From a virus: a DNA stretch of 64,000 nucleotides. Every line of letters begins with the position of its first letter. Positions within the stretch are counted from its first letter, which is position 1. The stretch is from the IMG/VR virus record IMGVR_UViG_3300045988_167643; one strand, 5' to 3'. Under the pieces are notes generated by a model that saw nothing but the letters and a program-made list of their open reading frames with translations, was not told the DNA's origin and searched no databases. This document shows, piece by piece, positions 1-64,000 of the stretch. Both the position numbers and the translations under genes were made by a program.

Positions 1-198
1 TGGTGCAATGAAAGAGCATGTGACGGATGCTGGGGAACACTGACAGCTATGGCGTGTATTGATTTAATAGGTGAAGTTAAAAAAGTTCCGTTTTGGAAAA
101 GAGAGAAATTTTGGAAAGAAAATTACGAGCAGCAGGTATTGGAAGAGATTATTAATCCGATAGAGAAGAAGTTAGAGGAGATGAAGAAAAAATGTTAA
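1..198 (+). CDS. 3' end of a CDS truncated by the window edge (Cys-rich, WCNERACDGCWG...)
   Basis: Frame 1 is open from base 1 to TAA 196-198. There is no start in the window. The stop overlaps ATG 192 of the next ORF. Confidence 0.5.
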   Translation, partial: WCNERACDGCWGTLTAMACIDLIGEVKKVPFWKREKFWKENYEQQVLEEIINPIEKKLEEMKKKC

Positions 199-482
199 GA
201 ATAACGCTAGATGAAGCAATTGCTTATGAAGAAGAAATAGTGGAAAGAGCACGTAGCGCTATGAATTTTGAGTCAGTTGATTCTATTGATAATGATATAA
301 AATCAAATTGCAAAATAATAGAGATACAACATTGGCAACTCATTAAATGGCTGAAAGAACTAAAGTTATATAGAGAGGCAGAAGAAAAAGGGTTAATTAA
401 GCTAACTTCAAATATTGATAATTTTATATACTGTCCGTATTGTGGAAGAAAATTAGAAAGAAATGAGAAAAATAATGAATAA
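192..482 (+). CDS. hypothetical protein, C-terminal CPYCG half zinc-ribbon
   Basis: ORF track. The start overlaps the upstream stop. No family recognised. Confidence 0.6.
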   Translation: MLRITLDEAIAYEEEIVERARSAMNFESVDSIDNDIKSNCKIIEIQHWQLIKWLKELKLYREAEEKGLIKLTSNIDNFIYCPYCGRKLERNEKNNE

Positions 483-609
483 TAATACAGTAAGTAAGGT
501 AGCAGCATGGGTTGGCACTGCAATAGCAATATCTGTAGCGTTATATTTTACAAAAAATCCAATTTGTTTATGGGCATTTGCATTTCCAATGATTGCTATG
601 GGAGTATAG
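475..609 (+). CDS. small hydrophobic protein (44 aa)
   Basis: Read by hand, below the track cutoff. ATG 475 overlaps the previous stop (ATGAATAA). The sequence has two hydrophobic stretches and ends at TAG 607-609. Confidence 0.4.
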   Translation: MNNNTVSKVAAWVGTAIAISVALYFTKNPICLWAFAFPMIAMGV

Positions 610-635
610 AATAAACTTTTTATCGGAGATAAATA

Positions 636-1451
636 ATGGAAGAATTAAAGAATGAAAAAAAACGTTTTGTTGATAAAATTTATATAATAACTGATGAAAT
701 GGACTCGTATAGTGGAAACACTGATGTCATTGGATGGTACGACTCTAATGGAAGAAAATATTACAGTCCTGATGAAATTAAGGAACTATACGAAAATGGA
801 GAGACAGAAAATGTATTTATAGATCCTAGTGGTAAACTAAATATGAGACAAACTTGGTTAGTTTTTAGAGTTGCTTTTACAGTTCAATGCGGCATTCCAT
901 TTGGGAACTATGATAAATATCCTAATCTATTAGAATACGCTAAGAAAGTTGGAATTGTTGCTAATAATCCAAGACCAATTAAAATGCTTGCAGGTATTAA
1001 AACTGTAAATGAGTATTATGGGGAATATGGTGAAGGTCCAACAGGCACATATAAAATTACATACAAAATAAATGATGATGTTGTTTCTTCATTCAACCAG
1101 GAATATCTGACTAAGATTGCAAATGGATTTATTAATAGAATCACTCAAGATAATAGCTTAATTTCTATATGCAATAAATGCAAATATTATGAGTGGACTC
1201 ATACAATATGTATCTATTTGGTGTCTGAAAAAGACATGGAAAAATCAGAACTAATTAGAGAGTTCAAAGTTTTTGATATGGAATTGTTGATGTTAAAATC
1301 AAATAATTTTACAACTATTATGAATGCTTGTAAAATGGCTTGTCGTGATCAAGGGCAGTATCATTGGATAAAAGAAAAAGGTACTGAGAATGACGAGAAG
1401 AAATCTAATTATTATTGGTATGATAAAACTGGAAAGAAAGAAGAAAAATGA
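636..1451 (+). CDS. hypothetical protein (271 aa)
   Basis: Long ORF with GGAG-like RBS upstream. The stop overlaps the next start (ATGA). Confidence 0.7.
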   Translation: MEELKNEKKRFVDKIYIITDEMDSYSGNTDVIGWYDSNGRKYYSPDEIKELYENGETENVFIDPSGKLNMRQTWLVFRVAFTVQCGIPFGNYDKYPNLLEYAKKVGIVANNPRPIKMLAGIKTVNEYYGEYGEGPTGTYKITYKINDDVVSSFNQEYLTKIANGFINRITQDNSLISICNKCKYYEWTHTICIYLVSEKDMEKSELIREFKVFDMELLMLKSNNFTTIMNACKMACRDQGQYHWIKEKGTENDEKKSNYYWYDKTGKKEEK

Positions 1452-1801
1452 AGAATAAGGATAGAATCAAATATACATCAGATCATAGAAAAGCTTTTAG
1501 AAAAATTGAGAAACAGTTATTGGGATATAATACTTTTAGAAGCTTATTTCATGATTTAGATAAAATGTTCTTATATATGTTTTTTGATTATAAGAAAGTA
1601 CGCTATTGGCACAGACTCCATATGCCTCATCATAATGTTAAAGCAAAAACACATTCTGATTTTATACAAATGGTAATTGACTGGGAGTGTGCAAGATATA
1701 CAAAACCAGACAAGCCATTAAATGCTAGAGAGACGTTAGCAAAATTTTATCCAGAATTAACAGATAAGGTATTGCCGGTAATTGAAGAACTTGGATTGTA
1801 A
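1448..1801 (+). CDS. small HD-like protein (DUF5662-like by recollection)
   Basis: The His/Asp cluster HDLDK ... HRLHMPHHN suggests a metal-dependent phosphohydrolase-like fold. Coupled start (ATGA). Confidence 0.55.
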   Translation: MKNKDRIKYTSDHRKAFRKIEKQLLGYNTFRSLFHDLDKMFLYMFFDYKKVRYWHRLHMPHHNVKAKTHSDFIQMVIDWECARYTKPDKPLNARETLAKFYPELTDKVLPVIEELGL

Positions 1802-1811
1802 AGGAGAATAT

Positions 1812-2156
1812 ATGAGTACAAATTTGATTATCAAAGATCGAGGTACCGGAAAGAGTGCACAGTTACTTTATACAAGCGCAACAACTCAATATCCTATATT
1901 AACCAAAACAAAAGATAGGGCTGTTAATTTGCTAAAAATGGCTGAAGACTTAGACTTGTGTATTCCGGTACCGTTAACTGAGAATGACATTAAATCAAGG
2001 GGAATCAGATTGCCTGAGAATATCCTTGTAGATGAGGGATATGATCTAATCGGTACTGCCCTTAATTATTACCTTGGAACACATGTTGTGGCAGTAACAC
2101 TAACAGATAAACTTAAGGAGAGATACGGTAAAAATGATTATAGCAGCTGCAGTTAA
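1812..2156 (+). CDS. hypothetical protein with P-loop-like RGTGKS
   Basis: AAGGAG RBS lies about 7 nt upstream of ATG 1812. The track start at 1782 lies inside the previous gene. Confidence 0.6.
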   Translation: MSTNLIIKDRGTGKSAQLLYTSATTQYPILTKTKDRAVNLLKMAEDLDLCIPVPLTENDIKSRGIRLPENILVDEGYDLIGTALNYYLGTHVVAVTLTDKLKERYGKNDYSSCS

Positions 2157-2400
2157 ATTTTATATTGAGAAAACTGATCAAGAGGTTATCCTATGTGGAT
2201 TGAGACACGATGCTCCATTTAGGCAATTGGCAGCACTTGGTTTTGAACCAAAAGTAGGATACAAAGAACTTGAGCAAGGATTTATAACAACTGATGGAGA
2301 ATTTCTGAATAGAGAACAGGCTTATTATCATGCTGTGAGTTGTAGGCAGATCAAACCTGATGATGGACCGGCTTGGCTCATTTCAGAAATGTTGTGGTAA
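2134..2400 (+). CDS. hypothetical protein (88 aa)
   Basis: ORF track. Overlaps the upstream gene end in operon style. Confidence 0.55.
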   Translation: MIIAAAVKFYIEKTDQEVILCGLRHDAPFRQLAALGFEPKVGYKELEQGFITTDGEFLNREQAYYHAVSCRQIKPDDGPAWLISEMLW

Positions 2401-2412
2401 AATTTAGTTTTT

Positions 2413-2679
2413 ATGGAGATTAAAATGTGGAATAGATTTGATTTAAAACAATGGAATAAATATCTTACATATAATCAAAATTTGAATAATGGTATAAATC
2501 TTCCGGAAAAGGATATCCCTGTCCTTATCCACAATTTTGATAACTGCAAATACTATGTAGGAAGATTTTCAAAAGGCATAAATGGTGAACTTAGATTGCA
2601 TTCTTGTGAGACAGGAAATGAGTTTTATTGTTTCTATATAGAATGGCAATATTTTGATATAGGAGACACTTATGAGTAA
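2413..2679 (+). CDS. hypothetical protein (88 aa)
   Basis: ORF track. Same strand and tightly spaced. Confidence 0.55.
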   Translation: MEIKMWNRFDLKQWNKYLTYNQNLNNGINLPEKDIPVLIHNFDNCKYYVGRFSKGINGELRLHSCETGNEFYCFYIEWQYFDIGDTYE

Positions 2680-2872
2680 AAGAAAATTGACTATTAGCAG
2701 CAAGTACAGAAGTGTTATAAAGAGTGCTTTAATGATTACAACGAAGAAGAGTTTATGAGTTTCTTTAGCAAGGTTATGAAGAAATGCGATGAAGGATATT
2801 CGTTGAATAATGCATTTCGTTATTGCCAGATTGATAAAATCAAAGAAGATATGGGTAAGGAGTTTTTGAAAA

Positions 2873-3697
2873 ATGAGTAAAAATAATTCTGTTGTAAGGT
2901 ATAATGATGAACTATATACTCTGTTAAATAAAATATCAGTGAGTTTATCATCATGTTTTAATAAGAAAAGTATAGCGTCTTGTTGTTGGCGTTCAAATAT
3001 ATATGCAGAGAAATTATTAGAATACTGTTATGGAGATGAACCACTTTCATTACCTATTGATCTTGATAAAATAGAAAACAAATTAAAAATATTTACTGGG
3101 CAAGTAGATATGAAAGATTTCTCAAATGATAATATTAAAAGACCAAATCGTAAAGTTTCTCAGTTATTGATAGAGAAGAACCCTATTACACAGGAAAACG
3201 AAGTGATTATTTATGTTGACAAGAACATACCAACTTTACAAAAAAGATATGCAGTAACAAATGAAATAGCAAAATATATACTACATATAGATGATAAAAA
3301 GATATATGAAAATTATTTTGTAATGCCCATACTTCCAGCAAATTCTTACGATTTGATTGCAGATATTTTTTCAATCTTTTTATTAGTTCCTATGAAACTT
3401 TTTCTTGATGAGTTTTATGAATATGTAAAATATAGGAGTGATACTCAGAAAATTCCAATAAGTACAGAAGAGTGGATAAAATATCTTGCAGAAAGGGCTG
3501 GCGTACCAGAATACTATGTTGCTTATGGGTATCAATATTTAAGGAGCTGCGCATTTTTGATTTATCAGGCTTGGACTGCAGATTCGGAAAAAATAAAAGA
3601 AATTAAAATGACAAAGACTGAATTAAAAGAAATTAAAAATTGTATTTCAGAAGAAAAATTTAATAAATTAAAGTATTTGCTATATCAAATTGAATAA
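2873..3697 (+). CDS. hypothetical protein (274 aa)
   Basis: Long ORF. NEIAKYILH only loosely resembles an HExxH peptidase motif, so no function is assigned. Confidence 0.7.
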   Translation: MSKNNSVVRYNDELYTLLNKISVSLSSCFNKKSIASCCWRSNIYAEKLLEYCYGDEPLSLPIDLDKIENKLKIFTGQVDMKDFSNDNIKRPNRKVSQLLIEKNPITQENEVIIYVDKNIPTLQKRYAVTNEIAKYILHIDDKKIYENYFVMPILPANSYDLIADIFSIFLLVPMKLFLDEFYEYVKYRSDTQKIPISTEEWIKYLAERAGVPEYYVAYGYQYLRSCAFLIYQAWTADSEKIKEIKMTKTELKEIKNCISEEKFNKLKYLLYQIE

Positions 3698-3723
3698 CAT
3701 AGAAAGCTTAAGAGGTAATTATT

Positions 3724-4098
3724 ATGTTACATTATAAAGTTGATAAATATACTATTGGCGGTACGCTTCAATATTATACTCATAAAATTTTTGAAGAGAC
3801 AGGATTGCAATATAGAGAAGATGAAATTAAAGATGGAGATGTTTTTGCATTTGCTTACTTAGAAGATGAAAGGGCGACCAATTTTTTCTGTAAACCAGTA
3901 AAAGGTAGAATAGATGGTTATATGTTTTTTGAGTATAAAAAGAATGGTGAATTAAAGAAAAATGGTGTAGGTATTGGAGCCAGAATATATGCAGATACAT
4001 ATGAGGAAGCGGTAGAAGGCTTTAATATCCTTATTCAGAATAGAATTAAACGATTAAAAGAAGAGATTAATAGAGTAGAGAATTTTTTAATCGAATAA
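3724..4098 (+). CDS. hypothetical protein (124 aa)
   Basis: ORF track, with GAGG RBS upstream. Confidence 0.6.
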   Translation: MLHYKVDKYTIGGTLQYYTHKIFEETGLQYREDEIKDGDVFAFAYLEDERATNFFCKPVKGRIDGYMFFEYKKNGELKKNGVGIGARIYADTYEEAVEGFNILIQNRIKRLKEEINRVENFLIE

Positions 4099-4123
4099 AA
4101 ATTTAGTTTGATTGGAGAAATTT

Positions 4124-4501
4124 ATGTTCAGTACAATTATAGCTATTATTGGTATTATGGTTTTTACCATTTTAATAATTTTTCTTATATGTTTAATGCT
4201 GCAAGAAAAAATTGAAAAAAGTATATATAAAATTCCTTTTATTACTAAAAAAGTAGAATGTTACAAAATTAATAAACGTATAAAAGATGTATTTAATAGT
4301 GCTGTTTATGACCAAAATAGAAGAATATCTATGGCAATGATGGAAGGTAAAAAACATACAATATTTATATTTGCAAACGATGAATATTATTTTAATCCAT
4401 GGAATACGTATAAGAAGCAATATAGACAAATTTTGTTTGACATGGGAATGAAATATTACAAAAGATACAAAATAGATGGAGATAAAATCTCCTGGGATTA
4501 A
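4124..4501 (+). CDS. membrane-anchored hypothetical protein
   Basis: GGAG lies 6 nt upstream of ATG 4124 (the track start 4112 is TTG). The N-terminal segment STIIAIIGIMVFTILIIFLICLML is a TM helix. Confidence 0.6.
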   Translation: MFSTIIAIIGIMVFTILIIFLICLMLQEKIEKSIYKIPFITKKVECYKINKRIKDVFNSAVYDQNRRISMAMMEGKKHTIFIFANDEYYFNPWNTYKKQYRQILFDMGMKYYKRYKIDGDKISWD

Positions 4502-4572
4502 TTCTTATAGCTGCGATTCCGCAGTTAATTTCCAGAATAAATAAAAATTGAATAGGGAAGAAGGTATTGTAG

Positions 4573-4950
4573 ATGAAATATTTCATTATTTTAATCACTA
4601 TGATTTTTTGCCATATAGTGGATGACTATTATCTTCAAGGATGGTTAGCGTCTGCGAAACAAAAATCGTGGTGGAAGAAAAATGCTCCAGATGATTTATA
4701 TAAGCATGATTATCTGATGGCGTTATTTATGCATAGTTTTAGCTGGACATTTATGATGATGCTTGCACCAACATTGTATGTAATTATATTTGGTGGACAT
4801 TATTATCCGTTAGTGTTTGTGCTTAATGTAATAATTCACATGATCACTGATAATATGAAAGCCAATAAGAAAGAGATTAATTTGATTCAGGATCAGTTAA
4901 TTCATTTAGCACAAATTGCTGCAACATTTTTAGTTTTATTTTGGAAGTAG
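4573..4950 (+). CDS. polytopic membrane protein, DUF3307-like
   Basis: Several hydrophobic segments. The N-terminal HIVDDYYLQG matches the H..D...Q signature I associate with DUF3307. Confidence 0.6.
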   Translation: MKYFIILITMIFCHIVDDYYLQGWLASAKQKSWWKKNAPDDLYKHDYLMALFMHSFSWTFMMMLAPTLYVIIFGGHYYPLVFVLNVIIHMITDNMKANKKEINLIQDQLIHLAQIAATFLVLFWK

Positions 4951-4957
4951 GTAATGA

Positions 4958-5248
4958 ATGGATAGAGCAGAAAGACGTAAGGAAACTTTTAGAGTAATTA
5001 GGCAGAGAAAAAGGAAGTTAAAAGCATACCAACATAATTCAGATGATTCTCTATGTGATGGGAAATTAAAAAACAATAATGAGATGAATGCATTTCGTTA
5101 TACAAAGAAAAAAACCAATTGGAAAAAGCGACATGCAAATTGGAGAACAAATTTTGGATATGGTGTTGGTATGGATTGGAAAAAGCATGACAAACAACAA
5201 TTAGAGGACATGGATCACCAAGAGGAGGAATGGAAAAATGAACAATAA
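4958..5248 (+). CDS. highly basic hypothetical protein
   Basis: ORF track. K/R-rich, with its end coupled to the next ORF. Confidence 0.55.
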   Translation: MDRAERRKETFRVIRQRKRKLKAYQHNSDDSLCDGKLKNNNEMNAFRYTKKKTNWKKRHANWRTNFGYGVGMDWKKHDKQQLEDMDHQEEEWKNEQ

Positions 5249-5447
5249 AAGAAATAGTAGCAGTTCAAGTGGTATGGGAATTTTAGGTGTTTTGCAGATT
5301 GTGTTTCTGGTACTTAAGCTTACCGGACTGATCACATGGTCGTGGCCAGTTGTTCTAATTCCGTTATGGATTAGTCTTGGAATATTTGTGATTTTCCTTA
5401 TTTTTGTGATTATTGCAGTAACAGGTCATTACAAATGGAAACGATAA
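5238..5447 (+). CDS. small two-TM membrane protein
   Basis: ORF track. Contains two hydrophobic helices (GILGVLQIVFLVLKL, LIPLWISLGIFVIFLIFVIIAV). Confidence 0.6.
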   Translation: MNNKRNSSSSSGMGILGVLQIVFLVLKLTGLITWSWPVVLIPLWISLGIFVIFLIFVIIAVTGHYKWKR

Positions 5448-5492
5448 AGGTTTGGTTTTATGAGCAAGCACCATTTGCTATTAAAAATAAAA

Positions 5493-5518
5493 GAGGACTG
5501 TCGTGATGACCAGCCCTC
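5493..5518 (-). terminator. intrinsic terminator for the minus-strand gene 5554..5763
   Basis: Hairpin GAGGACTG/CAGCCCTC pairs 7 of 8. On the minus strand it is followed by TTTTATTTTTAAT. Confidence 0.5.
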
Positions 5519-5553
5519 ATAAAAGGAGAAACATATGTTCAATCAAGACAGCG

Positions 5554-5763
5554 TTATTTTGGGATATTAATATTTATATCTTTGGACATCATTTTGGCTA
5601 TTGACTTCACTTGTTCATCAGACAAGTTGGATTCAGTGACTTTGTGCACCAAATAGCACTTTCCGACTACAGAAGTAATATGACAAATAGCATAAATGAT
5701 AGCAATTCCAAAACTACCATATAATAATATCGTCATTATAACGTTCTGTCCTTTCTTATTCAT
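5554..5763 (-). CDS. small membrane protein (69 aa), lone minus-strand gene
   Basis: ORF track. Has a TM helix (IMTILLYGSFGIAIIYAICHI) and its own downstream terminator. Confidence 0.5.
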   Translation of the reverse strand: MNKKGQNVIMTILLYGSFGIAIIYAICHITSVVGKCYLVHKVTESNLSDEQVKSIAKMMSKDININIPK

Positions 5764-5913
5764 ATGTTAAAACGTGCTTTTAGCACTCCCACAGGTTCCT
5801 CACCAGGATACAGTAGCGTGCAACGTTCCTGGTGTGGTATCCATGGAACTACTAATATCTTAATTGATAACTGTAATACAATTCTCTTGAAAAATCAATA
5901 AAGGAGTATACAA

Positions 5914-6081
5914 ATGACGGTAAAAACTGTAAAAGAATTAATTGATGTTCTGAAAGATTATCCTCAGAACATGCGTGTTGCATCTGCGTGTCTTCCATTT
6001 GATGATTTAGAAGTTAATTTGCGTCATTATGAGAGCGATAATTATAAAGTAGAAGAATTTGATTTTATAGCAATTGATTAG
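5914..6081 (+). CDS. hypothetical protein (55 aa)
   Basis: Read by hand. AAGGAG RBS lies 7 nt upstream of ATG 5914, and the stop is TAG 6079-6081. Confidence 0.45.
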   Translation: MTVKTVKELIDVLKDYPQNMRVASACLPFDDLEVNLRHYESDNYKVEEFDFIAID

Positions 6082-6101
6082 TTTTAAAAAGGAGAATATA
6101 T

Positions 6102-6536
6102 ATGACAAAAGCAGAATTAATTTTCTATGAAATGACAGATAGAGAAATTTTCAGTAGAGCTAAAACAGTTTATGAGAAGTTAGGAATGAGTGAAAAAGGA
6201 CTTCTCTCAGTTATGCGTCCAACGATGGGTGCTGTAACAATTCTTTCAGTGGATCTCACAAATAAGATCAGAGATGCTGTAAGTATGCAGTATGACGATT
6301 TTCTTGCAGATGACTATATTGAAAGAGCAAAGAAAATTCAGAATGAAATGAAAGAAAAGAGAGAAGAAAGTATTAAGGGGCAGAAAGTAAGTAATTCATA
6401 TATTGATAAATTCAATAAAGAGGTACAGGACTCAGACAATGATTTTGAGAGAGAATGTACTAAAGAAATTATCAGACTTATAAAATTACTTCCTGATAAA
6501 TCTGCCAAGAAACTCATTAAAAAATATTTTGAATAA
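6102..6536 (+). CDS. hypothetical protein (144 aa)
   Basis: ORF track, with AAGGAG RBS. Confidence 0.65.
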   Translation: MTKAELIFYEMTDREIFSRAKTVYEKLGMSEKGLLSVMRPTMGAVTILSVDLTNKIRDAVSMQYDDFLADDYIERAKKIQNEMKEKREESIKGQKVSNSYIDKFNKEVQDSDNDFERECTKEIIRLIKLLPDKSAKKLIKKYFE

Positions 6537-6555
6537 AAAATAAGGAGAAAAAATT

Positions 6556-8604
6556 ATGAAGATGTATGATCCGGAAATCTGGAAAAATGAGAACAATGGA
6601 TATGAGGAACTTATTGAAAACATTAAGAAAACTTTTGCATCAAAATTGAAAGACAATGTAAAAACACCATTATTCAGAACAAGCGTATCTGACTTATTTG
6701 ACACATTTCTTTACTATCTTCCAGATGCTTGCAAACAGGAATATACATGTAGAGCTTGTAAACACTTTGTAGATCGATTTGGTGGACTTGTATTTATTAA
6801 AGAAGATGGAACAACTGAGTCTGCTATTTGGAATGTTGAAAATATTCCTGGAATGTTTATTGAGCCAATTACACAGATGAAAGAGATTGTTGAATCTGCA
6901 CAGGTCCAGGATATATTCGTATCAGACTATGTGGATCTTGGAACATATGATACTAATGGATTCCATCATTTTTCTGTAAAACTTCCAAGAGTAATGATCA
7001 ATACATCAAGAGTAAAAAATGCATCACAGGTATCTGCTGAGAAAGCTGAAGATTATGGAATGCTGAAAAGAGCACTTGAGAAGTATTCCATGCCACAGAT
7101 TGATCAGGCACTTAATTTATTAGAATCCGGAAGTTTATATAGAGGTAGCAGCTATGTAGCAATGTGCAAATGGTTTAAGGAAACAAAAGAGAAGATTGCT
7201 TCTATCAATGATCAGCCACAGCACACTAATATGATTTGGAAATATGCTGCTACAGCTCCAAATGGATTTACTCACATTTCCGGAAGTATGTTAGGTACAT
7301 TACTTGACTATATTGTAGATGGTGATGACTTTGATACTATCAAGCGTAAATTTGAGACTAATATGAGTGCCGAGAATTATAGACGTTCACAGTCTGCACC
7401 TACTCAGAGAGCTGTTGAAAGTGCTGAAAAACTTATTGAAAAACTTGGTCTTGCAGATTCACTTAGAAGAAGATATGCAAAACTGGATGAGCTTCCTGAG
7501 AATGAATTTATTTGGAAGAGTAAAACTGAAAAGAAAGATGAAGTAAAGACTGGAGTATTTGCAGGAGTTCAGACTAAAGCTGTAGATAGTAATGAAACAA
7601 AATCTGTAATTCCACAGGTAACTATGACATGGGATAAATTCGGAAAAACAATTCTTCCTACCGCAGATAAATTGGAAGTAAAGGTTGATGGAACAACTCA
7701 TCTTATGGGAATGGTAACAGCTGCGGTTCCGGAATCTGAAAATATTATGAACTGGGATAATCCATTTTCTTGGTATTATCAGAGTGGTATTGATTCTGTG
7801 ATTCGTGAGCGACTTGAAGCAAAAGGTGCAAAATATGAAGGTTGTGAGATCAGATGCTCTCTAATCTGGAATACACGAACAGATTTAGATTTGCATTGTA
7901 TTTGTCCTGATGGAGTAGAAATTTATTTTGGACATAAGAATCACGGATATGGTTCATTGGATGTTGATGCAAATGTTCATGGTGAGACAGTAACACCTGT
8001 TGAGAACATTCGTTGGCCACTTGGTAAAGTTCCAGAAGGACGTTATAAATTCTTTGTTAATAACTATACAAATAGAGCAACCCAGAATCCATATAAATTA
8101 GAGCTTGAAGTAAATGGAAAAATTTATACTTATGATGGAAATCTTATAAGTGATAGTTGTAGAAAAAATACAGACGTAGTATTTGAATTTGATTATTGTC
8201 ATGGCGAAGATCCTAAGTTTACTGCAAATTCTAAAAAGACAGAAACTAAAGAAACTTGGGGAATTAGCAACGGATTCTCAGAAGTTGTTGCAATTATTCC
8301 GTCTCCAAACATGTGGGGAGAAAATCCATATAAACGATCTGGTGAACATACTTTCTTCTTATTGAAAGACTGCAAAGATATGACAGGCGGAGTTGGACGT
8401 GGTTTCTTTACTGAAATGCTTAAGGGTGATTTACAGGAAATTAGAAAAACACTTGAGGCATATACAGCTTCAACACCTATTGAAGGTGAAGATGAAGCAA
8501 GTGCTTGTGGTGTTGGCTACAGTAAAGATAAAGAGTGGAATCTGATTGTAAAAGTGACTACCGGCAACATTGTAAAAATGATTAAGATTGATAGGTTTGA
8601 CTGA
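6556..8604 (+). CDS. large hypothetical protein with internal TerD/YfaP(DUF2135)-like beta-sandwich signature
   Basis: 682-aa ORF with AAGGAG RBS. The internal segment CSLIWNTRTDLDLHCICPDGVEIYFGHKNHGYGSLDVDANVHGETVTPVENIRWP..GRYKFFVNNY carries the signature. The N-terminal CRACKHF motif is unassigned. Confidence 0.75.
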   Translation: MKMYDPEIWKNENNGYEELIENIKKTFASKLKDNVKTPLFRTSVSDLFDTFLYYLPDACKQEYTCRACKHFVDRFGGLVFIKEDGTTESAIWNVENIPGMFIEPITQMKEIVESAQVQDIFVSDYVDLGTYDTNGFHHFSVKLPRVMINTSRVKNASQVSAEKAEDYGMLKRALEKYSMPQIDQALNLLESGSLYRGSSYVAMCKWFKETKEKIASINDQPQHTNMIWKYAATAPNGFTHISGSMLGTLLDYIVDGDDFDTIKRKFETNMSAENYRRSQSAPTQRAVESAEKLIEKLGLADSLRRRYAKLDELPENEFIWKSKTEKKDEVKTGVFAGVQTKAVDSNETKSVIPQVTMTWDKFGKTILPTADKLEVKVDGTTHLMGMVTAAVPESENIMNWDNPFSWYYQSGIDSVIRERLEAKGAKYEGCEIRCSLIWNTRTDLDLHCICPDGVEIYFGHKNHGYGSLDVDANVHGETVTPVENIRWPLGKVPEGRYKFFVNNYTNRATQNPYKLELEVNGKIYTYDGNLISDSCRKNTDVVFEFDYCHGEDPKFTANSKKTETKETWGISNGFSEVVAIIPSPNMWGENPYKRSGEHTFFLLKDCKDMTGGVGRGFFTEMLKGDLQEIRKTLEAYTASTPIEGEDEASACGVGYSKDKEWNLIVKVTTGNIVKMIKIDRFD

Positions 8605-8605
8605 T

Positions 8606-9640
8606 ATGAACATTGAAGAGATTAAGAAAAAAGTAGCTGGTCCGGACTATGATTTTCTGAGAAACAATGAACACCTTGGCTCCAACATTATTTTGTTGGG
8701 GTTAGGTGGAAGCTATAGCTATGGTACTCAAAAATCTGACGGAACGAGCGATTTGGATTTGAGGGGAATTTGCTTAAATAAAAAGCATGAAATTCTTACT
8801 AACCAGAATTTTGAACAATTTATCAACGAAGATACAGATACAACTATTTATGCGTTTAATAAGATTATTTATCTTATGGCAGCTTGCAACCCTAATGTTA
8901 TTGAGCTAGGAGGGCTTAAACCAGAACATTATTTATATATTCATCCAATTGGACAAGAAATATTAGATAATGCACATATGTTTTTATCTAAAAGGGCAAT
9001 TCATTCATTTGGTGGTTATGCCTCGCAACAATTAAGAAGAACAAATAACAAGGCAGCTCGTTTAGTAGGACAAACAGAGCGTGAACAACATATTTTAAAT
9101 TCGATAAACAATGCATTTTATACTTTTCCTACAAAATATTTTACATTTCCGGATGATTCTATAAAACTATATGTAGATAAGGCGGTTCAAGAAGACTATG
9201 ATACCGAAGTATTTATGGATATTAATCTAAAGCATTATCCGTTACGTGACTATAAATCTATGTGGTCCGAAATGAATAATATTGTTAAAGATTACTCGAA
9301 AATTGGTAAGCGTAATAAACATGCGGTAGAGCATGGAAAATTAGGTAAGCACATGATGCATTTGGTTCGCCTGTACTATATGTGTTTTGATATTTTGGAA
9401 AATGAGAAGATTATTACATACAGAGAAAAAGAACATTATTTGTTGATGGACATTAGAAATGGTAAATATTTAGATGAAAACAAACAGCCAATTCCAGAAT
9501 TCTTTGAGATGGTAAATGAGTTGGAAAAGAGACTGGAATATGATGCAGAAAACACATCACTTCCAGACAGTCCGGATTATAAAAGAATCAATGAGTTTGT
9601 TATGTCTGTAAACGAAAGAATTGTGAAAGGAGAAATTTAA
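8606..9640 (+). CDS. pol-beta superfamily nucleotidyltransferase (YcgL/RlaP-like by recollection)
   Basis: GLGGSYSYGTQKSDGTSDLDLRGI matches the G[SG]x9-13 D.D NTase signature. ATG 8606 lies 1 nt after the upstream stop (the track start 8588 is TTG). Confidence 0.7.
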   Translation: MNIEEIKKKVAGPDYDFLRNNEHLGSNIILLGLGGSYSYGTQKSDGTSDLDLRGICLNKKHEILTNQNFEQFINEDTDTTIYAFNKIIYLMAACNPNVIELGGLKPEHYLYIHPIGQEILDNAHMFLSKRAIHSFGGYASQQLRRTNNKAARLVGQTEREQHILNSINNAFYTFPTKYFTFPDDSIKLYVDKAVQEDYDTEVFMDINLKHYPLRDYKSMWSEMNNIVKDYSKIGKRNKHAVEHGKLGKHMMHLVRLYYMCFDILENEKIITYREKEHYLLMDIRNGKYLDENKQPIPEFFEMVNELEKRLEYDAENTSLPDSPDYKRINEFVMSVNERIVKGEI

Positions 9641-9642
9641 TT

Positions 9643-12270
9643 TTGTACGGTTTAAAAAGTAGTGAAGTAGAAAAGCAGAGAGAAAAGTATGGTAGTAATA
9701 AACTGCCAGAGAAAAAGCTGAAAACATGGTTTCAGTTCTTTATGGAAACATTTAAAGATCACATAAATCAGATTCTATTAGCAATGATGATTGTATTTAC
9801 AGTTATTGCAGTGTTTGGACAGGGATCTTATTCAGAACCGATTGGTGTAGCAGTAGTATTATTGGCAATCGCATTGTTAGGAATGAACACCGGACTGAAA
9901 AGCCAGAAAAGTACAAAAGAGTTGAAGGATAGGACATCAGTTCATTATTGTAATGTAATCAGAAATGGAAAAATCGAGCATATCAATACAAATGATTTGG
10001 TTGTCGGTGATCTGGTTATCATTCAGTCCGGAGAAGCCATTCATGCAGATGGTTATCTGGTAGAAGGAAATATAAAAGTTGACAACTCTGTATTGAATGG
10101 AGAGTCAGAGCCTTGCAAAAAAACAGCATGGGATAAAGAAGATTCACCTATCGCATTTGGTGGTCAGAGAAAAGCGGATTCAAGTGATTATACAAATTCT
10201 TACGCACTGTTTTCCGGAACAACGGTAACAGACGGTGAAGGAAAGATGATCGTAACTAATGTTGGTGTTGACACAGTAAACGGTCAGACAATTTCGACCA
10301 TTGATGAAATCGAAGAAACAAAGACTTCCCTGGAAATCCAGTTGGAGGATCTTGCTGGACAGATTAGTAAATTCGGGTATATCGGAGCTTTAATCATTGT
10401 TGTAGCATTGATTATCACAAACATTATCCAGTACGGCGGTATCGCTGAATACTTTGGAATGGGTTGGATTGGTATTTTGAAAAATATTCTTACCATTGCA
10501 GTAACTGCGCTTACCATTATTGTCGCAGCAGTACCAGAAGGACTTCCGTTGATTATTAACCTTATTACCGCGCAGAATGCAAAAGTAATGATTAAACACA
10601 ATGTCCTAGCTAAACACACTAACAAGATTCCAGAAGCAGGTAATATTCAGTTACTTTGTACCGACAAAACAGGAACGCTTACAGTTGGGAAACTTGTTCC
10701 AGTAGAGAATGTAATGGGTGATGGAAAATCTATTATAGAAGATGAAAATACATATAATTTGTTTAAATATAATGTCATCTTAAATAGTAGTGCAATGTTT
10801 GATGAAAATAATAAAATTGTTGGTGGAAATGCCACAGAGAGAGCATTACTTTCTTTAGTTAATGCAGATGAGTATAAGAAAATCACTGGATCTACAACTA
10901 TTGTAAACAAGAAGAGTTTTAATAGTGCAAATAAATTTAGTGCTGTTGAAACAGAATATAACGGTGAGACATTTACATATTATAAAGGTGCTCCAGAGAG
11001 ATTGATTGATGCAGCAACAAAATGCGTGACTCTAAACGGTCTTGAGCCTATTGATAAAGATAAACTTAAAATGATTGTAAGATCATATACCGTTAAAGCA
11101 ATGAGAGTAATTGCTACTGGTTATAGTTCTTCTAAGCTTCCAGAAGATGGATTCCCAAATGATCTTATTATTACATCTTTGGTTGCAATTCGTGATGATG
11201 TTCGTCCGGAAGTACCAGAAGCAGTGGCAAAAATGCACGATGCAGGAGTCCAAGTAATGATGGTAACTGGCGACGTTATCGACACAGCGAAAGCTATCGC
11301 AAAAGATGCTGGATTGATCACAAGTGAATCTGATATTGCAATGTCTGCTATTGACTTTGATGCATTGTCAGATGAAGAGGCAAAAGAAAAACTTCCTTAT
11401 ATTAAAGTTATTGCTAGAGCAACACCAAACACTAAACTTAGAATTGTACGTTTAGCTCAAGAACTTGGTCTTTGTGTAGGTATGACTGGCGATGGAACAA
11501 ATGATGCACCAGCACTGAAAGCTGCAGATGTTGGATTCTCAATGGGATCTGGAACAGACGTATGTAAAGAAGCTGGAGATATTATTATCACAGATGACAA
11601 CTTTGTATCTATCACAGATGCGGTTCTTCTTGGAAGAACATTCATGCACAACGTTATGAAGTTCCTGAAATTCCAATTGCCTATCAATGTAGGTCTGGTA
11701 ATTCTAAGTATTTTATATCCGATCATCATGGCTGTAGAAGCAGTCGCAGCAGTACAGATTCTTGTAATTAACATTGTTATGGATTCTCTTAATTCACTTT
11801 CCTTTGGTGGAGAACCGGCGAAAGATGAATATATGAAAGAAAAGCCTATTCCGAAAGGATCAAAACTTCTTTCAAAAGAAACTATCGGTCAGATTGCAGT
11901 ATCAGTTGTGGCATTTATTGGAATCTTTGGTATTACTTTATTACCACCGGTACAGAAAATTTTCGGAAACAATGAGTCTGTTTATGCCACAGTCAGATTT
12001 GCACTACTCATTATGATGGCAACATTCAACGGATTTAATATTAGAACAGACGGATTCAATCTGTTTAAGGGTATCGGCAAAAATAAACTTTTCATCGAAA
12101 TTGCAGTTGTAATTTTCGCCTTAACATTTGCTCTGGCACAGTTCGGGGGAGATATTATGGGATGTACAGCAATGACGCTTATGCAGTGGGGTGTAACAGT
12201 TGTTTTGGCATTTATGATTATCCCAATTGATTTAGTACGAAAAGCTGTTATAAAAATTAAAAGAAAGTAG
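9643..12270 (+). CDS. P-type ATPase, P2 (Ca2+-transporter-like)
   Basis: Carries the phosphorylation motif CTDKTGTLT, TM4 AVPEGLP, MVTGD, and the hinge TGDGTNDAPALKAADVG. About 8-10 hydrophobic helices. TTG start. Confidence 0.9.
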   Translation: MYGLKSSEVEKQREKYGSNKLPEKKLKTWFQFFMETFKDHINQILLAMMIVFTVIAVFGQGSYSEPIGVAVVLLAIALLGMNTGLKSQKSTKELKDRTSVHYCNVIRNGKIEHINTNDLVVGDLVIIQSGEAIHADGYLVEGNIKVDNSVLNGESEPCKKTAWDKEDSPIAFGGQRKADSSDYTNSYALFSGTTVTDGEGKMIVTNVGVDTVNGQTISTIDEIEETKTSLEIQLEDLAGQISKFGYIGALIIVVALIITNIIQYGGIAEYFGMGWIGILKNILTIAVTALTIIVAAVPEGLPLIINLITAQNAKVMIKHNVLAKHTNKIPEAGNIQLLCTDKTGTLTVGKLVPVENVMGDGKSIIEDENTYNLFKYNVILNSSAMFDENNKIVGGNATERALLSLVNADEYKKITGSTTIVNKKSFNSANKFSAVETEYNGETFTYYKGAPERLIDAATKCVTLNGLEPIDKDKLKMIVRSYTVKAMRVIATGYSSSKLPEDGFPNDLIITSLVAIRDDVRPEVPEAVAKMHDAGVQVMMVTGDVIDTAKAIAKDAGLITSESDIAMSAIDFDALSDEEAKEKLPYIKVIARATPNTKLRIVRLAQELGLCVGMTGDGTNDAPALKAADVGFSMGSGTDVCKEAGDIIITDDNFVSITDAVLLGRTFMHNVMKFLKFQLPINVGLVILSILYPIIMAVEAVAAVQILVINIVMDSLNSLSFGGEPAKDEYMKEKPIPKGSKLLSKETIGQIAVSVVAFIGIFGITLLPPVQKIFGNNESVYATVRFALLIMMATFNGFNIRTDGFNLFKGIGKNKLFIEIAVVIFALTFALAQFGGDIMGCTAMTLMQWGVTVVLAFMIIPIDLVRKAVIKIKRK

Positions 12271-12278
12271 GAAAGTAT

Positions 12279-12467
12279 ATGGTTAAAAGAGATAAAGAGT
12301 ACAAGAAAATTGAAAATATAACCTTGTGTTGTTACGCCGTAGGGCTGGGGCTTGCATGTGCAACAAAGTTTCTGCCATTTATCCTTTTAACTGTTATGGC
12401 ATATCCTATTTCATTTCGAGTAGTAGATAATAAATGGAGTGGTAAAAATGCCACTCCTAGAAAATAA
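12279..12467 (+). CDS. small membrane protein (62 aa)
   Basis: ORF track. Two hydrophobic helices, wedged between the ATPase and the first TerD gene. Confidence 0.55.
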
Positions 12468-12481
12468 AAGGAGAAAATATT

Positions 12482-13048
12482 ATGGTAAGTTTAGTAAAAG
12501 GACAGAAAGTAGATCTTACAAAAGGAAACGCAGGATTAAAGCAGATTATCGTTGGTTTGGGATGGGATGCAAATAAGTACGATGGTGATAATTTTGATCT
12601 GGATTCGGCAGCATTTCTTCTTGGAACAAATGGAAAAGTAAGAAATTCAGATGATTTCGTATATTATAACAATCTCAAACATTCAAGTTGTGCAGTTCAG
12701 CATATGGGTGACAATCTTACTGGTTTAGGCAATGGAGACGATGAGCAGATTATCGTTGATTTGACAAAGATTCCGGCTGATGTTGAAAAAATTGCATTTA
12801 CAGTAACTATCTATATGGCAGAAGAGAGACTGCAGAACTTCGGTATGGTTTCCAATTCATACATTAGAATGGTAAACAAAGACAATGATGAAGAGATGAT
12901 CCGCTACGACCTGGGAGAAGATTATTCCACAGAAACAGCAATGGTTCTTGGCGAACTGTATCGCCACAACGGAGAATGGAAATTCAATGCTATTGGACAG
13001 GGATATTCCGGTGGTTTACAGGCACTTTGCAGTAGTTTTGGAGTTTAA
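12482..13048 (+). CDS. terD: TerD-family protein (paralog 1)
   Basis: Canonical TerD signatures: [46 protein letters not shown]. Confidence 0.9.
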
Positions 13049-13066
13049 TGTAGGAGGAAATAAATA

Positions 13067-13720
13067 ATGGCAGTAAGTTTAACAAAAGGGCAAAAAGTAA
13101 ATCTTTCAAAAGCAGTAGAGAAACTGGCAAATGTAACTGTAGGACTTGGATGGGATATGGCACAGAGCGGAAGCAGAATTGATTGTGATTCTTCTGTATT
13201 TGTACTTCGTGAATCCACAAAACGAATTTCAAAGAAAGTGAAATCTGGACTGTTCGGACTTTTTTCAAAGGTAGAAACAGATGAAGTTACAGAATGTAGT
13301 CTGACAAGATCTGATGATATTATTTATTATGGAAATCTTACACATGATAGCGGTTGCGTTAAACATAGGGGTGACAATCTTGTTGGTGGAAAGGGCAAAA
13401 GAAATGATGACGAACAGATTGCGATTGATTTGAAGAAAATGCCGCCGGATATTAAGAAGTTGGTAGTGGTTGTGAATATCTACAACTGTAGAGTTAAGGG
13501 GCAGCATTTTGGAATGATCAAAAACTGTTATGCAAGAATTGTAGATGATGCAACCAAAGAAGAAATTTGTCGCTACAATCTTACAGATGGTTATGACAAA
13601 TGTACAGCACTTATCGTTGGAGAGCTGTATCGTGACGAAAATGATGAATGGCAGTTTAAAGCTATCGGTGAGGGAACACAGGATGGTAGTATTTCTGATA
13701 TGGCAAAAAGATACAAATAA
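13067..13720 (+). CDS. terD: TerD-family protein (paralog 2, divergent, with insertion)
   Basis: Carries GLGWD, DCDSSVFVL, GDNLVGGKGKRNDDEQIAIDL and EWQFKAIGEG. About 25 extra residues (KRISKKVKSGLFGLFSKVETDEVTECS) sit after the first beta hairpin. Confidence 0.85.
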   Translation: MAVSLTKGQKVNLSKAVEKLANVTVGLGWDMAQSGSRIDCDSSVFVLRESTKRISKKVKSGLFGLFSKVETDEVTECSLTRSDDIIYYGNLTHDSGCVKHRGDNLVGGKGKRNDDEQIAIDLKKMPPDIKKLVVVVNIYNCRVKGQHFGMIKNCYARIVDDATKEEICRYNLTDGYDKCTALIVGELYRDENDEWQFKAIGEGTQDGSISDMAKRYK

Positions 13721-13750
13721 CGAAGGAAATAATGAAGGAGATAAAGTGAT

Positions 13751-14329
13751 ATGTCAGTAAGTCTTAAAAAGGGAGATAAAGTTGCACTGTCAAAGGACAG
13801 TATTGTAAATAGAATTTCCGTTTGCCTTGGTTGGGACACAGCAAAGTATGATGATGATGGAGATTTTGATTTGGATGCTTCTGCATTTGTTGTTACCAAA
13901 GCTGGTATAACAAGATCTGATAATGATTTTGTATTTTACAATAACCTGAAACATCCGAGTGGTGGAGTAATCCATAGCGGAGATAATTTAACAGGCTTTG
14001 GAGAGGGTGATGATGAAGTCATCAAAGTGGATCTTGAAAAACTTCCAAAATATGCGGACAGAGTAGTATTTTGTGTGACCATTTTTGAGGCAGAACGCCG
14101 TATGCAGAATTTTGGCATGGTGGAAAACTCATATATCCGTATTGTAGATGATGTAACTGGAAACGAAATTATGAGATACGATCTCAAAGAGAAGTTCGGA
14201 AATTCTACAGCTATCATTGCTGGTGAAATTTATCGTGATGAATCAAAATGGAAGTTTCATGCAGTAGGAGAAGGACGGGATGGCGGTCTTTTAGAACTGT
14301 GCAAAGAATTTGAAGTAGAGGTAGAATAA
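13751..14329 (+). CDS. terD: TerD-family protein (paralog 3)
   Basis: Carries LGWD, DFDLDASAFVV, GDNLTGFGEGDDEVIKVDL and KWKFHAVGEG. Confidence 0.9.
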   Translation: MSVSLKKGDKVALSKDSIVNRISVCLGWDTAKYDDDGDFDLDASAFVVTKAGITRSDNDFVFYNNLKHPSGGVIHSGDNLTGFGEGDDEVIKVDLEKLPKYADRVVFCVTIFEAERRMQNFGMVENSYIRIVDDVTGNEIMRYDLKEKFGNSTAIIAGEIYRDESKWKFHAVGEGRDGGLLELCKEFEVEVE

Positions 14330-14330
14330 A

Positions 14331-15098
14331 ATGACAGTAGGAACAAGTAATGTAGTTATCTTTTGTCTCTCAATCTTGGGAGTAATTATTATTGCGGCAC
14401 TGATTTTAAACAAAACATTTTTCAAGCAACTCGTAATTAAGTTCAGAGGAAGAACGGAAGAAATCGCAAGACAGGACGCTTCTACGCCGGATGGTGCAAG
14501 AGATTATTTCAATAATGCGATCAGAGAAAAAGAGACTCTGTACAGCAAAGCAGAACAGTCTTATACAGAGATTGCCGGTAAACTGGATGAAGCAGAAAAA
14601 GAACAGTACGACCTCAAAAAAGAACTTATGAAGATTGATAAGTCTATCAATAATTGTCTGGATTCTGGTGATGATGATACTGCAAGACAGTATGCTATGA
14701 AGAAGATTACTATTCAGGGTAAGATTGAGACGTTGAAAGATACTATTGAAGAATACAAAAAAGCAAAAGAGCAGCAGAATGAAATCCGTAGTGCTATTAA
14801 GCAGGAACTCGATGAACTCAAAGAGGAAAAAGAAAGAACGGTTTATCAAATGGAAGCAGATCAGCAGATTATTTCTCTGCATGAGGGCATGAATGCAAGT
14901 GCAAGCACAAACGAAAGTGACCGTATGCTTGAAAGAGTGCGCGAGGGTGCGAAGAAAACAAGAGAACGTGCAGCAGGAGCGCAGATTGCTTATGACACAA
15001 GTACAGAGGCAATGGATCGCAGAATGGAAACACAGGAAAGAAATCGTGCGGCTGATGAAGTACTTGCTGAGATGAAACGAAGGAGAAACAACAAATAA
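14331..15098 (+). CDS. membrane-anchored PspA/IM30-like coiled-coil protein
   Basis: N-terminal TM helix (VVIFCLSILGVIIIAALIL) followed by about 215 aa of heptad-rich sequence. Segments align by eye to PspA (DDDTARQYAMKKITIQ.., MLERVREGAKKTRERAAGAQ). Confidence 0.55.
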   Translation: MTVGTSNVVIFCLSILGVIIIAALILNKTFFKQLVIKFRGRTEEIARQDASTPDGARDYFNNAIREKETLYSKAEQSYTEIAGKLDEAEKEQYDLKKELMKIDKSINNCLDSGDDDTARQYAMKKITIQGKIETLKDTIEEYKKAKEQQNEIRSAIKQELDELKEEKERTVYQMEADQQIISLHEGMNASASTNESDRMLERVREGAKKTRERAAGAQIAYDTSTEAMDRRMETQERNRAADEVLAEMKRRRNNK

Positions 15099-15193
15099 TG
15101 ATTGTTATAAATATCGGGGCATTTATCATTTGTATTGCAACAGCTTTTATTGTAGGTTTCTGCACTGGAAAAGTAAAGAAGAAAAAGAATTAA
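15098..15193 (+). CDS. micro membrane ORF (31 aa)
   Basis: Read by hand. ATG overlaps the upstream stop (TAATG). Sequence is MIVINIGAFIICIATAFIVGFCTGKVKKKKN. Confidence 0.35.
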   Translation: MIVINIGAFIICIATAFIVGFCTGKVKKKKN

Positions 15194-15410
15194 GAAGTTG
15201 AATAGTGGAATGTTGGCTTAGAAGCAGCCATCATCTAAGGAGTAGGGCTTTAAGTCTAAAGGTATGAAAAACTTCAATCGAAGATAAACGAGTAAGAGAA
15301 TAGGATGTAAAGAGTTATGATACGTCACCCCTTAACAGGTAAGGACAAGTCCCCTTTTGGCGTAATAGCACACCACTATTAATATTTTAGATGCATTTAA
15401 AAAATTAGGT

Positions 15411-15546
15411 CGTGCAGTGGCAGAATGGACATATGCGTATAATAATGCTTTATTTACAAAATTAGGCATATTATAATGGCGAATTTATGTCAGTAAACAA
15501 AATTGATAAAATTTGCTTATATAGGGTTCAAATCCCTATCTGCACA
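15411..15546 (+). ncRNA. 136-nt tRNA-shaped RNA with oversized anticodon-like and variable-like arms
   Basis: Acceptor-like pairing GTGCAG(15412-17)/CTGCAC(15540-45). Type-II-like D arm TG-GCA-GAATGGACATA-TGC. Canonical T arm ATAGGG-TTCAAAT-CCCTAT. Two long internal hairpins. Confidence 0.45.
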
Positions 15547-15573
15547 TTAAATCTTAAAGAAAGGAGAATAAAA

Positions 15574-16953
15574 ATGATAGAGGGTATTGTATTACCAGAG
15601 TCCGTAAAATCTATATTTTACGTACTTAATCGTAATGGTTATGAAGCCTATCTTGTAGGTGGAGCTGTACGAAATTCTATTATAGGATTACCTGTACACG
15701 ACTGGGATATCTGCACAAATGCCTTGCCGGAAGACGTATGTAAATTATTCCGTAGTAAAGGATTTCGTGTAGTAGAAACAGGCTTGCAGCATGGCACTGT
15801 AACTGTCATGGTAAATTATCGTGGATACGAGATAACTACTTATAGAACTGATGGAAAATATACTGATAGTCGCCATCCAGATTCTGTAAAATTTATCGGA
15901 AGTATTCACGAAGATTTAGCAAGACGTGATTTTACAATGAATGCAATTGCTTATAATGACGATGATGGATTTATTGATCCGTTCAATGGACTAAAAGATA
16001 TTGAGAATAAAGTTATACGATGTGTAGGCACACCTGTTGATAGATTCACAGAAGATCCGTTACGTATTATGAGAGCTGTAAGGTTTGCCGCCCAATTAGG
16101 ATTCCATATTGAAAACTATACCAATATTGCAATGGTACAAACAAATGATGGTTTGTCAAAGATTTCTGCAGAAAGAATACAATCAGAGCTGTGTAAGATT
16201 CTTATTTCAGATCATCCTGAGTATGTACTTGATTATTATATTGATATTTCACCGGCAATTCCTGAGTTAAGTAAGATGATGGGATGCTCTCAAAATAACA
16301 TGTATCACATTTATGATGTATGGAATCACACCAGATTTTCATTAACAGCTTGTAGAATACATGAATTAGAGACCAGACTTGCTATCTTATTGCACGATAT
16401 TGGTAAACCAGAATCAAAAACTGTAGATCGAGGAATTGAGCACTTCTATGGACATGCTGTTAAAAGTGCAGAGATTACTGAATCACTACTTCGTAGACTA
16501 AAATTTTCCAACGAGATTAGGGAATCTGTAGTAGAACTTGTAGCAAGTCATGATATGGAAATTGTACCAAAACCAAATAAAATTAAAAAATATCTGAATA
16601 AACTTGGTGAAGCACAACTTAGAAGACTGTTAGATGTAAGATTCTGCGATATTATGGCACACAATCCGTATTATGCAAAAGATCGTCTATGGGAAATTTT
16701 TCGTGCAGAAGAAATATTAAATGAAGTTCTGGCAGAAGCGAAGTGTTTTTCTATAAAAGATTTGGCTATAAATGGGAAGGATATTATGGAACTTGGCGTA
16801 CCGGAAGGACCAGATGTCGGAAAATGGCTTAAATATGCATTAGAGGAAGTAATTAATGACAGGTTGGATAACGGCAAAGAAGATATTCTAAACGATATTG
16901 AGGCTAAATTATTTGCAGAAAGAGAAGAAGGTAATGACGAGGAAATGTCCTAA
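15574..16953 (+). CDS. cca: CCA-adding enzyme (tRNA nucleotidyltransferase) with HD domain
   Basis: Carries GGAVRNSIIGLPVHDWDI (the class II NTase GGxVR..D.D motif), RDFTMNA, and the HD motif LLHDIGKP. AAGGAG RBS precedes ATG 15574. The track's upstream extension covers the tRNA-like T arm. Confidence 0.9.
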   Translation: MIEGIVLPESVKSIFYVLNRNGYEAYLVGGAVRNSIIGLPVHDWDICTNALPEDVCKLFRSKGFRVVETGLQHGTVTVMVNYRGYEITTYRTDGKYTDSRHPDSVKFIGSIHEDLARRDFTMNAIAYNDDDGFIDPFNGLKDIENKVIRCVGTPVDRFTEDPLRIMRAVRFAAQLGFHIENYTNIAMVQTNDGLSKISAERIQSELCKILISDHPEYVLDYYIDISPAIPELSKMMGCSQNNMYHIYDVWNHTRFSLTACRIHELETRLAILLHDIGKPESKTVDRGIEHFYGHAVKSAEITESLLRRLKFSNEIRESVVELVASHDMEIVPKPNKIKKYLNKLGEAQLRRLLDVRFCDIMAHNPYYAKDRLWEIFRAEEILNEVLAEAKCFSIKDLAINGKDIMELGVPEGPDVGKWLKYALEEVINDRLDNGKEDILNDIEAKLFAEREEGNDEEMS

Positions 16954-17122
16954 ATGTGGTCAATATATGAGTTCTGCAATTAAATACGATTATGGACACC
17001 CTATTGTTGTACATGAGTGTTCATGTGGCTATTCTGAATTGCAAGAGTGGATGAAATATAGCGACAAACTAAATTATGATAATGTTACAAAAACTTGTAA
17101 AGATTCAATTGGAGGAATTTAA
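16934..17122 (+). CDS. small zinc-ribbon protein
   Basis: CPKCG ... CSCG pattern. ATG 16934 has a purine-rich RBS and overlaps the cca 3' end. Confidence 0.5.
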   Translation: MTRKCPKCGQYMSSAIKYDYGHPIVVHECSCGYSELQEWMKYSDKLNYDNVTKTCKDSIGGI

Positions 17123-17790
17123 TGAGATTTTATATTGCAGACAATCATTTTCATCATGCAAAAATGAATACTGCTATGGATAAACGTGGTTTTGAATCAC
17201 TGGAAGCAATGCATGATTACATGATTAAGCAGTGGAATTCTGTTGTAAGAAAGAACGATGAAGTTGTAATCCTTGGAGATTTTTCACTTGGGAAGGGTGA
17301 GGAAACAAATGGAATACTTCGTCAGTTAAATGGGAAGAAGTTTTTAGTAAATGGTGGACATGACAAGTTTTTACAAGACAGGAAATTTGACCAGTCACTA
17401 TTTCAGTGGATTAAGCCTTATGCAGAAATGCATGATGATGGAAGAAAAGTAGTCTTATGTCACTATCCAATATTTTGCTATAATGGACAGTTTCGTACTG
17501 ATAAAGATGGTAAACCCATTACCTGGATGCTGCATGGACACACTCATCTTACGGAAGATCAGGAATTAGTGGAACAGTTCAAAGACATAACGAGAAGTAC
17601 ATTACGTAAATCAAAATATGATAATGAATCAAAAACAATTCCGGTACAGATGATTGATTGTTTTTGCATGTTATCTGATTATAAACCACTTACATTGGAC
17701 CAGTGGATTGAAATGGAACAAAGTGGTGTTATCAAGGATTTGATTGATCGAAAATGGTATTACAGTGACAATAAGAGGAGCAGTGAATGA
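17122..17790 (+). CDS. calcineurin-like metallophosphoesterase
   Basis: Carries the motifs ADNHFHH, ILGDFS, GGHD and HGHTH. Confidence 0.8.
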   Translation: MRFYIADNHFHHAKMNTAMDKRGFESLEAMHDYMIKQWNSVVRKNDEVVILGDFSLGKGEETNGILRQLNGKKFLVNGGHDKFLQDRKFDQSLFQWIKPYAEMHDDGRKVVLCHYPIFCYNGQFRTDKDGKPITWMLHGHTHLTEDQELVEQFKDITRSTLRKSKYDNESKTIPVQMIDCFCMLSDYKPLTLDQWIEMEQSGVIKDLIDRKWYYSDNKRSSE

Positions 17791-18908
17791 GTATTTATAT
17801 TCCTAAGAAGATTAAAGTGGGGTATCAGGATCGTAGTGATACTTATACAGGAAAACTTGCGTATGTAATTTATTATGATGAGAAGAATAAATTGCGTAAG
17901 GAGAAGAGTTGGAATGGTTGGAGAGATAATACAATCGATCCAAATGATTTTGATAACGAACCAACCAGAGGTTTTGTATTAAATAAAAAGGTTGGCGACT
18001 ATGGTGGCAGTTGGGGCGAACACCGACATGCATATTGTAGAATTTACGATCCAAGAGGATTTGAGTTTGAGATTACAATTGAAAATTTGCTTTTCATTTT
18101 GGAACATGCGGATTGCTTAAAAGGTAAGGGACTTGACGGAGAATTTGTATATGGTTGGGATGGTAAAGATTTAGTGCTCATTCCTGTGGATTCTCCGGAT
18201 TATAGAGAAATAAAAGCTTATACAGAAAAGATTCAAAATGGGAAGAAATTTAAAGGTAAAGATCTTATTATTGGAGCAACGTATCTGACAAAGAACAATG
18301 GAAAATGGATATATATGGGTAGATTCGATAAATGGGATACTGAAATTAACAGATACCATACTTATTGGCGAGAAAGTGGTGGATATTGGATTGAATCATT
18401 AGATGATACATGGACCATACGAAACGATGATAAACATAGTGCATACAAACAAATAAATAAAGGGGAATATTATTGGTTCTGTACAGGTAAAAATAATGGA
18501 TGGTGTAGATATCAAAATTATACTTTTGAGAGTAGAAAAAGTATTGGAGACATATTGATTGATTGCATTGATGAAAAACCAAATCAAAAGTATTCTGAAA
18601 TGTTTTCTGATCTTGAGAATAATCACTTTAGCTATAACCCAATAGATTATAATTCTATGACATATGCTAATTTATCTTATGAAAAACTTTTGGAAATAAC
18701 AAATTTTGAAAATTTTTATAAAATGGATGCATACGATAAAGATTTAAATTACTTTGAAGCGTATAAAAATCGTGAAACTGGATTGTTTAAATACAATAAA
18801 AAAGACTATTTATTATCAGAATTATATAATTTATTAAAACCAAAATATAGAATATATAAGCATCTGGATGGTAAAGAATTCCATGATTATGCCAAAAATA
18901 TATATTAA
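17787..18908 (+). CDS. hypothetical protein (373 aa)
   Basis: Long ORF with a coupled start (ATGA). No family recognised. Confidence 0.7.
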   Translation: MSIYIPKKIKVGYQDRSDTYTGKLAYVIYYDEKNKLRKEKSWNGWRDNTIDPNDFDNEPTRGFVLNKKVGDYGGSWGEHRHAYCRIYDPRGFEFEITIENLLFILEHADCLKGKGLDGEFVYGWDGKDLVLIPVDSPDYREIKAYTEKIQNGKKFKGKDLIIGATYLTKNNGKWIYMGRFDKWDTEINRYHTYWRESGGYWIESLDDTWTIRNDDKHSAYKQINKGEYYWFCTGKNNGWCRYQNYTFESRKSIGDILIDCIDEKPNQKYSEMFSDLENNHFSYNPIDYNSMTYANLSYEKLLEITNFENFYKMDAYDKDLNYFEAYKNRETGLFKYNKKDYLLSELYNLLKPKYRIYKHLDGKEFHDYAKNIY

Positions 18909-18928
18909 ATAAAAAAGGAGATAAAACT

Positions 18929-19345
18929 ATGGCAAACAAAAATGACGAAACAATCTTATTATTAAAAAAGAAGGTAGAATTACAGAGAGAAGAACTTGCG
19001 AAGCTTCCAAGATCACTGCAGTCTGAAACTTCTACTGTGTTTAGACCTGATACAGAAAATATGAATCTTCGTGTAATGAGTGTTGAACAGCTTAAATTAT
19101 TAAAGGTAAAATTACATACTTATAAGATGGCAGCACTTGATTTAAATATGGATCTTGATGAGTTTACAATTTCTGGATTTACTATTGACAAATGGATGCA
19201 TGATATTGATATGCAGATTTCTGTATTAACTAGAGCAGAAAAAGAGAAGAAATTAAAAGAGACAGAAAACACTTTGAATAAGCTTTTATCTGATGATAAG
19301 CGTACAGAGCTTGAACTTGAAGCTTTGGCAAAAATGCTTATGTAA
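18929..19345 (+). CDS. coiled-coil hypothetical protein
   Basis: ORF track, with AAGGAG RBS. Confidence 0.65.
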   Translation: MANKNDETILLLKKKVELQREELAKLPRSLQSETSTVFRPDTENMNLRVMSVEQLKLLKVKLHTYKMAALDLNMDLDEFTISGFTIDKWMHDIDMQISVLTRAEKEKKLKETENTLNKLLSDDKRTELELEALAKMLM

Positions 19346-19406
19346 AAAAATTTATAGCTTTTGTGCTATATATCATAAAACAATTATATCAATATGAGGT
19401 GAAAAC

Positions 19407-19625
19407 ATGACAAAGAAAAATGCATGGAACAAAGTTTATGAAGAAACAGAAAAAACTTACAAGGTGAAAGGTGAAGATGGTAAATGGACAAAAGTTACTG
19501 AAAATGTGACTGTTCTTGCACAGTCTGGGATGAAACCTGGTAAGAAGGAGATTGCTTTTGGAAGAGCTATCCAGAAAATCAAGACAGAGAAGCCAAAAGC
19601 ATTTGCAGGCGATTGGACAAAATAA
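19407..19625 (+). CDS. small lysine-rich hypothetical protein
   Basis: ORF track, with GAGGTG RBS. Confidence 0.55.
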   Translation: MTKKNAWNKVYEETEKTYKVKGEDGKWTKVTENVTVLAQSGMKPGKKEIAFGRAIQKIKTEKPKAFAGDWTK

Positions 19626-19637
19626 GAGGGGATTAGT

Positions 19638-19811
19638 ATGATTTCGTTCTACATTTTAGTAATTATTGGAGCAATTTTATTATGGATTTTACTTGCAAAT
19701 ATCGGTACATTCAAGTTTATCGGATGGATTTCATCACATTTAAGTAATGGTGTTAAAGATGCAATGGAAGATAAAGAAAATGAAAACAAAGAGGATAAAA
19801 AAGATGAGTAA
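19638..19811 (+). CDS. small membrane protein (57 aa), possible partner of the SPFH protein
   Basis: Read by hand, with GAGGGG RBS. Has a hydrophobic N-terminus (ISFYILVIIGAILLWILLANIG) and an acidic tail. The stop overlaps ATG 19804 of the next gene. Confidence 0.45.
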   Translation: MISFYILVIIGAILLWILLANIGTFKFIGWISSHLSNGVKDAMEDKENENKEDKKDE

Positions 19812-20766
19812 AAAAAGAACTGGTGGAATTATTGCTGGAGCTGTTATTGTTGGTGGACTTGCATTGGGTGGTTTAAACACAGTTAAGATTGACCCTGGTT
19901 ATATTGGGATTATATACGATGCTACTCATGGTGGAGTTAATGGCGAAACTATGAAAGAGGGATGGAACTTTAAAACGCCTACACAGAAAGTAACGGAATA
20001 TTCAATCGCCCTCGAGCAGTCTTATCTTACTAAAGATGATAAGGGGGATTCTGATAAAGACGAAAGCTTTAATATTCCAACATCTGATGGAAAATCAATC
20101 AATGTAGATGTGGAATTCTCATATCGTTTTGATGAGGATAGAATTACAGAAATTTTCAAAACATTTAAAGGTAAGAGTGGTGAAAGTATTAAAAATACAT
20201 TCATTAAACCTAAGATTATTGCGTGGTCTCAGGAAGTATCTGCAAAATATCCTGTAACTGATGTATTTGGTGATAAAAGGCAGGAGCTTAATCAGGCACT
20301 TGATGATTATCTCAAAGCAAAATTCGACAAATACGGAATTATTATTGATACTGTAAACTTTACAAGAATTGAAACAGATGAAGAGACTACAGCTGCAATT
20401 CAGAAAAAGGTAACAGCACAGCAGGATCAGGAGCTTGCAACAATTGAAGCTAAGACTGCGAAGATTAATGCTGAAAAAGAGAAAGAAGTTGCTCTTATCA
20501 CAGCAGAGCAGAATAAAGAAACCGCACAGATTAATGCTGAACAGGCAAAAATCAAAGCAGAAGGTCAGGCAGAAGCTACTAAGATTGCTGCAGAAGCCGA
20601 AGCAGAAGCAAACAAGAAGATTGCAGAGAGCTTAACTCCAGAACTTATTGAGAAAATTAAGATGGAGCGTTGGAATGGCGAACTTCCAATGGTTAGTGGA
20701 TCTTCCGGAACAATTATTAATATGACAGACGATGCCAATGAAACAACTGTCGAAGAAGAGAAATAA
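19804..20766 (+). CDS. SPFH/band-7 (prohibitin/flotillin-like) membrane protein
   Basis: N-terminal TM (GGIIAGAVIVGGLALGG), then GYIGIIYD...EGWNFKTP typical of SPFH, then an Ala/Glu-rich coiled coil. The internal ATG 19804 is preferred over the track start. Confidence 0.75.
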   Translation: MSKKRTGGIIAGAVIVGGLALGGLNTVKIDPGYIGIIYDATHGGVNGETMKEGWNFKTPTQKVTEYSIALEQSYLTKDDKGDSDKDESFNIPTSDGKSINVDVEFSYRFDEDRITEIFKTFKGKSGESIKNTFIKPKIIAWSQEVSAKYPVTDVFGDKRQELNQALDDYLKAKFDKYGIIIDTVNFTRIETDEETTAAIQKKVTAQQDQELATIEAKTAKINAEKEKEVALITAEQNKETAQINAEQAKIKAEGQAEATKIAAEAEAEANKKIAESLTPELIEKIKMERWNGELPMVSGSSGTIINMTDDANETTVEEEK

Positions 20767-20767
20767 T

Positions 20768-20923
20768 ATGGATAAAAGAGAATTACATAATAATATTATT
20801 TACGCTTTAACCGAGGCTGATAGTGTAAATGAGTCTATTAATATCTTATGCGAATGTGGTATTTACATTGATAAAGCCGAATCGTTTAAAGATGTTTTAG
20901 AGAAAATTTATGAAGTTTGGTAA
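20768..20923 (+). CDS. hypothetical protein (51 aa)
   Basis: ATG 20768 lies 2 nt after the upstream stop, in the frame of track ORF 20732..20923. Confidence 0.4.
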   Translation: MDKRELHNNIIYALTEADSVNESINILCECGIYIDKAESFKDVLEKIYEVW

Positions 20924-20975
20924 TAAATAACAATCTGGTCTGCCTTAACCGGTGGACCAGAGAAATGGAGAAGAT

Positions 20976-21227
20976 ATGATAATAATTAAAACATTTATTA
21001 TGTTGATTTTATGTGTAGTATTTCCGATTTGCTTATTTACATGGATATTGGCAATGATCTGGATGTTTACACCATTTGATCCATTAAAAAGATTATGTCA
21101 TGACATTCTAGGTTGGCATAAGCCAAGTGGAGTATATCATCATTTTTCAAAAGGTGTTCGGAAGAAATGTAAAATTTGCGGATGCGATATTGTATCTGAT
21201 GGAGCCGGTGGTTGGAGAAAATGGTAA
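20976..21227 (+). CDS. membrane protein with C-terminal CKICGC motif
   Basis: GGAG lies 6 nt upstream of ATG 20976. TM helices precede a Cys cluster. Confidence 0.55.
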   Translation: MIIIKTFIMLILCVVFPICLFTWILAMIWMFTPFDPLKRLCHDILGWHKPSGVYHHFSKGVRKKCKICGCDIVSDGAGGWRKW

Positions 21228-21231
21228 AAGG

Positions 21232-21492
21232 ATGGATCTTATGAGTAAAAATAATAAGGATTACGAGGTTTTATACGCATTAAGAGATAAAAAAACTAAA
21301 AAAATTGTCAGAGCAACAAAATGCAAGGGCGGATCATTTTATAAAAACCGATATATGTGCGAAAAACGTTGCACTCAGTTTAATGATGTACATAAATTAG
21401 CAAATTGTACAAATGATTTTGAATATGAAGTCGGTGAATATGCAGTTGTAGATATTGAAAAATATAAAGAATTAATTGGAGAAAAGCAGTGA
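21232..21492 (+). CDS. hypothetical protein (86 aa)
   Basis: The internal ATG 21232 just after the previous stop is preferred. The track start overlaps the previous gene in another frame. Confidence 0.5.
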   Translation: MDLMSKNNKDYEVLYALRDKKTKKIVRATKCKGGSFYKNRYMCEKRCTQFNDVHKLANCTNDFEYEVGEYAVVDIEKYKELIGEKQ

Positions 21493-22247
21493 TTTATATA
21501 ACAGGTGACACGCATGGTGATGTAACAAGACTAAGTATGGATAATTTTCCAGAGCAGAAAACGTTTACCGATCAAAATGAAAATTATGTAATTATTTGTG
21601 GTGACTTCGGATTGGTTTGGAATTATCTAACTGAAACACATTCAGAAAAGTATTGGCTTAACTGGCTTGAGAATAAAAAGTTTACAACTCTTTTTGTTGA
21701 TGGTAATCACGATTGTCATCCTAGACTTGCAGACTATCCTGTAAAAGAATGGAATAGTGGACTGGTCCATGAGATTAGACCACATGTATTGCATCTGATG
21801 AGAGGACAAGTTTTTAATATTGATGGCTGCACAATATTTACTTTTGGTGGTGCAAGATCCCATGATATTGAGAATTTGCTTGATTTAGATGATCCAGACT
21901 TTACAGAGAAACAAAAACAACTTAGAAAAGATAATTTATTTTATAGAGTAAAAGGCATCTCATGGTGGGAAGAAGAAATGCCAACTCAAGAAGAGATGCA
22001 AATTGGATTAGATAATTTAGAAAATAACAACTGGAAAGTTGATTATATAATTACACATGACTGTACTTCAAGTACAAAAGCTTTGTATAGTCATGGGTCT
22101 TTTAAGACAGATGAACTAAATGCATATTTAGAAGAAATTAAATATAAGTGTGAATTTAAGAAATGGTTCTTCGGACACTTACATGATGATAAGCAGATAA
22201 ATGATAAAGAAATTTTACTATATCACCAGATTGTGAGGATTTGGTAA
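21489..22247 (+). CDS. metallophosphoesterase (Ser/Thr phosphatase-like)
   Basis: Carries the motifs GDTHGD, CGDFG, DGNHD and GHLH. GTG start coupled to the upstream stop. Confidence 0.8.
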   Translation: MIYITGDTHGDVTRLSMDNFPEQKTFTDQNENYVIICGDFGLVWNYLTETHSEKYWLNWLENKKFTTLFVDGNHDCHPRLADYPVKEWNSGLVHEIRPHVLHLMRGQVFNIDGCTIFTFGGARSHDIENLLDLDDPDFTEKQKQLRKDNLFYRVKGISWWEEEMPTQEEMQIGLDNLENNNWKVDYIITHDCTSSTKALYSHGSFKTDELNAYLEEIKYKCEFKKWFFGHLHDDKQINDKEILLYHQIVRIW

Positions 22248-23023
22248 TGGGATATTGGAATAGGAAAACTGAATTAAAGAAAAAGGCGAATGTTCATACA
22301 AATAAAATGGAAGAGCTATATAGCTTGGAAATTACAGAATGTGTAAACAATACAAAAGTATATGACCAAGAGTTCTATTGTAAAAAAGAATGCGATAGTA
22401 AGCCGGATTTTCATCAGAAAATCACTGTAGAAGATATGGATAGTGTACAGGCAATATTTTCTTATGAAAACACAGGTAAAACAGCAGTTCTTAATTTTGC
22501 AAGCTATAAAAATCCAGGTGGCAAATTTTTAGATGGATCTTCTGCACAGGAAGAAATGCTTTGCCACAGTTCCTTCCTATATAATGTGTTATCTGAATTT
22601 GATGAAGATTATTATGAATTCAATAGAATGACTAAGAACTTCGCATTATATACAAATCGTGCATTATATAGTCATGATGTTTTATTCATAAGAGGCGATG
22701 AAGAGATTTGTGTAGATGTTATTACTTGTGCAGCACCAAACAAAACTGCAGCTCAGAAATATTGTGGTAAATCTGATTTTGATTGTAATTCTGCAATGGT
22801 TGATCGTATACATTTTATGCTTGATATTGCACAAGAAGAGGAAGTTAATACATTAATTCTTGGCGCATGGGGATGTGGTGTATTTGGTAATGATGCAGAA
22901 TTTGTTGCGAATAGTTTCAAAAAAGAATTAGAAGAATATTATACCGATACTTTTGAGAATATTATATTTGCGATTCCTGGCGGTACGAACTATATGGTAT
23001 TCAAGAGGGTGTTTGGTAAATAA
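22247..23023 (+). CDS. bacterial-type PARG-like macrodomain protein (TIGR02452/DUF2263-like)
   Basis: LNFASYKNPGGKFLDGSSAQEEMLCHSS, ITCAAPN and LILGAWGCGVFGND match the signatures I recall for this family. TAATG coupling. Confidence 0.75.
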   Translation: MGYWNRKTELKKKANVHTNKMEELYSLEITECVNNTKVYDQEFYCKKECDSKPDFHQKITVEDMDSVQAIFSYENTGKTAVLNFASYKNPGGKFLDGSSAQEEMLCHSSFLYNVLSEFDEDYYEFNRMTKNFALYTNRALYSHDVLFIRGDEEICVDVITCAAPNKTAAQKYCGKSDFDCNSAMVDRIHFMLDIAQEEEVNTLILGAWGCGVFGNDAEFVANSFKKELEEYYTDTFENIIFAIPGGTNYMVFKRVFGK

Positions 23024-23041
23024 ATAGATTGGAGATATTAA

Positions 23042-24274
23042 ATGTTAAATTATACACGATATTTTAATGCCGGTGCTTTGCTACATAATTTCCAAGATGC
23101 AGCAAATTTAACAAAACAGCTTGGAATTAAAAATGCCATTGAATACAACGTGAATGATTTTTTATTTACGATTGGAAAAAATTATTTTGTTGATAAGATT
23201 AATAGGCTTCAAGACAAATTAATTGTTGGATTTTTTACATCATATTCTGATGATATTAAAAATATTTGCTGGTATTTAAATAAACTCGATCCAAAACTAT
23301 ACAAAAAATATATTGGTGATATAGAGGAATATAAACAGTGCTTTGTGAGAAACGATAGAGTTTATTATATGCTTCCATATGAACGAAAATTTGTATTTAC
23401 TTGCAAAGATAAAACTAAAGTGGTTGCCAAATTAAGTAAGGGTAGTTTTTTAGATTATGCAAATATTTATTTTATCGGTCCTCATAGAAAAGAACATGCA
23501 GATTTTTTTAGAAAATTTTGCGATAAATATAATAGTAAATATATGACAATAGATACTCTGCAAATTGATAAAACAGATAAGATGACAAATGAACTTGACG
23601 ATGAAATTGATGGTATTTCAGAAAACGCAATTATATTCCCAGAAAAAAATGAAATATTTAGCTATTTGGACGCATGGTTGAATTCTGAAACGTATTTTAC
23701 ATCATGTGGAATTAATCACAAAATTGGCATCCTTCTTTATGGTGAACCTGGTACTGGTAAAACCACTTTTGCCAAGGTCTTGGCAACAAAGTACGACTTA
23801 ACTCTTGTTAAGTTCACATTGAATGATTTATCAAAATTAATTTCAAAGAATGAATTTTGGAAAAAATTAGAAGATTCTGTTGTAGTGTTAGAAGATATCG
23901 ATGTTCTGGTAAGCAAACGTGATAATAGTGTTACCTCTGCAGACAAAGAAAATTTTCAAGCATTATTGCAACTCTTAGATGGAATTAACTCATGTAAGAA
24001 AACAATATTTTTAGCAACAACAAATTATATTGATAGACTAGATCCTGCTCTTATTCGAGATGGACGATTTGACATTAAGATTGAAATGAAAAATTTTGAT
24101 CACGATGAAGCGGTAAAAATGTGTAATAAATTTGAAGCAGATTCGGAAGTAATTCTTAGAGATGAACAGTTTCCAATTAATCCTGCTTACTTGCAGAACA
24201 AAATCATTACGCTGCAGATGAAAGAGATTAATGAAAAACTAAAACAAAAAGCTCAAAGAATTGGAAATAAATAA
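23042..24274 (+). CDS. AAA+ ATPase with long N-terminal domain
   Basis: Walker A GEPGTGKT, Walker B VVVLEDID, and sensor/arginine-finger region ATTNYIDRLDPALIRDGRFD. Confidence 0.85.
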   Translation: MLNYTRYFNAGALLHNFQDAANLTKQLGIKNAIEYNVNDFLFTIGKNYFVDKINRLQDKLIVGFFTSYSDDIKNICWYLNKLDPKLYKKYIGDIEEYKQCFVRNDRVYYMLPYERKFVFTCKDKTKVVAKLSKGSFLDYANIYFIGPHRKEHADFFRKFCDKYNSKYMTIDTLQIDKTDKMTNELDDEIDGISENAIIFPEKNEIFSYLDAWLNSETYFTSCGINHKIGILLYGEPGTGKTTFAKVLATKYDLTLVKFTLNDLSKLISKNEFWKKLEDSVVVLEDIDVLVSKRDNSVTSADKENFQALLQLLDGINSCKKTIFLATTNYIDRLDPALIRDGRFDIKIEMKNFDHDEAVKMCNKFEADSEVILRDEQFPINPAYLQNKIITLQMKEINEKLKQKAQRIGNK

Positions 24275-24289
24275 TAGAGGTGATAATAA

Positions 24290-24811
24290 ATGATAAAAGT
24301 TACATCTGATGCAGCCAATAAACTGATTAAGAAGTTAGAGCAAGAAAAAGGTATTCTCACAGATAAGATTTCTAAAATGTCAACATTCATTGTGGCAATA
24401 ACTGAGAATTACGACCAGATCAAAGCAGAGCAGGAAGCAGAATTCAATCTGAATGAGACTATCTCACAGATTGATGAGATTGATAAGAAAATTATTACAA
24501 TCAGACATGCAAAATCTGTGTTTAATAACTCAGTAGTTATGAAGAATGGATTGACTGTCGGTGACAACATTATTAGATTAGCTATACTCGAAAGAGAGAA
24601 GAGTATTTATAGCAAACTTGCTACCAGACAGAAAAAGATAAGAAACACTTCAATAAACAAAGATATTGAATACACTTATTTGAATTATGATCTTGAGGAC
24701 GCAAAGAAAAAATATGACAGTGTGTATACCGAAATTTCAGAAATTCAGGAAGAACTTAATATTGTAAACAGTTCAGCAGAGTACAAATTTGAGATTGATA
24801 TTGACCTCTAA
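24290..24811 (+). CDS. coiled-coil hypothetical protein
   Basis: ORF track, with GAGGTG RBS. Confidence 0.65.
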   Translation: MIKVTSDAANKLIKKLEQEKGILTDKISKMSTFIVAITENYDQIKAEQEAEFNLNETISQIDEIDKKIITIRHAKSVFNNSVVMKNGLTVGDNIIRLAILEREKSIYSKLATRQKKIRNTSINKDIEYTYLNYDLEDAKKKYDSVYTEISEIQEELNIVNSSAEYKFEIDIDL

Positions 24812-25363
24812 TGGGAAGTAGTTAATGTAATCAATCTTCCGTATTACAGTTACTTTTACATATAGATTATTTATATAAAAGTAAATATACATTTAATACA
24901 AGTATGGTAGGTTATTGATTGAGTTTATAGATAGAGTTAAAGTTCAGTAAGGTATTTATTCAATAGTAATGCAGCAAGGTTAATTGATAGGTCTGCATAT
25001 TTAATTCTTAAATCCAGATTATAAAGGCTCAAATTAATTAGTAACTGTAATTAAAAACTTTTCGGTATCAAGTTCGGTTAGAGATACTTTTTAAGAATAG
25101 ATGAAGAAACAATTGAGAAGTAAATAATAGAGAGTCCAGATAAGAATGACGATAAACTTAACTTACGACCCTCATATAAATGAGGCGAAGCCTAACTTGG
25201 AAAATAGAGAGTACATACAAGTGATTGGTATGGAACAAGGGCGATACTGCCAGGTAACTGTAGCAGCAGTTCATAAGAGAACGGTTCAGAAAGTAGCGAA
25301 TCTGAGTGAATAAAAATTTGTCTGACGAAGACATATATGGCGGTGTAGCAACCGTCAATATAA

Positions 25364-25435
25364 AGCATCTTAGTGTAATGGTTATCACGGATGACCTTGG
25401 ATCATCAGATGTTGGTTCGATTCCAACAGGTGCCG
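25364..25435 (+). tRNA. near-canonical tRNA, anticodon UUG (Gln) if read conventionally, but with C33 and an A1.C72 mismatch
   Basis: Hand fold: AGCATCT-TA-GTGTAATGGTTATCAC-G-GATGA-CCTTGGA-TCATC-AGAT-GTTGG-TTCGATT-CCAAC-AGGTGCC-G. Confidence 0.5.
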
Positions 25436-25506
25436 TTAACTCAGAAATGAGTATTTCAAAGTTAAAAATTTAAAGAATAAAATTCAATTTAAAGGAGAAG
25501 AAAATT

Positions 25507-26157
25507 ATGACAAAAGAAACTATGACAGTACATAAAGCGTTAGCAGAAATTAAAATCCTTAAAGACAGAATCCAGAGTGAGATTTACAATTCAATTTTTG
25601 TATCTTGCAAAAAAAATTCTCAGTCAAAAATTTCTGGAATGGATGTTGATGAATATGAGAAGATTATTACAGGATGTTACGACAAAGATGTAGATCTTAT
25701 GAGTAGACTTGAAGCTCTGCAGAGAGCAGTAATGCTTTCAAATGCAGTAACAAAAGTTAAGATTAAAATTGGAGAAAATGAAGAAGAACGTACTGTAGCA
25801 GAAGCAATCAACATGAAAAATAACAGTATGATGTTCAAGAGACAGATGCTTGACAGAATGCAGCAACAGCTTTCTCAGGCACAGGCAAAAACAAACAAAG
25901 AGAATGAGATTCTTGAAAGTAAGTCAGAAAATTATGTAACTGGTCTTTTTGGACAGAAAGAGGGTAAAACTTCTACCGATGAAGTTACAAAAGCCAAACA
26001 GCAGTACATTGATCTTAACACATGGGAGTTGATTGATCCGATAAATGTGCAAAATAAAATCCGTGTTTTATCTGACGAAATTTCATCATTTGAAGCAGAA
26101 GTAGACTCTGTTTTAAGCACAAGTAACGCATTAACAACAGTTACAATTGAGTATTAA
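25507..26157 (+). CDS. coiled-coil hypothetical protein, the only clear CDS inside the RNA island
   Basis: ORF track, with AAAGGAG RBS. Confidence 0.7.
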   Translation: MTKETMTVHKALAEIKILKDRIQSEIYNSIFVSCKKNSQSKISGMDVDEYEKIITGCYDKDVDLMSRLEALQRAVMLSNAVTKVKIKIGENEEERTVAEAINMKNNSMMFKRQMLDRMQQQLSQAQAKTNKENEILESKSENYVTGLFGQKEGKTSTDEVTKAKQQYIDLNTWELIDPINVQNKIRVLSDEISSFEAEVDSVLSTSNALTTVTIEY

Positions 26158-26435
26158 AGAATGGTTAGTGAATTATTTGCTGAAAATTGTATAAACGATT
26201 TTTGACCAATATGATAGCTAAATAGCCATTGCTATACGAACAGTTGTATAAAAGATTTCCTTCATTGCTTATCGAAAATCACTGAACTATAATCCTTTAG
26301 TCTTTCAGTCAGCATAGAGTAAAGTAAAAAATTAAACAAGCTGGCCTTAAAAATTAAATGGTTTAGACTCATACTCTAAATAATTTTACTAAGTTAGATA
26401 AAATTGTGCAGAAGTGCATTATTACTAATGCATGT

Positions 26436-26554
26436 AAAGTTTAAAGATAGAAAGTTCAAACCTTAAAGTTCAAAATTCAAAGCTTATTTTTGATATAAAG
26501 TTCACGTAGTAAAGTTGATAAGTTCCAAAGTTTGATAAAAACCTTGAGAAAGTT
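26436..26554. repeat. iteron-like array, 7 direct copies of AAAGTT(C/T/G)
   Basis: AAAGTT occurs at 26436, 26451, 26465, 26497, 26511, 26527 and 26549. A TGCATTA/TAATGCA palindrome lies just upstream. Confidence 0.7.
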
Positions 26555-26683
26555 TTGGTAGCATGATTATATCGGCTCTGTGGTTTGTACAAGGCTGATA
26601 AGTGGTGAAGTTCATCTTATAAATAAATCAATGCGGTTATTAAAACCTTGTTTCTTAGTTCTAACAAAGCCGCAGTTGGAACG

Positions 26684-26752
26684 TCCTGGATAGTTAAATG
26701 GTTATAACACATGAAACCCATGTATTTGCCGGTTCGAATCCGCATTCAGGAT
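26684..26752 (+). ncRNA. aberrant tRNA-like element (5-nt anticodon-like loop, weak T stem)
   Basis: Acceptor TCCTGGA/TTCAGGA, D arm GTTA-AATGGTTA-TAAC, ACATG-AAACC-CATGT, and T loop TTCGAAT with only 3 clean stem pairs. Confidence 0.4.
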
Positions 26753-26813
26753 TTGGGTTAGTTACCCAAAAAAGATTTCTTATTTCTTATACCTCCTAAA
26801 GTGTTGATGAGGT

Positions 26814-26880
26814 GGGGCATGACTTCGATGGCGAAGAGACTTTAAATAGTCTGTACTGGGTTCGACTCCCAGATGTCCTA
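26814..26880 (+). ncRNA. aberrant tRNA-like element (67 nt, 6-nt loop TTAAAT)
   Basis: Acceptor GGGGCAT/ATGTCCT with G.U pairs, D arm CTTC-GATGGC-GAAG, AGACT-TTAAAT-AGTCT, and a perfect T arm CTGGG-TTCGACT-CCCAG. Confidence 0.4.
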
Positions 26881-27227
26881 TTAGAGATTTCAGATATGTG
26901 GTGCCACAAAAACGCTTCTCAATATCCGAGTTGCCGTACCGTTTGACTACACAATATCGTGTATGATCCACCTACAGAGCGCAGTAGTTCTGGAATCTCG
27001 AAGCTATACGAAAGATTTGTTTACTGCTAGAGCAATCGAATAGTACGGTTAAACTTTTACATATTTAGTAACAGCAGAGTAGCAGCTGTGCGTGAAAAAG
27101 TGTATATATCTTCGGAAGTTCAATCAAACTTACAGTATGTGGTTATGGTTCTTGTGGCGATGAGCCTTATAAGAAGATCAGAGTACTCTAAAAAGGTTTG
27201 GTTTACAAAGTTGTTTCAATTTTAGCA

Positions 27228-27284
27228 GACACATTCCAGATGGGGAGCCTTAATTGGTTCTGAGTTCAACCCTCAGATGTGTCT
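27228..27284 (+). ncRNA. truncated tRNA-like element (57 nt: acceptor + T arm + one short region)
   Basis: Perfect 7-bp acceptor GACACAT/ATGTGTC and T arm CTGAG-TTCAACC-CTCAG. Only 25 nt sit where the D and anticodon arms should be. Confidence 0.4.
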
Positions 27285-27815
27285 CTTAGGAAGAGTTTCT
27301 TCCTATTATAAATTGAATAGCATAGTTGCGAATATAGGCGGTGCAAAACAATCATCGACATAATAAATCCCAAAGTCATCGTTAGGGAACTCCGTGGAGT
27401 CTGCTCCTATGGCTGATGGACTCTTATGCTATCCATTTTGAATAAGGCGTAGTTAACCTGTGGATGTGGTGAAACGATATATCCCTCCAAAGTTCTGACA
27501 CTTATCAGATATTCAAATGGCGTTATAGCTCTACACATACGTTAAATGTGGGAATTGTAATTAAGGAGCATTATATATTTTATGTATATGGATATAATAA
27601 AATTCTTTTGATGAACTTCTAATGTAGATTACACTATGTTGTTACCATATAGACTTAATAGAAGGAATTTGAAAGAGAAATAATTTCATATTGGAAGTAG
27701 CTATTGTAGATACATATCATCTGAGGTGTGGATGTGAAGATGGCTACGCAGATCTCTCGAAGAAAGTCTAGGCGTAAAGTAAGATGAGTAGATACTGAAG
27801 ATATGAAATTGTTTT

Positions 27816-27888
27816 TGGGTTGTGATGAAGCGGTCAACATCCGGAGCTTTGACCTCCGTATTCGTAGGTTCAAATCCTACCAGCCCAG
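27816..27888 (+). tRNA. tRNA-Gln (anticodon UUG)
   Basis: 73-nt cloverleaf: TGGGTTG-TG-ATGAAGCGGTCAACAT-C-CGGAG-CTTTGAC-CTCCG-TATTC-GTAGG-TTCAAAT-CCTAC-CAGCCCA-G. The U1-A72 pair and D loop resemble bacterial tRNA-Gln. Confidence 0.85.
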
Positions 27889-28055
27889 CTAGTGTTATAA
27901 GTATGCAACGGTAATTGAATATAAATAATAGTAATATGTCACCTTCAAGATAATCCTAGGACTTGAAGTAAAATAAATTACACCTGTGATTAAAGTATTA
28001 TAAAATATATTTATTTATTGGAGGTCGTGCATGGCTTCGCTTATAACACAACCAA

Positions 28056-28129
28056 GGACCATTAGCCAAACGGTTAAGGCAGTCGCCTCATAAGCGAAAG
28101 ATTTCTGTGTTCGAATCACAGATGGTCCA
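28056..28129 (+). tRNA. tRNA with CAU anticodon (Met, or Ile2 if lysidine-modified)
   Basis: GGACCAT-TA-GCCAAACGGTTAAGGC-A-GTCGC-CTCATAA-GCGAA-AGATTT-CTGTG-TTCGAAT-CACAG-ATGGTCC-A. Confidence 0.8.
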
Positions 28130-28488
28130 TATCCACTACGTAACGTATTCCTCATAAATACGTTAGCGATAAAAACTTGACTACTTGATATGAGCAAGCA
28201 GAAGAGATATGCTAAGTTCTTGGTTATAGGCATATCAAAAACGCACAAAAATACAAAATACAATTTAATAACATGCAAAAACCGTTGTCAAAAATATCTC
28301 ATATAAATCCTGTGTGGATTTTACGATAGTCCGAAACTGAGAGGGATTGGTTCAGCGTAAGAGATATACGAGACCTTTAAGTATCAGAAAGTAGGCGGTA
28401 GGTTTTCACAATGGTCACCTACAAAATAGTATGTAAGCCTATACTGATGATGTGCGCAGTTGTCAGTATAGCAGTACTTAAAAAATAA

Positions 28489-28572
28489 ACGGATGTGGCG
28501 AAATCAGGAAAACGCACCAGACTTAGGAACTGGTGGCTAACAGCCTTGTGGGTTCGAGTCCCATCATCCGTA
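28489..28572 (+). tRNA. tRNA-Leu (anticodon UAG), type II with long variable arm
   Basis: ACGGATG-TG-GCG-AAATCAGGAAAA-CGC-A-CCAGA-CTTAGGA-ACTGG-TGGCTAACAGCCTT-GTGGG-TTCGAGT-CCCAT-CATCCGT-A. Confidence 0.85.
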
Positions 28573-28645
28573 TTTGCTCAGAGATGAGCAGATTAAACAG
28601 AAGTATGATATGGTATTTCCCTCACCAAAGAGAATACTTTAAGAA

Positions 28646-28729
28646 TTAGGCGTGTCTCACATGATCGTAGATCATAAATCCGACCATGATAACACTACAG
28701 ATAAAAGTACCTATATTGAATATGTCCAT
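28646..28729 (-). CDS. micro membrane ORF (27 aa)
   Basis: AAGGAGG lies 8 nt upstream of ATG (minus strand). Sequence is MDIFNIGTFICSVIMVGFMIYDHVRHA. The longer track ORF extension has no support. Confidence 0.35.
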   Translation of the reverse strand: MDIFNIGTFICSVIMVGFMIYDHVRHA

Positions 28730-28950
28730 ATCTATTGCCTCCTTTGTAAGCTTATCTATACGATAAAAGCCTATGCGGAAAGGTAAGGTATACAGACTGA
28801 AACATGCCCGATTTACGGTGGCCGTAATAAAGTATTCTCTCTGGTTCCCTGATCGATTCCTTTTGGGAATCACCACCTCAACGAGGAACTATATCATATT
28901 TCTACAATAAATTCAAGATAAAATTAAACTAAAATAAGGAAGTATAAGTT

Positions 28951-29631
28951 ATGAAGAAACCATTAGATTATACTATTTTAAAAGAACAATATGATTGGCT
29001 TGATCAATATAATACTGTAAATGATTTTATAATGGCAAAAATAAATTTGTTTTCGTATTTATTGATGAAGAAAGTAAATGAAAAATTTCCTTATGTAGAA
29101 GAGAATAATAAGGCTTTAGTTGTGGATATAAGAAATTGTTTATTAGAGAATATAAATAATACAAATCCAGAAATAAAGAATTTTTATAAAAGTTTATTAC
29201 AAATTGGAGACCATGATGATTGTGGCTATTATGATGGAATTGTAATTGATATAAATACATCATGTGGACTTGATTGTATTAACTGTGACGATATTCAGGA
29301 TTCAATAGATATTATTTGTTCTTTTACTGATGGATTTGGAAATATTTACAGTTCATTTGATATAATTATTTATTTGAGTTCATTTGACCAATGTGATTAT
29401 ACTACTGCAGAAAAAGAGTTAAAGATACCAGTAACTGAAGATGTTAATATATATTATTCGAAAGAAGATGGACTTGAAACTGAATTTTCAATGTATATTA
29501 CAGAAAATAAAAAAAATTGTATTTGGACATTTACCACTGTTGATTATGTAGATTCAGTAAGCGAATTGGATAATATATTAAAAGAAACGAAAGGTGTTAG
29601 AGATGCGAATATTAACAAATATCGAAATTAA
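28951..29631 (+). CDS. acidic, Cys/Asp-rich hypothetical protein
   Basis: ORF track, with AAGGAAG RBS. Confidence 0.65.
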   Translation: MKKPLDYTILKEQYDWLDQYNTVNDFIMAKINLFSYLLMKKVNEKFPYVEENNKALVVDIRNCLLENINNTNPEIKNFYKSLLQIGDHDDCGYYDGIVIDINTSCGLDCINCDDIQDSIDIICSFTDGFGNIYSSFDIIIYLSSFDQCDYTTAEKELKIPVTEDVNIYYSKEDGLETEFSMYITENKKNCIWTFTTVDYVDSVSELDNILKETKGVRDANINKYRN

Positions 29632-30118
29632 AAAACGTATGAGTCAGATCGTACAAAAGTGCATTGATCTTCATGGTGGTGGAGAAGAATATTTCAACGA
29701 ACTAGATGATTTAATTAAACATGATGAAGATTTTCTAATATCGTATCTAATACACATCTCGCAATCAAGTGTAAAAAATATCATTGTTTCCGGTGAAATT
29801 GGTTCCAGAATTGCAGAATTAAAAAAAGAACACCCATGGTTTTTAGAAGGATGTAATATAGAATATGTGAATGGTAGCTTAAGAAAAGGTGTACCAATTC
29901 AATATTCTAACTGGAAATTGGATTCTTATAAGAATCAGCCATTTATTTTCGTAGATGACAGCTATTATTCTGGTAAAACTTTAAGAATAGTAAGGGTATA
30001 CATTGAAGAAGTACTTGGTGGTTATTTGCAAAACTCATATGTTTTCTATGACGGGTCAGAAGATAATCTTGACAATGTAGTAAGTCTTTATCGGTATTAT
30101 GATCATTTTGATTATTAA
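29603..30118 (+). CDS. phosphoribosyltransferase-like protein
   Basis: PFIFVDDSYYSGKTL matches the PRPP-binding loop pattern (hydrophobic-VDD-x-x-x-[ST]G-x-T). ATG 29603 has a GGTG RBS. Confidence 0.55.
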   Translation: MRILTNIEIKKRMSQIVQKCIDLHGGGEEYFNELDDLIKHDEDFLISYLIHISQSSVKNIIVSGEIGSRIAELKKEHPWFLEGCNIEYVNGSLRKGVPIQYSNWKLDSYKNQPFIFVDDSYYSGKTLRIVRVYIEEVLGGYLQNSYVFYDGSEDNLDNVVSLYRYYDHFDY

Positions 30119-30229
30119 AAATTCTAATTGGTGATTTTCTTCACCAACATTTCCAAAAAAAAATTTCAATTTTATATAGTTCGATTTCAGCCACTGGGCT
30201 GTTTATCTTATAAATTTCCCTTTTATTAT

Positions 30230-30246
30230 CCTAGTAACTTACTAGG
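30230..30246. promoter_or_regulatory. 17-bp perfect palindrome CCTAGTAACTTACTAGG (putative operator)
   Basis: 8-bp arms around a central C, in the 185-bp intergenic region ahead of the replication module. Confidence 0.4.
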
Positions 30247-30302
30247 TTTATATACAGGTTACAATTAAAAAATTTATATATATTCAAAGGAGGTCTCTAA
30301 AT

Positions 30303-31400
30303 TTGGAGAACAATACTAAAAAACAGAGATTATTTAATCTCCCAGAAACAAAAGGTAATTTTATGATCAAAGGTGTAGTTAAGGGAACTAAGAAAGATAA
30401 CTTCTACACAGAAAAACAGACACGTACTGGTAAAGAAATGCGAATTGTAAACTTCGGTCTTGAATATGATGAGGGTCGAGATTTGTACATCGGATTTACA
30501 GGAATTGAGCAGGAGAAAGTTTATTTCTATAAAAAGCCAGAAGAAAAAGGTAAGAAAGGAACATCACAGCCGGTATCCTGGGCAAACAGATTTAAATTTG
30601 CGGAAGACCCAAAGAACGAAGGATTTAGACTTATTGGTAAAAATCTTGGACTTACTAAAGTAACCAATGAAAAAGGCGAACAGGTAAACGATAAAAAAGT
30701 ACTTACCGACTATGATGCTTGTGCCGAGATTCGTAATAATCTTAAAGACGGAGAAAGCGTTTTTGTAAAAGGTAGCATTTCTTATCGCAGTAATCGCGAT
30801 GATAAAGGTAACATCAAACGATACAAATCTATGGAACCATCTCAGATTTCTCTTTGTGCCCCATGTGAATTTGACAGTGAAAAATTTAAAGCTCAGAACA
30901 ACTTCAACCAGGTAATTGTCTTTATGGGAATTGAAAAAGAAGTTGAAAACGACAAAGAAACTGGAAGATATATTATTTCAGGAAAGGTTGTAACTTATTC
31001 AAACATTGAAGATGTTGAATTTATCCTCGACCCTGTTGATGAAAAGCAGAAAAAACTTGCAATGACGTTTAGGAAGAAAGTGAAACCATACTGGGCACTT
31101 AAAGTATCAGGTCATGTACAGGCTTCTGTTCAGGTAGAAGAAGTTGTTGAAGATGATGGTTGGGGAGAAGAGGACGAAATTGAAAAGGTTCCTACTCCTG
31201 TTAAGCGTGAATATATTGTGACTGGTGCCGATCCGACTACTATTGAAAAAGACCTGTATTCTAAGGATGCTATCGAAGAAGCAATGCAGAAGATTAGAAA
31301 TGCTAATAAAGCTGAGGAAAGTTATGGTAGCGATTCTGACGATAGCGGATGGGGAGATAGTAGCCTCGGAGAAGCTGACGAAGAGGATGAAGAGTGGTAA
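30303..31400 (+). CDS. SSB-like protein with acidic C-terminal tail
   Basis: AAAGGAGG RBS and TTG start. The C-terminus ...SDSDDSGWGDSSLGEADEEDEEW looks like an SSB-type acidic tip. It sits first in the replication operon. Confidence 0.55.
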   Translation: MENNTKKQRLFNLPETKGNFMIKGVVKGTKKDNFYTEKQTRTGKEMRIVNFGLEYDEGRDLYIGFTGIEQEKVYFYKKPEEKGKKGTSQPVSWANRFKFAEDPKNEGFRLIGKNLGLTKVTNEKGEQVNDKKVLTDYDACAEIRNNLKDGESVFVKGSISYRSNRDDKGNIKRYKSMEPSQISLCAPCEFDSEKFKAQNNFNQVIVFMGIEKEVENDKETGRYIISGKVVTYSNIEDVEFILDPVDEKQKKLAMTFRKKVKPYWALKVSGHVQASVQVEEVVEDDGWGEEDEIEKVPTPVKREYIVTGADPTTIEKDLYSKDAIEEAMQKIRNANKAEESYGSDSDDSGWGDSSLGEADEEDEEW

Positions 31401-31412
31401 GAGTTGATGTAA

Positions 31413-32171
31413 ATGAGTGATTTTCAGAATAGAGTTGGCGAGGTGTCATATACAAAAAATGGCACCAAAGCCACGATTATTGAATATGTGAATACTCATA
31501 AAATTTTAGTGGAATTTGATGATAAGTATAAGTATCGGTATTGGACAAGTTATGGAAATTTTCAAAGAGGTCAACTTACCAATCCATATGAGTGTAGAAG
31601 TAAAGATGGACTTGGCTTTATAGGTATAGGTGATTACAGCTCTAAAGACCATAAAGTCGCTTATGCAAAATGGAGGGCTATGTTGCAAAGGTGCACAAAT
31701 CCGATGGCAGATAAAAGCACTGAATCATACGTTGAATGCGAAGTCTGTAATGAATGGATGAACTTTCAAAATTTTGCAAAATGGTATTGCGAGAATGAAT
31801 ATTCTTGCAATAATGAACCGCTATGCGTTGATAAAGATATTTTGATTCATGGAAATAAAATATACTCATCAGACACATGCATATTAGTTCCGCAACGAAT
31901 AAATTTGTTGTTTATCAAAGAATACGCAAGACGCGGAGATCTGCCTATTGGAGTTCAAAAGCATACAAGCGATGGAAAATATGCATCAGTTTTATCTACA
32001 TCAACCGGAGTTAAGTATTTAGGTCTTTTTACTGATTCAAATCTTGCATTTGCAACTTACAAAAAAGAAAAAGAAAAATATATTAAAGAAGTTGCAGATT
32101 CTTATAAGAATATAATTCCACAAAAAGTTTATGAAGCAATTGTAAATTACAGAATTGAAATTACAGATTAA
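31413..32171 (+). CDS. free-standing HNH-like / AP2-domain homing-endonuclease-like protein
   Basis: The Cys cluster CEVCNEW and VDKD...N pattern are HNH_3-like. The C-terminal LPIGVQKHTSDGKYASV...YLGLFTDSNLAFATY resembles an AP2 DNA-binding domain. Confidence 0.55.
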   Translation: MSDFQNRVGEVSYTKNGTKATIIEYVNTHKILVEFDDKYKYRYWTSYGNFQRGQLTNPYECRSKDGLGFIGIGDYSSKDHKVAYAKWRAMLQRCTNPMADKSTESYVECEVCNEWMNFQNFAKWYCENEYSCNNEPLCVDKDILIHGNKIYSSDTCILVPQRINLLFIKEYARRGDLPIGVQKHTSDGKYASVLSTSTGVKYLGLFTDSNLAFATYKKEKEKYIKEVADSYKNIIPQKVYEAIVNYRIEITD

Positions 32172-32185
32172 GGAGCATATATTAA

Positions 32186-33358
32186 ATGGCAAAAGGTAGA
32201 AAAGCAAAACAGGCAAAAACAAAACTTAACATGATTATCTATGGAGATACTTTCACAGGCAAAACAACATTAGCATCACAGATTGCCTATTATAAGCGTG
32301 AAGATGGTACTCCATTCAGAGTATTATACATTGATGCAGAATCTGGTGGACTTGATAGTTATTTAGATGATATGGAAGCAGCAGGAATTAACCTTGATAA
32401 TATTTATATCTTATATACTCAGTCACTTACAGAAGTAAGACAGTATATTGCAAAAGTAAAAAATAACGAAGATATTTACGAACTTGATGATGATGGAGTT
32501 GAAACAGATGAAGTTGTAAAAGATGCATACGGTGAACCTTTTAGGGCGGATGCAATTATTGTAGATGGTGCAACAATCTTAAACTTAACAACACAATCTG
32601 GGCTGGTAGAATTTTCTAAGAAACGTAACAAAGTAAAAGCTGATAAAGCTGGGCTATTAGGGGATGAACGACTTGTTAAGATTGAAGGCGCTTCATTAGA
32701 GATAAAAGACTGGAACACTATTAAATTTAAAGGACAGGATCTTATTCTTGATTTAATGTCTTCTGGAGTTAATTGCATCACAACTTGCCGAGAAGCTGAT
32801 GAAAAAATCAGTGTAAAAACAGAGGATGGACAGTTTCAGTCTGTTGCAACAGGTAAAAAAATCCCAGATGGGTTTAAAGGACTTGATTATAATACAAACA
32901 CTGTATTAAGAACATTCTTTGATGAAGAGACTGGACAGATTTGTGCAAAGGTTGAAAAAGACCGTACTCATGTACATAAAAAAGGTGAAATTATTGAGGA
33001 CCCATCATTACTTGATTGGCAGGTTGCACTTGAAAGGACTAAAGATAAAGAAGACTTTGTACTAAAAAATGATCTTGTAAAGGCAGTCGAAGTTGAGCAG
33101 GATCTATATGCTAAGGAAGTTCTTGGAAAGGTTGGTGATCCTGTCACAGAGAATATAACAACATCCGACACATCCACTTCCACATCACCAACACCAGATG
33201 ATCTTCGTAAAGAAATCGTATCTATTAAAAATTCTCTTTCTCCAGTCGCAAAAAAATCCCTTAAAGAAAAACTTGAAGCAAAAGGTTTACCAACTGCATA
33301 CAAGAATGTAAATGATATTTCTGTTTTACAGGAAGTTATTGAAACAATGAAAAATTGA
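32186..33358 (+). CDS. Sak4-like / AAA_24 RecA-fold ATPase
   Basis: N-terminal Walker A IYGDTFTGKTT, and IIVDGATIL is Walker-B-like. The position next to the SSB-like gene is typical of phage recombination modules. Confidence 0.65.
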   Translation: MAKGRKAKQAKTKLNMIIYGDTFTGKTTLASQIAYYKREDGTPFRVLYIDAESGGLDSYLDDMEAAGINLDNIYILYTQSLTEVRQYIAKVKNNEDIYELDDDGVETDEVVKDAYGEPFRADAIIVDGATILNLTTQSGLVEFSKKRNKVKADKAGLLGDERLVKIEGASLEIKDWNTIKFKGQDLILDLMSSGVNCITTCREADEKISVKTEDGQFQSVATGKKIPDGFKGLDYNTNTVLRTFFDEETGQICAKVEKDRTHVHKKGEIIEDPSLLDWQVALERTKDKEDFVLKNDLVKAVEVEQDLYAKEVLGKVGDPVTENITTSDTSTSTSPTPDDLRKEIVSIKNSLSPVAKKSLKEKLEAKGLPTAYKNVNDISVLQEVIETMKN

Positions 33359-33369
33359 TTGGATAAATT

Positions 33370-34212
33370 ATGGCACGAGCAAAGAATGATAATTTAGTTA
33401 ATGAATTTGATAGAGTTTGTCATTGTTGCCAACGCCACATTCATTTTGAAAGAAATAAATCTGTGGAAAATGTAGTATTCTTTGATGGACTTTTCTATCA
33501 CGAAAAGTGCTTTAAAGAGTCTGCAGGATTCCACAGAAAATGTGGTGGCTGCTCAAAAGATATTATTATTGAGGATGCAGATCAGGAAGATATTCTTGTA
33601 TTTAAAAATAAATATTGGCATGAAGATTGTTTTAAAAAAAAATATTCAGATAAACCAATATTTATGGAAAATATTCCAGAGTACAAAGAAGATGCGTATG
33701 TAAAGATTGTAGGTGTTTTTAATGGAAGAAAAAAGGATATTACAAAGTTAAATGAATATAAGATGGCAGCCGTTAAAGAGGTAGATAGAATCTTTGACGA
33801 AAAGCTTGTTAATGATTATATACGAAAACAATATGATATTCATACAGTTCCATGGGATTCTATAGCAGCACTATATGATGGTAGATATGGTGTCAAAATT
33901 CCACCAGAGCACTTATATGATATGTTTGTGCGTAAACAATCTTATCTGGATAAAATTAATGCACAGAATATTGCTAAAGGTAAGGAGATAACAGGTGTAT
34001 CAAGAGTTAAATATGATTTAAAAGTCTTATATAACAAATATGATTCTTATCTGAAGTTCCTTGAGAAACAGAAAATCTTAGAGGCAGAAGCTCAATCAGA
34101 TAAAACTGATGAAAAATTAATATTAACAACTGCTCCACAGCCAAAAACAATTGAAACAAATAATAATAGTGATGACTCCTTGGACGATTTACTAAATGAT
34201 ATTTTTGGATAA
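33370..34212 (+). CDS. zinc-finger hypothetical protein
   Basis: Two CxxC...H/C pairs (CHCCQRH..HEKC, CGGCSKD..HEDC). Confidence 0.65.
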   Translation: MARAKNDNLVNEFDRVCHCCQRHIHFERNKSVENVVFFDGLFYHEKCFKESAGFHRKCGGCSKDIIIEDADQEDILVFKNKYWHEDCFKKKYSDKPIFMENIPEYKEDAYVKIVGVFNGRKKDITKLNEYKMAAVKEVDRIFDEKLVNDYIRKQYDIHTVPWDSIAALYDGRYGVKIPPEHLYDMFVRKQSYLDKINAQNIAKGKEITGVSRVKYDLKVLYNKYDSYLKFLEKQKILEAEAQSDKTDEKLILTTAPQPKTIETNNNSDDSLDDLLNDIFG

Positions 34213-34222
34213 GGAGTGGCAG

Positions 34223-35758
34223 ATGGAAGAAATTAATAATGTATGCAATGTACAATCTGAGATTATGTTCGTTGGAGCATTGTATAAATCTCCGGACCTG
34301 TATGTTACATATGGTAATTTTATGAGACCTAAATATGACTTTTCTGATGAAGTGGTCTATTTCTTTTATAAATGTCTTGAAATTTACTATCTTAAATTTT
34401 CCCAAACAGTTGATGAAACAAAACTAAATGTATTTATGTCACAGGATGCCGAGCGAATGAGTAATTATAAGAAATATCATGGTTGGAAGACAATTAGTGA
34501 ATTTATGCGTTTGGCAGATCCGAATGACACTAAGAATTATTTTGATACAGTAAAGAAATATTCACTTGTTAGGGAATACGGAAGAAACGGTTATCCTGTC
34601 GATAAGATTCTTGCTCATAAGAATTTTGATAAAATGACAGCCAACGATATTTACAGGGTTATAAGAGCTAAAGCTGATAAGATTCACACTGTAATCAATG
34701 CCGGTGAAGAAGCAGTAGAGCTTACAAAAGGTAATGCTGATCAGATTAAAAGGTATTTGAAGAAACCAAACTTTGGACTTCCGTATCCTTGGCCAATGTA
34801 CAACGAATTCTTTCTTGGAATGCGAGAGGGTAAAACGCACTTTGAGGGCTTTATCTCAAATGGTGGTAAATCTCGAAAACTTATCGCATTAGCAGCTTAT
34901 GTGACTTTGGTACAGCATGAAAACTTTCTTCTTATGTCTAATGAGATGGACGAAGATGACCTTAAAAACTGTATGATTGTTACTGTAATAAATAATAAAG
35001 AATATCAAGAATTGCATGGTATTAAGATCAAGAAGCCAGAACGTGAGATTGTTTTGGGTGCGTACAGAGATAGAAACGGTGAGATAATTCGTAGGCATAT
35101 AGATGAGAATGGCATTTACACAGAGTCAGAAGAAGAGTACATAGAAAGAGTTGAACGTGATTCAGATGAGTATCACAAAATCGTTCAAGTAGGAGAATGG
35201 ATTGATGAGAATACAAAAGGTAAGCTTTTGTACAAAGATGTCCAGGACGACTACTCCATGGAACGTATTGAGTTTGAATTACGTAAGGCGAAGCTTGTAA
35301 ATGAAGTAACCTATTATGGTTATGATACATTAAAAAACTATCAAGTAGAAGATTGGGCGCAGTTAAAACAGATTGCAACTAAATTAAAAGAGATTACGAA
35401 AGAGCTTAAAATGTTTGGATTTGCAGTATTCCAATTATCTGACGATAGTAAGTTTACAGATGTTTTTCAATTGAGTTCGATGAATATTGCATCTAGTAAA
35501 GGTATTAAGCATGTTACTGATACGCTTACTCTTGGAAAGATGATTGAAAAGAGTGAGTACCACAAATATCAGATGATATGCGACACTCCTGGATGGGGTG
35601 ATCCTACAATATCTGATTTGGATTTAGGTAAGCAATATTTTGCAATTAAAATTGATAAAAACAGAGCTGGAAGTAAGGACAAGATCATGTTATTCGAAAT
35701 TAATCTTGATTACAATACTTGGATAAATATTGGACAGTTGATACAAAGACAAAAATAA
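34223..35758 (+). CDS. DnaB-like replicative helicase
   Basis: AAGGAG RBS precedes ATG 34223. The N-terminal segment SEIMFVGALYKSPDL is DnaB-N-like. The P-loop is ISNGGKSR. The C-terminal KNRAGSKD resembles the DnaB KNRxG motif. Confidence 0.7.
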   Translation: MEEINNVCNVQSEIMFVGALYKSPDLYVTYGNFMRPKYDFSDEVVYFFYKCLEIYYLKFSQTVDETKLNVFMSQDAERMSNYKKYHGWKTISEFMRLADPNDTKNYFDTVKKYSLVREYGRNGYPVDKILAHKNFDKMTANDIYRVIRAKADKIHTVINAGEEAVELTKGNADQIKRYLKKPNFGLPYPWPMYNEFFLGMREGKTHFEGFISNGGKSRKLIALAAYVTLVQHENFLLMSNEMDEDDLKNCMIVTVINNKEYQELHGIKIKKPEREIVLGAYRDRNGEIIRRHIDENGIYTESEEEYIERVERDSDEYHKIVQVGEWIDENTKGKLLYKDVQDDYSMERIEFELRKAKLVNEVTYYGYDTLKNYQVEDWAQLKQIATKLKEITKELKMFGFAVFQLSDDSKFTDVFQLSSMNIASSKGIKHVTDTLTLGKMIEKSEYHKYQMICDTPGWGDPTISDLDLGKQYFAIKIDKNRAGSKDKIMLFEINLDYNTWINIGQLIQRQK

Positions 35759-35770
35759 TTAGTGAGGTGA

Positions 35771-36808
35771 TTGGCAGTGGATGCTAGAGAATTAAAGGAA
35801 TATATATTAGAAAATAATTATGTGGAACAGATTCTTGATGCGATTCACTGCCATCATATTAAATTTCATGGAGATTATTGGACCTGCGGAAATCCAGACG
35901 GTGATAATACCGGTGCAATCGTAATATATAATACAGAAAATTTATCATGTACAAACTATACGAGACAAATGGTTGAAACTGACAGAGCTACTGATATTAT
36001 TGATTTAGTTTGCTTTTGTGAAAAACTATCATTTCCTGAAGGACTGAAATTTATATGTCAAGAGGTTGGAATTTCTTATTATCATGACTTTGAATCAGAT
36101 ATACCTGAGAGTTTAAAGATATTGAAATTAGTTAATGAAATGTCTACAGAGCAAACTGATGAGAAAGAAGTTCCATTAAAACCAATACCTGTTGAAATAC
36201 TTGACTACTATAAACCTTACGTGAATGACTTATTTTATGAAGATGGAATTAGTTATTCAACCCAGAAAGAATTTCAGATTGGCTATGATACCGAAACAAA
36301 TAGAATAACAATACCAATATATTCAGAAATTGGCGATTTAGTCGGAGTGAAGGGTCGATTATTTCAAAAAGAGGTTGATGAATCTGAATGTAAATATTTG
36401 TATTTAGAGAAATGTGCAAAATCAAAAATTCTATTCGGATTGAATAAAACGCTTCCATATATAAAAAGGTTAGGAGTCGTATATGTTGTTGAATCAGAAA
36501 AAGGTGTAATGCAGCTATGGTCCTATGGATATAAAAATGCAGTATCTACAGGAGGAAAGAATATTTCAAGACATCAGTTAGATATGCTGATTAGACTTGG
36601 CGTTAAGATTGTATTTTGTTTTGATAAAGATGTTGTTTTGGATGATATACTGAGAATTTCGGATAGATTACCAGATGGCATTCCAGCGTATTATATGTTC
36701 GACAAAGACAATCAGTTAACAGGTGAGAAAGAATCTCCATCGGATAATAAAGATAGATGGGAATACTTATTGGGAAATAATGTATATCCGTTAACAGATA
36801 GGATGTGA
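35771..36808 (+). CDS. TOPRIM DNA primase
   Basis: VVESEKGVMQL is the TOPRIM glutamate and FCFDKD is DxD. The start may be GTG 35777, after GAGGTGA. Confidence 0.7.
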   Translation: MAVDARELKEYILENNYVEQILDAIHCHHIKFHGDYWTCGNPDGDNTGAIVIYNTENLSCTNYTRQMVETDRATDIIDLVCFCEKLSFPEGLKFICQEVGISYYHDFESDIPESLKILKLVNEMSTEQTDEKEVPLKPIPVEILDYYKPYVNDLFYEDGISYSTQKEFQIGYDTETNRITIPIYSEIGDLVGVKGRLFQKEVDESECKYLYLEKCAKSKILFGLNKTLPYIKRLGVVYVVESEKGVMQLWSYGYKNAVSTGGKNISRHQLDMLIRLGVKIVFCFDKDVVLDDILRISDRLPDGIPAYYMFDKDNQLTGEKESPSDNKDRWEYLLGNNVYPLTDRM

Positions 36809-38637
36809 TTGGAAAGTTGAAGTTTAAGTTATATAAAAATTCGGAAAATAAATATAATGACTTAAAGAATATTCAGATTGATTTTCTGAAAAATAGAGAT
36901 ATTGAGAATCCAAAAGAGTATTTATCATTAGATCACTCTGCAGAGCTTGATTATGGATTACTTGATAATATCGGTGAAGCTGTTGAATTATTTTTAAGTC
37001 ATTTTGATAATAACGATAAAATACAGATTCTTATAGACGAAGATGTAGATGGAAATTGTTGTGCAGCAATGAAGTATTCGTATATTAAAAGATTAAATAA
37101 GGATTATCCTGTTGGATATATCCTTCACAAGAGAACAAAAGCACATGGTCTTGAGGGATTAGATGATGATGTAATTGTTGATAAAGATACAAAATTGCTG
37201 ATTGTTCCGGATGCAGGAACAAATGATGTAGAAGCATGTAAAACATTGAAAGATCGTGGAGTTGATGTTCTTATTTTAGATCATCACGAACAAGCAAAAG
37301 ATAAAGAAGGAAACTTAATAGACAATCCATATGCATTAATCGTAAATAATCAGATGAGTGAGTTTTATACAAATAAAAGCTTATGTGGAGCTGGGATTGT
37401 ATATAAATTCTTAAAAGCATTAGATGATTTTTTATGGTGTGAATATGCAGATGACTTTTTAGATTTGGTTGCTTTAGCAAATATTTCAGATGTAATGGAT
37501 ATGCGTTCACCTGAAACAAAATATCTCGTAGATGTTGGATTACACAATATAAGTAATAAATTCTTCCAAGCACTTATAAATACCCAGGAATATAGTATGG
37601 GTGGAGTGGTGAATATACATAATGTCCAATTTTATGTGACACCAATTTTAAACGGATGTACTCGCTTCGGTTCACCGGAAGAAAAAGAACTTATGTTTAA
37701 AGCTTTCATTGAACAGGATGCATGGTTTGAATATAAGAAACGTGCCACAAAAGATAAACCTGCAGAGGTTATCCAGGAAAGTATTTATGATAGAGCTGCA
37801 CGACTTGCAAAGAATGCAAAAGCAAGACAGGATAAGAGCCGTGAAAAAAGTGTACCAATGATATTTGATCAGATTGGAGAAAATCCTAATGATAAAGTAA
37901 TCATGTGTGATGTATCAGAACTTCTTGATGGTGGAATGACAGGAGTATGTGCAATCAAAGTAGCTGAGAAGTACAACAGACCGTGTTTATTATTAAAGAA
38001 ACATTATGATTATAAAACAAATACCATTGTATTTGGTGGTAGTGGACGAAATATAAACCATAGTCCTATTGAAAGTTTCAGAGATCTTGTAGAGTCTAAC
38101 AATCAATTCAATTTTGCCCAGGGGCACAAATCTGCATTCGGTATTGAAATCCCAGTTGATAACGTAGAAAAAGCTAAAGAAATATTCAATGATGAATTAA
38201 AAGATGAAGATTTCACTAAAGTCTATTTATGTGATTATATCATTCCAGAGTACGATGTAAATGAAAGCATCATTTATGAAATGACAAAATTTACAGACTT
38301 GATTGGACAAGGCATTGAAGAACCAATGATTGCTATTACAGATATTGAAGTAAATAGAGACGATATTACCATTCAGGGCAAGAATGAAGATTCTTATTGC
38401 TTTACAATTGGTGAGATTAAGTTTGTACAGTTTAAATGTAAAGATGATAATTCTGTTATGGATTGGCTCAAAAATTCATTTGATAATGTTGCAAAAATCA
38501 ATATTGTTGGAAATCCATGCATTAGTGAGTATCAAGGAATTAAAACATTACAGTTTGTTATTGATGACGTAGATGTTTTAAGTACTTCTTTCGAAGATAT
38601 AGAAGACAACGATGAAGACGAAAATGAAAGTTGGTGA
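36805..38637 (+). CDS. DHH-family RecJ-like exonuclease
   Basis: DHH motifs DEDVDGN, PDAGTND, LDHHE and GHKSAFG. Acidic tail ending ...DEDENESW. Confidence 0.8.
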   Translation: MIGKLKFKLYKNSENKYNDLKNIQIDFLKNRDIENPKEYLSLDHSAELDYGLLDNIGEAVELFLSHFDNNDKIQILIDEDVDGNCCAAMKYSYIKRLNKDYPVGYILHKRTKAHGLEGLDDDVIVDKDTKLLIVPDAGTNDVEACKTLKDRGVDVLILDHHEQAKDKEGNLIDNPYALIVNNQMSEFYTNKSLCGAGIVYKFLKALDDFLWCEYADDFLDLVALANISDVMDMRSPETKYLVDVGLHNISNKFFQALINTQEYSMGGVVNIHNVQFYVTPILNGCTRFGSPEEKELMFKAFIEQDAWFEYKKRATKDKPAEVIQESIYDRAARLAKNAKARQDKSREKSVPMIFDQIGENPNDKVIMCDVSELLDGGMTGVCAIKVAEKYNRPCLLLKKHYDYKTNTIVFGGSGRNINHSPIESFRDLVESNNQFNFAQGHKSAFGIEIPVDNVEKAKEIFNDELKDEDFTKVYLCDYIIPEYDVNESIIYEMTKFTDLIGQGIEEPMIAITDIEVNRDDITIQGKNEDSYCFTIGEIKFVQFKCKDDNSVMDWLKNSFDNVAKINIVGNPCISEYQGIKTLQFVIDDVDVLSTSFEDIEDNDEDENESW

Positions 38638-38641
38638 CTAG

Positions 38642-41600
38642 ATGTACAGTTCGTTACATATGCACACTGCGCAAGGATCATTACTTGATTCTATTTTAAA
38701 AGTACCAGAAGCAGTAAAATTTGCAAAAGATAATGGAATGAAGGCAATGGCTATAACAGATCATGGTTCAATGTCAAATATTGTAAACTTTGTGAAAGAG
38801 TGCAAAAAGCAAGGAATAAAGCCAATAATCGGAAACGAGATATACGAAGTAGATGATATGACGTGGAAGGCTGATACAAAAGATTATAAGCAACCACGCT
38901 ACCACATGGTGCTTCTTGCTAGGACTCAGCAAGGTTATAAAAATCTACTAAAGATAACATCGGTATCTAAAACAGAAGGCTTATATAAAAAGCCAAGAAT
39001 TGATATGAAATATATCAAAGACAACAATCTTGGCAAAGGCATTATTTGCTTAACTGCTTGCCAAGCCGGTAGACTTAGCAGATATCTGACTGATGGAAGA
39101 TATAAAGAGGCAGAACAATTTATCCAGGACATTAAGGATATTTTTGATTACGTTGTTTGTGAATTACAGTCACATACTACAGAAGCACAGGCAGAAGCAA
39201 ATAAACTTATCTTTGATTTCGCCAATGAACATAATCTTCCATATACTATTACAACAGATGCGCATATGTTAAGTGATTCTCTAATTGACTCTCATGCAAT
39301 GTTTGTAGAAATTGGTGAAGGACGTGAAGTTGGAGAAAGTTATATTGATTGTTACCTTCAGAAAGAATTAGAAATATATCAGAAATTATCTTATCAGTTC
39401 CCAAAAGCTGTAATTGATAAAGGTTTGCAAGAAAGTAATAATATTTCTTCTATTATTGAAGATATTGATATTGGGCTAAATAAAGGCAATATTATGCCGA
39501 AGGTCAAAATTGATGGTCCATATAAAAATCACGAAGAATATCTACGATATTTAGTTTTTAAAACATTCAAAGAAAAATTTGGTCATATGTCAAAAGAGGA
39601 TCAAGATGAACGAAAAAAACGTCTTGAAACAGAGCTGCCAGTTTTATATGCAGTCGATTATACAGACTATTTTATTATGCTGTATATGCTTGCAAAAGAA
39701 GCAAGAAGACGAAAAATTCCTATAGGATATTCTCGTGGGTCTGGTGCCAATTGCTTATGTTTATTCATGCTTAACGTCACACAGATTGATAGTGTAAGAT
39801 GGGGACTTGACTTTTCGCGATTTGCCAATCTTGGAAGAAAGTCTATGGCAGATTTTGATTGGGATATTTCAAAGCGTAGACGAAAAGAAATGGTTGAGAT
39901 ATCAGAAGAACTTTTTGGTAAAGAAAATGTTGCACCAATTTGTACATTCAATTCTTTAAGTACGAAAGTTGCGATTAGAGATATTGGAAAGGTTCTTGAT
40001 GAAAAAGAAGACTCTCCATATTATAAACAAATCCCTTATAAATTAAGAGATGATGTTGCAAAAATGATTCCAACAATCAAAACACTCAATGATCTTGGAG
40101 AGGAAGAAGAAAAAGATGTTCTTCTAAAAGACATTCTAAGTAAAAATCCAAAGCTTGATGAGATATATAACAAATTCCCATTATGGTTCAAGTATGTAAT
40201 GGATGTAGAAGGACTTCCGAAATCAATGGGAAGACATGCCGCAGGTACTTTAATTACACCAACTCCTGTAACAGATTATGCGCCACTTTGTTATGATAAA
40301 GAACGAAACATTATGATTGAGTTCGAGATGCATAATGCGATGGATGATCTTGGATTGATTAAAATGGATTACCTTGGACTTGAAACACTTGATATTATTG
40401 ACGATACGTTAAATATGGCAGGAATTACATGGGAAGATGTAGATATCAACCATTTGAATCTTTCAGACAAAAATGTTTACGATCAAGTTTATAAACCAGG
40501 TCACACTGTTGGCATATTCCAGATGGAATCTGCAGAAGCAAGGAGAATGTGTATTGAAGCTAAAGCAGACAATGTAGAGGATATTATCGTAGTAAACGCT
40601 GCTAATAGACCTGGTACAAAAGATAGCTTTCCTATATACTGTCAAAATAAATTGCATCCGGAAAGTGCACAAACAATACATGAAGATTTAAAAACGCTAT
40701 TTATAACAACTCAAGGAGTTTTACTTTACCAAGAAGAAGCTCTTCAACTGTTTAGATATGCAGGATTTCCAGAAGAAGACATAGACAATGCGAGGCGCGC
40801 AATAAGCAAAAAATTAAAAGATAAAATGGCTGGTCTCGAAAAAGACTTTAGATCTGGATTGAAAAAGAAAAATTGGACAGAAAATGAGTTATCTGAAATA
40901 TGGCAGCTAATGCTAAAACAATCAGAGTATTGTTTTAATCGTGGTCATGCTGTGGCATATGGTTTGTTATCTTATCTTACGGCATATCTAAAGGTTCACT
41001 ATACAGTTTATTTTATGGCTGCGCTTCTTACGTCAAAATCAGACAAAGTAGAAAAAATTAGTATTGTAATAAATGATTGCAAACGTCTTGGAATAAAAGT
41101 TTCTCCACCAAATGTAAATAAATCGAACAAATCATTTACTGCAATTGCAGAGAACAATGAAATTTTGTTTGGATTATTGGCAGTAAAAGGTCTTGGTGAC
41201 AGTATTGTTGACAAAATTATACATTTTAGACCTTACAAGAATTTAAATGATTTCATCGAAAAAGTGCAGGACAAAACAGCGATTATCACCCTTATTAAAG
41301 CTGGCGGTATTCCAACTAAAAATAAGATGTCAACATTGAAAAAATATGCAGGTTCCACGTTTGTTAGAAAAGAATACAAACCTGTTACAACAACTCCATC
41401 TCCATATTCTAAATTAATTCCATTTGGATTAAACGTAGAAGATTATAGAGATGGCAAAAAAGTAAACAAAGAAAAACTTTTGAATGACTATAATAAAGTA
41501 AAAGAGAAAAAGTTTTTAGAAGAACAAAACATAAAATATAAAAAGCATATGGAAGATTTTCAAGAAAAATACGCTAAAGATGAATATCTATGGGAATTTG

Positions 41601-41959
41601 ATACTTTATCAATGTTCTTAACTAATGATCCGTTAAAAGATGCTTATAAATATACTAAAATTGATTGGGACCTTGTAATGGATGGCGACAAAACAGTTTT
41701 GTTCTGTGTGATTGTTGATGTCAAAAGGAAAAAAGATAAAAATGGAAATCAGTTTGCATATCTTGATTTATATACTCCATATGGAATTATTGAAGCGACA
41801 ATATGGTCTAGTCAGCTAAAAGAGTATTCTGACTATATAAAAAAAGGAAGCTGTCTTGCAATATTAGGAAGAAAAAGAGAAGAACATTTTTTTGTTGAAA
41901 AAATAAAAACATATAATATGTGGCTTGAGCAAATGCGTAAGAAAGGGGCAAAAGTATAA
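38642..41959 (+). CDS. dnaE: DNA polymerase III alpha subunit (DnaE-type) with N-terminal PHP domain
   Basis: PHP motif LHMHTAQGSLLDS..ITDHG, then the palm/fingers region (DFDWDI, RHAAGT, KMDYLGL, FQMES, NRPG). Confidence 0.9.
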   Translation: MYSSLHMHTAQGSLLDSILKVPEAVKFAKDNGMKAMAITDHGSMSNIVNFVKECKKQGIKPIIGNEIYEVDDMTWKADTKDYKQPRYHMVLLARTQQGYKNLLKITSVSKTEGLYKKPRIDMKYIKDNNLGKGIICLTACQAGRLSRYLTDGRYKEAEQFIQDIKDIFDYVVCELQSHTTEAQAEANKLIFDFANEHNLPYTITTDAHMLSDSLIDSHAMFVEIGEGREVGESYIDCYLQKELEIYQKLSYQFPKAVIDKGLQESNNISSIIEDIDIGLNKGNIMPKVKIDGPYKNHEEYLRYLVFKTFKEKFGHMSKEDQDERKKRLETELPVLYAVDYTDYFIMLYMLAKEARRRKIPIGYSRGSGANCLCLFMLNVTQIDSVRWGLDFSRFANLGRKSMADFDWDISKRRRKEMVEISEELFGKENVAPICTFNSLSTKVAIRDIGKVLDEKEDSPYYKQIPYKLRDDVAKMIPTIKTLNDLGEEEEKDVLLKDILSKNPKLDEIYNKFPLWFKYVMDVEGLPKSMGRHAAGTLITPTPVTDYAPLCYDKERNIMIEFEMHNAMDDLGLIKMDYLGLETLDIIDDTLNMAGITWEDVDINHLNLSDKNVYDQVYKPGHTVGIFQMESAEARRMCIEAKADNVEDIIVVNAANRPGTKDSFPIYCQNKLHPESAQTIHEDLKTLFITTQGVLLYQEEALQLFRYAGFPEEDIDNARRAISKKLKDKMAGLEKDFRSGLKKKNWTENELSEIWQLMLKQSEYCFNRGHAVAYGLLSYLTAYLKVHYTVYFMAALLTSKSDKVEKISIVINDCKRLGIKVSPPNVNKSNKSFTAIAENNEILFGLLAVKGLGDSIVDKIIHFRPYKNLNDFIEKVQDKTAIITLIKAGGIPTKNKMSTLKKYAGSTFVRKEYKPVTTTPSPYSKLIPFGLNVEDYRDGKKVNKEKLLNDYNKVKEKKFLEEQNIKYKKHMEDFQEKYAKDEYLWEFDTLSMFLTNDPLKDAYKYTKIDWDLVMDGDKTVLFCVIVDVKRKKDKNGNQFAYLDLYTPYGIIEATIWSSQLKEYSDYIKKGSCLAILGRKREEHFFVEKIKTYNMWLEQMRKKGAKV

Positions 41960-44301
41960 TGAGTTATTCAGAACAATTTAGTAATGATGATCAGCAGTTT
42001 GAATTTACAGCCAGAATTTCATATGAGCGCTTCTACAGTGAAAATACATCTTGGGGAGTTTATTCATTTAATACAACTGATCAGCTTCCTAATTGTCAGA
42101 AGATAACTGCTCATAAAGATTTATTCGGAGACGAGCATGGTGATACTTTTGTCGGAACTTTAGCCGGACGAATGCAGCAACTGTGTGTTGGTTCAGAATA
42201 TAATATTACTGCAACATATAAAGATGATAAAAAATATGGGGCACAATATGTACCAATCACAGTTTATGCATTGGCTCCGCAGACTGTGGAAGATTCTAAA
42301 GTTTTTCTTAAATCACTTATCCCTGAGAGTGTTGCAGATTCATTACTTGCTGCATATCCAAATGTTGTAAATGATGTAGCTGACGGTAAATTAGATACAA
42401 TTGATTTTTCAAAAGTTAAAGGTGTTCGTGAAAAAACATGGAAGAAAATAAAAGACAAGATAATTGATAATTACCTTATTTCAGATATTATCACATTACT
42501 AAAACCGTTAGGTGTTACATTCACAATGATTAAAAACCTTCTTAGCAATGAACCAAACCCTGGATTATTAAAGCAGAAAATTGAAAATAATCCATACTAC
42601 TTATGTTCTATGAAAGGGTTTGGTTTTAAGAAGGTAGATAAATTGGCACTTAAATTAAAACCTGAACTTCTTGAATCCAGAGAAAGATGTATTGCTTTTA
42701 TTTCCTATTACCTTACTGAAATTGGTGAGAATGATGGACATACTTATTGTAGTGTAGATATTTTAAAAGCTGCAGTTGAAGATTCAGCTCCAGAGTGTAT
42801 AGATGTATTTGATGGAGTTCTTGAAAATAATTCATTTTTACATCAGTATGAAGATAGAGTTGGACTTAAGCTATACTACAATCTTGAGATGAAGATCCTG
42901 TCTATCATTCAAGAAAGATTGAATAAACCGTCACCAGTGCCTATAGAAAACGATGAAATAGAGGCAGGAATCGTTAAAGCAGAACAAGAGCAAGGATTTT
43001 CTTATACCGATGAACAAAAGGCAATTATACGCTCTATACTAACGCAGAGTATTAGCTTCGTTACAGGAAAAGCCGGTACCGGTAAAAGTTCAATTTTACG
43101 TGGAATTATTCGTGCGTATTCTCTGGCAAATCATAATATTTCAGCCTGTGCATTATCAGCAATGGCAGCGCAACGTATTACAGAAGCTACAGATTATCCT
43201 GCAATGACGATTCATAGAACACTAGGATGTCATGGTCCAAATAAGTTTGATTATAATAAGGACTGCAAACTTATATCTCCAGTAGTATTAATGGATGAGG
43301 CATCTATGGTAAATGTGCAAATCTTCTTAGCATGGCTTGAAGCTATAGATGATAATACAAAAATCATAATCTGTGGAGACTATAAACAGTTACCGCCAAT
43401 TGGATTTGGAAATATATTCTCTGATCTGATTCATTGTCTACCAAAAGAAAACATCAACGAACTTACAAAAGTTATGCGTCAAGCAGAAAAATCTGGAATT
43501 CTTACCGATGCAAATCTCATTCGAGATAATAAAAATCCCATTACAGAAGTTCTTACGTCAAAAAAATTGGTTCATGGTGAATTGCAGGATATGTATTACA
43601 TGTTCAGAGATACAAGAGACTCACTTCACCAGCTTGCATTAAAAATGTTCTTTTCAGCGGTCGAATCAGATGGTGTTGACAATGTTGGCATCGCTGTACC
43701 TCGTAGAGAAGGATGCTTAAACAGTGCATACGAATTAAATAGGGATATTGTAGAAGTGCTTCTTAAAGATGAAAGGAAGTCAATCTCATTTGGAGAGAAA
43801 GAATTTAAACTTGGATGTAAAGTTGTACAGACTGTAAATGATTATGATCGAAATGTCTTTAATGGTGAGATTGGTTATATCACATTTATCGGAGAAGATA
43901 TGAGTGGTAAAAAGCCAGTGACTTATTGCGAAGTTACCTATCAGTCGTTTGGTCCCAAAGTAGAAAAAGACGTTGGATTAGTTTTTGATGAAGATAACAA
44001 TATAATTTATGAAAAACAAGATAAAGTGATCAGGTACGAAGGAAGTGAACTTGCAGATTTAGATATGGCTTATGCTTTAACAACTCATAAAATGCAAGGA
44101 TCTTCCAGGAAAACAGTTATTTGTGTAATTGATAATACCCATTATAAATTATTGGACAACTGTATGTTATATACAATGCTTACAAGAGCAAAGAAAAGAT
44201 GTTTATTATGTGCTGAACCACAGGCATTCTACAAATGTCTAAATACAAGTAATAATGCAAGAAATACGTGGTTAAGCACAATTAAAAGAAAGGGGAAATA
44301 A
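41959..44301 (+). CDS. RecD-like SF1 helicase
   Basis: Walker A GKAGTGKS, Walker B LMDEASMV, plus GDYKQLPPIG and YALTTHKMQGSS. Confidence 0.85.
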   Translation: MSYSEQFSNDDQQFEFTARISYERFYSENTSWGVYSFNTTDQLPNCQKITAHKDLFGDEHGDTFVGTLAGRMQQLCVGSEYNITATYKDDKKYGAQYVPITVYALAPQTVEDSKVFLKSLIPESVADSLLAAYPNVVNDVADGKLDTIDFSKVKGVREKTWKKIKDKIIDNYLISDIITLLKPLGVTFTMIKNLLSNEPNPGLLKQKIENNPYYLCSMKGFGFKKVDKLALKLKPELLESRERCIAFISYYLTEIGENDGHTYCSVDILKAAVEDSAPECIDVFDGVLENNSFLHQYEDRVGLKLYYNLEMKILSIIQERLNKPSPVPIENDEIEAGIVKAEQEQGFSYTDEQKAIIRSILTQSISFVTGKAGTGKSSILRGIIRAYSLANHNISACALSAMAAQRITEATDYPAMTIHRTLGCHGPNKFDYNKDCKLISPVVLMDEASMVNVQIFLAWLEAIDDNTKIIICGDYKQLPPIGFGNIFSDLIHCLPKENINELTKVMRQAEKSGILTDANLIRDNKNPITEVLTSKKLVHGELQDMYYMFRDTRDSLHQLALKMFFSAVESDGVDNVGIAVPRREGCLNSAYELNRDIVEVLLKDERKSISFGEKEFKLGCKVVQTVNDYDRNVFNGEIGYITFIGEDMSGKKPVTYCEVTYQSFGPKVEKDVGLVFDEDNNIIYEKQDKVIRYEGSELADLDMAYALTTHKMQGSSRKTVICVIDNTHYKLLDNCMLYTMLTRAKKRCLLCAEPQAFYKCLNTSNNARNTWLSTIKRKGK

Positions 44302-44302
44302 T

Positions 44303-44665
44303 ATGATAGAACTTATTAATGATATTTCTCAGATTATGAAGAAGTATGGTAGAGAATATAAAATCAAAATTGATCCAATAACTGTTAAGGTTTATATCAC
44401 TATTTCAGAACTTTTAGGGTTATATCCATTAAAGGGAGAGTATATAAAAATTGTTTATGATGGACTGATTGAAAATTGTTACATCGATCTTAAGCAATTA
44501 AATAAAATTAAAAAGTTTATAAAGAAAAATGAATATGAATATATTGGTTTATTTTTTGAAGACATCGAACCTGCAATTGAGGTTATGAAATATTTTAATA
44601 AAAATACAAAATCAATTAGTGAACTTCTTCATACATCAATCGACTTACAAGAGGGTGGTGATTAA
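44303..44665 (+). CDS. hypothetical protein (120 aa)
   Basis: ORF track, coupled to the upstream stop. Confidence 0.6.
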   Translation: MIELINDISQIMKKYGREYKIKIDPITVKVYITISELLGLYPLKGEYIKIVYDGLIENCYIDLKQLNKIKKFIKKNEYEYIGLFFEDIEPAIEVMKYFNKNTKSISELLHTSIDLQEGGD

Positions 44666-44669
44666 TTAA

Positions 44670-44897
44670 ATGTACATCAAAGATAACACTCTTGTAGATG
44701 ATGATAATGTTGTACATAGAATCGGTGACTGTTGCGTTTTTATTATGGATGATAACTATAAAAGCAATATTATAGGATGTATTGCAGATATCGGTTTTTG
44801 TAATAACTGTATTTCGGTTGAAGAAGTAAATAGCAGTGGACAGTTAACATTACTGTTCACTGAACATATAAAAGTAATCGGAAGATTGGAGGATTAA
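44670..44897 (+). CDS. hypothetical protein (75 aa)
   Basis: ORF track. Confidence 0.55.
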   Translation: MYIKDNTLVDDDNVVHRIGDCCVFIMDDNYKSNIIGCIADIGFCNNCISVEEVNSSGQLTLLFTEHIKVIGRLED

Positions 44898-44901
44898 TTT
44901 A

Positions 44902-46212
44902 TTGGAAGAAGTAATTGAAATTCTAAAACTCATTCAGAACACATCGAGTCTGAATGAAAAGCAGCGTATCCTTAGAGAAAACAAGGATAATGAGCTTCTT
45001 AAAAAGTGTCTGGTGTTCTTACTGGACGGTAATACTGTAACAGGAATCAGCACAAAAAAGATCGATAAAATGACCATTTCAAAAGCTGCAAATTATGCAA
45101 CATTTGAGCCAAAAAACTTCTCAGAAGTTATTGATTACCTAAAAACTCATAATACAGGTACTGATGTAGATGTCGCTACTGTCAGAAAGTTTATTTGCAA
45201 TAATTCTAAATCTGAAGCTGAATGTCAGTTTTATGAAGAAATGGTAACAAAGAAGTTTAGATTAGGTGCAGACTCCAAGCTTATCAATAAAGCTATTCCA
45301 GGACTGATTGAAGAATTTAATGTACAGCTTGGTACTTCAATTGAAAAAGTTAAGCTGAAAGGTAATGAGCTGATTTATATTAGCCGCAAACTAAATGGAC
45401 TCAGATGTGCATACATTGGAACTGAGTGCAGAACTAGACAGAATAAGAAAATTAATGGTGTCGATCATATTATTAAAGATCTACAAGCAATGGGCTATGA
45501 CAATATGTTTGTAGACGGTGAACTTCTCTATAAAAATAAAGAAGGATTATCCGATTCTGAAGCATTTCAAAAAGGTACAGGAATCGCAAATAGCAAATCT
45601 GGTGACAAATCTCAATTAAAATTCGTTGTATTCGATATGTTCCCCCTTAAAGAATTTTGGTCTGGAAAATCTAAAGAACCATACTCCATTAGAAGCAAAG
45701 ATTTAGATGAATTGGAAGAAAAACTTAAATTCCATCCAACAGACAATATTGAAGTTGTTCCGAGAGTATATCATGGTTACGACCACAGTAAAATTTGGGA
45801 ATGGCTTCAGTACGCAGAAGATAATGATTGGGAAGGATGTTGCATTAATCTTGACAAGCCATATGAGTGCAAACGAACCAAAAGTCTTATTAAAGTAAAA
45901 CAGTTCTATGATGCGACTTTAAGAGTTATTGGATACGAAGAAGGGTCTGGCAAGAACAAAGGAGCACTTGGATCGTTAATCGTTAAATATAAAGATGGAA
46001 AATCTGGTGTTGGATATGGATATTCAGATCAAATGAGAAAAGATCTCTGGGAAAAACGAGATGAGCTTATTGGCAAACTCATTGATATTAAATATAAGGA
46101 AGAAACAAAAGATAAAAATACTGGACTTCCAAGTTTACAGTTTGCAGGATTTATTTGCTTCAGAGAAGATTATGATAAGGTATTAGCAGATGATGAAGCT
46201 GGACTTATTTAA
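44902..46212 (+). CDS. ATP-dependent DNA ligase
   Basis: Adenylation-lysine motif SRKLNG (KxxG), then DGELLY, WEGCCINL and LIKVKQ. TTG start after GGAGG. Confidence 0.8.
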   Translation: MEEVIEILKLIQNTSSLNEKQRILRENKDNELLKKCLVFLLDGNTVTGISTKKIDKMTISKAANYATFEPKNFSEVIDYLKTHNTGTDVDVATVRKFICNNSKSEAECQFYEEMVTKKFRLGADSKLINKAIPGLIEEFNVQLGTSIEKVKLKGNELIYISRKLNGLRCAYIGTECRTRQNKKINGVDHIIKDLQAMGYDNMFVDGELLYKNKEGLSDSEAFQKGTGIANSKSGDKSQLKFVVFDMFPLKEFWSGKSKEPYSIRSKDLDELEEKLKFHPTDNIEVVPRVYHGYDHSKIWEWLQYAEDNDWEGCCINLDKPYECKRTKSLIKVKQFYDATLRVIGYEEGSGKNKGALGSLIVKYKDGKSGVGYGYSDQMRKDLWEKRDELIGKLIDIKYKEETKDKNTGLPSLQFAGFICFREDYDKVLADDEAGLI

Positions 46213-46223
46213 GAGGTAGTAAC

Positions 46224-46646
46224 ATGGAAAAACTAACAGTATATCTCGCCGGTGCATGTAGAGGAATGCATGACGGTGGAAAAGAATGGAGATTAAAAGC
46301 TGAGAATATTTTTAAAAATATTTCAGAAGCTAAAGATGTAACTATTAAAGTAATCAATCCAACACGTTATTTTGATCGTGATGGTGGCAATGCAATCACT
46401 AATAAACAAGTAAAACAATTCTATTTATCACGTATTCGAAAATGTGATTTAATCCTTGTAAATTTGGAACATACAAACACTTCTATTGGAACAGCTCAAG
46501 AACTGCAATTCGCAGTAGATAACCACATTCCCATTATTGGATTCAACGATTATGACAGTTATGAATGGCTGCCAGAAGATTGTGATGTGATTTTCAAAGG
46601 TATTAATGAAGCGATTGATTATATTAATGATTTTTATTTAGAGTAA
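46224..46646 (+). CDS. nucleoside 2-deoxyribosyltransferase-like protein
   Basis: VYLAGA near the N-terminus and SIGTAQELQFA (catalytic Glu context). Confidence 0.65.
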   Translation: MEKLTVYLAGACRGMHDGGKEWRLKAENIFKNISEAKDVTIKVINPTRYFDRDGGNAITNKQVKQFYLSRIRKCDLILVNLEHTNTSIGTAQELQFAVDNHIPIIGFNDYDSYEWLPEDCDVIFKGINEAIDYINDFYLE

Positions 46647-46658
46647 AGGAGTGACAAA

Positions 46659-47474
46659 ATGACTGTACAAGAATGGTTAGGAAAAGACAATAAACTGGGA
46701 CAGGATATCTGGGAGAGAAAGTATCAGTTTAATGGAGAAACATTTGATCAGTGGCTTGATAGAGTTTCTGGTTGGAATGAGGAAGTAAAACAGTTAATTA
46801 AGGATAAGAAATTTCTCTTTGGTGGGAGAATCCTTGCTAACAGAGGTGTAAACAAAGATATTGATGTCAGTAACGATAAGTATGTAAAAACCACACTTAG
46901 CAACTGTTATGTTATTACACCTCCAGAGGATAACATTGAATCTATTTTTGATTGTGCAAAGAAACTTGCACGTACATATTCTTATGGTGGTGGATGTGGA
47001 ATCGATATTAGCAAGTTAGCACCTAGAGGGTCTGTAGTAAGAAACTCTGCAAAAACCACAACAGGCTCAGTTAGTTTTATGGATTTATACTCTTTGATCA
47101 CTGGATTAATTTGTCAACAGGGACGTAGAGGAGCATTAATGATTAGCTTGTCCTGCGAACATCCAGATCTTGAGGAATTTATTGGAATTAAATCAGATCT
47201 TGATAAAGTAACAAAAGCTAATATCTCTGTTCGTATTACAGACAAATTTATGGCCGCAGTAAAAAATAAACAGCCATTTACACTTAACTTTACTAGAGCT
47301 GAGACAGGTGAAACTATTACTAAAACAATTGATGCATATGAAATGTTCCACAAATTATGTGAAATGAACTGGGATTATGCAGAGCCTGGAATGCTTTTCT
47401 GGGACAGAATCGAAAACTGGAATTTACTTAGTTGTGACAATAATTTTCATTATGCCGGAACTAATCCTTGTGCT
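46659..47474 (+). CDS. nrdJ: class II (B12-dependent) ribonucleotide reductase, exon 1
   Basis: The ORF runs to ...YAGTNPCA and then hits intron sequence. The track ORF continues 7 more codons (21 nt) of intron to a stop at 47493-47495. Confidence 0.85.
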
Positions 47475-48595
47475 TGGGTTCTTGGGCGCAAGTAAAACAT
47501 TCCGTAAAATCGGTGAACCCTAAGTCTTAGGATATGGGAATACCGAGATCCTACTACAACATAGGGGATTGTAACGCATAGATGGTGAGCGTTATGTTAG
47601 CAATAATCCATCCACGAGTACGGATCAGTAGGGGATAATCAGAGGAGGTAATAAATCTGATTATTTATAAAGCAACAAATTTAATTAACAACAAAATATA
47701 TATTGGACAAACTACTAATTCCTTAGAATATAGAAAAAATCAACATATTAGAGAAGCAAAGTGCGAAAAAAGAAAATCTGTTTATTTTCACAACGCTATA
47801 AACAAATATGGAGAAAATAACTTTACTTTTGAAGAAATAGATTCCGCAGATAATATTGAAGAATTGAATGAAAAAGAAAGATACTGGATTAAATATTACA
47901 ACTCCAATTACAAAGTATTTGGATACAATCTTGATTCTGGAGGATGTAATGGCGGAAAAAAATCTGAAGAGACCAAAAGAAAAATAAGTGAGACTACTAA
48001 GATAAAATGGCTAAATCCTGAAACATCAAAGAAAATGTTGGCTGGATTACGAAAAGGAAATGAAACACAAAAGAGTAAACCTAAAAAAACAAAAGTACTT
48101 ACTTGCGCATATTGTGGAAAAGAAATTGTTTTGAGCACATGGGAAACTAACAGAAGAATTTATTGTAGTGATCAATGTGCTACAAATGCTAAAACTTGGC
48201 AAAAAGGTGTAGATATTGCAGCGAAGAAAAATCATGAAAATAATATTATTCATAAAAAAGAAATAAAAAAAGATATAGAAAAATGGGTATTACAAAATAA
48301 AAATTTAGTATTAAATTGTCCAAAAAATAAAATAAGAGCAACATTATCAAGTTTAATCAATATAATTAACAAAAAATATGAAATAAAGGATTTTAGAAGT
48401 TTATTTACTTGTTTTGACAACGTACATAATATGAAATCATTTTTAATAGAATTACAAAATATTATCCCCGAAGAAAATGTATGCTAAGCTGGTCTGAATT
48501 GACAGACGTATTCCGTAATGTTTTACTTGCGCTTTATGGATATGGGAGAAATCCCCAGAACTATAGGATAAAAAGCCTATAGGGTAATAAAACAG
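47475..48595 (+). mobile_element. group I intron (1121 nt) carrying a GIY-YIG homing endonuclease gene
   Basis: P1 pairs exon CTTGTGCT(47467-74) with the internal guide GGCGCAAG(47485-92), placing a U.G at the splice site. The terminal G is 48595. Splicing restores NPCA-EEPLPAGGSC in frame. A GAAA-capped hairpin and a 7-bp hairpin lie in the 3' part. Confidence 0.8.
47657..48487 (+). CDS. GIY-YIG homing endonuclease (intron-encoded)
   Basis: LIIYKATNLINNKIYIGQT...YRKNQH...FHNAINKYG...NEKERYWI is the GIY-YIG module. An in-frame TAA at 47636-38 and GAGGAGG at 47642-48 force a non-ATG start (CTG 47657 or ATT 47660). Confidence 0.8.
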   Translation: MIIYKATNLINNKIYIGQTTNSLEYRKNQHIREAKCEKRKSVYFHNAINKYGENNFTFEEIDSADNIEELNEKERYWIKYYNSNYKVFGYNLDSGGCNGGKKSEETKRKISETTKIKWLNPETSKKMLAGLRKGNETQKSKPKKTKVLTCAYCGKEIVLSTWETNRRIYCSDQCATNAKTWQKGVDIAAKKNHENNIIHKKEIKKDIEKWVLQNKNLVLNCPKNKIRATLSSLINIINKKYEIKDFRSLFTCFDNVHNMKSFLIELQNIIPEENVC

Positions 48596-50062
48596 GAAGA
48601 ACCACTTCCAGCAGGTGGGAGCTGCCTTCTCGGAAGTATTAATTTAGCTGAGTTTGCAACTTCACATGGATTTAATTTTGATGATTTTAGAAAAACAGTA
48701 CATATTGCAACAATCGGATTAAACGAAGTCCTTGACGAGGGATTACCATTACATCCATTACAGGAACAGAGAGATTCTGTAAGAGATTGGAGACAGATTG
48801 GACTTGGAATTTTTGGTCTTGCAGATTTACTTATTAAGATGGGTATTAAATATGGAAGTCCTGAAGCTATTGATTTATGTGATATGATCGGTCATGCAAT
48901 GGCTGATGAAGCACTTAAAACATCTGCTTTATTAGCAAAAGAGTATGGTCCATATCCAAAATATAATCCGGAAGCAGTTGAGCAATCTGCTTATTATTCA
49001 AAAAATGCTCTTGGTGAAACAAAACAGCTTGTAAAAGAGTATGGTCTTAGAAATTCTCAACTTCTTACAATTGCTCCAACCGGAACACTTTCTACAATGC
49101 TTAGAGTATCTGGTGGAATCGAACCAATTTTCGCAAACTATTATACAAGAAAAACAGAATCTCTTAAAGGACATGATGAGTATTACAAAGTGTATACCCC
49201 AATCGTAAAAGATTATATGGAAAAAAATAATCTAAAAGACGATTCTGAATTACCAGATTATTTTGTAACTGCACAGACACTTGATTATAAGAATCGTATC
49301 TATATGCAGAGTATTTGGCAGACACATATTGATGCATCAATTAGTTCTACGGTAAATGTACCAAATAATTTTACAGTAGAACAGGTTGAAGGATTATATA
49401 TGACAGCCTGGGAAGCAGGACTTAAAGGTGTCACAATTTTCCGTGATGGATGTAAACGTGCAGGAATTCTTACAACGTCAGATAGTAAAAAAGATGATGA
49501 AACATCTGAAAAGCCTAAAACAACTCTTGGCAGAGGAATGATCATTAAAGCTGATGACAACTGTGTTGGTAAGAAACGTACATTACAGACTGGATGTGGA
49601 ACATTGCATTGCGAAGCATTCTTTGATCCAGATACTGGAGAACTTCTTGAAACATATTTAAGTAAGGGATCTTCGGGCGGCTGCAACCAGTTTATGATCG
49701 GGCTTTCCAGAATGATTTCTCTTGCAGCAAGAGGTGGAATTGATATTTATTCAATCATTGATCAGCTTAAGTCAAGTGGAACATGTCCGTCATATGCAGT
49801 AAGAACAGCAACAAAACACGATACATCAAAAGGATCTTGTTGTCCTGTTGCTATCGGAAATGCTCTTATTGATATGTACAAAGAAATGCAGGATGAAATT
49901 TCTGATGATTCAGAAGAGATAATTGATACACCAAAACAGCCCAAAAAGAAAATCATTGTTGATAAATCAAAAACAGCAAAATGTCCTCAATGCGGTGGAA
50001 ATTTAGTTTTTGAAGGTGGTTGCAATACATGTAAAGATTGTGGTTGGAGTAAGTGTGATTAA
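48596..50062 (+). CDS. nrdJ: class II ribonucleotide reductase, exon 2
   Basis: The frame is open from 48572. EEPLPAGGSCLLGSINL continues the active-site Cys loop. APTGTLS, VNVP and TIFRDGC follow, then a C-terminal zinc ribbon CPQCGG..CNTCKDCG. Confidence 0.85.
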   Translation, partial: EEPLPAGGSCLLGSINLAEFATSHGFNFDDFRKTVHIATIGLNEVLDEGLPLHPLQEQRDSVRDWRQIGLGIFGLADLLIKMGIKYGSPEAIDLCDMIGHAMADEALKTSALLAKEYGPYPKYNPEAVEQSAYYSKNALGETKQLVKEYGLRNSQLLTIAPTGTLSTMLRVSGGIEPIFANYYTRKTESLKGHDEYYKVYTPIVKDYMEKNNLKDDSELPDYFVTAQTLDYKNRIYMQSIWQTHIDASISSTVNVPNNFTVEQVEGLYMTAWEAGLKGVTIFRDGCKRAGILTTSDSKKDDETSEKPKTTLGRGMIIKADDNCVGKKRTLQTGCGTLHCEAFFDPDTGELLETYLSKGSSGGCNQFMIGLSRMISLAARGGIDIYSIIDQLKSSGTCPSYAVRTATKHDTSKGSCCPVAIGNALIDMYKEMQDEISDDSEEIIDTPKQPKKKIIVDKSKTAKCPQCGGNLVFEGGCNTCKDCGWSKCD

Positions 50063-50115
50063 GTAAATAATTATGGGAGTCTTAACCGGCTCCCCCTTAT
50101 ATGGAGGAAATCAAG

Positions 50116-50478
50116 ATGAATATTAATGACATTCACGAAAAATATATTATTCATAACAAGATGGATTTTAATAAGCTTCGAAATAATGGCTTTAAAATTT
50201 ATGGTGACCACGCATATTTTAACAAATTTGTATATAAAGACATTGATAGGTTAACAGTTGACATTGATTTGTCAGATAATACATATACACTCACAGTTAC
50301 AGATATGGACCATGATGAGATATATTTTCCTATTTACAACTGGGATTGTGGTAAAAATTATGAACTTGAAGAGGTTATCGAGAATGTCATTGCTACACTT
50401 GATTCCCTCTGCACTCAAAAAATCCTATGGAATATAGAAAAGAAAAGGAAGAAAAAACATGTACAGCACAATAAATAA
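50116..50478 (+). CDS. hypothetical protein
   Basis: GGAGG lies 7 nt upstream of ATG 50116 (the track start is 50101). Confidence 0.6.
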   Translation: MNINDIHEKYIIHNKMDFNKLRNNGFKIYGDHAYFNKFVYKDIDRLTVDIDLSDNTYTLTVTDMDHDEIYFPIYNWDCGKNYELEEVIENVIATLDSLCTQKILWNIEKKRKKKHVQHNK

Positions 50479-50731
50479 AGGTGACATGGTTTATTATGCC
50501 AGGATTCAGAAAAAGAATGGTACTTATGATCTGTGCGAATTAAAAGTTCGAACAGTTGGAGAAGATTACTTTTGCGGAGTTGATAAAAAAGATAAACGTG
50601 CATACTTATTTGGATATAACGCTCTTGGCGATTATGTATTCCAAACTCGTAAAGAAGCATTAGATACGCTTCACGCTGCAGAGAAAAATAAGGTAGAAGT
50701 AAGTGAAGAAACTTACTACGAAGAATATTGA
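50459..50731 (+). CDS. hypothetical protein (90 aa)
   Basis: ORF track. Confidence 0.55.
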   Translation: MYSTINKGDMVYYARIQKKNGTYDLCELKVRTVGEDYFCGVDKKDKRAYLFGYNALGDYVFQTRKEALDTLHAAEKNKVEVSEETYYEEY

Positions 50732-50736
50732 GGTGA

Positions 50737-51408
50737 ATGCCTATGAGTTATTTAACACAGCATTTTAAAGGTAAATACAGAATTGTACCTGAGTTATCAC
50801 CGGAAAGCCATGATGTACCAAGAGAAGAAGATGGAACAGTTGATAAAAGTTATGATGACCTATATATTAAATGCCAATTCGGTAATAAAATTTATTATTA
50901 TGGTCGAGGTACTTTTGTAGCTTACATCCCAAGCATTATTCGTGGGAAAAATATTTTAAAGAAACTTGATGAAACAAATATTCCATATTCAGATCCACAC
51001 ATTTATGATAGTGAAGTAGAGTTCAAATTTAAAACTGCCGATATGAATGCAGTTGCAAATCTATTAAAAGCATCATCATTTGGTGCTGATATCACGCCTT
51101 ATAGTCTAAAAAATTTCCCAAAAGCAAATGTTACAATACCAACGGATAAAATGGATGAATATAAGAAAATAATCGCTGCTATTCAGAAAGAAGACTTATT
51201 AACTTTCTCAAGATTTACACAGTCATTTTTATATGATGTTCTTGCAAAAAAGCTTGGTCGTAGAAATAAACCATTTGATTATAAAACTGATATGAAAAAG
51301 TTAATGATGGCGCGTCAGACTAAAGAGTATATCTACACGAAAAATATGTGGGATGAATATTTGAAATATTTAGAAGAAAAAATTGAGAAATTTTACAAGG
51401 AGAAATAA
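50737..51408 (+). CDS. hypothetical protein (223 aa)
   Basis: ORF track, with GAGGTG RBS. ATG 50743 is an equally plausible start. Confidence 0.65.
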   Translation: MPMSYLTQHFKGKYRIVPELSPESHDVPREEDGTVDKSYDDLYIKCQFGNKIYYYGRGTFVAYIPSIIRGKNILKKLDETNIPYSDPHIYDSEVEFKFKTADMNAVANLLKASSFGADITPYSLKNFPKANVTIPTDKMDEYKKIIAAIQKEDLLTFSRFTQSFLYDVLAKKLGRRNKPFDYKTDMKKLMMARQTKEYIYTKNMWDEYLKYLEEKIEKFYKEK

Positions 51409-51410
51409 TT

Positions 51411-52046
51411 ATGAGAGAAGTTAAAACAGATACTGTAAATTTTAGTCTTAATCTTGCTGATTGCAGTCCAGCAGTGACAAATGTTGTTATGCAAACACTT
51501 CAGAATACATTCGATAGTCTGCGGAAAGTAATTGAAACAGATAAAGAAGAACAAAAGAAGAAAGAGACTAAGAATCACTGGAAACCGATTACTAGTGAAA
51601 AATATTTTTTTACTTATAGTAATGGAGATGTCGATTCTGTTATTTGGACTGAAAATAAAGCAGATAAAGGACGCTATGGTCTTCGAAATGTTTTTAGAAC
51701 CAAAGAAGACGCAGAATTTGAGGTAGAGCGTAGAAAAATCATGGCAGAACTTCAGAACTATGCAGATAAACACAATGGAGAAATCGCCCATCCATCGTAC
51801 GCATTCTGGCTTGCACTTGATGAAGACGACATGTCAATTACTGTTGAGAACGATTCATTTCTTCCACCGGTAGGTACTGTACTGTTCTCTAATGGAGATA
51901 TAGCTTACGATGCGATTGAAACTATTGGTGAAGACAGAATTCTTAAATATATGTTTAGAGTTAATCCAAATAAAGAATTGCATTGCAACGGTGATTGTGA
52001 ATGTTGCGATGAATATGATCCATGGGACGAGGAGGATGAAGATTAA
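51411..52046 (+). CDS. hypothetical protein with acidic C-terminus
   Basis: ORF track. Confidence 0.65.
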   Translation: MREVKTDTVNFSLNLADCSPAVTNVVMQTLQNTFDSLRKVIETDKEEQKKKETKNHWKPITSEKYFFTYSNGDVDSVIWTENKADKGRYGLRNVFRTKEDAEFEVERRKIMAELQNYADKHNGEIAHPSYAFWLALDEDDMSITVENDSFLPPVGTVLFSNGDIAYDAIETIGEDRILKYMFRVNPNKELHCNGDCECCDEYDPWDEEDED

Positions 52047-52576
52047 TGAAGAGGGTAGCAAAATTTGAGAAAGTAAGCTATAAGCAGTTTGAAAAAGATT
52101 ATTTAGATACATTTGGACTTGCAGGTGATGATACATCTAAGAGACTCAGACAAGAAATTGAAAGTATGTATTATGGATTAGAGTTACCTACAAGAGCTAC
52201 AAAGTTTAGCGCAGGATTTGATATTAGAACTCCATTTTCATTTACACTAAAGCCAGGAGAAGTAATTAAAATTCCAACAGGTATTAAATGTCGTATGAAT
52301 ACAGATTATGTTCTTATGATTTACCCAAGAAGTGGACTTGGATTTAAATATCAGTGCAATCTAGTAAATGGAACAGGAATTATAGACTGCGATTTTATTA
52401 ACTCTGACAACGAAGGTCACATTTTTATTAAACTTGTAAATCGTGGAGATAAAGAGTTTTCAGTAACAAGTAATGCAGCTATCGCCCAGGGAATTTTCTT
52501 AGAATATGGAATTACAGAAGACGATCATGTAGAAGCAACTCGTAACGGTGGGTTTGGATCAACTGATAGGAAATAA
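52046..52576 (+). CDS. dut: trimeric dUTPase
   Basis: Carries SAGFDIRT, PRSGLG, GIIDCDF and RNGGFGSTD. Confidence 0.85.
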   Translation: MKRVAKFEKVSYKQFEKDYLDTFGLAGDDTSKRLRQEIESMYYGLELPTRATKFSAGFDIRTPFSFTLKPGEVIKIPTGIKCRMNTDYVLMIYPRSGLGFKYQCNLVNGTGIIDCDFINSDNEGHIFIKLVNRGDKEFSVTSNAAIAQGIFLEYGITEDDHVEATRNGGFGSTDRK

Positions 52577-52585
52577 GAGGTAAAT

Positions 52586-52804
52586 ATGGATACATTTTAT
52601 TATTGCGCATTAGATGAAAATTCTAAAACATGTCCAAAACAGAACATTTGCAAAAGGTACACTCATAAAAAGGGTGTACCTGCTTCAGAAGATGCAAGTG
52701 CAAAATTGTATAATATCTGCAATGATAAATATGGATATAAATTGTTTTTAGAAGATGAAGATATAAAGGAAGATGAGAAAAATGACAATAACAAAGAAAT
52801 TTAG
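52586..52804 (+). CDS. small Cys-containing hypothetical protein
   Basis: ORF track. Confidence 0.5.
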   Translation: MDTFYYCALDENSKTCPKQNICKRYTHKKGVPASEDASAKLYNICNDKYGYKLFLEDEDIKEDEKNDNNKEI

Positions 52805-53027
52805 AATGAATACGCCAAGTGATGCAGAATTTATTGCGAAAAAATTATGTAAATATGATTATGATATTGATGCGGTCATTGGAAGATACGTAATTGATGC
52901 TAAATCACTTTTAGGGTTGCTTTCTTTAACACCTCCTAAAATTATTGATATCAGCATTCATACAGACAATGTAAAAATTGCAGAGGAAATTTTTAATAAT
53001 ATTTCAGAATTAAAGGAGACCGAATAA
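52782..53027 (+). CDS. HPr-like domain protein
   Basis: VIDAKSLLGLLSL...IDISIHTDNVKIAEEIFNNI parallels the HPr core (..NAKSIMGVMSLG...I.A.G.DE..A...I). The N-terminal active-site His region is not obvious. Confidence 0.45.
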   Translation: MTITKKFRMNTPSDAEFIAKKLCKYDYDIDAVIGRYVIDAKSLLGLLSLTPPKIIDISIHTDNVKIAEEIFNNISELKETE

Positions 53028-53929
53028 TGGAATATGAATATGGACTGATGACAAAAGCCGATAAATATCTCGTAGAATCTATCTATAATATCCTTCAAAA
53101 TGGTATTAAAGATGAAAATCCTAGACCAAAATATGAGGATGGAACACCTGCACATACCTATTTTGTGACACATCAAATGCGTCAATATGACCTCTCAAAA
53201 GGTGAATTTCCAATCTGTACTTTACGTCCAATTGCATGGAAAAGTGCAATCAAAGAGATGTTTTGGATCTTCCAAAAAGAGTCAAATAACCTCAAGCTTT
53301 TGAATGAAATGGGCGTGTCGTATTGGAATTTATGGGATATTGGAGACGGTACAAATGGATATAGATATGGTCATACAGTACACCGTTATGACCTGTTTAA
53401 AAAGCGTGTTTTAGATGATATCAAGAACAATCCATATGGACGTTATCATATTTGTAATCTCTGGCAAGAAGAGGAATTTAAAGATGAACCAAACGGATTA
53501 AAACCATGTGCTTATGAGACCATCTGGACAGTACGTGGAGAGTATTTAGACCTATTTTTGAATCAGAGATCAGGTGACTTATTAGCTGCAAGCGGTGGAG
53601 GTGGAATTAATGAAGTACAGTACGCTGCACTGCTCATGATGGTAGCTAGACACGCTGGATATAAACCTGGAAAATTTACTCATTTCGTGGCAAACGAACA
53701 GGTATACGACCTCCATATTGACCAGGCAAAAGAGTTAATTCATCGTGCAAATGAGAGACATTTAGTCACTTTTGAAGCGTTAAAAAATGGCGAAATTGAT
53801 AAAAATTTGATGCCAAAATTGGTATTAAATCCAGAAAAAAATAACTTTTACGACATGACAATTGACGACTTTTCTATGGGAAATTACAAGCCAATGAAGC
53901 CACAATTGACACTACCGTTGGGTATTTAA
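53027..53929 (+). CDS. thyA: thymidylate synthase family protein (divergent ThyA)
   Basis: Catalytic Cys context LKPCAYE, NQRSGDL, and INEVQYAALLMMVA in place of PFNIASYALL. The C-terminal ...LPLGI resembles the ThyA terminus. Confidence 0.7.
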   Translation: MEYEYGLMTKADKYLVESIYNILQNGIKDENPRPKYEDGTPAHTYFVTHQMRQYDLSKGEFPICTLRPIAWKSAIKEMFWIFQKESNNLKLLNEMGVSYWNLWDIGDGTNGYRYGHTVHRYDLFKKRVLDDIKNNPYGRYHICNLWQEEEFKDEPNGLKPCAYETIWTVRGEYLDLFLNQRSGDLLAASGGGGINEVQYAALLMMVARHAGYKPGKFTHFVANEQVYDLHIDQAKELIHRANERHLVTFEALKNGEIDKNLMPKLVLNPEKNNFYDMTIDDFSMGNYKPMKPQLTLPLGI

Positions 53930-53942
53930 GGAGAGAAAATTT

Positions 53943-54935
53943 ATGTTATCAGCAATCGTTTGTATGGATAATTTTGGTGGAATCGGCAAAGATGGTGACT
54001 TACTTTATAAGATTCCAGAAGATATGAAAAGATTTAAAGAATTAACAATGGGACATTCTGTTATCATGGGAAGAAAGACATGGAACAGTATTGGTAACAA
54101 GCCACTTAAAAGTAGGAACAATATTATCCTTTCTACGACACTTAATTATGCAGTAGAGCCAATCAATATCAATGAAAATAATGGATATGTTACAGATGTT
54201 AATGTGCTAAAAAAAATGACAAAAGAAGAAATAAAATTTATAGCCGAAATTCCGCTTAAATATTTTGCAATCGGTGGAGAAAGTATCTATAAAATGTTCT
54301 TACCTTATTGCGAAAAAGTTTATGCAACAATCGTTAATTTAGGCGATAGATGTATCTCTACAGCAGATGTATTTTTTCCAATTGAGTACCTTCTAAACAA
54401 TTTTGATGAAATTGAATCTATAGATAATACATACGGTAATTTATCATATAGTTTCAAAACATTTGTTAGAAAAGACAATTGCAAAACTGTATCCCACGCT
54501 TATTCTGATCCAGTTTCTGGACATAATGCAGTAGATAATCCGTCTCATTATTGCGGAACAAAATACCAGGTAATTAATTTTATAGAAGACTGGGGACTTG
54601 GTTATTGCCTTGGTAATGTAGTTAAATATATCTGCAGAGCCGGTAAGAAATATGTTGGTGACAAGCAAAAAGAACTTCAGGATTTAAAAAAAGCTAAATG
54701 GTATCTTGAAAGAAGATTAGAAGAGCATAAAAATGGTGTTGAGCTTGATTCTGATGATCTGAAAATGAATATATCTATAGACGATTTTGTAGAAGATCAA
54801 AAGCTCAATTATATTCGTAAAAAAATTATAAAAAATGTTACTGATTGCGTTTATGAAGAAATTGACACTAAGTTTTATGCCGCCTTAGAGTTGCTTGATA
54901 CAGAAATTAACAGGATGGAGGATGAGACTGCATGA
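53943..54935 (+). CDS. folA: dihydrofolate reductase fused to a DUF3310-like C-terminal domain
   Basis: The N-terminal IVCMDNFGGIGKDGDLLYKIPEDMKRFKELTMGHSVIMGRKTWNSI is DHFR. The C-terminal NPSHYCG...IEDWGLGYCLGNVVKYICRAGKK...DLKKAKWYLERRL matches the DUF3310 signature I recall. Confidence 0.8.
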   Translation: MLSAIVCMDNFGGIGKDGDLLYKIPEDMKRFKELTMGHSVIMGRKTWNSIGNKPLKSRNNIILSTTLNYAVEPININENNGYVTDVNVLKKMTKEEIKFIAEIPLKYFAIGGESIYKMFLPYCEKVYATIVNLGDRCISTADVFFPIEYLLNNFDEIESIDNTYGNLSYSFKTFVRKDNCKTVSHAYSDPVSGHNAVDNPSHYCGTKYQVINFIEDWGLGYCLGNVVKYICRAGKKYVGDKQKELQDLKKAKWYLERRLEEHKNGVELDSDDLKMNISIDDFVEDQKLNYIRKKIIKNVTDCVYEEIDTKFYAALELLDTEINRMEDETA

Positions 54936-55072
54936 TTACACTTAGTATTGGTACATTTATTTGTATTGTAGGCTGCACATTTGTGGTTGGTGGAGTAGTT
55001 GGACTTATTCTTACAGCTTGTCTTACTGCCGGAAGAAATAAAGATGATGATGATATTGATCAATATCCGTAA
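54932..55072 (+). CDS. small membrane protein (46 aa)
   Basis: Read by hand. ATG overlaps the folA stop (ATGA). A hydrophobic core is followed by an acidic tail. Confidence 0.4.
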   Translation: MITLSIGTFICIVGCTFVVGGVVGLILTACLTAGRNKDDDDIDQYP

Positions 55073-55120
55073 TATATTAAGCAAAATAAGTAAAATATTG
55101 CGAAATTGGGACTCGAACTA

Positions 55121-55149
55121 TTGCAAGAAATATATAAATTTCGTATAAT
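55121..55149 (+). promoter_or_regulatory. near-consensus sigma-70/SigA promoter
   Basis: TTGCAA (55121-26), an exact 17-nt spacer, then TATAAT (55144-49). Confidence 0.65.
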
Positions 55150-55155
55150 GACTTC

Positions 55156-55316
55156 AAGGTCAGAAGTACTATGTTCGAGGGCAATAAACTTTAGCGTAAA
55201 ATGGGGCAAATTTTTTAGCCTGAAACATCAAACAAAATAGTTTACTTACAAGGAACTTATAAGAACAAGAACATAGAAAATGACCTTTGATATTTTTATC
55301 CGAGGTCATTTTTTTG
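55156..55316 (+). ncRNA. candidate ~160-nt sRNA or terminated leader upstream of the Tn7-like genes
   Basis: Runs from the predicted TSS about 7 nt after the -10 box to an intrinsic terminator. It contains no ORF. The 5' AAGGTCA can pair with the terminator 5' arm. Confidence 0.5.
55277..55316 (+). terminator. intrinsic terminator
   Basis: ATGACCT(55280-86)/AGGTCAT(55303-09) plus an inner GATA/TATC stem, followed by T6-7. Confidence 0.7.
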
Positions 55317-55582
55317 TGCAATTTGACGAAAAGTTCAAAAAACAGCCAAAAATAGCTCAAAATCGCGATTTTTCCAAAAATCGACTTTCTAGAAGTCAAT
55401 AAAAATAAGGGATTTAAGTGGGTCATTTTCCCGATAAAATTGTGATTTTATTGTAGTCAAGTTAACATGCACAAAAGAGGAAAATCTTGCGTCAGAGCAA
55501 ATTTTGACCGGAATAAAAGAATAAAATTTTTGCCTCAAAAAAGGCTAAAAGCAATTGCCCTTCGACATAGTATTTTTAACCT

Positions 55583-55751
55583 CGTTTTTAGGAAACGTTT
55601 TTAGGAAAATCCGCAAACCATTGATTTTACTGGGTTTGCGAGTACTTTATTTTTCCTAAAAACGAAATGCTAAAAATGAAAATAACCCTAAAAATGCGTT
55701 TTTAGGAAAAAATCATTCGTTTTTAGCAAAAAAATAGCCGTTTTTATGAAA
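55583..55751. repeat. array of 13-bp CGTTTTTAGGAAA motifs (putative transposase-binding sites)
   Basis: Forward copies lie at 55583, 55596, 55697, 55718 and 55739, the last three phased at exactly 21 bp. Reverse copies lie at 55652-64, 55668-77 and 55686-96. An 8-bp-stem hairpin lies at 55612-55640. Confidence 0.75.
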
Positions 55752-55779
55752 AACCATTTCAAAAATAGGGGGTAAAATA

Positions 55780-56139
55780 ATGCGGAATAAAAATTCAAAA
55801 GTAGCTGCAACAAAATTATATTTATGCAAATGTGATGGCGTATGCATAACCTACAGCAAGATTCAATATGCCTATGCAATGAAACTAGAAAAAGATCAAA
55901 GCATAATCAGTATACGAGTAAATGTAGATCTTGATGGATATAAGGATAGTAAGTATCCAGAAAGAACTTACACATCAGACTTTGTATGCGTAAAAGATAC
56001 AGGTGACCTAATGGTCCGAGAATGTATAGAAAGAAAATTATTGCAAAAACCAATGACAATTAGATTACTAGACGGTTCCAGAGATTACTGGAAGACGCAT
56101 GGTGTGTCAGATTGGGGGATTGTTATTGATGAAGAATAA
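55780..56139 (+). CDS. tnsA: short TnsA-like endonuclease-fold protein (N-terminal catalytic domain only)
   Basis: YSKIQYAYAMKLEKD..., TYTSDFVCV, MVRECIERK and RDYWKTHGVSDWGIVIDEE align by eye to the TnsA_N pattern (S.lE..., YTPDF, vEVK, YW..G..w.ivtE). Confidence 0.55.
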   Translation: MRNKNSKVAATKLYLCKCDGVCITYSKIQYAYAMKLEKDQSIISIRVNVDLDGYKDSKYPERTYTSDFVCVKDTGDLMVRECIERKLLQKPMTIRLLDGSRDYWKTHGVSDWGIVIDEE

Positions 56140-57952
56140 ATTGTATAAATACAAAGATACAATAGTAAGAGTCTTAAACGAATCTGGTCAATCAGTTTTT
56201 ATTATTGATTGTTTAAAACCAAAAATGCCATATACAGTGCATAAAATGGATTTTAAGGACGCTATTTTGTGTGATGAGGATTTACTCATGCAAGAGACAA
56301 ATGAGCCTGTATTCGACATATTAGAAGCTTCGGAGCATAATAAAAAGATAGCATACGATCGGTACAACATGATTGCTCCATTACTTTCCTTTATGGACGA
56401 TAAATATAAACGAACATTATTGTTTAATCAAGTATGTCAGGAAAGAAATATAAGCAAACAGTCTCTTAGAAATTACTTTTACAAGTATCTTATTTACCAA
56501 AATATTTGTGTACTTGCACCTAAGAGTAACATTACAGAAAAATCACTTACACAAGATGAAAAAAATATGAGATGGGCTTTAAATAAATATTTTTATAGTA
56601 CAAACAGATATAGTTTAAAGTCTTCTTACTTATTTATGCTGAAAGAAAAATATTGCGATATAAATGGCAAGCTACAATCAAATATTCCATCTTTTTATCA
56701 GTTCCGCTATTTCTATAGGAAAACAAAAAATATGCAAACTTTTTACATCACAAGGGATGGTTTGAGTAATTATCAAAGAAATAAAAGACCATTATTGGGG
56801 GATGGAATACAAGAATTTGCACCTGCAGTTGGAACAGGATTACTTGATGCAACGGTATGTGATATATACCTTATAGATGAAACAAACAGCTTAGTTGGAA
56901 GACCTATATTAACAGTTTGTATAGACGCATATAGCAGTTTTTGTTATGGCTATGCATTAACTTGGGAAGGTGGTATTTATAGTTTAAAAGTACTTATGCA
57001 AAATATGGTATCTAATAAAAAGAAACATTGTGAAGAACTTGGTATATTCATAAATGAGAATCAGTGGAGCATATCTGAAATTCCTGGAACGTTTGTAACT
57101 GATATGGGAAAAGAATATGTATCTGAGAATTTTGAACAAATAACTGAGCTTGGAGTTACACTAAAAAACTTGCCACCATACCGTCCTGAGTTAAAAGGTG
57201 TTGTAGAAAAATTTTTTAATATAATTCAAGAAACATACAAACCTTATTTAAAAAATAAAGGTATAGTGGAACCTGATTTTCTTGAAAGAGGCGTACATGA
57301 TTATAGAAAAGATGCATGTTTGACAATAGAAGACTTTGAAAAAATCATAGTGCGATGTATTGTGTATTATAACTCGCAACGTATTTTAAAGAACTTCCCT
57401 TATACAGAAGACATGATAGAAAACGATATTAAGCCATATGCAAATAATATTTTTGAGTACAGCAAATTATCTCCAGGAGCTAACTTAATACCGGTAACAT
57501 TGAAACAAATTATGCTTACATTACTTCCAAGGACCACTGGCGTATTTAGCAGATTTGGACTTAAAGTGAATAAAATGAGGTACAAAAATGAGAATTATGT
57601 TGAAAAATATTTGGTTGGTGGGGAAGTAACGGTTGCTTATAATCCAGATAATGTAAGTTATGTATGGCTTATAGAAAATGGATGTTATATACAGTTTAAA
57701 TTGATTGAAAGTAGGTATAATGGAAAAGAGTTAACTGATGTAGAATTGATCGAAAAAGAACATCGAAAACTCGTAAATAATCATTGTAATAGTAACACTC
57801 AGGCACAAATTGATTTGGCAAATTCTTTAGAAGAGATAGTGGCTAATGTACAGAAACCTCAAAAATTAAATATGAAATGTGTTACATCTGTTAAAAATAG
57901 AGCTAAAAGAAAATGTCATATTGATTTCATGGAGGATATCTTAAATGGATGA
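56129..57952 (+). CDS. tnsB: TnsB/TniA-type DDE transposase (rve/Mu-like)
   Basis: DDE triad contexts LLDATVCDIYLID, FVTDMGKEY and PELKGVVEKFF. An HTH-like N-terminal region is present. ATG 56129 or 56099 could be the start. Confidence 0.85.
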   Translation: MKNKLYKYKDTIVRVLNESGQSVFIIDCLKPKMPYTVHKMDFKDAILCDEDLLMQETNEPVFDILEASEHNKKIAYDRYNMIAPLLSFMDDKYKRTLLFNQVCQERNISKQSLRNYFYKYLIYQNICVLAPKSNITEKSLTQDEKNMRWALNKYFYSTNRYSLKSSYLFMLKEKYCDINGKLQSNIPSFYQFRYFYRKTKNMQTFYITRDGLSNYQRNKRPLLGDGIQEFAPAVGTGLLDATVCDIYLIDETNSLVGRPILTVCIDAYSSFCYGYALTWEGGIYSLKVLMQNMVSNKKKHCEELGIFINENQWSISEIPGTFVTDMGKEYVSENFEQITELGVTLKNLPPYRPELKGVVEKFFNIIQETYKPYLKNKGIVEPDFLERGVHDYRKDACLTIEDFEKIIVRCIVYYNSQRILKNFPYTEDMIENDIKPYANNIFEYSKLSPGANLIPVTLKQIMLTLLPRTTGVFSRFGLKVNKMRYKNENYVEKYLVGGEVTVAYNPDNVSYVWLIENGCYIQFKLIESRYNGKELTDVELIEKEHRKLVNNHCNSNTQAQIDLANSLEEIVANVQKPQKLNMKCVTSVKNRAKRKCHIDFMEDILNG

Positions 57953-59180
57953 TTATACAAAAATATTACCTAAAATGTTATCAGGAGATGGACTTGTAAA
58001 AGCATTGTCTGTTGTTCCAAAATATGATGAAAATAGTAAAAATATGGATATTGGAGAAAGGCTGATTGCCCTATCAAATCTATATGATATTTATATTCCA
58101 TCTAAAATGTCCATAGAGATTTATAACAAATTATATTTGTCTTTATATCACTCACTAAAAAAGAAGAGTTCAAAATTGGCATCACAGCAAAGATACGAAA
58201 ATTACAAAAGATTTTTAACAGGAAACTCTAATAGTATAATTGGCGGATCTGATTCATTTACAATAATAGGGAGTTCAGGTATTGGTAAAAGTACAGCCGT
58301 TAACAGGGCAGTAGATGTTATTGTTGAAAATTGTAAATTTGATTGCAATTTATTCTCAGATATAATTCCATTTGTAACTGTACAATGCCCATTTGATTCA
58401 TCTGTAAAAGGTCTTGCGATCGAAATTTTGATGAAGATAAACAGTATGCTTAAAACACAATATTTAAATGGGAAAATTATTGATAAATGTACCACAGATG
58501 CCCTCATAAGCCAAATAAGTACAATAGCAATGAATAATATAGGTGTTCTTATCATTGATGAGATACAAAATGTTGCAAACTCAAAAAACGGTAAAAATAT
58601 AATAGGATTTCTTACACAGCTTATCAACAATAGTGGAATAAGTATTTGCATGGTTGGGACTCCGGAAAGCGTGTTATTTTTTGAAGGCGCAGAGCATCTT
58701 GCCAGAAGAACTATGGGGCTTAAATATACAACACTTTCTTATGATGAGTACTTTAAAAACATATGTAATATATTATTTAGATATCAATATACTATAAAAA
58801 ATGCAACAATAAATGAAGAGTTTTATAAATGGATATATGACCATTCCTGCGGTAACATTTCAATTGTAATATCATTATTACACGATGCTCAGGAAATTGC
58901 TATAATGTCAGGAGTTAGTAAGATTAATATTAATATATTGAATGAAGCATACCAAAATAGGATTGAAATGTATCACAAATTTATACAACCAAGCATTAAC
59001 AAAGTCGATAAAAAGAAAAATAAACACATAGTATCTGATAGAACAAATAATATCACACAAGATTGCGTAATAAAAGAGTTTAATAACATTGAAACGATAT
59101 TGAAAATATCTAAGGAAAAAAATATTGATTTTATAAAACTGCTCAAACAATCAATTATAGTGGAGGAAATAAAAATATGA
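57945..59180 (+). CDS. tnsC: TnsC/TniB-type AAA+ transposition regulator
   Basis: Walker A GSSGIGKST and Walker B VLIIDEIQN. Coupled to tnsB and tniQ. Confidence 0.8.
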   Translation: MDDYTKILPKMLSGDGLVKALSVVPKYDENSKNMDIGERLIALSNLYDIYIPSKMSIEIYNKLYLSLYHSLKKKSSKLASQQRYENYKRFLTGNSNSIIGGSDSFTIIGSSGIGKSTAVNRAVDVIVENCKFDCNLFSDIIPFVTVQCPFDSSVKGLAIEILMKINSMLKTQYLNGKIIDKCTTDALISQISTIAMNNIGVLIIDEIQNVANSKNGKNIIGFLTQLINNSGISICMVGTPESVLFFEGAEHLARRTMGLKYTTLSYDEYFKNICNILFRYQYTIKNATINEEFYKWIYDHSCGNISIVISLLHDAQEIAIMSGVSKININILNEAYQNRIEMYHKFIQPSINKVDKKKNKHIVSDRTNNITQDCVIKEFNNIETILKISKEKNIDFIKLLKQSIIVEEIKI

Positions 59181-59989
59181 CAAACAGACTTCCTAGCATC
59201 TATGATGACGAAACAGTTTACAGCTGGTTCTGTAGATATCTTATAAGTAGCGGTATATGGAGAGAGCATGAGATTGCAAAAGAACTATTTGTAAACAGTA
59301 CAAATGTTATTAGTAAATTATTTATTGGAAATATTAATAAAGATACCGAAAATAATATTGAGAAAGTTATATCAATAGAAAATCTGTTAAAACATCATAC
59401 AATGTTTTATGTTTATACAGGGTATTGTTCAAATGACTATGCTAATGAATTCCTTTATAATTTAAAAACGGACTGCTATAAAACAGAGCTTAATATAAGA
59501 AGACCACGTAGCGAAAATAGACAATTGAAATATTGTCCAATGTGTATTATTGAGGATCGTAAAAAATATGGAGAAGCATATTGGCATAATATACATCAAA
59601 TACGAATGTTACCGATATGTCCTATACACAAGTGCAAATTGCATAATAGTGAAATACGTTATATTGGTTATGGAAGAGTAAGAGAAAAATTATCTCCACT
59701 AGAAATGATGAATCTTAACTCTGATGTAGAATATAACACAAATGAAATGCTTGATAAAATAGTTGAATACGCAATTGACAGGTATTATAAACAAGACATA
59801 AAAGATATTGGTATTGATTATTTGTCGATTAGAAAAGAAAATTGGGGATTAAGAAGTAACATAATTAGTTTTTATAAAAAACATGGAATAAATTTTTGCG
59901 GTAAAGAAATAGACTCAATGGTATATGACAATAGAAAAAATTTTTATACAATGAGTGCCATATATTATTATTTAAAAATATGCCATTAA
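59177..59989 (+). CDS. tniQ: TniQ-family target-selection protein (short, 270 aa)
   Basis: N-terminal LPSIYDDETVYSWFCRY, and the zinc finger YCPMCIIED...HNIHQIRMLPICPIHKC is typical of TniQ/TnsD N-domains. Confidence 0.8.
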   Translation: MTNRLPSIYDDETVYSWFCRYLISSGIWREHEIAKELFVNSTNVISKLFIGNINKDTENNIEKVISIENLLKHHTMFYVYTGYCSNDYANEFLYNLKTDCYKTELNIRRPRSENRQLKYCPMCIIEDRKKYGEAYWHNIHQIRMLPICPIHKCKLHNSEIRYIGYGRVREKLSPLEMMNLNSDVEYNTNEMLDKIVEYAIDRYYKQDIKDIGIDYLSIRKENWGLRSNIISFYKKHGINFCGKEIDSMVYDNRKNFYTMSAIYYYLKICH

Positions 59990-60065
59990 TTTCAAAATTA
60001 TCTTGAAACTTTAGTTGTTATGGAGTAGTATAATTATAAAATTATCCAATAGGAGGAATTTTATT

Positions 60066-60353
60066 ATGGCAGCAAGAACAAGACGAACAAAAGAAGAAGT
60101 GCTTAATTCAAAACTTACAAAAATTGATGAAGAAATTAAAAAATTAACTGAGAAGATTAATGTATTATCAGAACAGAAGAAAAATATTGATAAAGAACTT
60201 GCTATTTTAAAAGACCAGAAATCTAAAGCCGAACGTGCAGCCCAGCTTACAGCTCTTGCAGATCTTATGGATTCCAACGGTTACACGATTGATGAACTGA
60301 AGGAGCTTATGTCCATGCCGAAACCAACGGTAGAAGTAGCTGATGAGGAATAG
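60066..60353 (+). CDS. small coiled-coil protein (DUF4315-like by recollection)
   Basis: AGGAGG RBS precedes ATG 60066. A heptad-rich helix is followed by the C-terminal GYTIDELKELM. Confidence 0.55.
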   Translation: MAARTRRTKEEVLNSKLTKIDEEIKKLTEKINVLSEQKKNIDKELAILKDQKSKAERAAQLTALADLMDSNGYTIDELKELMSMPKPTVEVADEE

Positions 60354-60432
60354 TAAACGAGGGATAATATAAACGTAGCGTTAGAAAAGTAGTAGAGTAG
60401 GGTAGTGGAATGATAGAATTGTAATACACTAT

Positions 60433-60487
60433 AAAAGCCTGGGCGAGTGCATGTATTGATTTGCATTGTTGCCTGGGCTTTTATTAT
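60433..60487 (+). terminator. intrinsic terminator
   Basis: AAAAGCCTGGGC (60433-44) pairs with GCCTGGGCTTTT (60471-82) using two G.U pairs, followed by TTTTATTAT. Confidence 0.55.
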
Positions 60488-60573
60488 GGTCATTAGACCA
60501 CATTGTACATGGAAATATACAGTAAAATATAGTAATATATTAGTAGAAAAGAACAGATTGGAGGGTTGACAAT

Positions 60574-60825
60574 ATGGACACATATACAGAACAAGACAGA
60601 TTAAATGATTTCAAATATTTTGTAAGTATATACCAAGATTTATATAATAAATATGGAGAATCCTTTATAGCGCTGAAAAATAAGAAAATTCTTGGAGCAT
60701 TTAAAACAGTAAATGAAGCAATACAAGCGCTCTCAGACAAATATAAGCTCGGAACATACATTATTCAAGAATGTAATGGTGATGAATCTGGATATACTGC
60801 ATCTATTATGACAATAAGGATATAA
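60574..60825 (+). CDS. small protein (DUF5678-like by recollection), upstream partner of the protease
   Basis: ORF track, with GGAGGG RBS. A 4-nt gap separates it from the next gene. Confidence 0.6.
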   Translation: MDTYTEQDRLNDFKYFVSIYQDLYNKYGESFIALKNKKILGAFKTVNEAIQALSDKYKLGTYIIQECNGDESGYTASIMTIRI

Positions 60826-60829
60826 TATT

Positions 60830-61315
60830 ATGGACTTATACTTGGCATTTACTTTAAAATCAAAAGATATATCAAAACGTTTAATTACAGATATATTTAT
60901 TAATTTGGATAAGGAAGATATTTACAAGAATAGAGCATGGCGAGGAGTATGGGATACTGGTGCTACAAGATCGGCAATAGATAAAAGAATAGTTGATGAA
61001 TTAAATTTGACATCAGTAGGTAAGGCTAGACTTAGTACAGCAAATGGTGAAAAAATCGTAAACACTTATCGCATATCTATGATATTGCCAAATGAAGTTA
61101 CAATCAGTAATGTACTTGTATCAGAAGTCGAGTTAGGTGAAGATTGTGATTTGTTGGTTGGAATGGATATTATATCAAAGGGGGATTTTTCAATAACAAA
61201 TAAATATGGTGAAACTGTATTTAGTTTTAGAACTCCCTCAATAAAAGAAATTGATTATGTTAAAGAATCAAAGAAAGAAATAGAACAATTTATAGCGCTG
61301 AATTACAATAAATAA
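60830..61315 (+). CDS. retropepsin-like (clan AA) aspartic protease
   Basis: The active-site motif VWDTGATRSAID (D-T-G-A) and later LLVGMDII (flap/dimer-type hydrophobic-G-x-D) are present. Confidence 0.7.
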   Translation: MDLYLAFTLKSKDISKRLITDIFINLDKEDIYKNRAWRGVWDTGATRSAIDKRIVDELNLTSVGKARLSTANGEKIVNTYRISMILPNEVTISNVLVSEVELGEDCDLLVGMDIISKGDFSITNKYGETVFSFRTPSIKEIDYVKESKKEIEQFIALNYNK

Positions 61316-61384
61316 TGCTAACTCTATGCTATAATATCCCTAAAGAGATCCACCACTAATTCACCACGCAAGGAGGTAACCATA

Positions 61385-61477
61385 ATGCCAACACAGATTG
61401 CTGCAACACCACAACAAGAGGTCGCAGCAACCACAGACTATCCAGTCACAGACCAGTCATCATCCGATCAGGATTAA
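61385..61477 (+). CDS. 30-aa peptide ORF
   Basis: AAGGAGG lies 8 nt upstream of ATG. Sequence is MPTQIAATPQQEVAATTDYPVTDQSSSDQD. Read by hand. Confidence 0.35.
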   Translation: MPTQIAATPQQEVAATTDYPVTDQSSSDQD

Positions 61478-61804
61478 CATACTTAATACATAACCACACA
61501 AAAGACAGTCAGGCTCACGCAGTTTGGCTTTTAACATTTCAATCTCACACAAAATCCACAAAATAGAGTTTACATATGCTTGAATTGGAAGCTTTTGGAT
61601 TAGAAGCTTTAAAGGTTATCAAAGGTTACATTGTATCATGCTAGGCTTAAGGATATATGGGGTCATATAAATGATCCAAGACTATATGTGCACTCTCTTT
61701 TATGGATTTTTTGAAATGTGTTTTAGACAAGAATTATAATACTATAAAGTCACACATATGTCTATTAGAATCGTTCGACATAAATCTACATACAGTTAGT
61801 AAAA

Positions 61805-61857
61805 ACAAAACGCGAAAAAATGGGGTAGTAAGCTGTATAATAACAACTTATTACCCC
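61805..61857 (-). terminator. intrinsic terminator of the minus-strand lysis cassette
   Basis: An 11-bp stem (61822-32 / 61847-57, one mismatch on the minus strand) is followed on the minus strand by ATTTTTTCGCGTTTTGT. Confidence 0.7.
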
Positions 61858-61867
61858 ATAGGTATAA

Positions 61868-62446
61868 TTACTGCTTAAAGCCTTTTTCCATCAGTTCAAG
61901 ATATTTATTACGAACAAATTGCATTGATGAATTAACCTTTCCATTTTCGAGACCATTTTCTTCTAACACACGTTCATATTCTGTGTATGTATCAAAAATA
62001 TGATCATAAATTTCTTTATTATATACTCTACCGTTCATAACAGCATTTGAAAAGTCTAAAATTTCCCAACGCATGTCATTAATCTCTTTGTTAACTAACA
62101 TTTTCCTTAAATTCTCAACTGAATTTTGCAGTAACGTCTGACTGTCGGTTAATTGTTTCTGTATATCAAATGATTGGTCTCTATCATGGATTCTATTATC
62201 CTTAAACTGTTGAATTTCTTTCTGTAAATCTATAATTTGATTATTCAAGTCTTTGATACGTTCCTCTTGTGCCTGTTTAGCTAAAGCAGATTTTGTAGTA
62301 ATTCCAAATGTAGAAACAACGAAGTCTTTAATTTTTACGCATAGCATTACAATACCTATTGCAATCAAAACTCCAATTACAACGGTCCACCAATCAAAAC
62401 TGCGTACAACTTCTACATTCTCTTTAATCCCACCAAACTTATCCAT
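61868..62446 (-). CDS. membrane-anchored coiled-coil protein, putative holin-like lysis factor
   Basis: N-terminal TM WWTVVIGVLIAIGIVMLCV. Sits immediately downstream of the endolysin gene on the same strand. Confidence 0.55.
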   Translation of the reverse strand: MDKFGGIKENVEVVRSFDWWTVVIGVLIAIGIVMLCVKIKDFVVSTFGITTKSALAKQAQEERIKDLNNQIIDLQKEIQQFKDNRIHDRDQSFDIQKQLTDSQTLLQNSVENLRKMLVNKEINDMRWEILDFSNAVMNGRVYNKEIYDHIFDTYTEYERVLEENGLENGKVNSSMQFVRNKYLELMEKGFKQ

Positions 62447-62493
62447 TTAAATCACCTTATCCTCACTCCCTTTATTCATTGTGTGCTGTACTA

Positions 62494-63513
62494 TCATTTA
62501 ACAAGATACCTACTGGAAACAAATCCAGGTGTATCTTTGTATGTAACAAGATACCACTTGACTCCATTGACGGTAGTGTAGTATCCATAATTTGCAACAG
62601 ATTTTCCATTAGGGATTGTAATGATAAGATTTGAATTGGATGTATCTCCTGGTTTATAACGAAGATTAAGACCATTAGATGCTTTAACCTTGTAAGTACC
62701 AGCAATTGATTTATTAAAGGACTGTGCAGAAGCAACTTTAGAAGATGATGCAATAGATGGCTTTGAACTTGGTTTTGGAGCCGATTCTGCTTTAATTTTA
62801 GCATTATATAAGGTTGTAAGTTTAGCTTTTGTAGCCTCACCATAAAGACCGTCTGCAACAAGCCCATTATCACGCTGAAACGCTTTTACAGATGCTAATG
62901 ATCCTGATCCAAAATCTCCATCAGCACCATATTTTCCACATGAATAACCAAGTTTAATAAGCATTGTCTGCATTGTTTTTACTGCATCACCTTTATCACC
63001 CATAGCAAGATAATTTTTTGTAGTTACAGGCGGATTACCATCAGCTGCTTCAGTATATCTGAGAACAACATTCCATGGATAATTTCTATAAGAGCGAATT
63101 AAGAATTCACGTCCAGTCTGGTCCCCAGGTTTACCTCCAGTAGCTCTACCATTTTCATTGATAGATGCTTCAACTTCAAGTCCATTACCACAATACATTG
63201 CGACATGATACTTTTCATTAAGTAAAATATCACCACGCTGCAATCCGGCTCCTGTTGCAAGATTTACTTTAGATGTTACGTCCTTAAATTCAAAATGTGT
63301 AAATACTGCTTTCATAACACCAGTATAAGCACAGCCATAAGTTTTAAATGAATAATCTTTTACAGGAATACCTGCATTAACCCACGCAGTGTAAACAGCA
63401 GAAGAGCAGTCATAATCGCCTTTTTCGTTCCAACGATAAGCCTGATCGTAACCATGACTATTATCACGAGCAGTTGCTTCCATCCAACGAGTAGCTTTTT
63501 CTGTTTTTGTCAT
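62494..63513 (-). CDS. endolysin: NlpC/P60-type cysteine peptidase + PG_binding_1 + SH3b
   Basis: Cys/His contexts DYDCSSAVY and YHVAMY. The PG-binding repeat is GDKGDAVKTMQTMLIKLGYSCGKYGADGDFGSGSLASVKAFQRDNGL. The C-terminal YKVKASNGLNLRYKPG...WYLVTY is SH3-like. Confidence 0.85.
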   Translation of the reverse strand: MTKTEKATRWMEATARDNSHGYDQAYRWNEKGDYDCSSAVYTAWVNAGIPVKDYSFKTYGCAYTGVMKAVFTHFEFKDVTSKVNLATGAGLQRGDILLNEKYHVAMYCGNGLEVEASINENGRATGGKPGDQTGREFLIRSYRNYPWNVVLRYTEAADGNPPVTTKNYLAMGDKGDAVKTMQTMLIKLGYSCGKYGADGDFGSGSLASVKAFQRDNGLVADGLYGEATKAKLTTLYNAKIKAESAPKPSSKPSIASSSKVASAQSFNKSIAGTYKVKASNGLNLRYKPGDTSNSNLIITIPNGKSVANYGYYTTVNGVKWYLVTYKDTPGFVSSRYLVK

Positions 63514-63605
63514 AAGATGTGACTCCTTTCTTAGAATTGAATTTAGAGTTAAATTTTAGAAGTGATCAATTACCATATATTTCCAGTGAAATATTTAATT
63601 AAAAT

Positions 63606-63614
63606 TGGTATAAT
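63606..63614 (+). promoter_or_regulatory. extended -10 promoter element TGgTATAAT
   Basis: Lies in the divergent intergenic region between the lysin start and the next + strand ORF. Confidence 0.4.
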
Positions 63615-63646
63615 TTAAAAAAAATAGAAAAGGATGGTAATAAAAA

Positions 63647-64000
63647 ATGGCAACTGATATGAAAGAAAAATTTGAAATCAAGAATTATGTTAAATTGATT
63701 TGCCTAAGACTTGATCATTATGAAAGTTTTATAGAAGATGAAGTGAATACAGACTGTATCTCAGATATTAATAATTTTATACTTAAACATAAAAATGAAG
63801 AGGGAGTTAAGATTTTAATATTTGAGATGAAAAATATGAGAATGACTACGATTTCTCAGGCGAGAGAGTATATACAACATCTACATGCATTCGATTACAT
63901 TCGTGGATTGATTGAATCCGGGCATGATCTTATTACTGCAGACCAAGTTGATAAAATGTCAATAGGTGAAATAATTACATATATGCTTGATTACAAAAAA
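63647..64000 (+). CDS. 5' part of a CDS running off the window
   Basis: ATG 63647 follows AAGGATGG, and 118 codons are open to the window end. Confidence 0.55.
   Translation, partial: MATDMKEKFEIKNYVKLICLRLDHYESFIEDEVNTDCISDINNFILKHKNEEGVKILIFEMKNMRMTTISQAREYIQHLHAFDYIRGLIESGHDLITADQVDKMSIGEIITYMLDYKK

Follow-up and report, generated by a model that had tools for sequence, protein, structure and literature searches.

The window analysed is a 64,000-nucleotide stretch of virus DNA (IMG/VR record IMGVR_UViG_3300045988_167643). All nine plus-strand ORFs that the first-pass annotation had listed between positions 6556 and 15193 were found there, and its family calls were upheld for an RlaP-family nucleotidyltransferase (ORF2), a Ca2+-type P-type ATPase (ORF3), three TerD paralogues (ORF5-7), a membrane-anchored PspA-like protein (ORF8) and two TM micro-proteins (ORF4 and ORF9), but not for the TerD-like sandwich proposed for ORF1. 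The nine ORFs are separated by successive gaps of 1, 2, 8, 14, 18, 30, 1 and -1 nt; instead of several overlapping stop/start pairs, a single true overlap was found (TAATG at 15098). Tight spacing is the norm of this window and no evidence of an operon: because the median gap across its 78 plus-strand ORFs is 12 nt and 73% do not exceed 30 nt, the spacing of the nine is not above background, and the uninterrupted same-strand run begins earlier, at 5764. Promoter and terminator scans returned no more sites than in shuffled sequence and were uninformative, so co-transcription is assumed from a spacing that is ordinary for this genome.

ORF3 (9643..12270, plus strand) encodes an 875-aa pump, assigned by Pfam, TIGR01517 and PDB matches as a PMCA-type (P2B-like) Ca2+-exporting P-type ATPase; it starts with TTG, 2 nt past the nucleotidyltransferase stop. 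The protein contains E1-E2_ATPase, Cation_ATPase_N/C and Hydrolase domains and scored 514.9 bits against TIGR01517 ('calcium-translocating P-type ATPase, PMCA-type'), above the NCBIfam equivalog cut-off of 507.05. The best PDB matches were Ca2+ pumps throughout: plant ACA8 (5e-106), Listeria LMCA1 (6e-102), then PMCA1/2, SPCA and SERCA. Catalytic motifs and Ca2+ site-II residues are retained; DKTGT, PEGL, the M6 N..D pair, GDGTND (GDGxND) and TGD are conserved in 105 relatives, and the A-domain motif is NGES in place of the canonical TGES. Residue mapping on the alignment indicated that M5 and M8 lack the site-I acids of SERCA, as in PMCA. The pump is probably specific for Ca2+ in vivo; it could transport Mn2+ or another cation instead.

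Directly after the pump gene lies ORF4 (12279..12467, plus strand), encoding a 62-aa hydrophobic micro-protein with a probable two-TM hairpin (hydrophobic residues 14-49). Its orthologues share the motif RD+EY+xVENIxLxCYxxGL...PFIFLTxxAYPIS where the relatives' ATPase is at least 76% identical; it was also found by tblastn in a group with ~50% ATPase identity, is absent from some more distant clades and, in two independent contigs, is fused in frame to a vWA-TerF-like protein. The 31-aa ORF9 (15098..15193, plus strand; hydrophobic residues 1-27, a single TM segment) starts within the TAATG overlap with the PspA-like stop. Nearly all variants, even at 45-50% ATPase identity, have it behind the PspA-like gene, with a conserved MIV(I/L)N(I/L)G(A/V)F...G(F/Y)xxG+K/R tail. 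TM segments were found in three of the seven products from ORF3 to ORF9, the pump not counted.

The three TerD paralogues all matched PF02342: TerD1 (188 aa, 12482..13048, plus strand, E = 7e-85), TerD2 (217 aa, 13067..13720, plus strand, E = 1e-61 in two stretches) and TerD3 (192 aa, 13751..14329, plus strand, E = 1e-71). Their positional orthology is maintained across the clade. TerD1 matched Klebsiella TerD (2KXT) over its full length (E = 1.3e-71) and carries DLDSAAF and a 13-residue motif, and TerD3 carries DLDASAF and GDNLTGFGEGDDE. The acidic motifs of the Ca2+-binding Klebsiella protein (GDNxTGxGxGDDE and DLDxSAF) are kept in the TerD copies, but are altered in TerD2 and in a long TerD variant of some relatives. 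TerD2 has a loop insertion with a GLFGLFSK motif, and in every three-TerD clade compared, one of two loops of the orthologous middle paralogue has a G(L/M)(F/L)G-type motif. This amphipathic motif resembles the N-terminus of the vWA protein (MGF(F/L)xK(L/A/V)F), whose vWA-TerF-like gene (PF10138, 8e-61) is inserted in many relatives of the locus. The claim that Ter context is lacking therefore stands only in part: TerB, TerC and TelA were not found among ORFs of at least 45 aa within ~6 kb on either side, but a TerF-like gene is present in those relatives.

ORF8 (14331..15098, plus strand) encodes a 255-aa protein of the PspA/Vipp1 (ESCRT-III superfamily) type, whose N-terminal TM helix leads into a long helical hairpin. 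Its own score against PF04012 (22.4 bits) does not reach the gathering score of 33.9; one relative scored 42.4 bits, above it, and many homologues have a precomputed PF04012 match. The family profile gave Vipp1/PspA as top PDB match (E = 3e-5). An all-helical AF2 model (pLDDT 79, helix at residues 3-26) returned Vipp1/PspA for all of its top 14 Foldseek PDB matches (probability 1.00, TM-score 0.45-0.65); at scores of ~0.5, it should be noted that long helical hairpins readily give spurious matches. The single hydrophobic stretch of the protein covers residues 1-36.

Upstream of the pump, ORF1 (6556..8604, plus strand, 682 aa) matched phrog_1735 (5e-169), and its homologues carry PF26675/DUF8224. 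It had been described as a TerD/YfaP-like sandwich: one homologue is named 'YfaP family' by NCBI, but ORF1 itself had no Pfam-A match, alignment to the TerD profile with hhalign gave a probability of 1.75%, and Foldseek with its model (pLDDT 82) returned no TerD and nothing at E <= 1e-3, so the TerD assignment finds no support. ORF2 (8606..9640, plus strand) is a pol-beta nucleotidyltransferase of the RlaP family, as first called (PF10127, 1e-13, 51.9 bits against a gathering score of 23; phrog_388, 1e-50); its most likely start is ATG 8606, not TTG 8588. The wider surroundings contain replication and RNA-repair genes, and a Band_7/SPFH gene lies 4.5 kb downstream.

Comparative genomics supports a unit of seven predicted genes (9643-15193, plus strand: ATPase, 62-aa TM protein, three TerD, TM-PspA-like protein and 31-aa TM protein), hereafter the cassette, and not the nine-gene unit first proposed. 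The order ATPase-(62-aa TM)-(vWA-TerF-like)-three or one TerD-TM-PspA-like-(31-aa TM) holds across ~170 related loci on some 120 different contigs, even where ATPase identity falls to 45%. ATPase, TerD and PspA-like genes occurred in this order in all ATPase-seeded and PspA-seeded loci with sufficient flank and in 74 of 80 TerD-seeded IMG/VR contigs; four more were clipped by contig ends and two (L175 and L177) have no ATPase. Logan/NCBI contigs had the same order, as did contigs from MAGs and isolates whose ATPase is as little as 45-49% identical. Even at 45-60% protein identity, the three gene types stay adjacent and co-ordered across a large phage clade, made up of big gut phages of low GC content, whose contigs reach ~220 kb and bin mostly with Clostridia.

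That ORF1 and the nucleotidyltransferase form one functional unit with the cassette is a reading to which we give very little credence. The nine genes share a strand, the first gaps are 1-2 nt, ORF1 recurs upstream or downstream of the cassette in three sub-clades, and the nucleotidyltransferase is seldom more than a few kb away; tight spacing, however, is generic in this genome, and ORF1 has no detectable TerD homology. ORF1 precedes the cassette in the window and in one other locus (L090) and follows it in ~14 loci, but is missing within ~10 kb in most others. Its family is widespread, occurring in 544 GenBank phage records and alone in a Cytobacillus chromosome, and in the three phages inspected (CBA120 orf153, Bc431v3 and Sundance) neither annotation nor tblastn placed an ATPase, TerD or PspA-like gene near it. 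In relatives, the nucleotidyltransferase gene either precedes the cassette or follows it at a distance of 1-3 kb, usually beside a CCA-adding enzyme gene. ORF1, nucleotidyltransferase and CCA genes stay together, and the cassette moves as a unit to either side of them; on this gene order, ORF1 and the nucleotidyltransferase are a separate block and no part of the cassette.

Parts of the cassette are exchanged between near-identical phages. Compared with locus L003, the window showed 96.4% nucleotide identity over 6099-12439, no similarity over 12440-15181 and 92.9% identity again from 15182. The exchanged block (12440..15181) comprises the three TerD genes, the PspA-like gene and most of the 31-aa ORF, and is replaced in one piece by a vWA-TerF-like gene, one long TerD and a PspA-like gene of 33% identity. 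Independently of this swap, the pump allele was exchanged (45% amino-acid identity) between flanks of 83-91% identity. Both exchanges argue for functional equivalence of the alternative versions.

No clearly cellular copy of the cassette was found, the pump and TerD homologue searches being saturated by phage sequences, and the plasmid search gave no match. A host-derived island for tellurite, metal or general stress, carried as a passive 'moron' that serves the lysogen and not infection, is most improbable. Gut bacteria commonly carry TerD and Ca2+ ATPase genes, horizontal transfer from hosts has been suggested for the Jug phages (PMC12880540), and a Ruminococcus isolate has one copy (L090) on a scaffold of 499 kb. 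Yet when the PspA-like profile was run against 185,579 species genomes, only nine loci came up, 9/9 in the cassette arrangement; L090, the sole one of them checked with Pfam, has phage-like surroundings (split NAD ligase, HNH, AAA_24). The family is small (228 clusters among 1.84 billion representatives), the cassette is strongly conserved in hundreds of phage contigs, and TerB, TerC and TelA were not found among the neighbouring ORFs scanned.

The earlier idea of a Ca2+ and envelope module is retained for a self-contained cassette with conserved order and intact Ca2+ motifs, but without ORF1 and the nucleotidyltransferase; its purpose is something we infer. We regard it as an evenly balanced proposition that the cassette serves the infected cell as a Ca2+-linked membrane-integrity system, probably a variant of Ter-type stress systems. 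Ca2+ would enter through a membrane lesion (for example an injection channel, a premature holin leak, or a bacteriocin or abortive-infection pore) and be captured by membrane-near TerD proteins, whose tether would be TerD2's amphipathic GLFGLF-type insertion or the vWA-TerF-like protein of relatives. The PspA-like polymer would then stabilise or seal the bilayer, and the pump would expel Ca2+ and reset the system, with the two micro-proteins as candidate regulators or anchors of the pump and the PspA-like protein. A coupling of TerD to the PspA-like protein, like any gain for the phage, is what we infer. In eukaryotic ESCRT-III wound repair, the trigger is Ca2+ influx via ALG-2.

In a simpler account, which we consider possible but unlikely, the pump and cytosolic TerD buffers lower or tune host Ca2+ in favour of replication and packaging, and the PspA-like protein only offsets the membrane stress of overproducing a 10-TM pump and is not Ca2+-gated. 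Ca2+ homeostasis is the hypothesis offered for the Jug-phage ATPases (PMC12880540), the pump is intact in its motifs, TerD binds Ca2+ and a Streptomyces TerD-domain gene affects Ca2+ homeostasis (PMC8123226). Yet a conserved TM partner ORF of its own accompanies the PspA-like protein, the exchange of the TerD-PspA block in one piece is independent of the pump, and L177 has the TerD-PspA pair but no pump. As L175 and L177 have no ATPase and the Jug phages keep the genes in separate operons (PMC12880540), the pump is not obligatory for the pair.

Competitor exclusion, a Ter-like shield of the infected cell or lysogen against superinfecting phages and pore-forming bacteriocins in a dense gut community, overlaps in mechanism with the membrane-integrity system and differs mainly in purpose; we judge it quite unlikely. 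Phage inhibition and colicin resistance have been linked to the classical ter operon (PMC8123226), and the independent swaps look like diversifying, arms-race-type turnover, but the classical phenotypes require TerB/TerC/TerZ/TerA, absent here, and the PADLOC defence models gave only a marginal LmuB match on ORF8 (E = 0.006) and no other. Control of lysis timing is highly unlikely: the TM-PspA-like protein and micro-protein would hold the proton-motive force against a premature holin, and Ca2+ export would tune cell-wall or endolysin activity, prolonging the productive period of a large phage. PspA-family proteins act against proton leakage, the cycles of big phages are long and the module is made of membrane proteins; however, neither in the window nor in relatives could a holin or endolysin gene be identified beside the cassette, which sits among replication and RNA-repair genes.

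The PspA-like protein of the cassette has a TM segment as anchor where an amphipathic helix is usual. None of the words TerD, tellurite, calcium, Ca2+, P-type and virus occurs in a 2024 genomic-context survey of PSP systems (PMC11237479). The suggestion that the combination is undescribed should be narrowed from the parts to their linkage: Ca2+-translocating P-type ATPases were reported from gut huge (jumbo) phages (Sci Adv 2026, PMC12880540), as were terD genes in the same phage group, one beside a pspA-like gene, and both sets are highly transcribed. In those Jug phages the pump and the terD/pspA-like genes lie in separate operons, and a linked pump-TerD-PspA cassette is not described (PMC12880540), whereas here they are joined in one cassette; the parts are recently known from other gut phages, but not linked as one unit.

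The ATPase, TerD and PspA-like genes of the window form part of a seven-gene phage cassette that is strongly conserved and made up of known families (9643-15193, + strand): a P-type ATPase (ORF3), a 62-aa ORF (ORF4), three TerD paralogues (ORF5-7, TerD1-3), a transmembrane (TM)-anchored PspA-like protein (ORF8) and a 31-aa ORF (ORF9). Related loci were collected in three separate searches, for which the ATPase, the PspA-like protein or a TerD profile served as the seed, and each locus was then scored with all the window proteins. The order ATPase-(62-aa ORF)-(vWA-TerF-like)-TerD-PspA-like-(31-aa ORF) was found in every ATPase- or PspA-seeded locus with enough flanking sequence. Among the 80 viral contigs retrieved with the TerD seed, 74 had it and six did not: four were cut by contig ends and two were real exceptions that had no pump. 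The order held at only 45-50% ATPase identity. The co-occurrence of TerD, P-type ATPase and PspA-like genes that the first-pass annotation had proposed to look for recurs in IMG/VR and in other contigs. Megablast of the region against GenBank phages returned no nucleotide-level match.

Three architectures were distinguished: three TerD genes (as in the window), a vWA-TerF-like gene plus three TerD genes, and a vWA-TerF-like gene plus one longer TerD gene. Parts were exchanged between close relatives. The nucleotide sequences of the window and of L003, a related locus, were 96.4% identical up to position 12439, unrelated over 12440-15181 and 92.9% identical from 15182; L003 replaces exactly the TerD x3-PspA-31-aa block by a vWA gene, a long TerD gene and a PspA-like gene encoding a 33%-identical protein. 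In L046/L102 (IMGVR_UViG_3300045988_170129), the TerD-PspA block was 91% identical at the amino acid level and the flanks 83-91%, against just 45% for the pump: the DUF8224, nucleotidyltransferase, TerD and PspA genes were 82-91% identical to those of the window and the ATPase gene alone had been replaced. Because both the TerD-PspA block and the pump were swapped in place, selection maintains "a pump" and "a TerD-PspA set" here and lets the alleles turn over.

All nine ORFs that the first-pass annotation had placed at 6556-15193 were found, and all the larger ones belong to existing PHROG families. Most of the names given to them held (RlaP nucleotidyltransferase, P-type ATPase, full-length TerD for ORF5-7); ORF1 had no Pfam-A match and ORF8 scored below threshold. 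The proposal that the nine genes form one translationally coupled operon is the least supported of the readings considered. The nine genes are spaced by 1-30 nt with one TAATG overlap, but tight spacing is the norm of this genome (78 ORFs: median gap 12 nt, 73% of gaps ≤ 30 nt), and the run without interruption begins earlier, at 5764. Scans for sigma-70 promoters and intrinsic terminators gave site counts that did not exceed those of shuffled sequences and were uninformative, and a k-mer search of the 13 larger intergenic gaps yielded no common promoter motif. The sequence itself does not demonstrate a translationally coupled nine-gene operon. A TTTACA...TATAAT pair upstream of 15487 was rejected as a promoter because its spacer is only 13 nt.

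The two genes that precede the pump follow a distribution of their own. Apart from the sub-clade of the window, L090 (a locus on a bacterial genome scaffold) is the only place where ORF1 (6556-8604) adjoins the cassette. In about 14 loci with ATPases of about 50% identity it is found downstream of the cassette, and elsewhere none occurs within about 10 kb. What recurs as a block is ORF1-nucleotidyltransferase-CCA-adding enzyme, with the seven-gene cassette on either side of it or inside it. ORF1 is a DUF8224 protein (phrog_1735) present in 544 GenBank phage records; three of these phages were inspected (CBA120, Bc431v3, Sundance) and had no TerD, pump or PspA-like gene nearby, and one ORF1 homologue stands alone in a Cytobacillus chromosome. 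ORF1 had no PDB match by sequence. It had been described as carrying a TerD/YfaP-like sandwich, and the TerD part of this description was unsupported: hhalign gave a probability of 1.75%, and the Foldseek PDB matches included no TerD and none at E ≤ 1e-3. A beta-sandwich is predicted by the structural model at about residues 430-547, and one ORF1 homologue is named "YfaP family protein" by NCBI.

ORF2 (8606-9640) was correctly called a pol-beta nucleotidyltransferase: it matched PF10127 with 51.9 bits (gathering score 23) and phrog_388 (nucleotidyltransferase) at 1e-50. A CCA-adding enzyme with PolyA_pol, tRNA_NucTran2_2 and HD domains is encoded at 15487-16953. In relatives, this enzyme and the RlaP nucleotidyltransferase travel together, often with DUF8224, and in locus L177 an RtcB-like gene (identified by reading the sequence) lies near them. 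The genes flanking the cassette may constitute a tRNA/RNA-repair block.

The pump (9643-12270, + strand) was assigned to the PMCA-type Ca2+ P-type ATPases by its Pfam, TIGR01517 and PDB matches. Its catalytic motifs are present (CTDKTGTLT, YKGAPE, MVTGD, GDGTNDAPAL), and DKTGT, PEGL, the M6 Asn/Asp pair, TGD and GDGxND are kept in 105 pump relatives. The A-domain motif is NGES, versus the TGES of P-type ATPases, in the window pump and in all 105 relatives: the catalytic Glu is retained and the Thr is replaced. Loss of the Ca2+-site residues had been named as an observation that would count against the proposed cation module. Alignment to ACA8 and LMCA1 showed that the site-II ligands are present (the PEGL Glu in M4; an Asn and an Asp in M6); both proteins align with AVPEGLPL and QILVINIVMDSL, which are conserved among the relatives. 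In residue mapping read from the PDB-match alignment, Leu of the M5 motif INVGLV occupies the position of SERCA Glu771, and an Ala in M8 that of SERCA Glu908. The absence of these site-I acids suggests a single-site pump of the PMCA/LMCA1 type. The score against TIGR01517, an NCBIfam equivalog model of the PMCA type, was a marginal pass (514.9 bits, cut-off 507.05); scores against the SERCA-, PMR1-, Mg- and H-type NCBIfam models were far under each cut-off. Among solved structures, its best matches are without exception Ca2+ pumps (plant ACA8, Listeria LMCA1, PMCA1/2, SPCA, SERCA). By motifs, site-II residues and curated score, the protein is classed as type IIB, PMCA-type, and Ca2+ transport is predicted. 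Its best 120 homologues were phage-clade sequences only, with at least 68% identity. Directly upstream of the ATPase in four loci of a 76-86% identity group (L012, L016, L080, L084), a conserved protein of ~95-105 aa with an N-terminal TM segment was observed; it is absent from the window, and recalls the small upstream protein that is co-transcribed with the Jug-phage ATPase (PMC12880540).

TerD1, TerD2 and TerD3 scored 283.6, 208.2 and 240.7 bits against PF02342 (gathering score 25.3), and TerD1 aligned end-to-end, over its full length, with Klebsiella TerD 2KXT (1.3e-71). The Ca2+ sites of TerD are reportedly formed by the acidic motifs DLDASAF and GDNxTGxGDGDDE. At the level of motifs, these were kept in TerD1 (including DLDSAAF) and in TerD3 (DLDASAF and GDNLTGFGEGDDE), and were partly altered in TerD2 (IDCDSSVF and GDNLVGGKGKRNDDE); loss of the Ca2+-ligand aspartates had also been raised beforehand as a possible objection. 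A loop of TerD2 (13067-13720, + strand) carries the amphipathic motif SGLFGLFSK. A motif of this G-L/M-F/L-G type was found in every TerD2 orthologue compared, placed in one of two loops, and resembles the MGF(F/L)xK(L/A/V)F N-terminus of the vWA protein (MGFFGKLFGK in L003 and L016, the loci compared). It is reminiscent of the membrane-targeting helix of MinD, and is only a hint. The vWA-TerF-like protein of relatives matched the Copine model at 2e-9. TerD was matched in 239 GenBank phage records. TerD binds Ca2+ and contributes to Ca2+ homeostasis in Streptomyces; phage inhibition and colicin resistance have been linked to the ter operon (PMC8123226).

The PspA-like protein (14331-15098) scored 22.4 bits against PF04012, under the gathering score of 33.9. 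The model was passed by a 26-29%-identical relative (42.4 bits), and is a precomputed match of many 53-60%-identical homologues; membership of the PspA/IM30 family is plausible at the family level, with the window sequence alone below threshold. The AF2 model had a pLDDT of 79 overall and >90 over residues 60-170. Foldseek ranked Vipp1/PspA structures at all of positions 1-14 (probability 1.00), followed by CHMP2A-CHMP3, Asgard ESCRT-IIIB and CdvB, and the family profile retrieved Vipp1/PspA first from the PDB (3e-5). An ESCRT-III-type helical hairpin fold is predicted. The N-terminus is strongly hydrophobic and of TM type (Kyte-Doolittle peak 3.29 in residues 1-36; model helix 3-26): the protein is a TM-anchored variant, with a TM helix where PspA has its amphipathic alpha0. 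It belongs to a small family, with 228 clusters out of 1.84 billion representatives, which sequence searches set apart from canonical PspA. TelA was considered as an identity for ORF8 and discarded (no Pfam TelA match); no match was found in plasmids. The PADLOC defence models matched nothing except ORF8, and this only marginally (LmuB, E = 0.006).

Distant TM-PspA-like members occur in a second module: Band_7 - ABC permease - ABC ATPase - ~180-aa protein - TM-PspA-like - OmpA-domain protein. It was seen in Bacillus phage G (L001, gp243-250) and in five further loci (L002, L093-L095, L098), which together comprise phages, metagenomic phages and one bacterial-looking contig that also carries MarR, ArsA and MatE genes. 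As in the cassette, a member of the same TM-anchored family (profile E = 1e-26 to 1e-21) adjoins a membrane transporter; unlike the cassette, the module has an ABC transporter instead of a P-type pump, no TerD and an OmpA-type cell-wall anchor. The window encodes a Band_7/SPFH (flotillin-like) protein 4.5 kb downstream of the cassette (19747-20766, + strand; PF01145, 1.8e-24), and a Band_7 gene also heads the second module in L093-L095. The phage may have further membrane-organising functions.

The 31-aa ORF was kept across nearly all cassette variants, and the 62-aa ORF was more clade-restricted. In two independent IMG/VR contigs (L014/L015, 12626-13561), the 62-aa TM ORF and the vWA-TerF-like gene are fused in frame (311 aa), a Rosetta-stone hint that the vWA protein may work at the membrane with the 62-aa ORF.

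The window is a gene-dense, almost wholly + strand part of a large low-GC (28-37%) phage genome. It encodes a 1,105-aa phage-type DNA polymerase (phrog_405), RecJ-like and exonuclease V-like nucleases, a DnaB-like helicase, DNA ligase, ribonucleotide reductase and several tRNAs. Related contigs, the longest of about 220-310 kb, number in the hundreds in IMG/VR, Logan, ENA and NCBI. At 56099-59989 the phage genome contains transposase-like (phrog_310) and DNA-transposition-protein-like (phrog_296) genes. Homing-endonuclease-type ORFs break up essential genes in relatives: a NUMOD4/HNH gene splits the NAD-dependent DNA ligase gene of L090 (328-2896), and NrdD is in pieces, with a NUMOD4 ORF among them, in L093 (581-3838). 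RNA features of the window were recorded as well. A RAGATH-27 RNA (85 bits) was located at 26261-26346, within the tRNA cluster 25364-28572, where Rfam detected a fifth tRNA (26684-26752) that was unreported by ARAGORN. The 31-aa ORF is followed by a gap of 294 nt that holds a conserved, RNA-like element some 180-200 nt long (15203-15380, + strand), composed of a 5' part GGAAUGUUGGCUUAGAAGCAGCCAUCAU and a 3' part GCGUAAUAGCACACCACU, with a variable insert between them. Both ends resemble the GTPase-associated centre of 23S rRNA (L11/L10-binding stem), and the Rfam LSU model matched at its positions 1098-1144 (19.9 bits, E = 3.8e-4). The alignment fold comprised an 8-bp closing helix, an H43-like hairpin and an insert-closing helix with three compensatory pairs; the single-sequence fold was no better than shuffles. 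The element could be an rRNA mimic or relic.

A cellular origin was considered, the first-pass annotation having asked whether the block is a common host-derived island. Scanning 185,579 species genomes with the PspA-like profile returned nine loci only, all in the cassette arrangement: MAG contigs binned mostly to Clostridia, and one 499-kb scaffold of Ruminococcus sp. AM36-2AA (L090). The surroundings of L090, the sole genome locus annotated further, are phage-like, with the split NAD ligase and AAA_24. No clearly cellular copy was present among the nine loci, which argues against a common host island.

The most economical reading of these components is a Ca2+-linked membrane-integrity system; this function is plausible, and we infer the mechanism as follows. 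The pump would hold cytosolic Ca2+ low, TerD proteins would bind Ca2+ entering at a membrane breach, and the membrane-anchored ESCRT-III-like protein would stabilise or reseal the bilayer. The small TM peptides might modulate the pump or the polymer, by analogy with regulins, MgtS and KdpF, small TM peptides that modulate other P-type ATPases. The same genes could be read as only tuning Ca2+, as excluding competitors, as setting the timing of lysis or as a passive stress "moron"; each of these differs from a membrane-integrity function mainly in purpose. For membrane integrity itself, a more specific version, to which we give a low probability, is a virus-encoded, Ca2+-triggered membrane repair of the ESCRT-III type: TerD would act as the Ca2+ sensor that activates the anchored PspA-like polymer at sites of ion leakage, and the PMCA-type pump and TM micro-peptides would reset the signal. 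If true, it would be a bacterial/viral counterpart of ALG-2/ESCRT-III wound repair and would give a general account of Ter phenotypes (resistance to phage, colicin and tellurite damage).

TerD is widespread, in the ter operons of pathogens, in Bacillus and Streptomyces stress regulons and in phages, and its mechanism is a long-standing question; the activation of PspA-type ESCRT-III proteins is a further question on which the cassette bears. Since TerD is placed repeatedly between a Ca2+ pump and a PspA-like membrane protein, with parts swapped as functional equivalents, a testable wiring diagram can be drawn, in which Ca2+ would act through TerD on PspA and the pump would provide the reset. 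The cassette lends functional context to the phage Ca2+ ATPases that were reported recently. The membrane integrity and ion balance of the host may be actively managed by many abundant gut phages of Clostridia, a point of relevance to competition in the gut, whether between phage and host or among phages.

With the PspA, LiaH and Vipp1 (IM30) systems, the cassette shares a predicted long helical hairpin, a likely membrane-stabilising role and a Band_7/SPFH gene close by. It differs in the TM helix that stands for alpha0, in belonging to a small separate family and in its partners: no pspB/pspC/pspF or liaI/liaF genes were found in the cassette neighbourhood. The words TerD, tellurite, calcium, Ca2+, P-type and virus are absent from the 2024 survey of PSP genomic contexts.

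The Bacillus subtilis yceCDEFGH operon, a member of the sigma-W envelope-stress regulon, encodes three TerD paralogues with TerC, YceG and the TelA-like YceH. Both this operon and terZABCDEF resemble the cassette in tandem TerD paralogues coupled to membrane proteins and a long alpha-helical protein, in an envelope-stress theme and in Ca2+-binding TerD. The helical partner in the cassette is no TelA but has a predicted PspA/ESCRT-III fold; a P-type Ca2+ pump takes the part of the membrane partner, and the whole is phage-borne. Among ORFs of at least 45 aa scanned at 636-20766, there were no Pfam matches to TerB, TerC, TerA/Z, YceG or TelA. The earlier statement that classical ter context is lacking therefore stands for these ORFs, with the qualification that relatives add a vWA-TerF-like gene, their sole Ter addition; judged from gene content, the cassette is not a member of the classical ter operon.

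Eukaryotic plasma-membrane repair recruits ESCRT-III upon a Ca2+ trigger via ALG-2/ALIX, and copines, with C2 and vWA domains, bind membranes in a Ca2+-dependent manner. The putative logic would be alike: Ca2+ influx, a Ca2+-binding beta-sandwich sensor, an ESCRT-III polymer at the lesion and a PMCA-type pump that restores Ca2+. This is an analogy of components only; the sensors differ (TerD versus penta-EF-hand or C2) and no homology is claimed.

A close parallel in components is provided by the Jug and other huge gut phages, in which a Ca2+ P-type ATPase is accompanied by a co-transcribed small protein, and each Jug genome has three terD genes, one adjoining a pspA-like gene, in separate operons and highly transcribed (PMC12880540; Sci Adv 2026). 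The same study reported 85 further phages with ATPases resembling those of Bacteroidaceae or Bacillota, and described no linked pump-TerD-PspA cassette. The Jug-phage pump, with the small protein upstream of it, and the two terD regions form operons of their own, and the predicted hosts are Bacteroides/Phocaeicola. The pump-TerD-PspA combination and its architecture are a variant of Ter-type stress systems that is new as a unit and not yet described: contiguous, conserved and exchangeable, with three tandem TerD genes, a TM-anchored PspA-like protein, downstream micro-ORFs, an optional vWA-TerF-like gene and an association with Clostridia.

Follow-up and report, generated by a model that had tools for sequence, protein, structure and literature searches.

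Within the 64,000-nt stretch of viral DNA analysed here (the window; IMG/VR virus record IMGVR_UViG_3300045988_167643), two structured RNAs lie on the plus strand directly ahead of a gene for a CCA-adding enzyme. The first, at 15201–15380, is termed module A and mimics the GTPase-associated centre (GAC) of 23S rRNA, as seen from an Rfam large-subunit rRNA match and from covariation. The second is a 136-nt tRNA-shaped element at 15411–15546, the main subject of this report. A 27-nt A/U-rich spacer (15547–15573, plus strand) with a Shine-Dalgarno sequence, GGAG, at 15563–15566 separates the element from cca (15574–16953, plus strand). This gene encodes a class II CCA-adding tRNA nucleotidyltransferase, as the initial annotation had held, and is identified by its orthologues and by Pfam domains (PolyA_pol head, RNA-binding, HD and tRNA_NucTran2_2). 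No terminator-like site was found between the two RNAs and cca, and module A, the element and cca share one apparent transcription unit. Genes for RNA repair and ADP-ribose removal are located nearby and include RlaP, cca itself, phosphoesterases and a PARG-like protein (compare PMC7824862). A 373-aa neighbour (17787–18908), considered as a possible RNA ligase, gave no Pfam or PDB sequence match.

Folded as a single sequence, the element forms a cloverleaf-like RNA with a minimum free energy of −38.3 kcal/mol, compared to −23.8 ± 3.3 kcal/mol for 200 shuffled sequences (z = −4.35; no shuffle was as stable). The predicted fold comprises an acceptor stem (GUGCAG/CUGCAC), a D arm (GCA-GAAUGGACAUA-UGC), two long hairpins and a T arm (AUAGGG-UUCAAAU-CCCUAU). 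The 5ʹ strand of the acceptor, CGUGCAG (15411–15417), places C15411 opposite A15546 as a C1·A72 mismatch, and its remaining 6 positions are paired. It is followed by a U8 G9 linker (15418–15419) and by a type-II-like D arm (15420–15436) with a 3-bp stem, GCA/UGC, and an 11-nt loop that carries G18 and G19. At the position of an anticodon arm is insert hairpin 1 (15438–15475), an AT-rich helix of about 16 bp with a bulge and a 3-nt loop, and at the position of a variable arm is insert hairpin 2 (15478–15517), likewise AT-rich, with 16 bp and a 7-nt loop, AAACAAA. These short loops replace the 17- and 22-nt loops first drawn on the two arms. The T arm (15521–15539) has the T loop UUCAAAU and is present as initially described, but its stem, AUAGGG/CCCUAU, is 6 bp rather than the canonical 5. 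Because the 3ʹ strand of the acceptor, CUGCACA (15540–15546), runs directly into UUAAAU, the element has no encoded CCA; encoded CCA is also missing from all four tRNAs that ARAGORN calls in this phage. All of these features are on the plus strand. The element thus contains an acceptor stem, a D arm with GG and a T arm with a U-N-C-R-A-N-Y loop, and its elbow residues are G18 G19, U54, U55, C56 and A58. The discriminator is U73 under a 7-position acceptor and A if the acceptor is read as 6 bp.

Standard searches do not place the element in a known RNA class. ARAGORN calls no tRNA for it, either in the window or at orthologous loci; the Rfam tRNA model gives no match at its gathering score or, in a 1-kb scan, at E values up to 10; and no Rfam family of any kind matches the tRNA-like frame. 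The canonical anticodon arm, with its 5-bp stem and 7-nt loop, is missing, with the roughly 16-bp hairpin and its 3-nt loop in its place. Likewise, the canonical 12-bp stack of acceptor and T stem (7+5) is replaced by 7 positions and a 6-bp T stem. With introns allowed, ARAGORN produces only a forced model, a "tRNA-Asp(GUC) with a 45-nt intron", in which the anticodon stem is mismatched, the intron falls at 32/33 and the variable loop comprises 24 unpaired nucleotides. An ordinary intron-containing tRNA, an outcome the initial annotation had left open, is ruled out because two orthologues, L008 and L066, have no anticodon arm. The early view that the RNA exceeds the length of a tRNA and is no tmRNA holds: ARAGORN makes no tmRNA call even at lowered thresholds, Rfam gives no match, position 3:70 is U-A, and insert-free orthologues exist. 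The suggested YrlA- or Y-RNA-like organisation does not. The ends of the element form an acceptor stem, no Y-RNA-type Rfam match appears even at E = 10, and a Pfam scan of 28 open reading frames of the window, which include all those of at least 400 aa and part of the smaller ones, detected no TROVE domain.

Eleven IMG/VR contigs carry the element, as do additional metagenome contigs from this phage lineage, and it sits there upstream of cca genes whose products share 76–98% identity. These orthologues retain only the acceptor stem, the 3-bp type-II D arm and the 6-bp T stem, and each of the three helices shows compensatory changes. Acceptor pairs change in concert, for example to AAUGCAG/CUGCAUU in L060 and L064, to CAUUCGG/CCGAAUA in L079/L112, and in many more. 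D stems occur as GCG/CGC, GAG/CUC, GUG/CAC, CUG/CAG and ACG/CGU, and T stems as ACGAGG/CCUCGU, GUGUGG/CCACAC, AUGUGG/CCACAU and GCAUGG/CCAUGC. The sixth T-stem pair covaries as well, being A-U in the window element and G-C in most relatives.

The segment between the D and T arms is hypervariable and consists of 9 nt, of the two AT-rich hairpins seen in this window, or of about 105 or 125 nt. Insert hairpin 2 shows a single G·U to A-U change in L003 and L011, unrelated sequence stands in place of insert hairpin 1 in L060, L062 and L064, and in L008 and L066 both hairpins are missing and only the 9-nt linker remains. The two "hypertrophied arms" that had been taken to define the RNA are therefore dispensable cargo, since orthologues vary the insert and some drop both hairpins. 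Neither insert hairpin recurs elsewhere in the window, and a search of 50,697 phage records gave no significant match to them (best E = 0.7 for hairpin 1); a repeat or mobile element as their source was rejected on these grounds. The whole intergenic region likewise has no DNA-level match among known phages, and a search of IMG/VR with the 17-mer GTGCAGTGGCAGAATGG returned the same 11 contigs only, plus chance matches in coding sequence. A piece of the L062 insert that seemed to resemble Firmicute 23S rRNA was supported as rRNA-like neither by blastn against E. coli 23S rRNA nor by Rfam, and the idea was rejected.

Beyond the orthologues, the same frame occurs in more than 100 phage contigs, including those of cultured Lactobacillus phages; Lenus, Sha1, LP65 and ATCC 8014-B2, which infect Lactobacillus plantarum, each carry one. 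Its plan is a 7-bp acceptor, UG, a D arm of the GCG-GAAUAGGUAGA-CGC type, a 6-bp T stem and, usually, the T loop UGCAAAU. The family, as defined in the present analysis, combines a 7-position acceptor, U8 G9, a 3-bp D stem with a GAAU(A)GG-type loop, a variable insert, a 6-bp T stem, a T loop of the form U(G/U)C(A/G)AAU and the absence of encoded CCA. The window element has all of these and aligns column for column with 49 other frames. It deviates in its D loop (GAAUGGACAUA compared with GAAUAGGUAGA), in its T loop (UUCAAAU, found in 9 of 63 frames) and in its C1·A72 mismatch (7 of 63). The 63 distinct frames extracted range from 58 to 254 nt, the shortest being the insert-free mini versions of 58–60 nt in L008, L066 and L227. 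This frame family is large, and it is without annotation in the records examined.

Several statistics support the shared structure. In the core alignment of 50 sequences, 98.4% of cells are paired, double changes occur in 14 of 16 pairs, and the covariation score is 0.74 as compared with 0.19 for shuffled alignments (0 of 500), while slid controls pair at 34–44%. Pairs outside the sequence-selection criteria hold too: 1:72 is paired in 82% of the core alignment and the D stem in 97%, and the sixth T pair, like the other five, is paired in all 50 sequences. U8, G9 and G10 are invariant. An independent scan by the T-arm motif alone recovered the same D arm with its stem covarying. Furthermore, G·U pairs are confined to the element's strand, which fits structure at the RNA level. 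Position 1:72 is paired in 53 of the 63 frames, and because it is usually paired across the family, the acceptor is best described as 7 bp and the C·A of the window as a 1:72 mismatch, where the initial annotation had counted 6 pairs and a possible terminal mismatch. The D arm and T loop are strongly conserved and the acceptor sequence is free to vary. The discriminator is also variable (A in 32 frames, U in 18, C in 8 and G in 5), and 54 of 63 frames have G at position 55. Few frames have G at position 1; this is atypical of tRNAs and may suit RNase P less well, which counts against a processing role.

The genomic setting of the frame varies. About 20 of the 63 frames lie 18–37 nt (mode 27) ahead of the start codons of unrelated genes, and the genes just 3ʹ of frames in other phages include those for a DNA polymerase, an HNH protein and a LysM protein (a possible endolysin), among others. 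About a third of frames have a gene start within about 40 nt, whereas for roughly half no gene begins in the next 130 nt or so. Of this second group, some are in or near tRNA clusters or are followed, as judged by eye, by a terminator-like hairpin. The frame of phage Lenus has a tRNA-Arg gene on either side. The frame is missing upstream of cca genes at 53% identity or less. The link between frame and CCA enzyme is therefore lineage-specific, given that the frame precedes unrelated genes elsewhere and more distant cca genes lack it.

Taken together, the element is a genuine, conserved tRNA-shaped RNA without an anticodon arm, built on a leucine-tRNA-like frame. It is derived from a type-II (tRNA-Leu-like) tRNA of which the "top half" and elbow have been kept, with two AT-rich hairpins standing in for the anticodon and variable region. 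The description of a tRNA with an unusual insertion is thus apt in an evolutionary sense; as an intron-containing tRNA it fails.

The RNA directly upstream is a second conserved RNA and a phage-encoded structural mimic of a ribosomal RNA domain. Module A is closed by the helix AAUAGUGG/CCACUAUU and contains a copy of H43 (15210–15234), the H44 loop GCGUAAUAGC (15360–15369) and an insert of about 125 nt with a conserved motif, UCACCCCUUAACAGGUAAGGA, at 15325–15345. Its Rfam match is a local one to LSU rRNA only (E = 1.9e-4), and compared with E. coli 23S rRNA it is identical at 25 of 25 positions in 1057–1081 and at 10 of 10 in 1091–1100. Module A covaries across about 25 phage lineages, and the nucleotides of the tertiary core (G1059, U1060, A1067, A1077–C1079 and the A1095 loop) are retained while the helices covary. 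In other phages, it is flanked within a few nucleotides by ordinary tRNAs or by frames. Module A as a cellular ribosomal-protein leader was rejected: only 5 true matches were present in 185,579 species genomes, all on phage-like or MAG-binned contigs, and no ribosomal-protein gene was seen in the roughly 340 nt inspected beside them. A tmRNA tag suggested by an in-frame "AAII-stop" was likewise discarded, as the stretch is the H43 hairpin of the rRNA mimic and no tmRNA is called. No description of an rRNA-domain mimic in phages was found in the searchable literature, nor one of either RNA family in full-text literature outside subscription journals.

With moderate confidence, we read the element as a tRNA-derived processing and stability module acted on by RNase P, RNase Z and CCA addition. 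We infer the cleavage and CCA-addition steps throughout, as follows. Host enzymes that read the acceptor, T arm and elbow of any tRNA would recognise the frame. RNase P would cut at the 5ʹ end of the element, and this cut would at once give module A its mature 3ʹ terminus; the tRNAs that flank module A in other phages are positioned so that they could do the same. RNase Z would cut past the acceptor stem and free the cca mRNA close to its ribosome-binding site, and, because no CCA is encoded, the CCA-adding enzyme is proposed to finish the 3ʹ end. The product would be a compact, nuclease-resistant small RNA with correctly punctuated neighbours. This logic would be that of a natural "tRNA scaffold" and the same as that of phage T4 species 1 RNA in its tRNA cluster.

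Known systems offer partial parallels. In MALAT1/mascRNA and in engineered "tRNA scaffolds", a tRNA-shaped module lets RNase P and RNase Z set the ends of its neighbour and stabilises cargo, and mascRNA receives CCA. Unlike the element, for which cleavage is only proposed, these systems are eukaryotic or artificial. The tRNA-like domain of tmRNA resembles the element in its acceptor and T arm, in the large insertion between its halves and in having no anticodon arm, whereas the element has no G3·U70, tag reading frame or pseudoknots and exists in insert-free versions. YrlA Y RNAs, some of which are phage-encoded, carry a tRNA-like domain that mimics the D-loop/T-loop elbow (PMC4201824). They differ in that their 5ʹ and 3ʹ ends form a Ro-binding stem, the acceptor-like arm is closed and an rsr (TROVE) gene is linked.

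The closest known analogue is T4 species 1 RNA (rnaC), which, together with species 2 RNA (rnaD), is a small stable RNA encoded in a tRNA cluster. It matures from the precursor transcript of the tRNAs (PMC2330249) and has no known function (PMC9697503). Folded here, the 139-nt rnaC forms a 7-position acceptor-like stem from both of its ends, two long hairpins and a canonical T arm (CCGGG-UUCGAAU-CCCGG) beside the 3ʹ strand, much as the element does. Unlike the element, rnaC lacks a discernible D arm, its T stem is 5 bp, its acceptor contains two U·U mismatches, its phage has a proteobacterial host, and neither a GAC mimic nor cca adjoins it. The likeness is one of architecture only, no sequence resemblance having been noticed on a comparison made without alignment.

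A processing and stability module does not account for everything about the frame. Punctuation alone leaves the conservation of the D arm and of the UGCAAAU T loop unexplained, as it does the 58–60-nt versions; this conservation and the persistence of insert-free versions suggest a specific binding partner. In a second explanation, which we consider possible although rather unlikely, the released frame, alone or with the GAC mimic, would act as a decoy or sponge that imitates parts of the translation machinery and soaks up a host factor. It would imitate the body and elbow of tRNA-Leu with a free 3ʹ end and, in addition, the L11/EF-G/EF-Tu docking site of 23S rRNA. Candidate targets are toxins that modify or cleave tRNA ends, ADP-ribosyltransferases that act on the GAC, the stringent factor and LeuRS. 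In favour of a decoy, conservation of the D arm and T loop goes well past the needs of folding while the acceptor sequence is free, and insert-free minis exist. Moreover, the element is paired with a faithful GAC mimic that keeps its tertiary-core nucleotides, and on the ribosome the elbow of an incoming tRNA contacts exactly the H43 loop. The toxin Tre23 ADP-ribosylates H44 of the GAC (PMC8661411), and the genes for RNA repair and ADP-ribose removal noted above point in the same direction. Many frames, however, occur without a GAC mimic and without repair genes.

LeuRS as a target can be examined more closely. A minimal E. coli tRNA-Leu without its anticodon and variable arms is still recognised by LeuRS and leucylated, so long as it retains A73 and its D/T-loop contacts (PMC9976931, citing Larkin et al. 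2002). This minimalist tRNA-Leu shares its acceptor, type-II D arm and T arm with the insert-free orthologues. However, LeuRS requires A73 and the elbow contacts G18:U55, G19:C56 and U54:A58 (PMC9976931), whereas the discriminator is variable in the family and the G55 of most frames should weaken the G18:U55 contact required for leucylation. The phage frames further differ from this laboratory construct in their 6-bp T stem and free acceptor.

An extension of the decoy reading, which is speculative and a little less probable still, joins both RNAs as mimics on one transcript. The faithful copy of the GAC, the site at which L11, EF-G, EF-Tu and RelA dock, and, a few nucleotides downstream, the anticodon-less tRNA-Leu-like elbow and acceptor would be excised by tRNA-processing enzymes. 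They would then serve as decoys that shield host ribosomes and tRNAs from defence toxins modifying or cleaving the GAC or tRNA ends, or that misinform a stringent or defence sensor.

Another point against the processing module is that start codons follow at a fixed distance of about 27 nt, which may instead mean translational control. In a doubtful alternative, the frame would stay on the mRNA as a cis-acting 5ʹ-UTR element, either a cap that blocks 5ʹ exonucleases or an operator. In the operator version, a tRNA-binding protein such as the CCA enzyme or LeuRS, bound 12–15 nt from the Shine-Dalgarno sequence, would tune translation, as at the thrS operator. The spacing is constant in many unrelated contexts, the order of frame and cca is kept across orthologues at 76–98% CCA identity, and a terminator-like site between the two was not found. 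Additionally, the 13-position (7+6) acceptor/T stack, as opposed to the canonical 12, could impair RNase Z or the CCA enzyme, which counts against a processing module, and might disfavour 3ʹ cleavage, which would suit a leader. Nevertheless, the downstream genes are unrelated in function (cca, DNA polymerase, HNH and LysM protein), which excludes autoregulation by the CCA enzyme as a role common to the family. Roughly half of the frames have no gene start within about 130 nt, and more distantly related phages carry no such leader before their cca genes.

A decaying tRNA pseudogene, without a function of its own and kept by linkage only, is very improbable. The loss of the anticodon arm, the rejection of the element by standard tRNA finders and the hypervariable insert are what such a relic might show, but compensatory changes maintain the helices across many lineages, an identical sub-structure is kept at more than 100 loci, and the minis are cleanly trimmed rather than randomly degraded. 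Hardly credible, and refuted as far as sequence analysis reaches, is the idea that the element decodes as a functional tRNA with an intron or oversized arms, or that it is a Y RNA of the YrlA type or resembles a tmRNA. The general tRNA shape and the intron-mode tRNA-Asp(GUC) output favour it, but that model is forced, L008 and L066 lack an anticodon arm, and there is neither an Rfam match at E = 10 nor a TROVE domain in the open reading frames scanned nor a tmRNA call.

Returning to the frame itself, its biology shows that RNAs with the shape of a tRNA that are not tRNAs escape standard annotation, here at more than 100 phage loci that include genetically tractable Lactobacillus phages. The family gives comparative leverage on the small stable RNAs of phage tRNA clusters, which have been puzzling since species 1 and 2 of T4 were sequenced in the 1970s. 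It demonstrates that in nature an acceptor, D arm and T arm suffice, with arbitrary cargo of 9 to about 250 nt replacing the anticodon arm, a rule from nature that could guide the design of RNA scaffolds. Should one of the two RNAs prove to be a decoy, it would represent a new, RNA-based kind of anti-defence mechanism, and the two-mimic reading, if true, would explain what the stable RNAs encoded among phage tRNA genes are for.

A tRNA-shaped RNA of 136 nt (15411-15546, +) lies immediately ahead of cca, whose product is a CCA-adding enzyme carrying an HD domain; the cca ATG at 15574 (+) starts 27 nt downstream, with GGAG at 15563-15566. The element runs CGUGCAG-UG-GCAGAAUGGACAUAUGC-G-[hairpin]-AUG-[hairpin]-UAU-AUAGGGUUCAAAUCCCUAU-CUGCACA, and its fold in isolation comprises, besides acceptor stem and T arm, two long hairpins and a D arm of 3 bp whose 11-nt loop contains GG. 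Its minimum free energy is -38.3 kcal/mol versus -23.8 +/- 3.3 for 200 dinucleotide shuffles (z = -4.35), none of which is as stable. Fold, spacing and domain match thus bear out the initial annotation, which placed a tRNA-shaped RNA directly upstream of a CCA-enzyme gene. The two outsized arms it described are present, but the 17-nt and 22-nt loops assigned to them pair further, giving hairpins of approximately 16 bp each in the fold (15438-15475 and 15478-15517, both +). These hairpins have no second copy within the window and no significant match in phage records, and no terminator-like site was found between the element and cca. ARAGORN called four tRNAs elsewhere in the window and none at the element, and Rfam returned no match to it at gathering score, nor when a 1-kb scan admitted E values up to 10. 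By the membership tests applied, the element is neither tRNA, tmRNA nor YrlA, and the suggested YrlA-type reading is dropped.

Orthologous loci were retrieved via the CCA protein. Eleven IMG/VR contigs (57-222 kb) carry the element almost unchanged, while diverged orthologues (CCA 76-87% identical) retain the frame and exchange its middle. The D-to-T segment consists of two AT-rich hairpins in the 136-nt window type, a 9-nt linker (CGUGCAGUGGCAGAAUGGCUAUGCGUAAUUAUACGAGGUUCAAAUCCUCGUCUGCACA) in the 58-nt loci L008 and L066, an unrelated conserved insert of ~105 nt with a second T-arm-like hairpin in the 157-nt loci L060 and L064, and another insert of ~125 nt in the 176-nt locus L062. Conservation in relatives, on which the earlier reading had been made to depend, is therefore seen in the frame, with compensatory changes in the acceptor (CGUGCAG/CUGCACA to AAUGCAG/CUGCAUU and to CAUUCGG/CCGAAUA), the D stem (GCA/UGC to GCG/CGC and to GAG/CUC) and the T stem (AUAGGG/CCCUAU to ACGAGG/CCUCGU, GUGUGG/CCACAC and AUGUGG/CCACAU). 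Because orthologues keep the frame but swap the middle, the hypertrophied arms are lineage-specific and dispensable, absent from the 58-nt orthologues, and do not define the element. Such a leader is absent from cca genes at 53% identity or less. The ~105-nt insert in the frames of L060 (2823-2980), L064 and L112/L079 is itself conserved. It has another canonical T-arm hairpin (GACGG-UUCGAUU-CCGUC) as well as compensatory changes of its own (CAGUAUC..GAUACUG versus CGGCAUC..GAUGCUG), and is probably functional as a cargo RNA.

The frame extends well beyond these orthologues. In an IMG/VR scan, the D-arm motif of L060/L062 matches at least 120 loci; among the matches listed, ~28 are genuine tRNA-Leu(UAA/UAG) and ~90 carry no ARAGORN call. 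From the listed matches and the earlier loci, 63 distinct frames were taken, a census that rests on motif-based scans and whose counts are lower bounds. The shared plan comprises an acceptor of seven positions with free sequence (pair 1:72 formed in 53/63, C.A in 7/63 including the window), the linker U8 G9, a D arm GCG-GAAUAGGUAGA-CGC, and an "AU" preceding a T stem of 6 bp that begins with a G-C pair in 54/63. The T loop is UGCAAAU in 51 frames, UUCAAAU in 9 including the window and UGCGAAU in 3. Total length with the insert is 58-254 nt (median 130). Some frames (loci L157, L207, L228 and L233) carry an extra insertion within the T loop (..GGUGACUAUACGAGUA...CUCGUCAAAUCC..). Rfam at gathering score recognized none of the frames in 16 loci.

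In a core alignment of 50 sequences, the named structure pairs in 98.4% of cells, versus 71.8% for column shuffles and 34-44% for a slid partner. Both sides change in 14 of the 16 pairs, and the covariation score of 0.74 (0.19 for shuffles) is reached by 0/500 shuffles. Frame extraction demanded six acceptor and five T pairs, making those pairing percentages partly circular; outside the extraction criteria, pair 1:72 is paired in 82%, the three D-stem pairs in 97% and the sixth T pair in 100%, with several pair types each. As the D-arm scan motif likewise makes D-arm invariance circular, a separate scan used the T arm alone (ATGNNNGGTGCAAATCC). Among previously unseen loci, a complementary acceptor strand lies no more than 330 nt away for 40 of the 44 matches whose T stem has 6 bp, and in ~30 of those 40 UG and then a D arm of the same type follow (GCGAAAUAGGUAGACGC, GCGGAACAGGUAGACGC), with covarying D stems (ACG..CGU, CUG..CAG, GUG..CAC). 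Additionally, G.U pairs on the frame strand favor an RNA over a DNA signal.

Genomic settings vary. About 20 of the 63 frames end 18-37 nt (mode 27) ahead of a start codon that has a Shine-Dalgarno sequence. The genes that follow are not related to one another, encoding the CCA-adding enzyme in the window lineage and elsewhere a PolA-type DNA polymerase, an HNH endonuclease, a LysM protein (possibly an endolysin) or small ORFs. Roughly half have no gene start within ~130 nt; a few of these are near tRNA genes, and some are followed by a terminator-like hairpin, as judged by eye. In Lactobacillus phage Lenus the frame lies between two tRNA-Arg genes, and in temperate phage Sha1 between rinA and HNH/terminase genes; the site is unannotated in every cultured phage matched. 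Given such unrelated genes and settings, the association with cca belongs to the window lineage, not to the frame family.

A further conserved block, 15201-15380 (+), occupies part of the 475-nt gap that precedes cca. Within it, 15210-15234 is identical at 25/25 positions (blastn) to E. coli 23S rRNA 1057-1081, that is, helix 43 with its A1067 loop UUAGAAGCA, and 15360-15369 is identical at 10/10 positions to 23S rRNA 1091-1100, the helix 44 loop GCGUAAUAGC with A1095. A closing helix occupies the place of the top of helix 42, an insert of ~125 nt with the conserved motif UCACCCCNUAACNGGUAAGGA splits the 5ʹ strand of helix 44, and the block has a local Rfam LSU match at E = 1.9e-4. Scanning IMG/VR with UCACCCCNUAACNGGUAAGGA revealed ~25 further phage lineages. 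Across lineages the closing helix covaries completely (AUAGUGG/CCACUAU, AUACUUGG/CCAAGUAU, GUUAGG/CCUAAC, AGUAUUUAA/UUAAAUACU and more), as do the upper helix 43 stem (GGC/GCC, GGA/UCC, AGC/GCU) and pairs 1057:1081 and 1058:1080, while the non-canonical core (G1059, U1060, A1077, U1078, C1079) and both loops are unchanged from rRNA. Covarying helices around a preserved core and loops rule out a stray rRNA fragment; by sequence comparison, the block is a maintained structural mimic of the GTPase-associated center (GAC). It is nearly absent from cells, with five true matches among 185,579 species genomes, each lying on a phage-like contig or on one binned into a metagenome-assembled genome (Clostridia, Eubacteriales, Paludibacter); no ribosomal-protein gene was seen in the ~340 nt inspected around each. 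In other phages the mimic is widespread inside tRNA arrays, bordered by an ordinary tRNA a few nt before and another a few nt after; alternatively, as in the window, a frame whose T stem has 6 bp comes next. The mimic has no Rfam entry, and full-text literature searches and Rfam 15 yielded no description of either the mimic or the frame family, although a prior description in the subscription literature is possible. The cca ribosome-binding region (15554-15563, UUAAAGAAAG) is identical to 23S rRNA 1082-1091, the stretch adjoining helix 43, and recurs in L060 and L064; at E about 1, this identity is probably due to chance.

Other structured RNAs lie in a largely non-coding stretch of ~2.7 kb (26160-28900), which holds a RAGATH-27 RNA (26261-26346, +; 85 bits), a tRNA found by Rfam only (26684-26752, +; 39 bits) and three of the tRNAs that ARAGORN calls; all four of the latter (Gln, Gln, Met, Leu) fall within 25364-28572. 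A compact 66-nt cloverleaf at 26814-26879 (+), called by neither tRNA finder, has acceptor GGGGCAU/AUGUCCU, D arm CUUC-GAUGGC-GAAG, anticodon arm AGACU-UUAAAUA-AGUCU (anticodon AAA), a 3-nt variable region and T arm CUGGG-UUCGACU-CCCAG. In the same tRNA region, a second anticodon-less mini tRNA-like RNA of ~58 nt (27227-27284, +; AGACACAU..CUGAG-UUCAACC-CUCAG-AUGUGUCU) has no ARAGORN or Rfam call. In tRNA arrays of other phages, sequences of 138 nt (locus L089, 4060-4197, -) and 58 nt (L128, 2288-2345, +) match the Rfam tRNA model and hint at further odd-sized tRNA derivatives. The neighborhood at 6556-24274 has an RNA-repair/anti-ADP-ribosylation flavor, containing a 682-aa protein (placed where L060 has a DUF8224 protein upstream of RlaP), RlaP, cca, two phosphoesterases, a PARG-like protein and an AAA ATPase. 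Compared with the related phage L060, the window has extra genes between RlaP and the RNAs (9643-15098), namely those for a P-type ATPase, three TerD proteins and a weakly PspA-like protein, as an insertion. Mu/Tn7-like transposition genes (56099-59180, +; Mu transposase C-terminal domain, rve-like domain, TniB ATPase) also lie inside this phage-like window.

The nearest natural analogue of the element is T4 species 1 RNA, which when folded has the same architecture, with two U.U in its acceptor-like stem, a pair of long hairpins and a T arm (CCGGG-UUCGAAU-CCCGG). That RNA is made from a T4 tRNA precursor (PMC2330249), and its function is still not known (PMC9697503). The element would work like the small class of tRNA-shaped non-tRNAs. 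The nearest structural analogue is a minimalist tRNA-Leu: E. coli LeuRS charges tRNA-Leu lacking the anticodon and variable arms (PMC9976931). Leucylation as a general role is disfavored by the non-conserved discriminator and by G55 in most frames.

What the frame conserves is the top half and elbow of a tRNA, with the anticodon arm missing. It is the acceptor, T arm and elbow, not the anticodon arm, that RNase P, RNase Z and the CCA-adding enzyme read. A 3ʹ CCA is encoded neither in window-lineage frames nor in any of the phage's four ARAGORN-called tRNAs; these tRNAs therefore all depend on a CCA-adding enzyme. Moreover, the frame is co-oriented with its neighbors, no terminator-like site separates them, and behind the GAC mimic it takes the position held by ordinary tRNAs in other phages. 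We infer all processing steps, and give roughly even chances that the frame is a tRNA-like punctuation module read by these enzymes. Three features go beyond what punctuation alone explains and keep two other readings alive: how strongly the D arm and the odd T loop UGCAAAU are conserved, an acceptor/T stack of 13 positions, and the persistence of cargo-free frames of 58-60 nt. That the frame is a decoy or sponge is a distinctly less likely proposal, which draws on its pairing with the GAC mimic, on nearby RNA-repair and ADP-ribose-removal genes (RlaP, 8588-9640; phosphoesterases; PARG-like protein, 22241-23023) (PMC7824862) and on a known toxin that ADP-ribosylates GAC helix 44 (PMC8661411). 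A 5ʹ-UTR stabilizer or operator, suggested by the ~27-nt distance to start codons, is more doubtful still, as the downstream genes are unrelated and some frames have no following gene. As a punctuation module, the frame would be recognized by the CCA-adding enzyme and by RNases P and Z and would thereby punctuate the transcript, so that the GAC-mimic RNA receives its 3ʹ end, the cca mRNA its 5ʹ end, and a compact, stable RNA is left.

Follow-up and report, generated by a model that had tools for sequence, protein, structure and literature searches.

Tn7 and Tn7-like transposons encode TnsB, TnsC and TniQ homologues, have TGT...ACA ends with repeated sites of ~24 bp, generate a 5-bp target duplication and insert site-specifically beside conserved genes. 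The locus described here shares these properties but differs in three respects: its tns genes lie outside the ends, leaving an element proper of only 250-400 bp; its TnsA-like protein is a 119-aa stub, probably without two catalytic residues; and the integrated unit is the whole donor replicon, held between two copies of the element. Systems without TnsA cleavage form cointegrates, and the product predicted here has the same topology. However, in those systems the genes are inside the element and cointegrates occur as intermediates or unwanted by-products, whereas here the cointegrate, in the form of the prophage, appears to be what the process is meant to reach. Transposable phages, Mu among them, likewise combine a DDE transposase (with a Mu-transposase C-terminal domain) with an AAA+ partner and produce a 5-bp duplication. 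The ends of Mu are its genome ends and Mu replicates by transposition, while the phage studied here encodes a replication module (polymerase, helicase, ligase), carries a tiny transposon internally and inserts at a fixed site. It resembles IS26 translocatable units in that a one-element circle joins a target and leaves the cargo between two direct copies, although IS26, whose transposase gene is part of the element, is a member of an unrelated family. It also differs from CRISPR-associated transposons, as the neighbouring genes lack Cas domains and there is no target complementarity.

In several described elements mobility genes are tied to the circular form, either by circle junction promoters (IS911, IS30 and IS2) or by read-through after circularisation (Tn916). 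At the present locus mobility-gene expression would similarly be linked to a circular or episomal form and broken by integration. Here, however, a complete promoter is split from the genes by a terminator, and an antiterminator in the leader is proposed as the bypass. The 'fold-back inhibition' of IS10 acts on externally started transcripts, and the present locus would share with it the protection of a mobile element from outside transcription. As in attenuators and antiterminators, mutually exclusive RNA helices are predicted around an intrinsic terminator, but nothing points to a ligand, a leader peptide or a tRNA sensor; the 5' end of the transcript, and with it the promoter, would discriminate. 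A full-text literature search returned, in the text that it covered, no description of this element family, of tns genes outside the transposon ends or of this RNA. The locus appears to combine an attenuator with a replicative Tn7 relative in an apparently undescribed arrangement.

The window, meaning the whole 64,000-nt stretch of viral DNA that was analysed (IMG/VR record IMGVR_UViG_3300045988_167643), contains a predicted promoter, P(far), that points into a mini-transposon, U, beyond which lie the tns genes (Table 1). We propose that the leader and terminator downstream of P(far) form a promoter-specific gate, which would tie tns expression to the episomal state and insulate the prophage copy. 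Judging from the sequences compared, we give this reading about an even chance (0.5).

Table 1. Positions of the predicted features around the mini-transposon U in the window.
Feature	Position	Strand	Description
P(far), sigma-70-type promoter	55121-55149	+	Predicted; -35 TTGCAA at 55121-55126, 17-nt spacer, -10 TATAAT at 55144-55149
Leader	55155-55171	+	CAAGGTCAGAAGTACTA; 17 nt that open the predicted transcript; lies outside U
P1, 5' strand	55169-55176	+	CTATGTTC; crosses the leader/U boundary
U, mini Tn7-like transposon	55172-55567	+	396 bp, TGT...ACA; only segment that flanks the integrated phage on either side
Arm 1 of U	55172-55219	+	Tandem ~24-bp repeats TGTTCGAGGGCAATAAACTTTAGC and GTAAAATGGGGCAAATTTTTTAGC; within the predicted transcript
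P1, 3' strand	55269-55276	+	GAACATAG; pairs with the 5' strand in the minimum-energy fold
Intrinsic terminator inside U	55280-55315	+	Predicted; ATGACCTTTGATA, TTTT loop, TATCCGAGGTCAT, then T7
Arm 2 of U	55520-55567	-	Inverted copy of arm 1, ends ...ATTGCCCTTCGACA
Near flank	55568-55779	+	Outside U; six CGTTTTTAGGAAA-type repeats at 55583, 55596, 55652 (inverted), 55697, 55718 and 55739; hairpin 55613-55641
tnsA'	55780-56139	+	119 aa, TnsA-N-like domain alone
tnsB, DDE transposase	56099-57952	+	rve and Mu-transpos_C domains; HTH_TnsB recorded for an identical protein
tnsC/tniB, AAA+ ATPase	57945-59180	+	TniB/TnsC ATPase
tniQ	59177-59989	+	270 aa; 445-488 aa in relatives

Searches with TnsB retrieved phage contigs that are nearly identical, viral contigs whose TnsB is 50-59% identical and 80 genomic loci from Lachnospiraceae, Oscillospiraceae, Sporomusa, Pelosinus and other genomes, while no relative was found among GenBank phages at blastn sensitivity. 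Distant relatives share only the four tns genes with the window, yet they keep the upstream non-coding unit. This unit opens with arm 1, which starts TGTCGTAGGGCA and has two repeats of ~25 bp, followed by the P1-pairing segment. In the middle is a hairpin with a T-run and GACCTT in its stem; about 130 nt further comes arm 2 in inverted orientation, which ends TGCCCTACGACA. The TTTTTGGGAA repeats follow, and tnsA' comes last. U adjoins tnsA' in most related loci, as determined with an nhmmer profile. The promoter-leader-terminator layout was found in 41 distinct sequences, from relatives whose TnsB is only 50-59% identical; the region is conserved, not missing from otherwise identical elements.

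P(far) is the last feature of the phage backbone at its far end and is aimed into U. It matches the sigma-70 consensus at 10 of the 12 hexamer positions in a promoter scan. Since 20 promoter-like sites were observed in the surrounding 5-kb region, compared with 26.6 expected from shuffled sequences, this match alone is not above chance. The credibility of the promoter and RNA features comes from comparison across relatives and from folding, not from the promoter match by itself. Among the 41 far ends the hexamers are conserved, with -35 variants TTGCAA, TTGAAA, TTGCAT, TTGTAA, TTGTAT and TTGACA and a -10 of TATAAT or TATACT, and the spacers vary in sequence at a constant 17 nt. CAAGGTC begins 4-7 nt past the -10 element (AAAGGTT in L011). 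All six far flanks that were reached via TnsB alone, in searches whose pattern did not include the leader, have both promoter and leader (L008, L010, L011, L030, L032 and L045); the promoter in L008 reads TTGATT-17-TATACT and has a resolvase-like gene beside it. The near-consensus promoter of the original prediction is thus present, with hexamers conserved across 41 sequences.

The transcript predicted from P(far) is a 163-nt RNA that folds at -34.3 kcal/mol (z = -2.65 versus shuffles). Its leader opens CAAGGTCA (55155-55171), and the last three leader nucleotides begin helix P1. From 55172 onwards the RNA is the left arm of U. In the terminator, 55280-55292 pairs with 55297-55309 through 12 pairs and one T.C mismatch around a TTTT loop, at about -13.7 kcal/mol, and the 7-T run ends at 55315; the internal mismatch caused a simple pattern scan to miss this hairpin. 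An equivalent hairpin and T-run are present in every relative whose sequence spanned the terminator region, in line with the strong terminator that had been predicted. The P1 helix has a compensatory variant in L045 (ACCATGTT with AACATGGT). Predicted RNAs of relatives are 105-161 nt long where the script located the terminator correctly (in L103, L104, L144 and L145 it chose another hairpin), and they follow one order: a 14-17-nt leader outside U, arm 1, P1 and the terminator.

The original prediction also stated that no ORF separates promoter and terminator. An 85-aa minus-strand ORF does occupy 55169-55426, but it has a stop in one close variant, has lost its ATG in another and varies freely elsewhere. 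We therefore rejected its coding potential, and the statement holds in practice. A tRNA or other known RNA identity was ruled out by ARAGORN, which predicted no tRNA at the promoter/RNA locus, and by an Rfam 15 covariance-model scan of 54900-55900 with E-values up to 10, in which nothing came near a gathering score. That scan had been suggested as a check, and no family, riboswitch or other, matched. The locus has no leader ORF and no Rfam riboswitch or T-box match that would indicate a sensed signal, although a protein factor may be involved. Elsewhere in the window, ARAGORN placed tRNA genes at 25-28 kb, and GGGACTCGAAC at 55108-55118 resembles a tRNA T-arm without being part of any tRNA.

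The boundaries of U follow from assembly breaks and host junctions. Phage contigs end at window-equivalent positions 55223-55226 or begin at 55513, which is 55 nt inside 55172 and 55567. A length of 55 nt is a common assembler k-mer. Breaks exactly 55 nt inside both edges imply that U is a repeat that occurs in at least two contexts and has sharp edges. In the right junctions of four contigs (L099, L102, L118 and L138), DHFR, promoter, leader and U (...CGACA) are followed directly by host DNA leading into galK; this right prophage junction reads U(B)|AAAATGAAATT..galK in four independent contigs. The left junction reads ..GCATGTAAAAT|U(A), followed by the near flank and tnsA', and in L156, L152 and L159 it is preceded by the host AraC-family regulator region. 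The leader is missing from the U copy facing host DNA in lysogens. The empty host site is ..GCATGTAAAATGAAATT.., and L160 reads GGAAATGCATGTAAAATGAAATTAAC. Comparing the junctions GCATGTAAAAT|U and U|AAAATGAAATT with the empty site in L160 identifies AAAAT as the duplicated 5 bp, where the left junction (L156), the right junctions (L102, L118 and L138) and the empty site come from different samples. A 5-bp duplication is the expected signature of Tn7-type joining, according to PMC11406308.

These junctions indicate that lysogens contain the entire ~123-kb phage, flanked on each side by a direct copy of U and by a 5-bp AAAAT duplication, so that the transposition genes are outside the transposon. 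The insertion falls in the intergenic stretch between AraC and galK, ~130 bp before the galK ATG. The window itself is the un-integrated joint, in which the far flank with its promoter is joined to U, and U in turn to the near flank and the tns genes; most contigs show this same far flank-U-near flank joint. A comparable U-backbone-U layout is shared by loci in Anaerotruncus (L030) and Ruminococcus (L011). In L030, there is a second direct U copy 9.4 kb downstream of tnsB; TTGCAA-17-TATAAT and AAGGTCAAGGATACTA precede this copy, and host DNA follows it immediately. The L011 contig begins within one U and stops within another, and its far end has the same promoter and leader. In tandem U-U pairs, the 4-6-nt spacers match the adjacent flank (L032 and L143) or the host duplication (L146). 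The original prediction had placed the RNA next to a Tn7-like module. The locus does adjoin the tns genes, but from 55172 the RNA is itself an arm of the 396-bp transposon.

U carries ~24-bp repeated sites and TGT/ACA termini, as do Tn7-like ends; read from the sequence, these sites are putative transposase sites, and the arm 1 repeats are probably bound by TnsB. Arms 1 and 2 co-vary within elements. Before these boundaries were established, the CGTTTTTAGGAAA repeats (55583-55751) had been taken as TnsB sites and a transposon end. This assumption was dropped since the repeats have no copies at an opposite end, and since the host junctions, like the assembly breaks, give 55172 and 55567 as the edges. 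Inverted partners of these repeats are found nowhere else in the window. Relatives keep the near-flank layout, with TTTTTGGGAA as the repeat sequence. Apparent 'other ends' in L021 and L073 proved to be chance hits within the gene of a restriction-modification methylase, and pattern matches in L106, L109, L124, L147, L108, L116, L148, L135 and L149 were likewise unrelated and due to chance.

Because P(far), U(B) and galK are co-oriented in lysogens, with the insertion only ~130 bp before the galK ATG, P(far) might be an outward-facing promoter that restores expression of the downstream host gene. We consider this improbable, as the promoter is kept in elements at guaA and ppdK, where only the host terminator follows U(B). 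In those chromosomes arm 1 starts 5-25 nt past the guaA or ppdK stop codon. Insertion is thus site-specific, at galK here and at these stop codons in relatives, and TniQ is present, so the module is not 'selector-less' as had been thought.

A guide RNA that selects the insertion site for Cas-less Tn7-like machinery would suit a conserved structured RNA that adjoins tnsABC-tniQ and has no Cas genes nearby. However, the longest words that U, the leader and the near flank share with guaA/ppdK sites are only 6-9 nt, those shared with the galK site are 11-12 nt (null mean 10.2, maximum 14), and near-identical leaders occur in elements at different host sites. With host-target complementarity of U, leader and near flank not beyond chance, we rejected this idea, which we regard as very improbable; the proposed RNA role in targeting likewise finds no support.

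The encoded gene set, TnsB and TnsC with a TnsA-like protein and TniQ, is that of a Tn7-like element, but all of these genes are located rightward of U, past its ACA end, and only U is duplicated. Five of six TnsA' homologues have a weak match to Pfam PF08722 (Tn7_TnsA-like_N), and TnsA' has no match to solved structures by sequence. In a weak hhalign alignment to Tn7 TnsA, D114 is kept, E63 is replaced by Q and K132 by I or V. This is suggestive rather than conclusive; TnsA' probably lacks two catalytic residues, and an active TnsA is probably absent. No Cas domains were found among the neighbouring genes. To the left of P(far) are thymidylate synthase (ThyA) and DHFR and, further left, a polymerase, a DnaB-like helicase, a RecJ-like exonuclease, a ligase and a ribonucleotide reductase, together a phage-type replication module.

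Taken at the level of the junctions, the phage seems to integrate as, or like, a cointegrate, and two routes could lead there. In the first, the genome would be circular with a single U, whose 3' ends TnsB would nick and join, and replication across only ~400 bp would yield a cointegrate that is the prophage. In the second, a linear infecting DNA would carry U at both termini as a direct repeat, and its outer TGT/ACA ends would be joined directly to the target. Three observations favour the first route: the 119-aa TnsA stub with its weak match, the apparent changes at its catalytic residues and the common single-U joints, which are common in small non-phage elements too. According to PMC11406308, cointegrates arise when TnsA cleavage is lost. 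Under the second route the promoter and tns genes would already be unlinked at integration, and the idea of coupling expression to the integration state would lose force.

The central observation for the proposed gate is that the first 7-11 nt of the leader are complementary to the 5' arm of the terminator in every lineage, with compensatory changes. Leader and 5' arm read AAGGTCA (55156-55162) and TGACCTT (55281-55287) in the window, CAAGGTCA and TGACCTTG in L111, AAGGTTTAT and ATAAACCTT in L011, CAAGGUUUAUU and GAUAGACCUUG in L010, CAAGGUUC and GAGCCUUG in L008, and AGGUUG and CGACCU in L045. Mean duplex energies were -10.7 kcal/mol for cognate pairs, -9.3 for permuted non-cognate pairs and -4.3 for shuffled leaders. 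The cognate value was reached by 0.13% of permutations (p about 0.001), a comparison that involves only 11 variants or lineages, which are phylogenetically non-independent. Part of this signal could stem from shared ancestry, given the similarity between the leader and the terminator 3' arm. Duplex permutation and truncation folds were used instead of MAFFT with RNAalifold on full-length RNAs, which was uninformative because length differences wrecked the alignment.

When the RNAs were cut just before the terminator 3' arm, the leader paired with the 5' arm, stacked on P1, in 7/7 lineages. The probability that the 5' arm is paired upstream was 0.93-0.99 with the promoter's own leader, compared with 0.03 (phage), 0.17 (Sporomusa) and 0.60 (Anaerotruncus L030) when a host flank took its place; the 5' arm of the L030 control was thus moderately paired. 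In the full-length RNA the minimum-energy fold is the terminator in every representative. Since the terminator wins at equilibrium, read-through depends on a kinetic argument. The alternative helix occupies one terminator arm and is conserved and covarying, which makes it a predicted antiterminator, and the pairing of AAGGTCA with TGACCTT in the original prediction is borne out across diverged relatives.

Part of this conservation might reflect DNA rather than RNA. The leader, P1 and hairpin could form a donor flank or pseudo-end of the transpososome, with the promoter only modulating or insulating the transposon end. The P1 3' strand with the terminator 5' arm, GAACATAGAAAATGACC, does resemble arm 2 with the near flank, CGACATAGTATTTTTAACC, as well as the reverse complement of the leader with arm 1, and arm 1 itself must be constrained by TnsB binding. 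Still, the stem changes are compensatory and tolerate G.U pairs, as is typical of RNA (L008, L010 and L103, and U(A) versus U(B) of L030). The two U copies of L030 are identical at 235/249 positions, and their terminator stems differ by a compensatory pair, GCATC...GATGC versus GCGTC...GACGC. Further features of transcription are the T-run that follows the hairpin and the constant distance between the -10 element and the leader. We therefore regard a DNA-level role as unlikely, though less so than the promotion of galK.

The arms of U raise another alternative. The window contains an inverted repeat between 55157-55217 and 55522-55582 (61 nt, 70%), extending into the flanks (55157-55171 versus 55568-55582), and the arms of the Sporomusa element match at 36/37 nt. 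Combined with a strong predicted promoter and a strong predicted terminator, this would suit a terminated ~160-nt RNA that regulates transposition in trans, by pairing, through its RNA copy of arm 1, with plus-strand transcripts of arm 2 and the near flank (a tns leader or read-through RNA, for example) or as a decoy for TnsB or TniQ. The inverted ends of a transposon require complementary arms anyway, so the repeat is uninformative on the RNA. Moreover, the flank extension is absent from Lachnospiraceae-type elements in sequence comparisons, there is no known tns transcript containing arm 2, and a leader that undermines its own terminator would be unexplained, yet this pairing covaries. Such a regulator is a minority possibility, but a better candidate than any of the three preceding alternatives.

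In the promoter-specific gate that we prefer, the leader would act as the key: while the terminator 3' arm is still to be transcribed, it would pair with the 5' arm and stack on P1. A ~160-nt terminated RNA would be the default product, while a fraction of the transcripts started at P(far) would read through U into tnsA'-tnsB-tnsC-tniQ, which do lie downstream, where the original prediction had directed read-through. This would be possible only in the episomal configuration, because the integrated promoter is ~120 kb from the tns genes. After integration, P(far) would face U(B) and host DNA, whereas U(A) before the tns genes would carry host DNA instead of the leader and its terminator would be fully effective, shielding the tns genes from host transcription. 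In relatives, the U(A) terminator would stand in for the displaced guaA or ppdK terminator and block read-through from these genes. The start site, the termination efficiency and read-through are all predictions. The hairpin at 55613-55641 and the repeat array between U and tnsA' could stop or regulate read-through.

The tns genes may instead have an activator-dependent promoter. In keeping with the gate, the promoter scan of the window found no other plus-strand sigma-70-like site between P(far) and tnsA'; the near flanks of L030 and L049 likewise contain no sigma-70-like site, and that of L012 one weak site.

Put together, these observations suggest a wider picture that we hold more tentatively than the gate itself, at somewhat less than even odds. 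A large phage and 10-12-kb elements of gut Firmicutes would lysogenise by replicative transposition of a 250-400-bp mini-Tn7-like element, with a 17-nt RNA key to its terminator that permits tns expression only in the episome, so that integration would itself silence these genes. As the transposition genes are outside the element, the prophage would then be a deliberate cointegrate. If true, the RNA is a compact device in which the promoter of a transcript decides whether the terminator is obeyed, with no ligand or protein sensor, and which would be reusable in synthetic circuits. Methods that find transposon boundaries from arrays of transposase sites flanking genes would mis-delimit this widespread family in Lachnospiraceae, Oscillospiraceae and Negativicutes. 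The arrangement would further represent an undescribed form of phage and episome integration, in which the genes of the Tn7-type machinery are not part of the tiny transposon and the donor replicon is inserted as a whole, at a specific site and with a 5-bp duplication, and it would suggest a natural system for inserting cargo of at least 100 kb.

Outside U, the 396-bp mini Tn7-like transposon, the transposition genes of the window's phage encode a TniQ of only 270 aa. In relatives whose TnsB shows 50-59% identity, TniQ is 445-488 aa long, and the part that can be aligned with these longer proteins is limited to the N-terminal ~160 residues. Despite this short TniQ, the phage inserts precisely, at a single position next to galK, and the task of target recognition may therefore fall to another domain or to a separate protein. 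The TnsA-like protein is an N-terminal nuclease-like domain and nothing more. When it is aligned, weakly, with an approximate Tn7 TnsA sequence, the catalytic residues E63 and K132 correspond to Q and I/V, respectively, so this protein may be a pseudo-nuclease.

The flank between U and the transposition gene tnsA' contains a repeat array, with two direct copies followed by one inverted copy and then three copies spaced 21 bp. All relatives keep the array in the same layout, with TTTTTGGGAA as the repeat. Candidate roles include an operator, an enhancer or accessory TnsB sites. The same flank contains a hairpin, and related sequences containing AAAATCAAT were found in reversed orientation in L005 (as CCCAGTAAAATCAATAC), L011 and L012. 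A weak promoter-like site overlaps the L012 version.

In elements located in chromosomes, another hairpin lies in U's right half, 3' of the terminator. A conserved TCACCATGGAGTAGGGGC motif precedes it, and its stem covaries (CCGGCCC...GGGCCGG, CCTGGC...GCCAGG and ACTTT...AAAGT), a hint that this part of U may hold another structured RNA or a site for a protein. No obvious counterpart of this motif and hairpin was found in the longer U of the window.

Features of the transposon region, the remaining window and related loci
Feature	Location	Remarks
RAGATH-27 RNA	window 26261-26346	85 bits, above gathering score
tRNA gene cluster	window 25364-28572	
Weak Rfam tRNA match	window 26684-26752	
46-aa hydrophobic ORF	window 54932-55072	between DHFR and promoter
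GGGACTCGAAC	window 55108-55118	just 5' of -35 box; resembles tRNA T-arm reverse complement
Degenerate CGTTTTTAGGAAA copy	window 55371-55383	minus strand; inside U
CGTTTTTAGGAAA repeat array	window 55583-55751	between U and tnsA'
Hairpin CGCAAACC-12 nt-GGTTTGCG	window 55613-55641	CCATTGATTTTACTGGG in loop
TnsA-like protein	window 55780-56139	
TniQ	window 59177-59989	
TCACCATGGAGTAGGGGC motif, then hairpin	L014, L030, L049, about 9380-9440	chromosomal elements; within U, right half
Tandem U pair	L032:8973-9500	
Tandem U pair	L143	minus strand
Tandem U pair	L146	minus strand
Gene ending in resolvase-type helix-turn-helix	L008:2500-2640	
Prophage remnant	L152:3350-6360	
Type I methylase	L021:11400-12300, L073:5100-6000	cargo

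Upstream of U, the gene call for the hydrophobic ORF is present in all related contigs. tRNA prediction on both strands returned no tRNA at GGGACTCGAAC. The RAGATH-27 RNA lies inside the tRNA gene cluster, which also includes a weak tRNA match not called by ARAGORN.

Three loci contain tandem U pairs, 4-6 nt apart. The spacer repeats the first bases of the tnsA'-side flank in two of these (TGGT in L032, TGTTG in L143) and a host duplication, AAAT, in L146. These spacers suggest that target immunity is low and that U alone can also insert directly beside a copy already present. In L008, a gene with a terminal resolvase-type helix-turn-helix (...GLKPNTFYRRVKEMKL) ends just 5' of the promoter upstream of U; it may encode a dedicated recombinase that resolves or excises cointegrates, in which the integrated DNA lies between two direct U copies. 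In L152, the host site used by the window's phage carries what is left of a prophage: host sequence, the U copy facing the transposition genes and tnsA' are intact, while tnsB is shortened to 103 aa and followed by unrelated genes.

Among the genes that the small chromosomal elements bring along as cargo is one for a type I restriction-modification methylase. Like other Tn7-like elements, these small elements thus carry defence genes.
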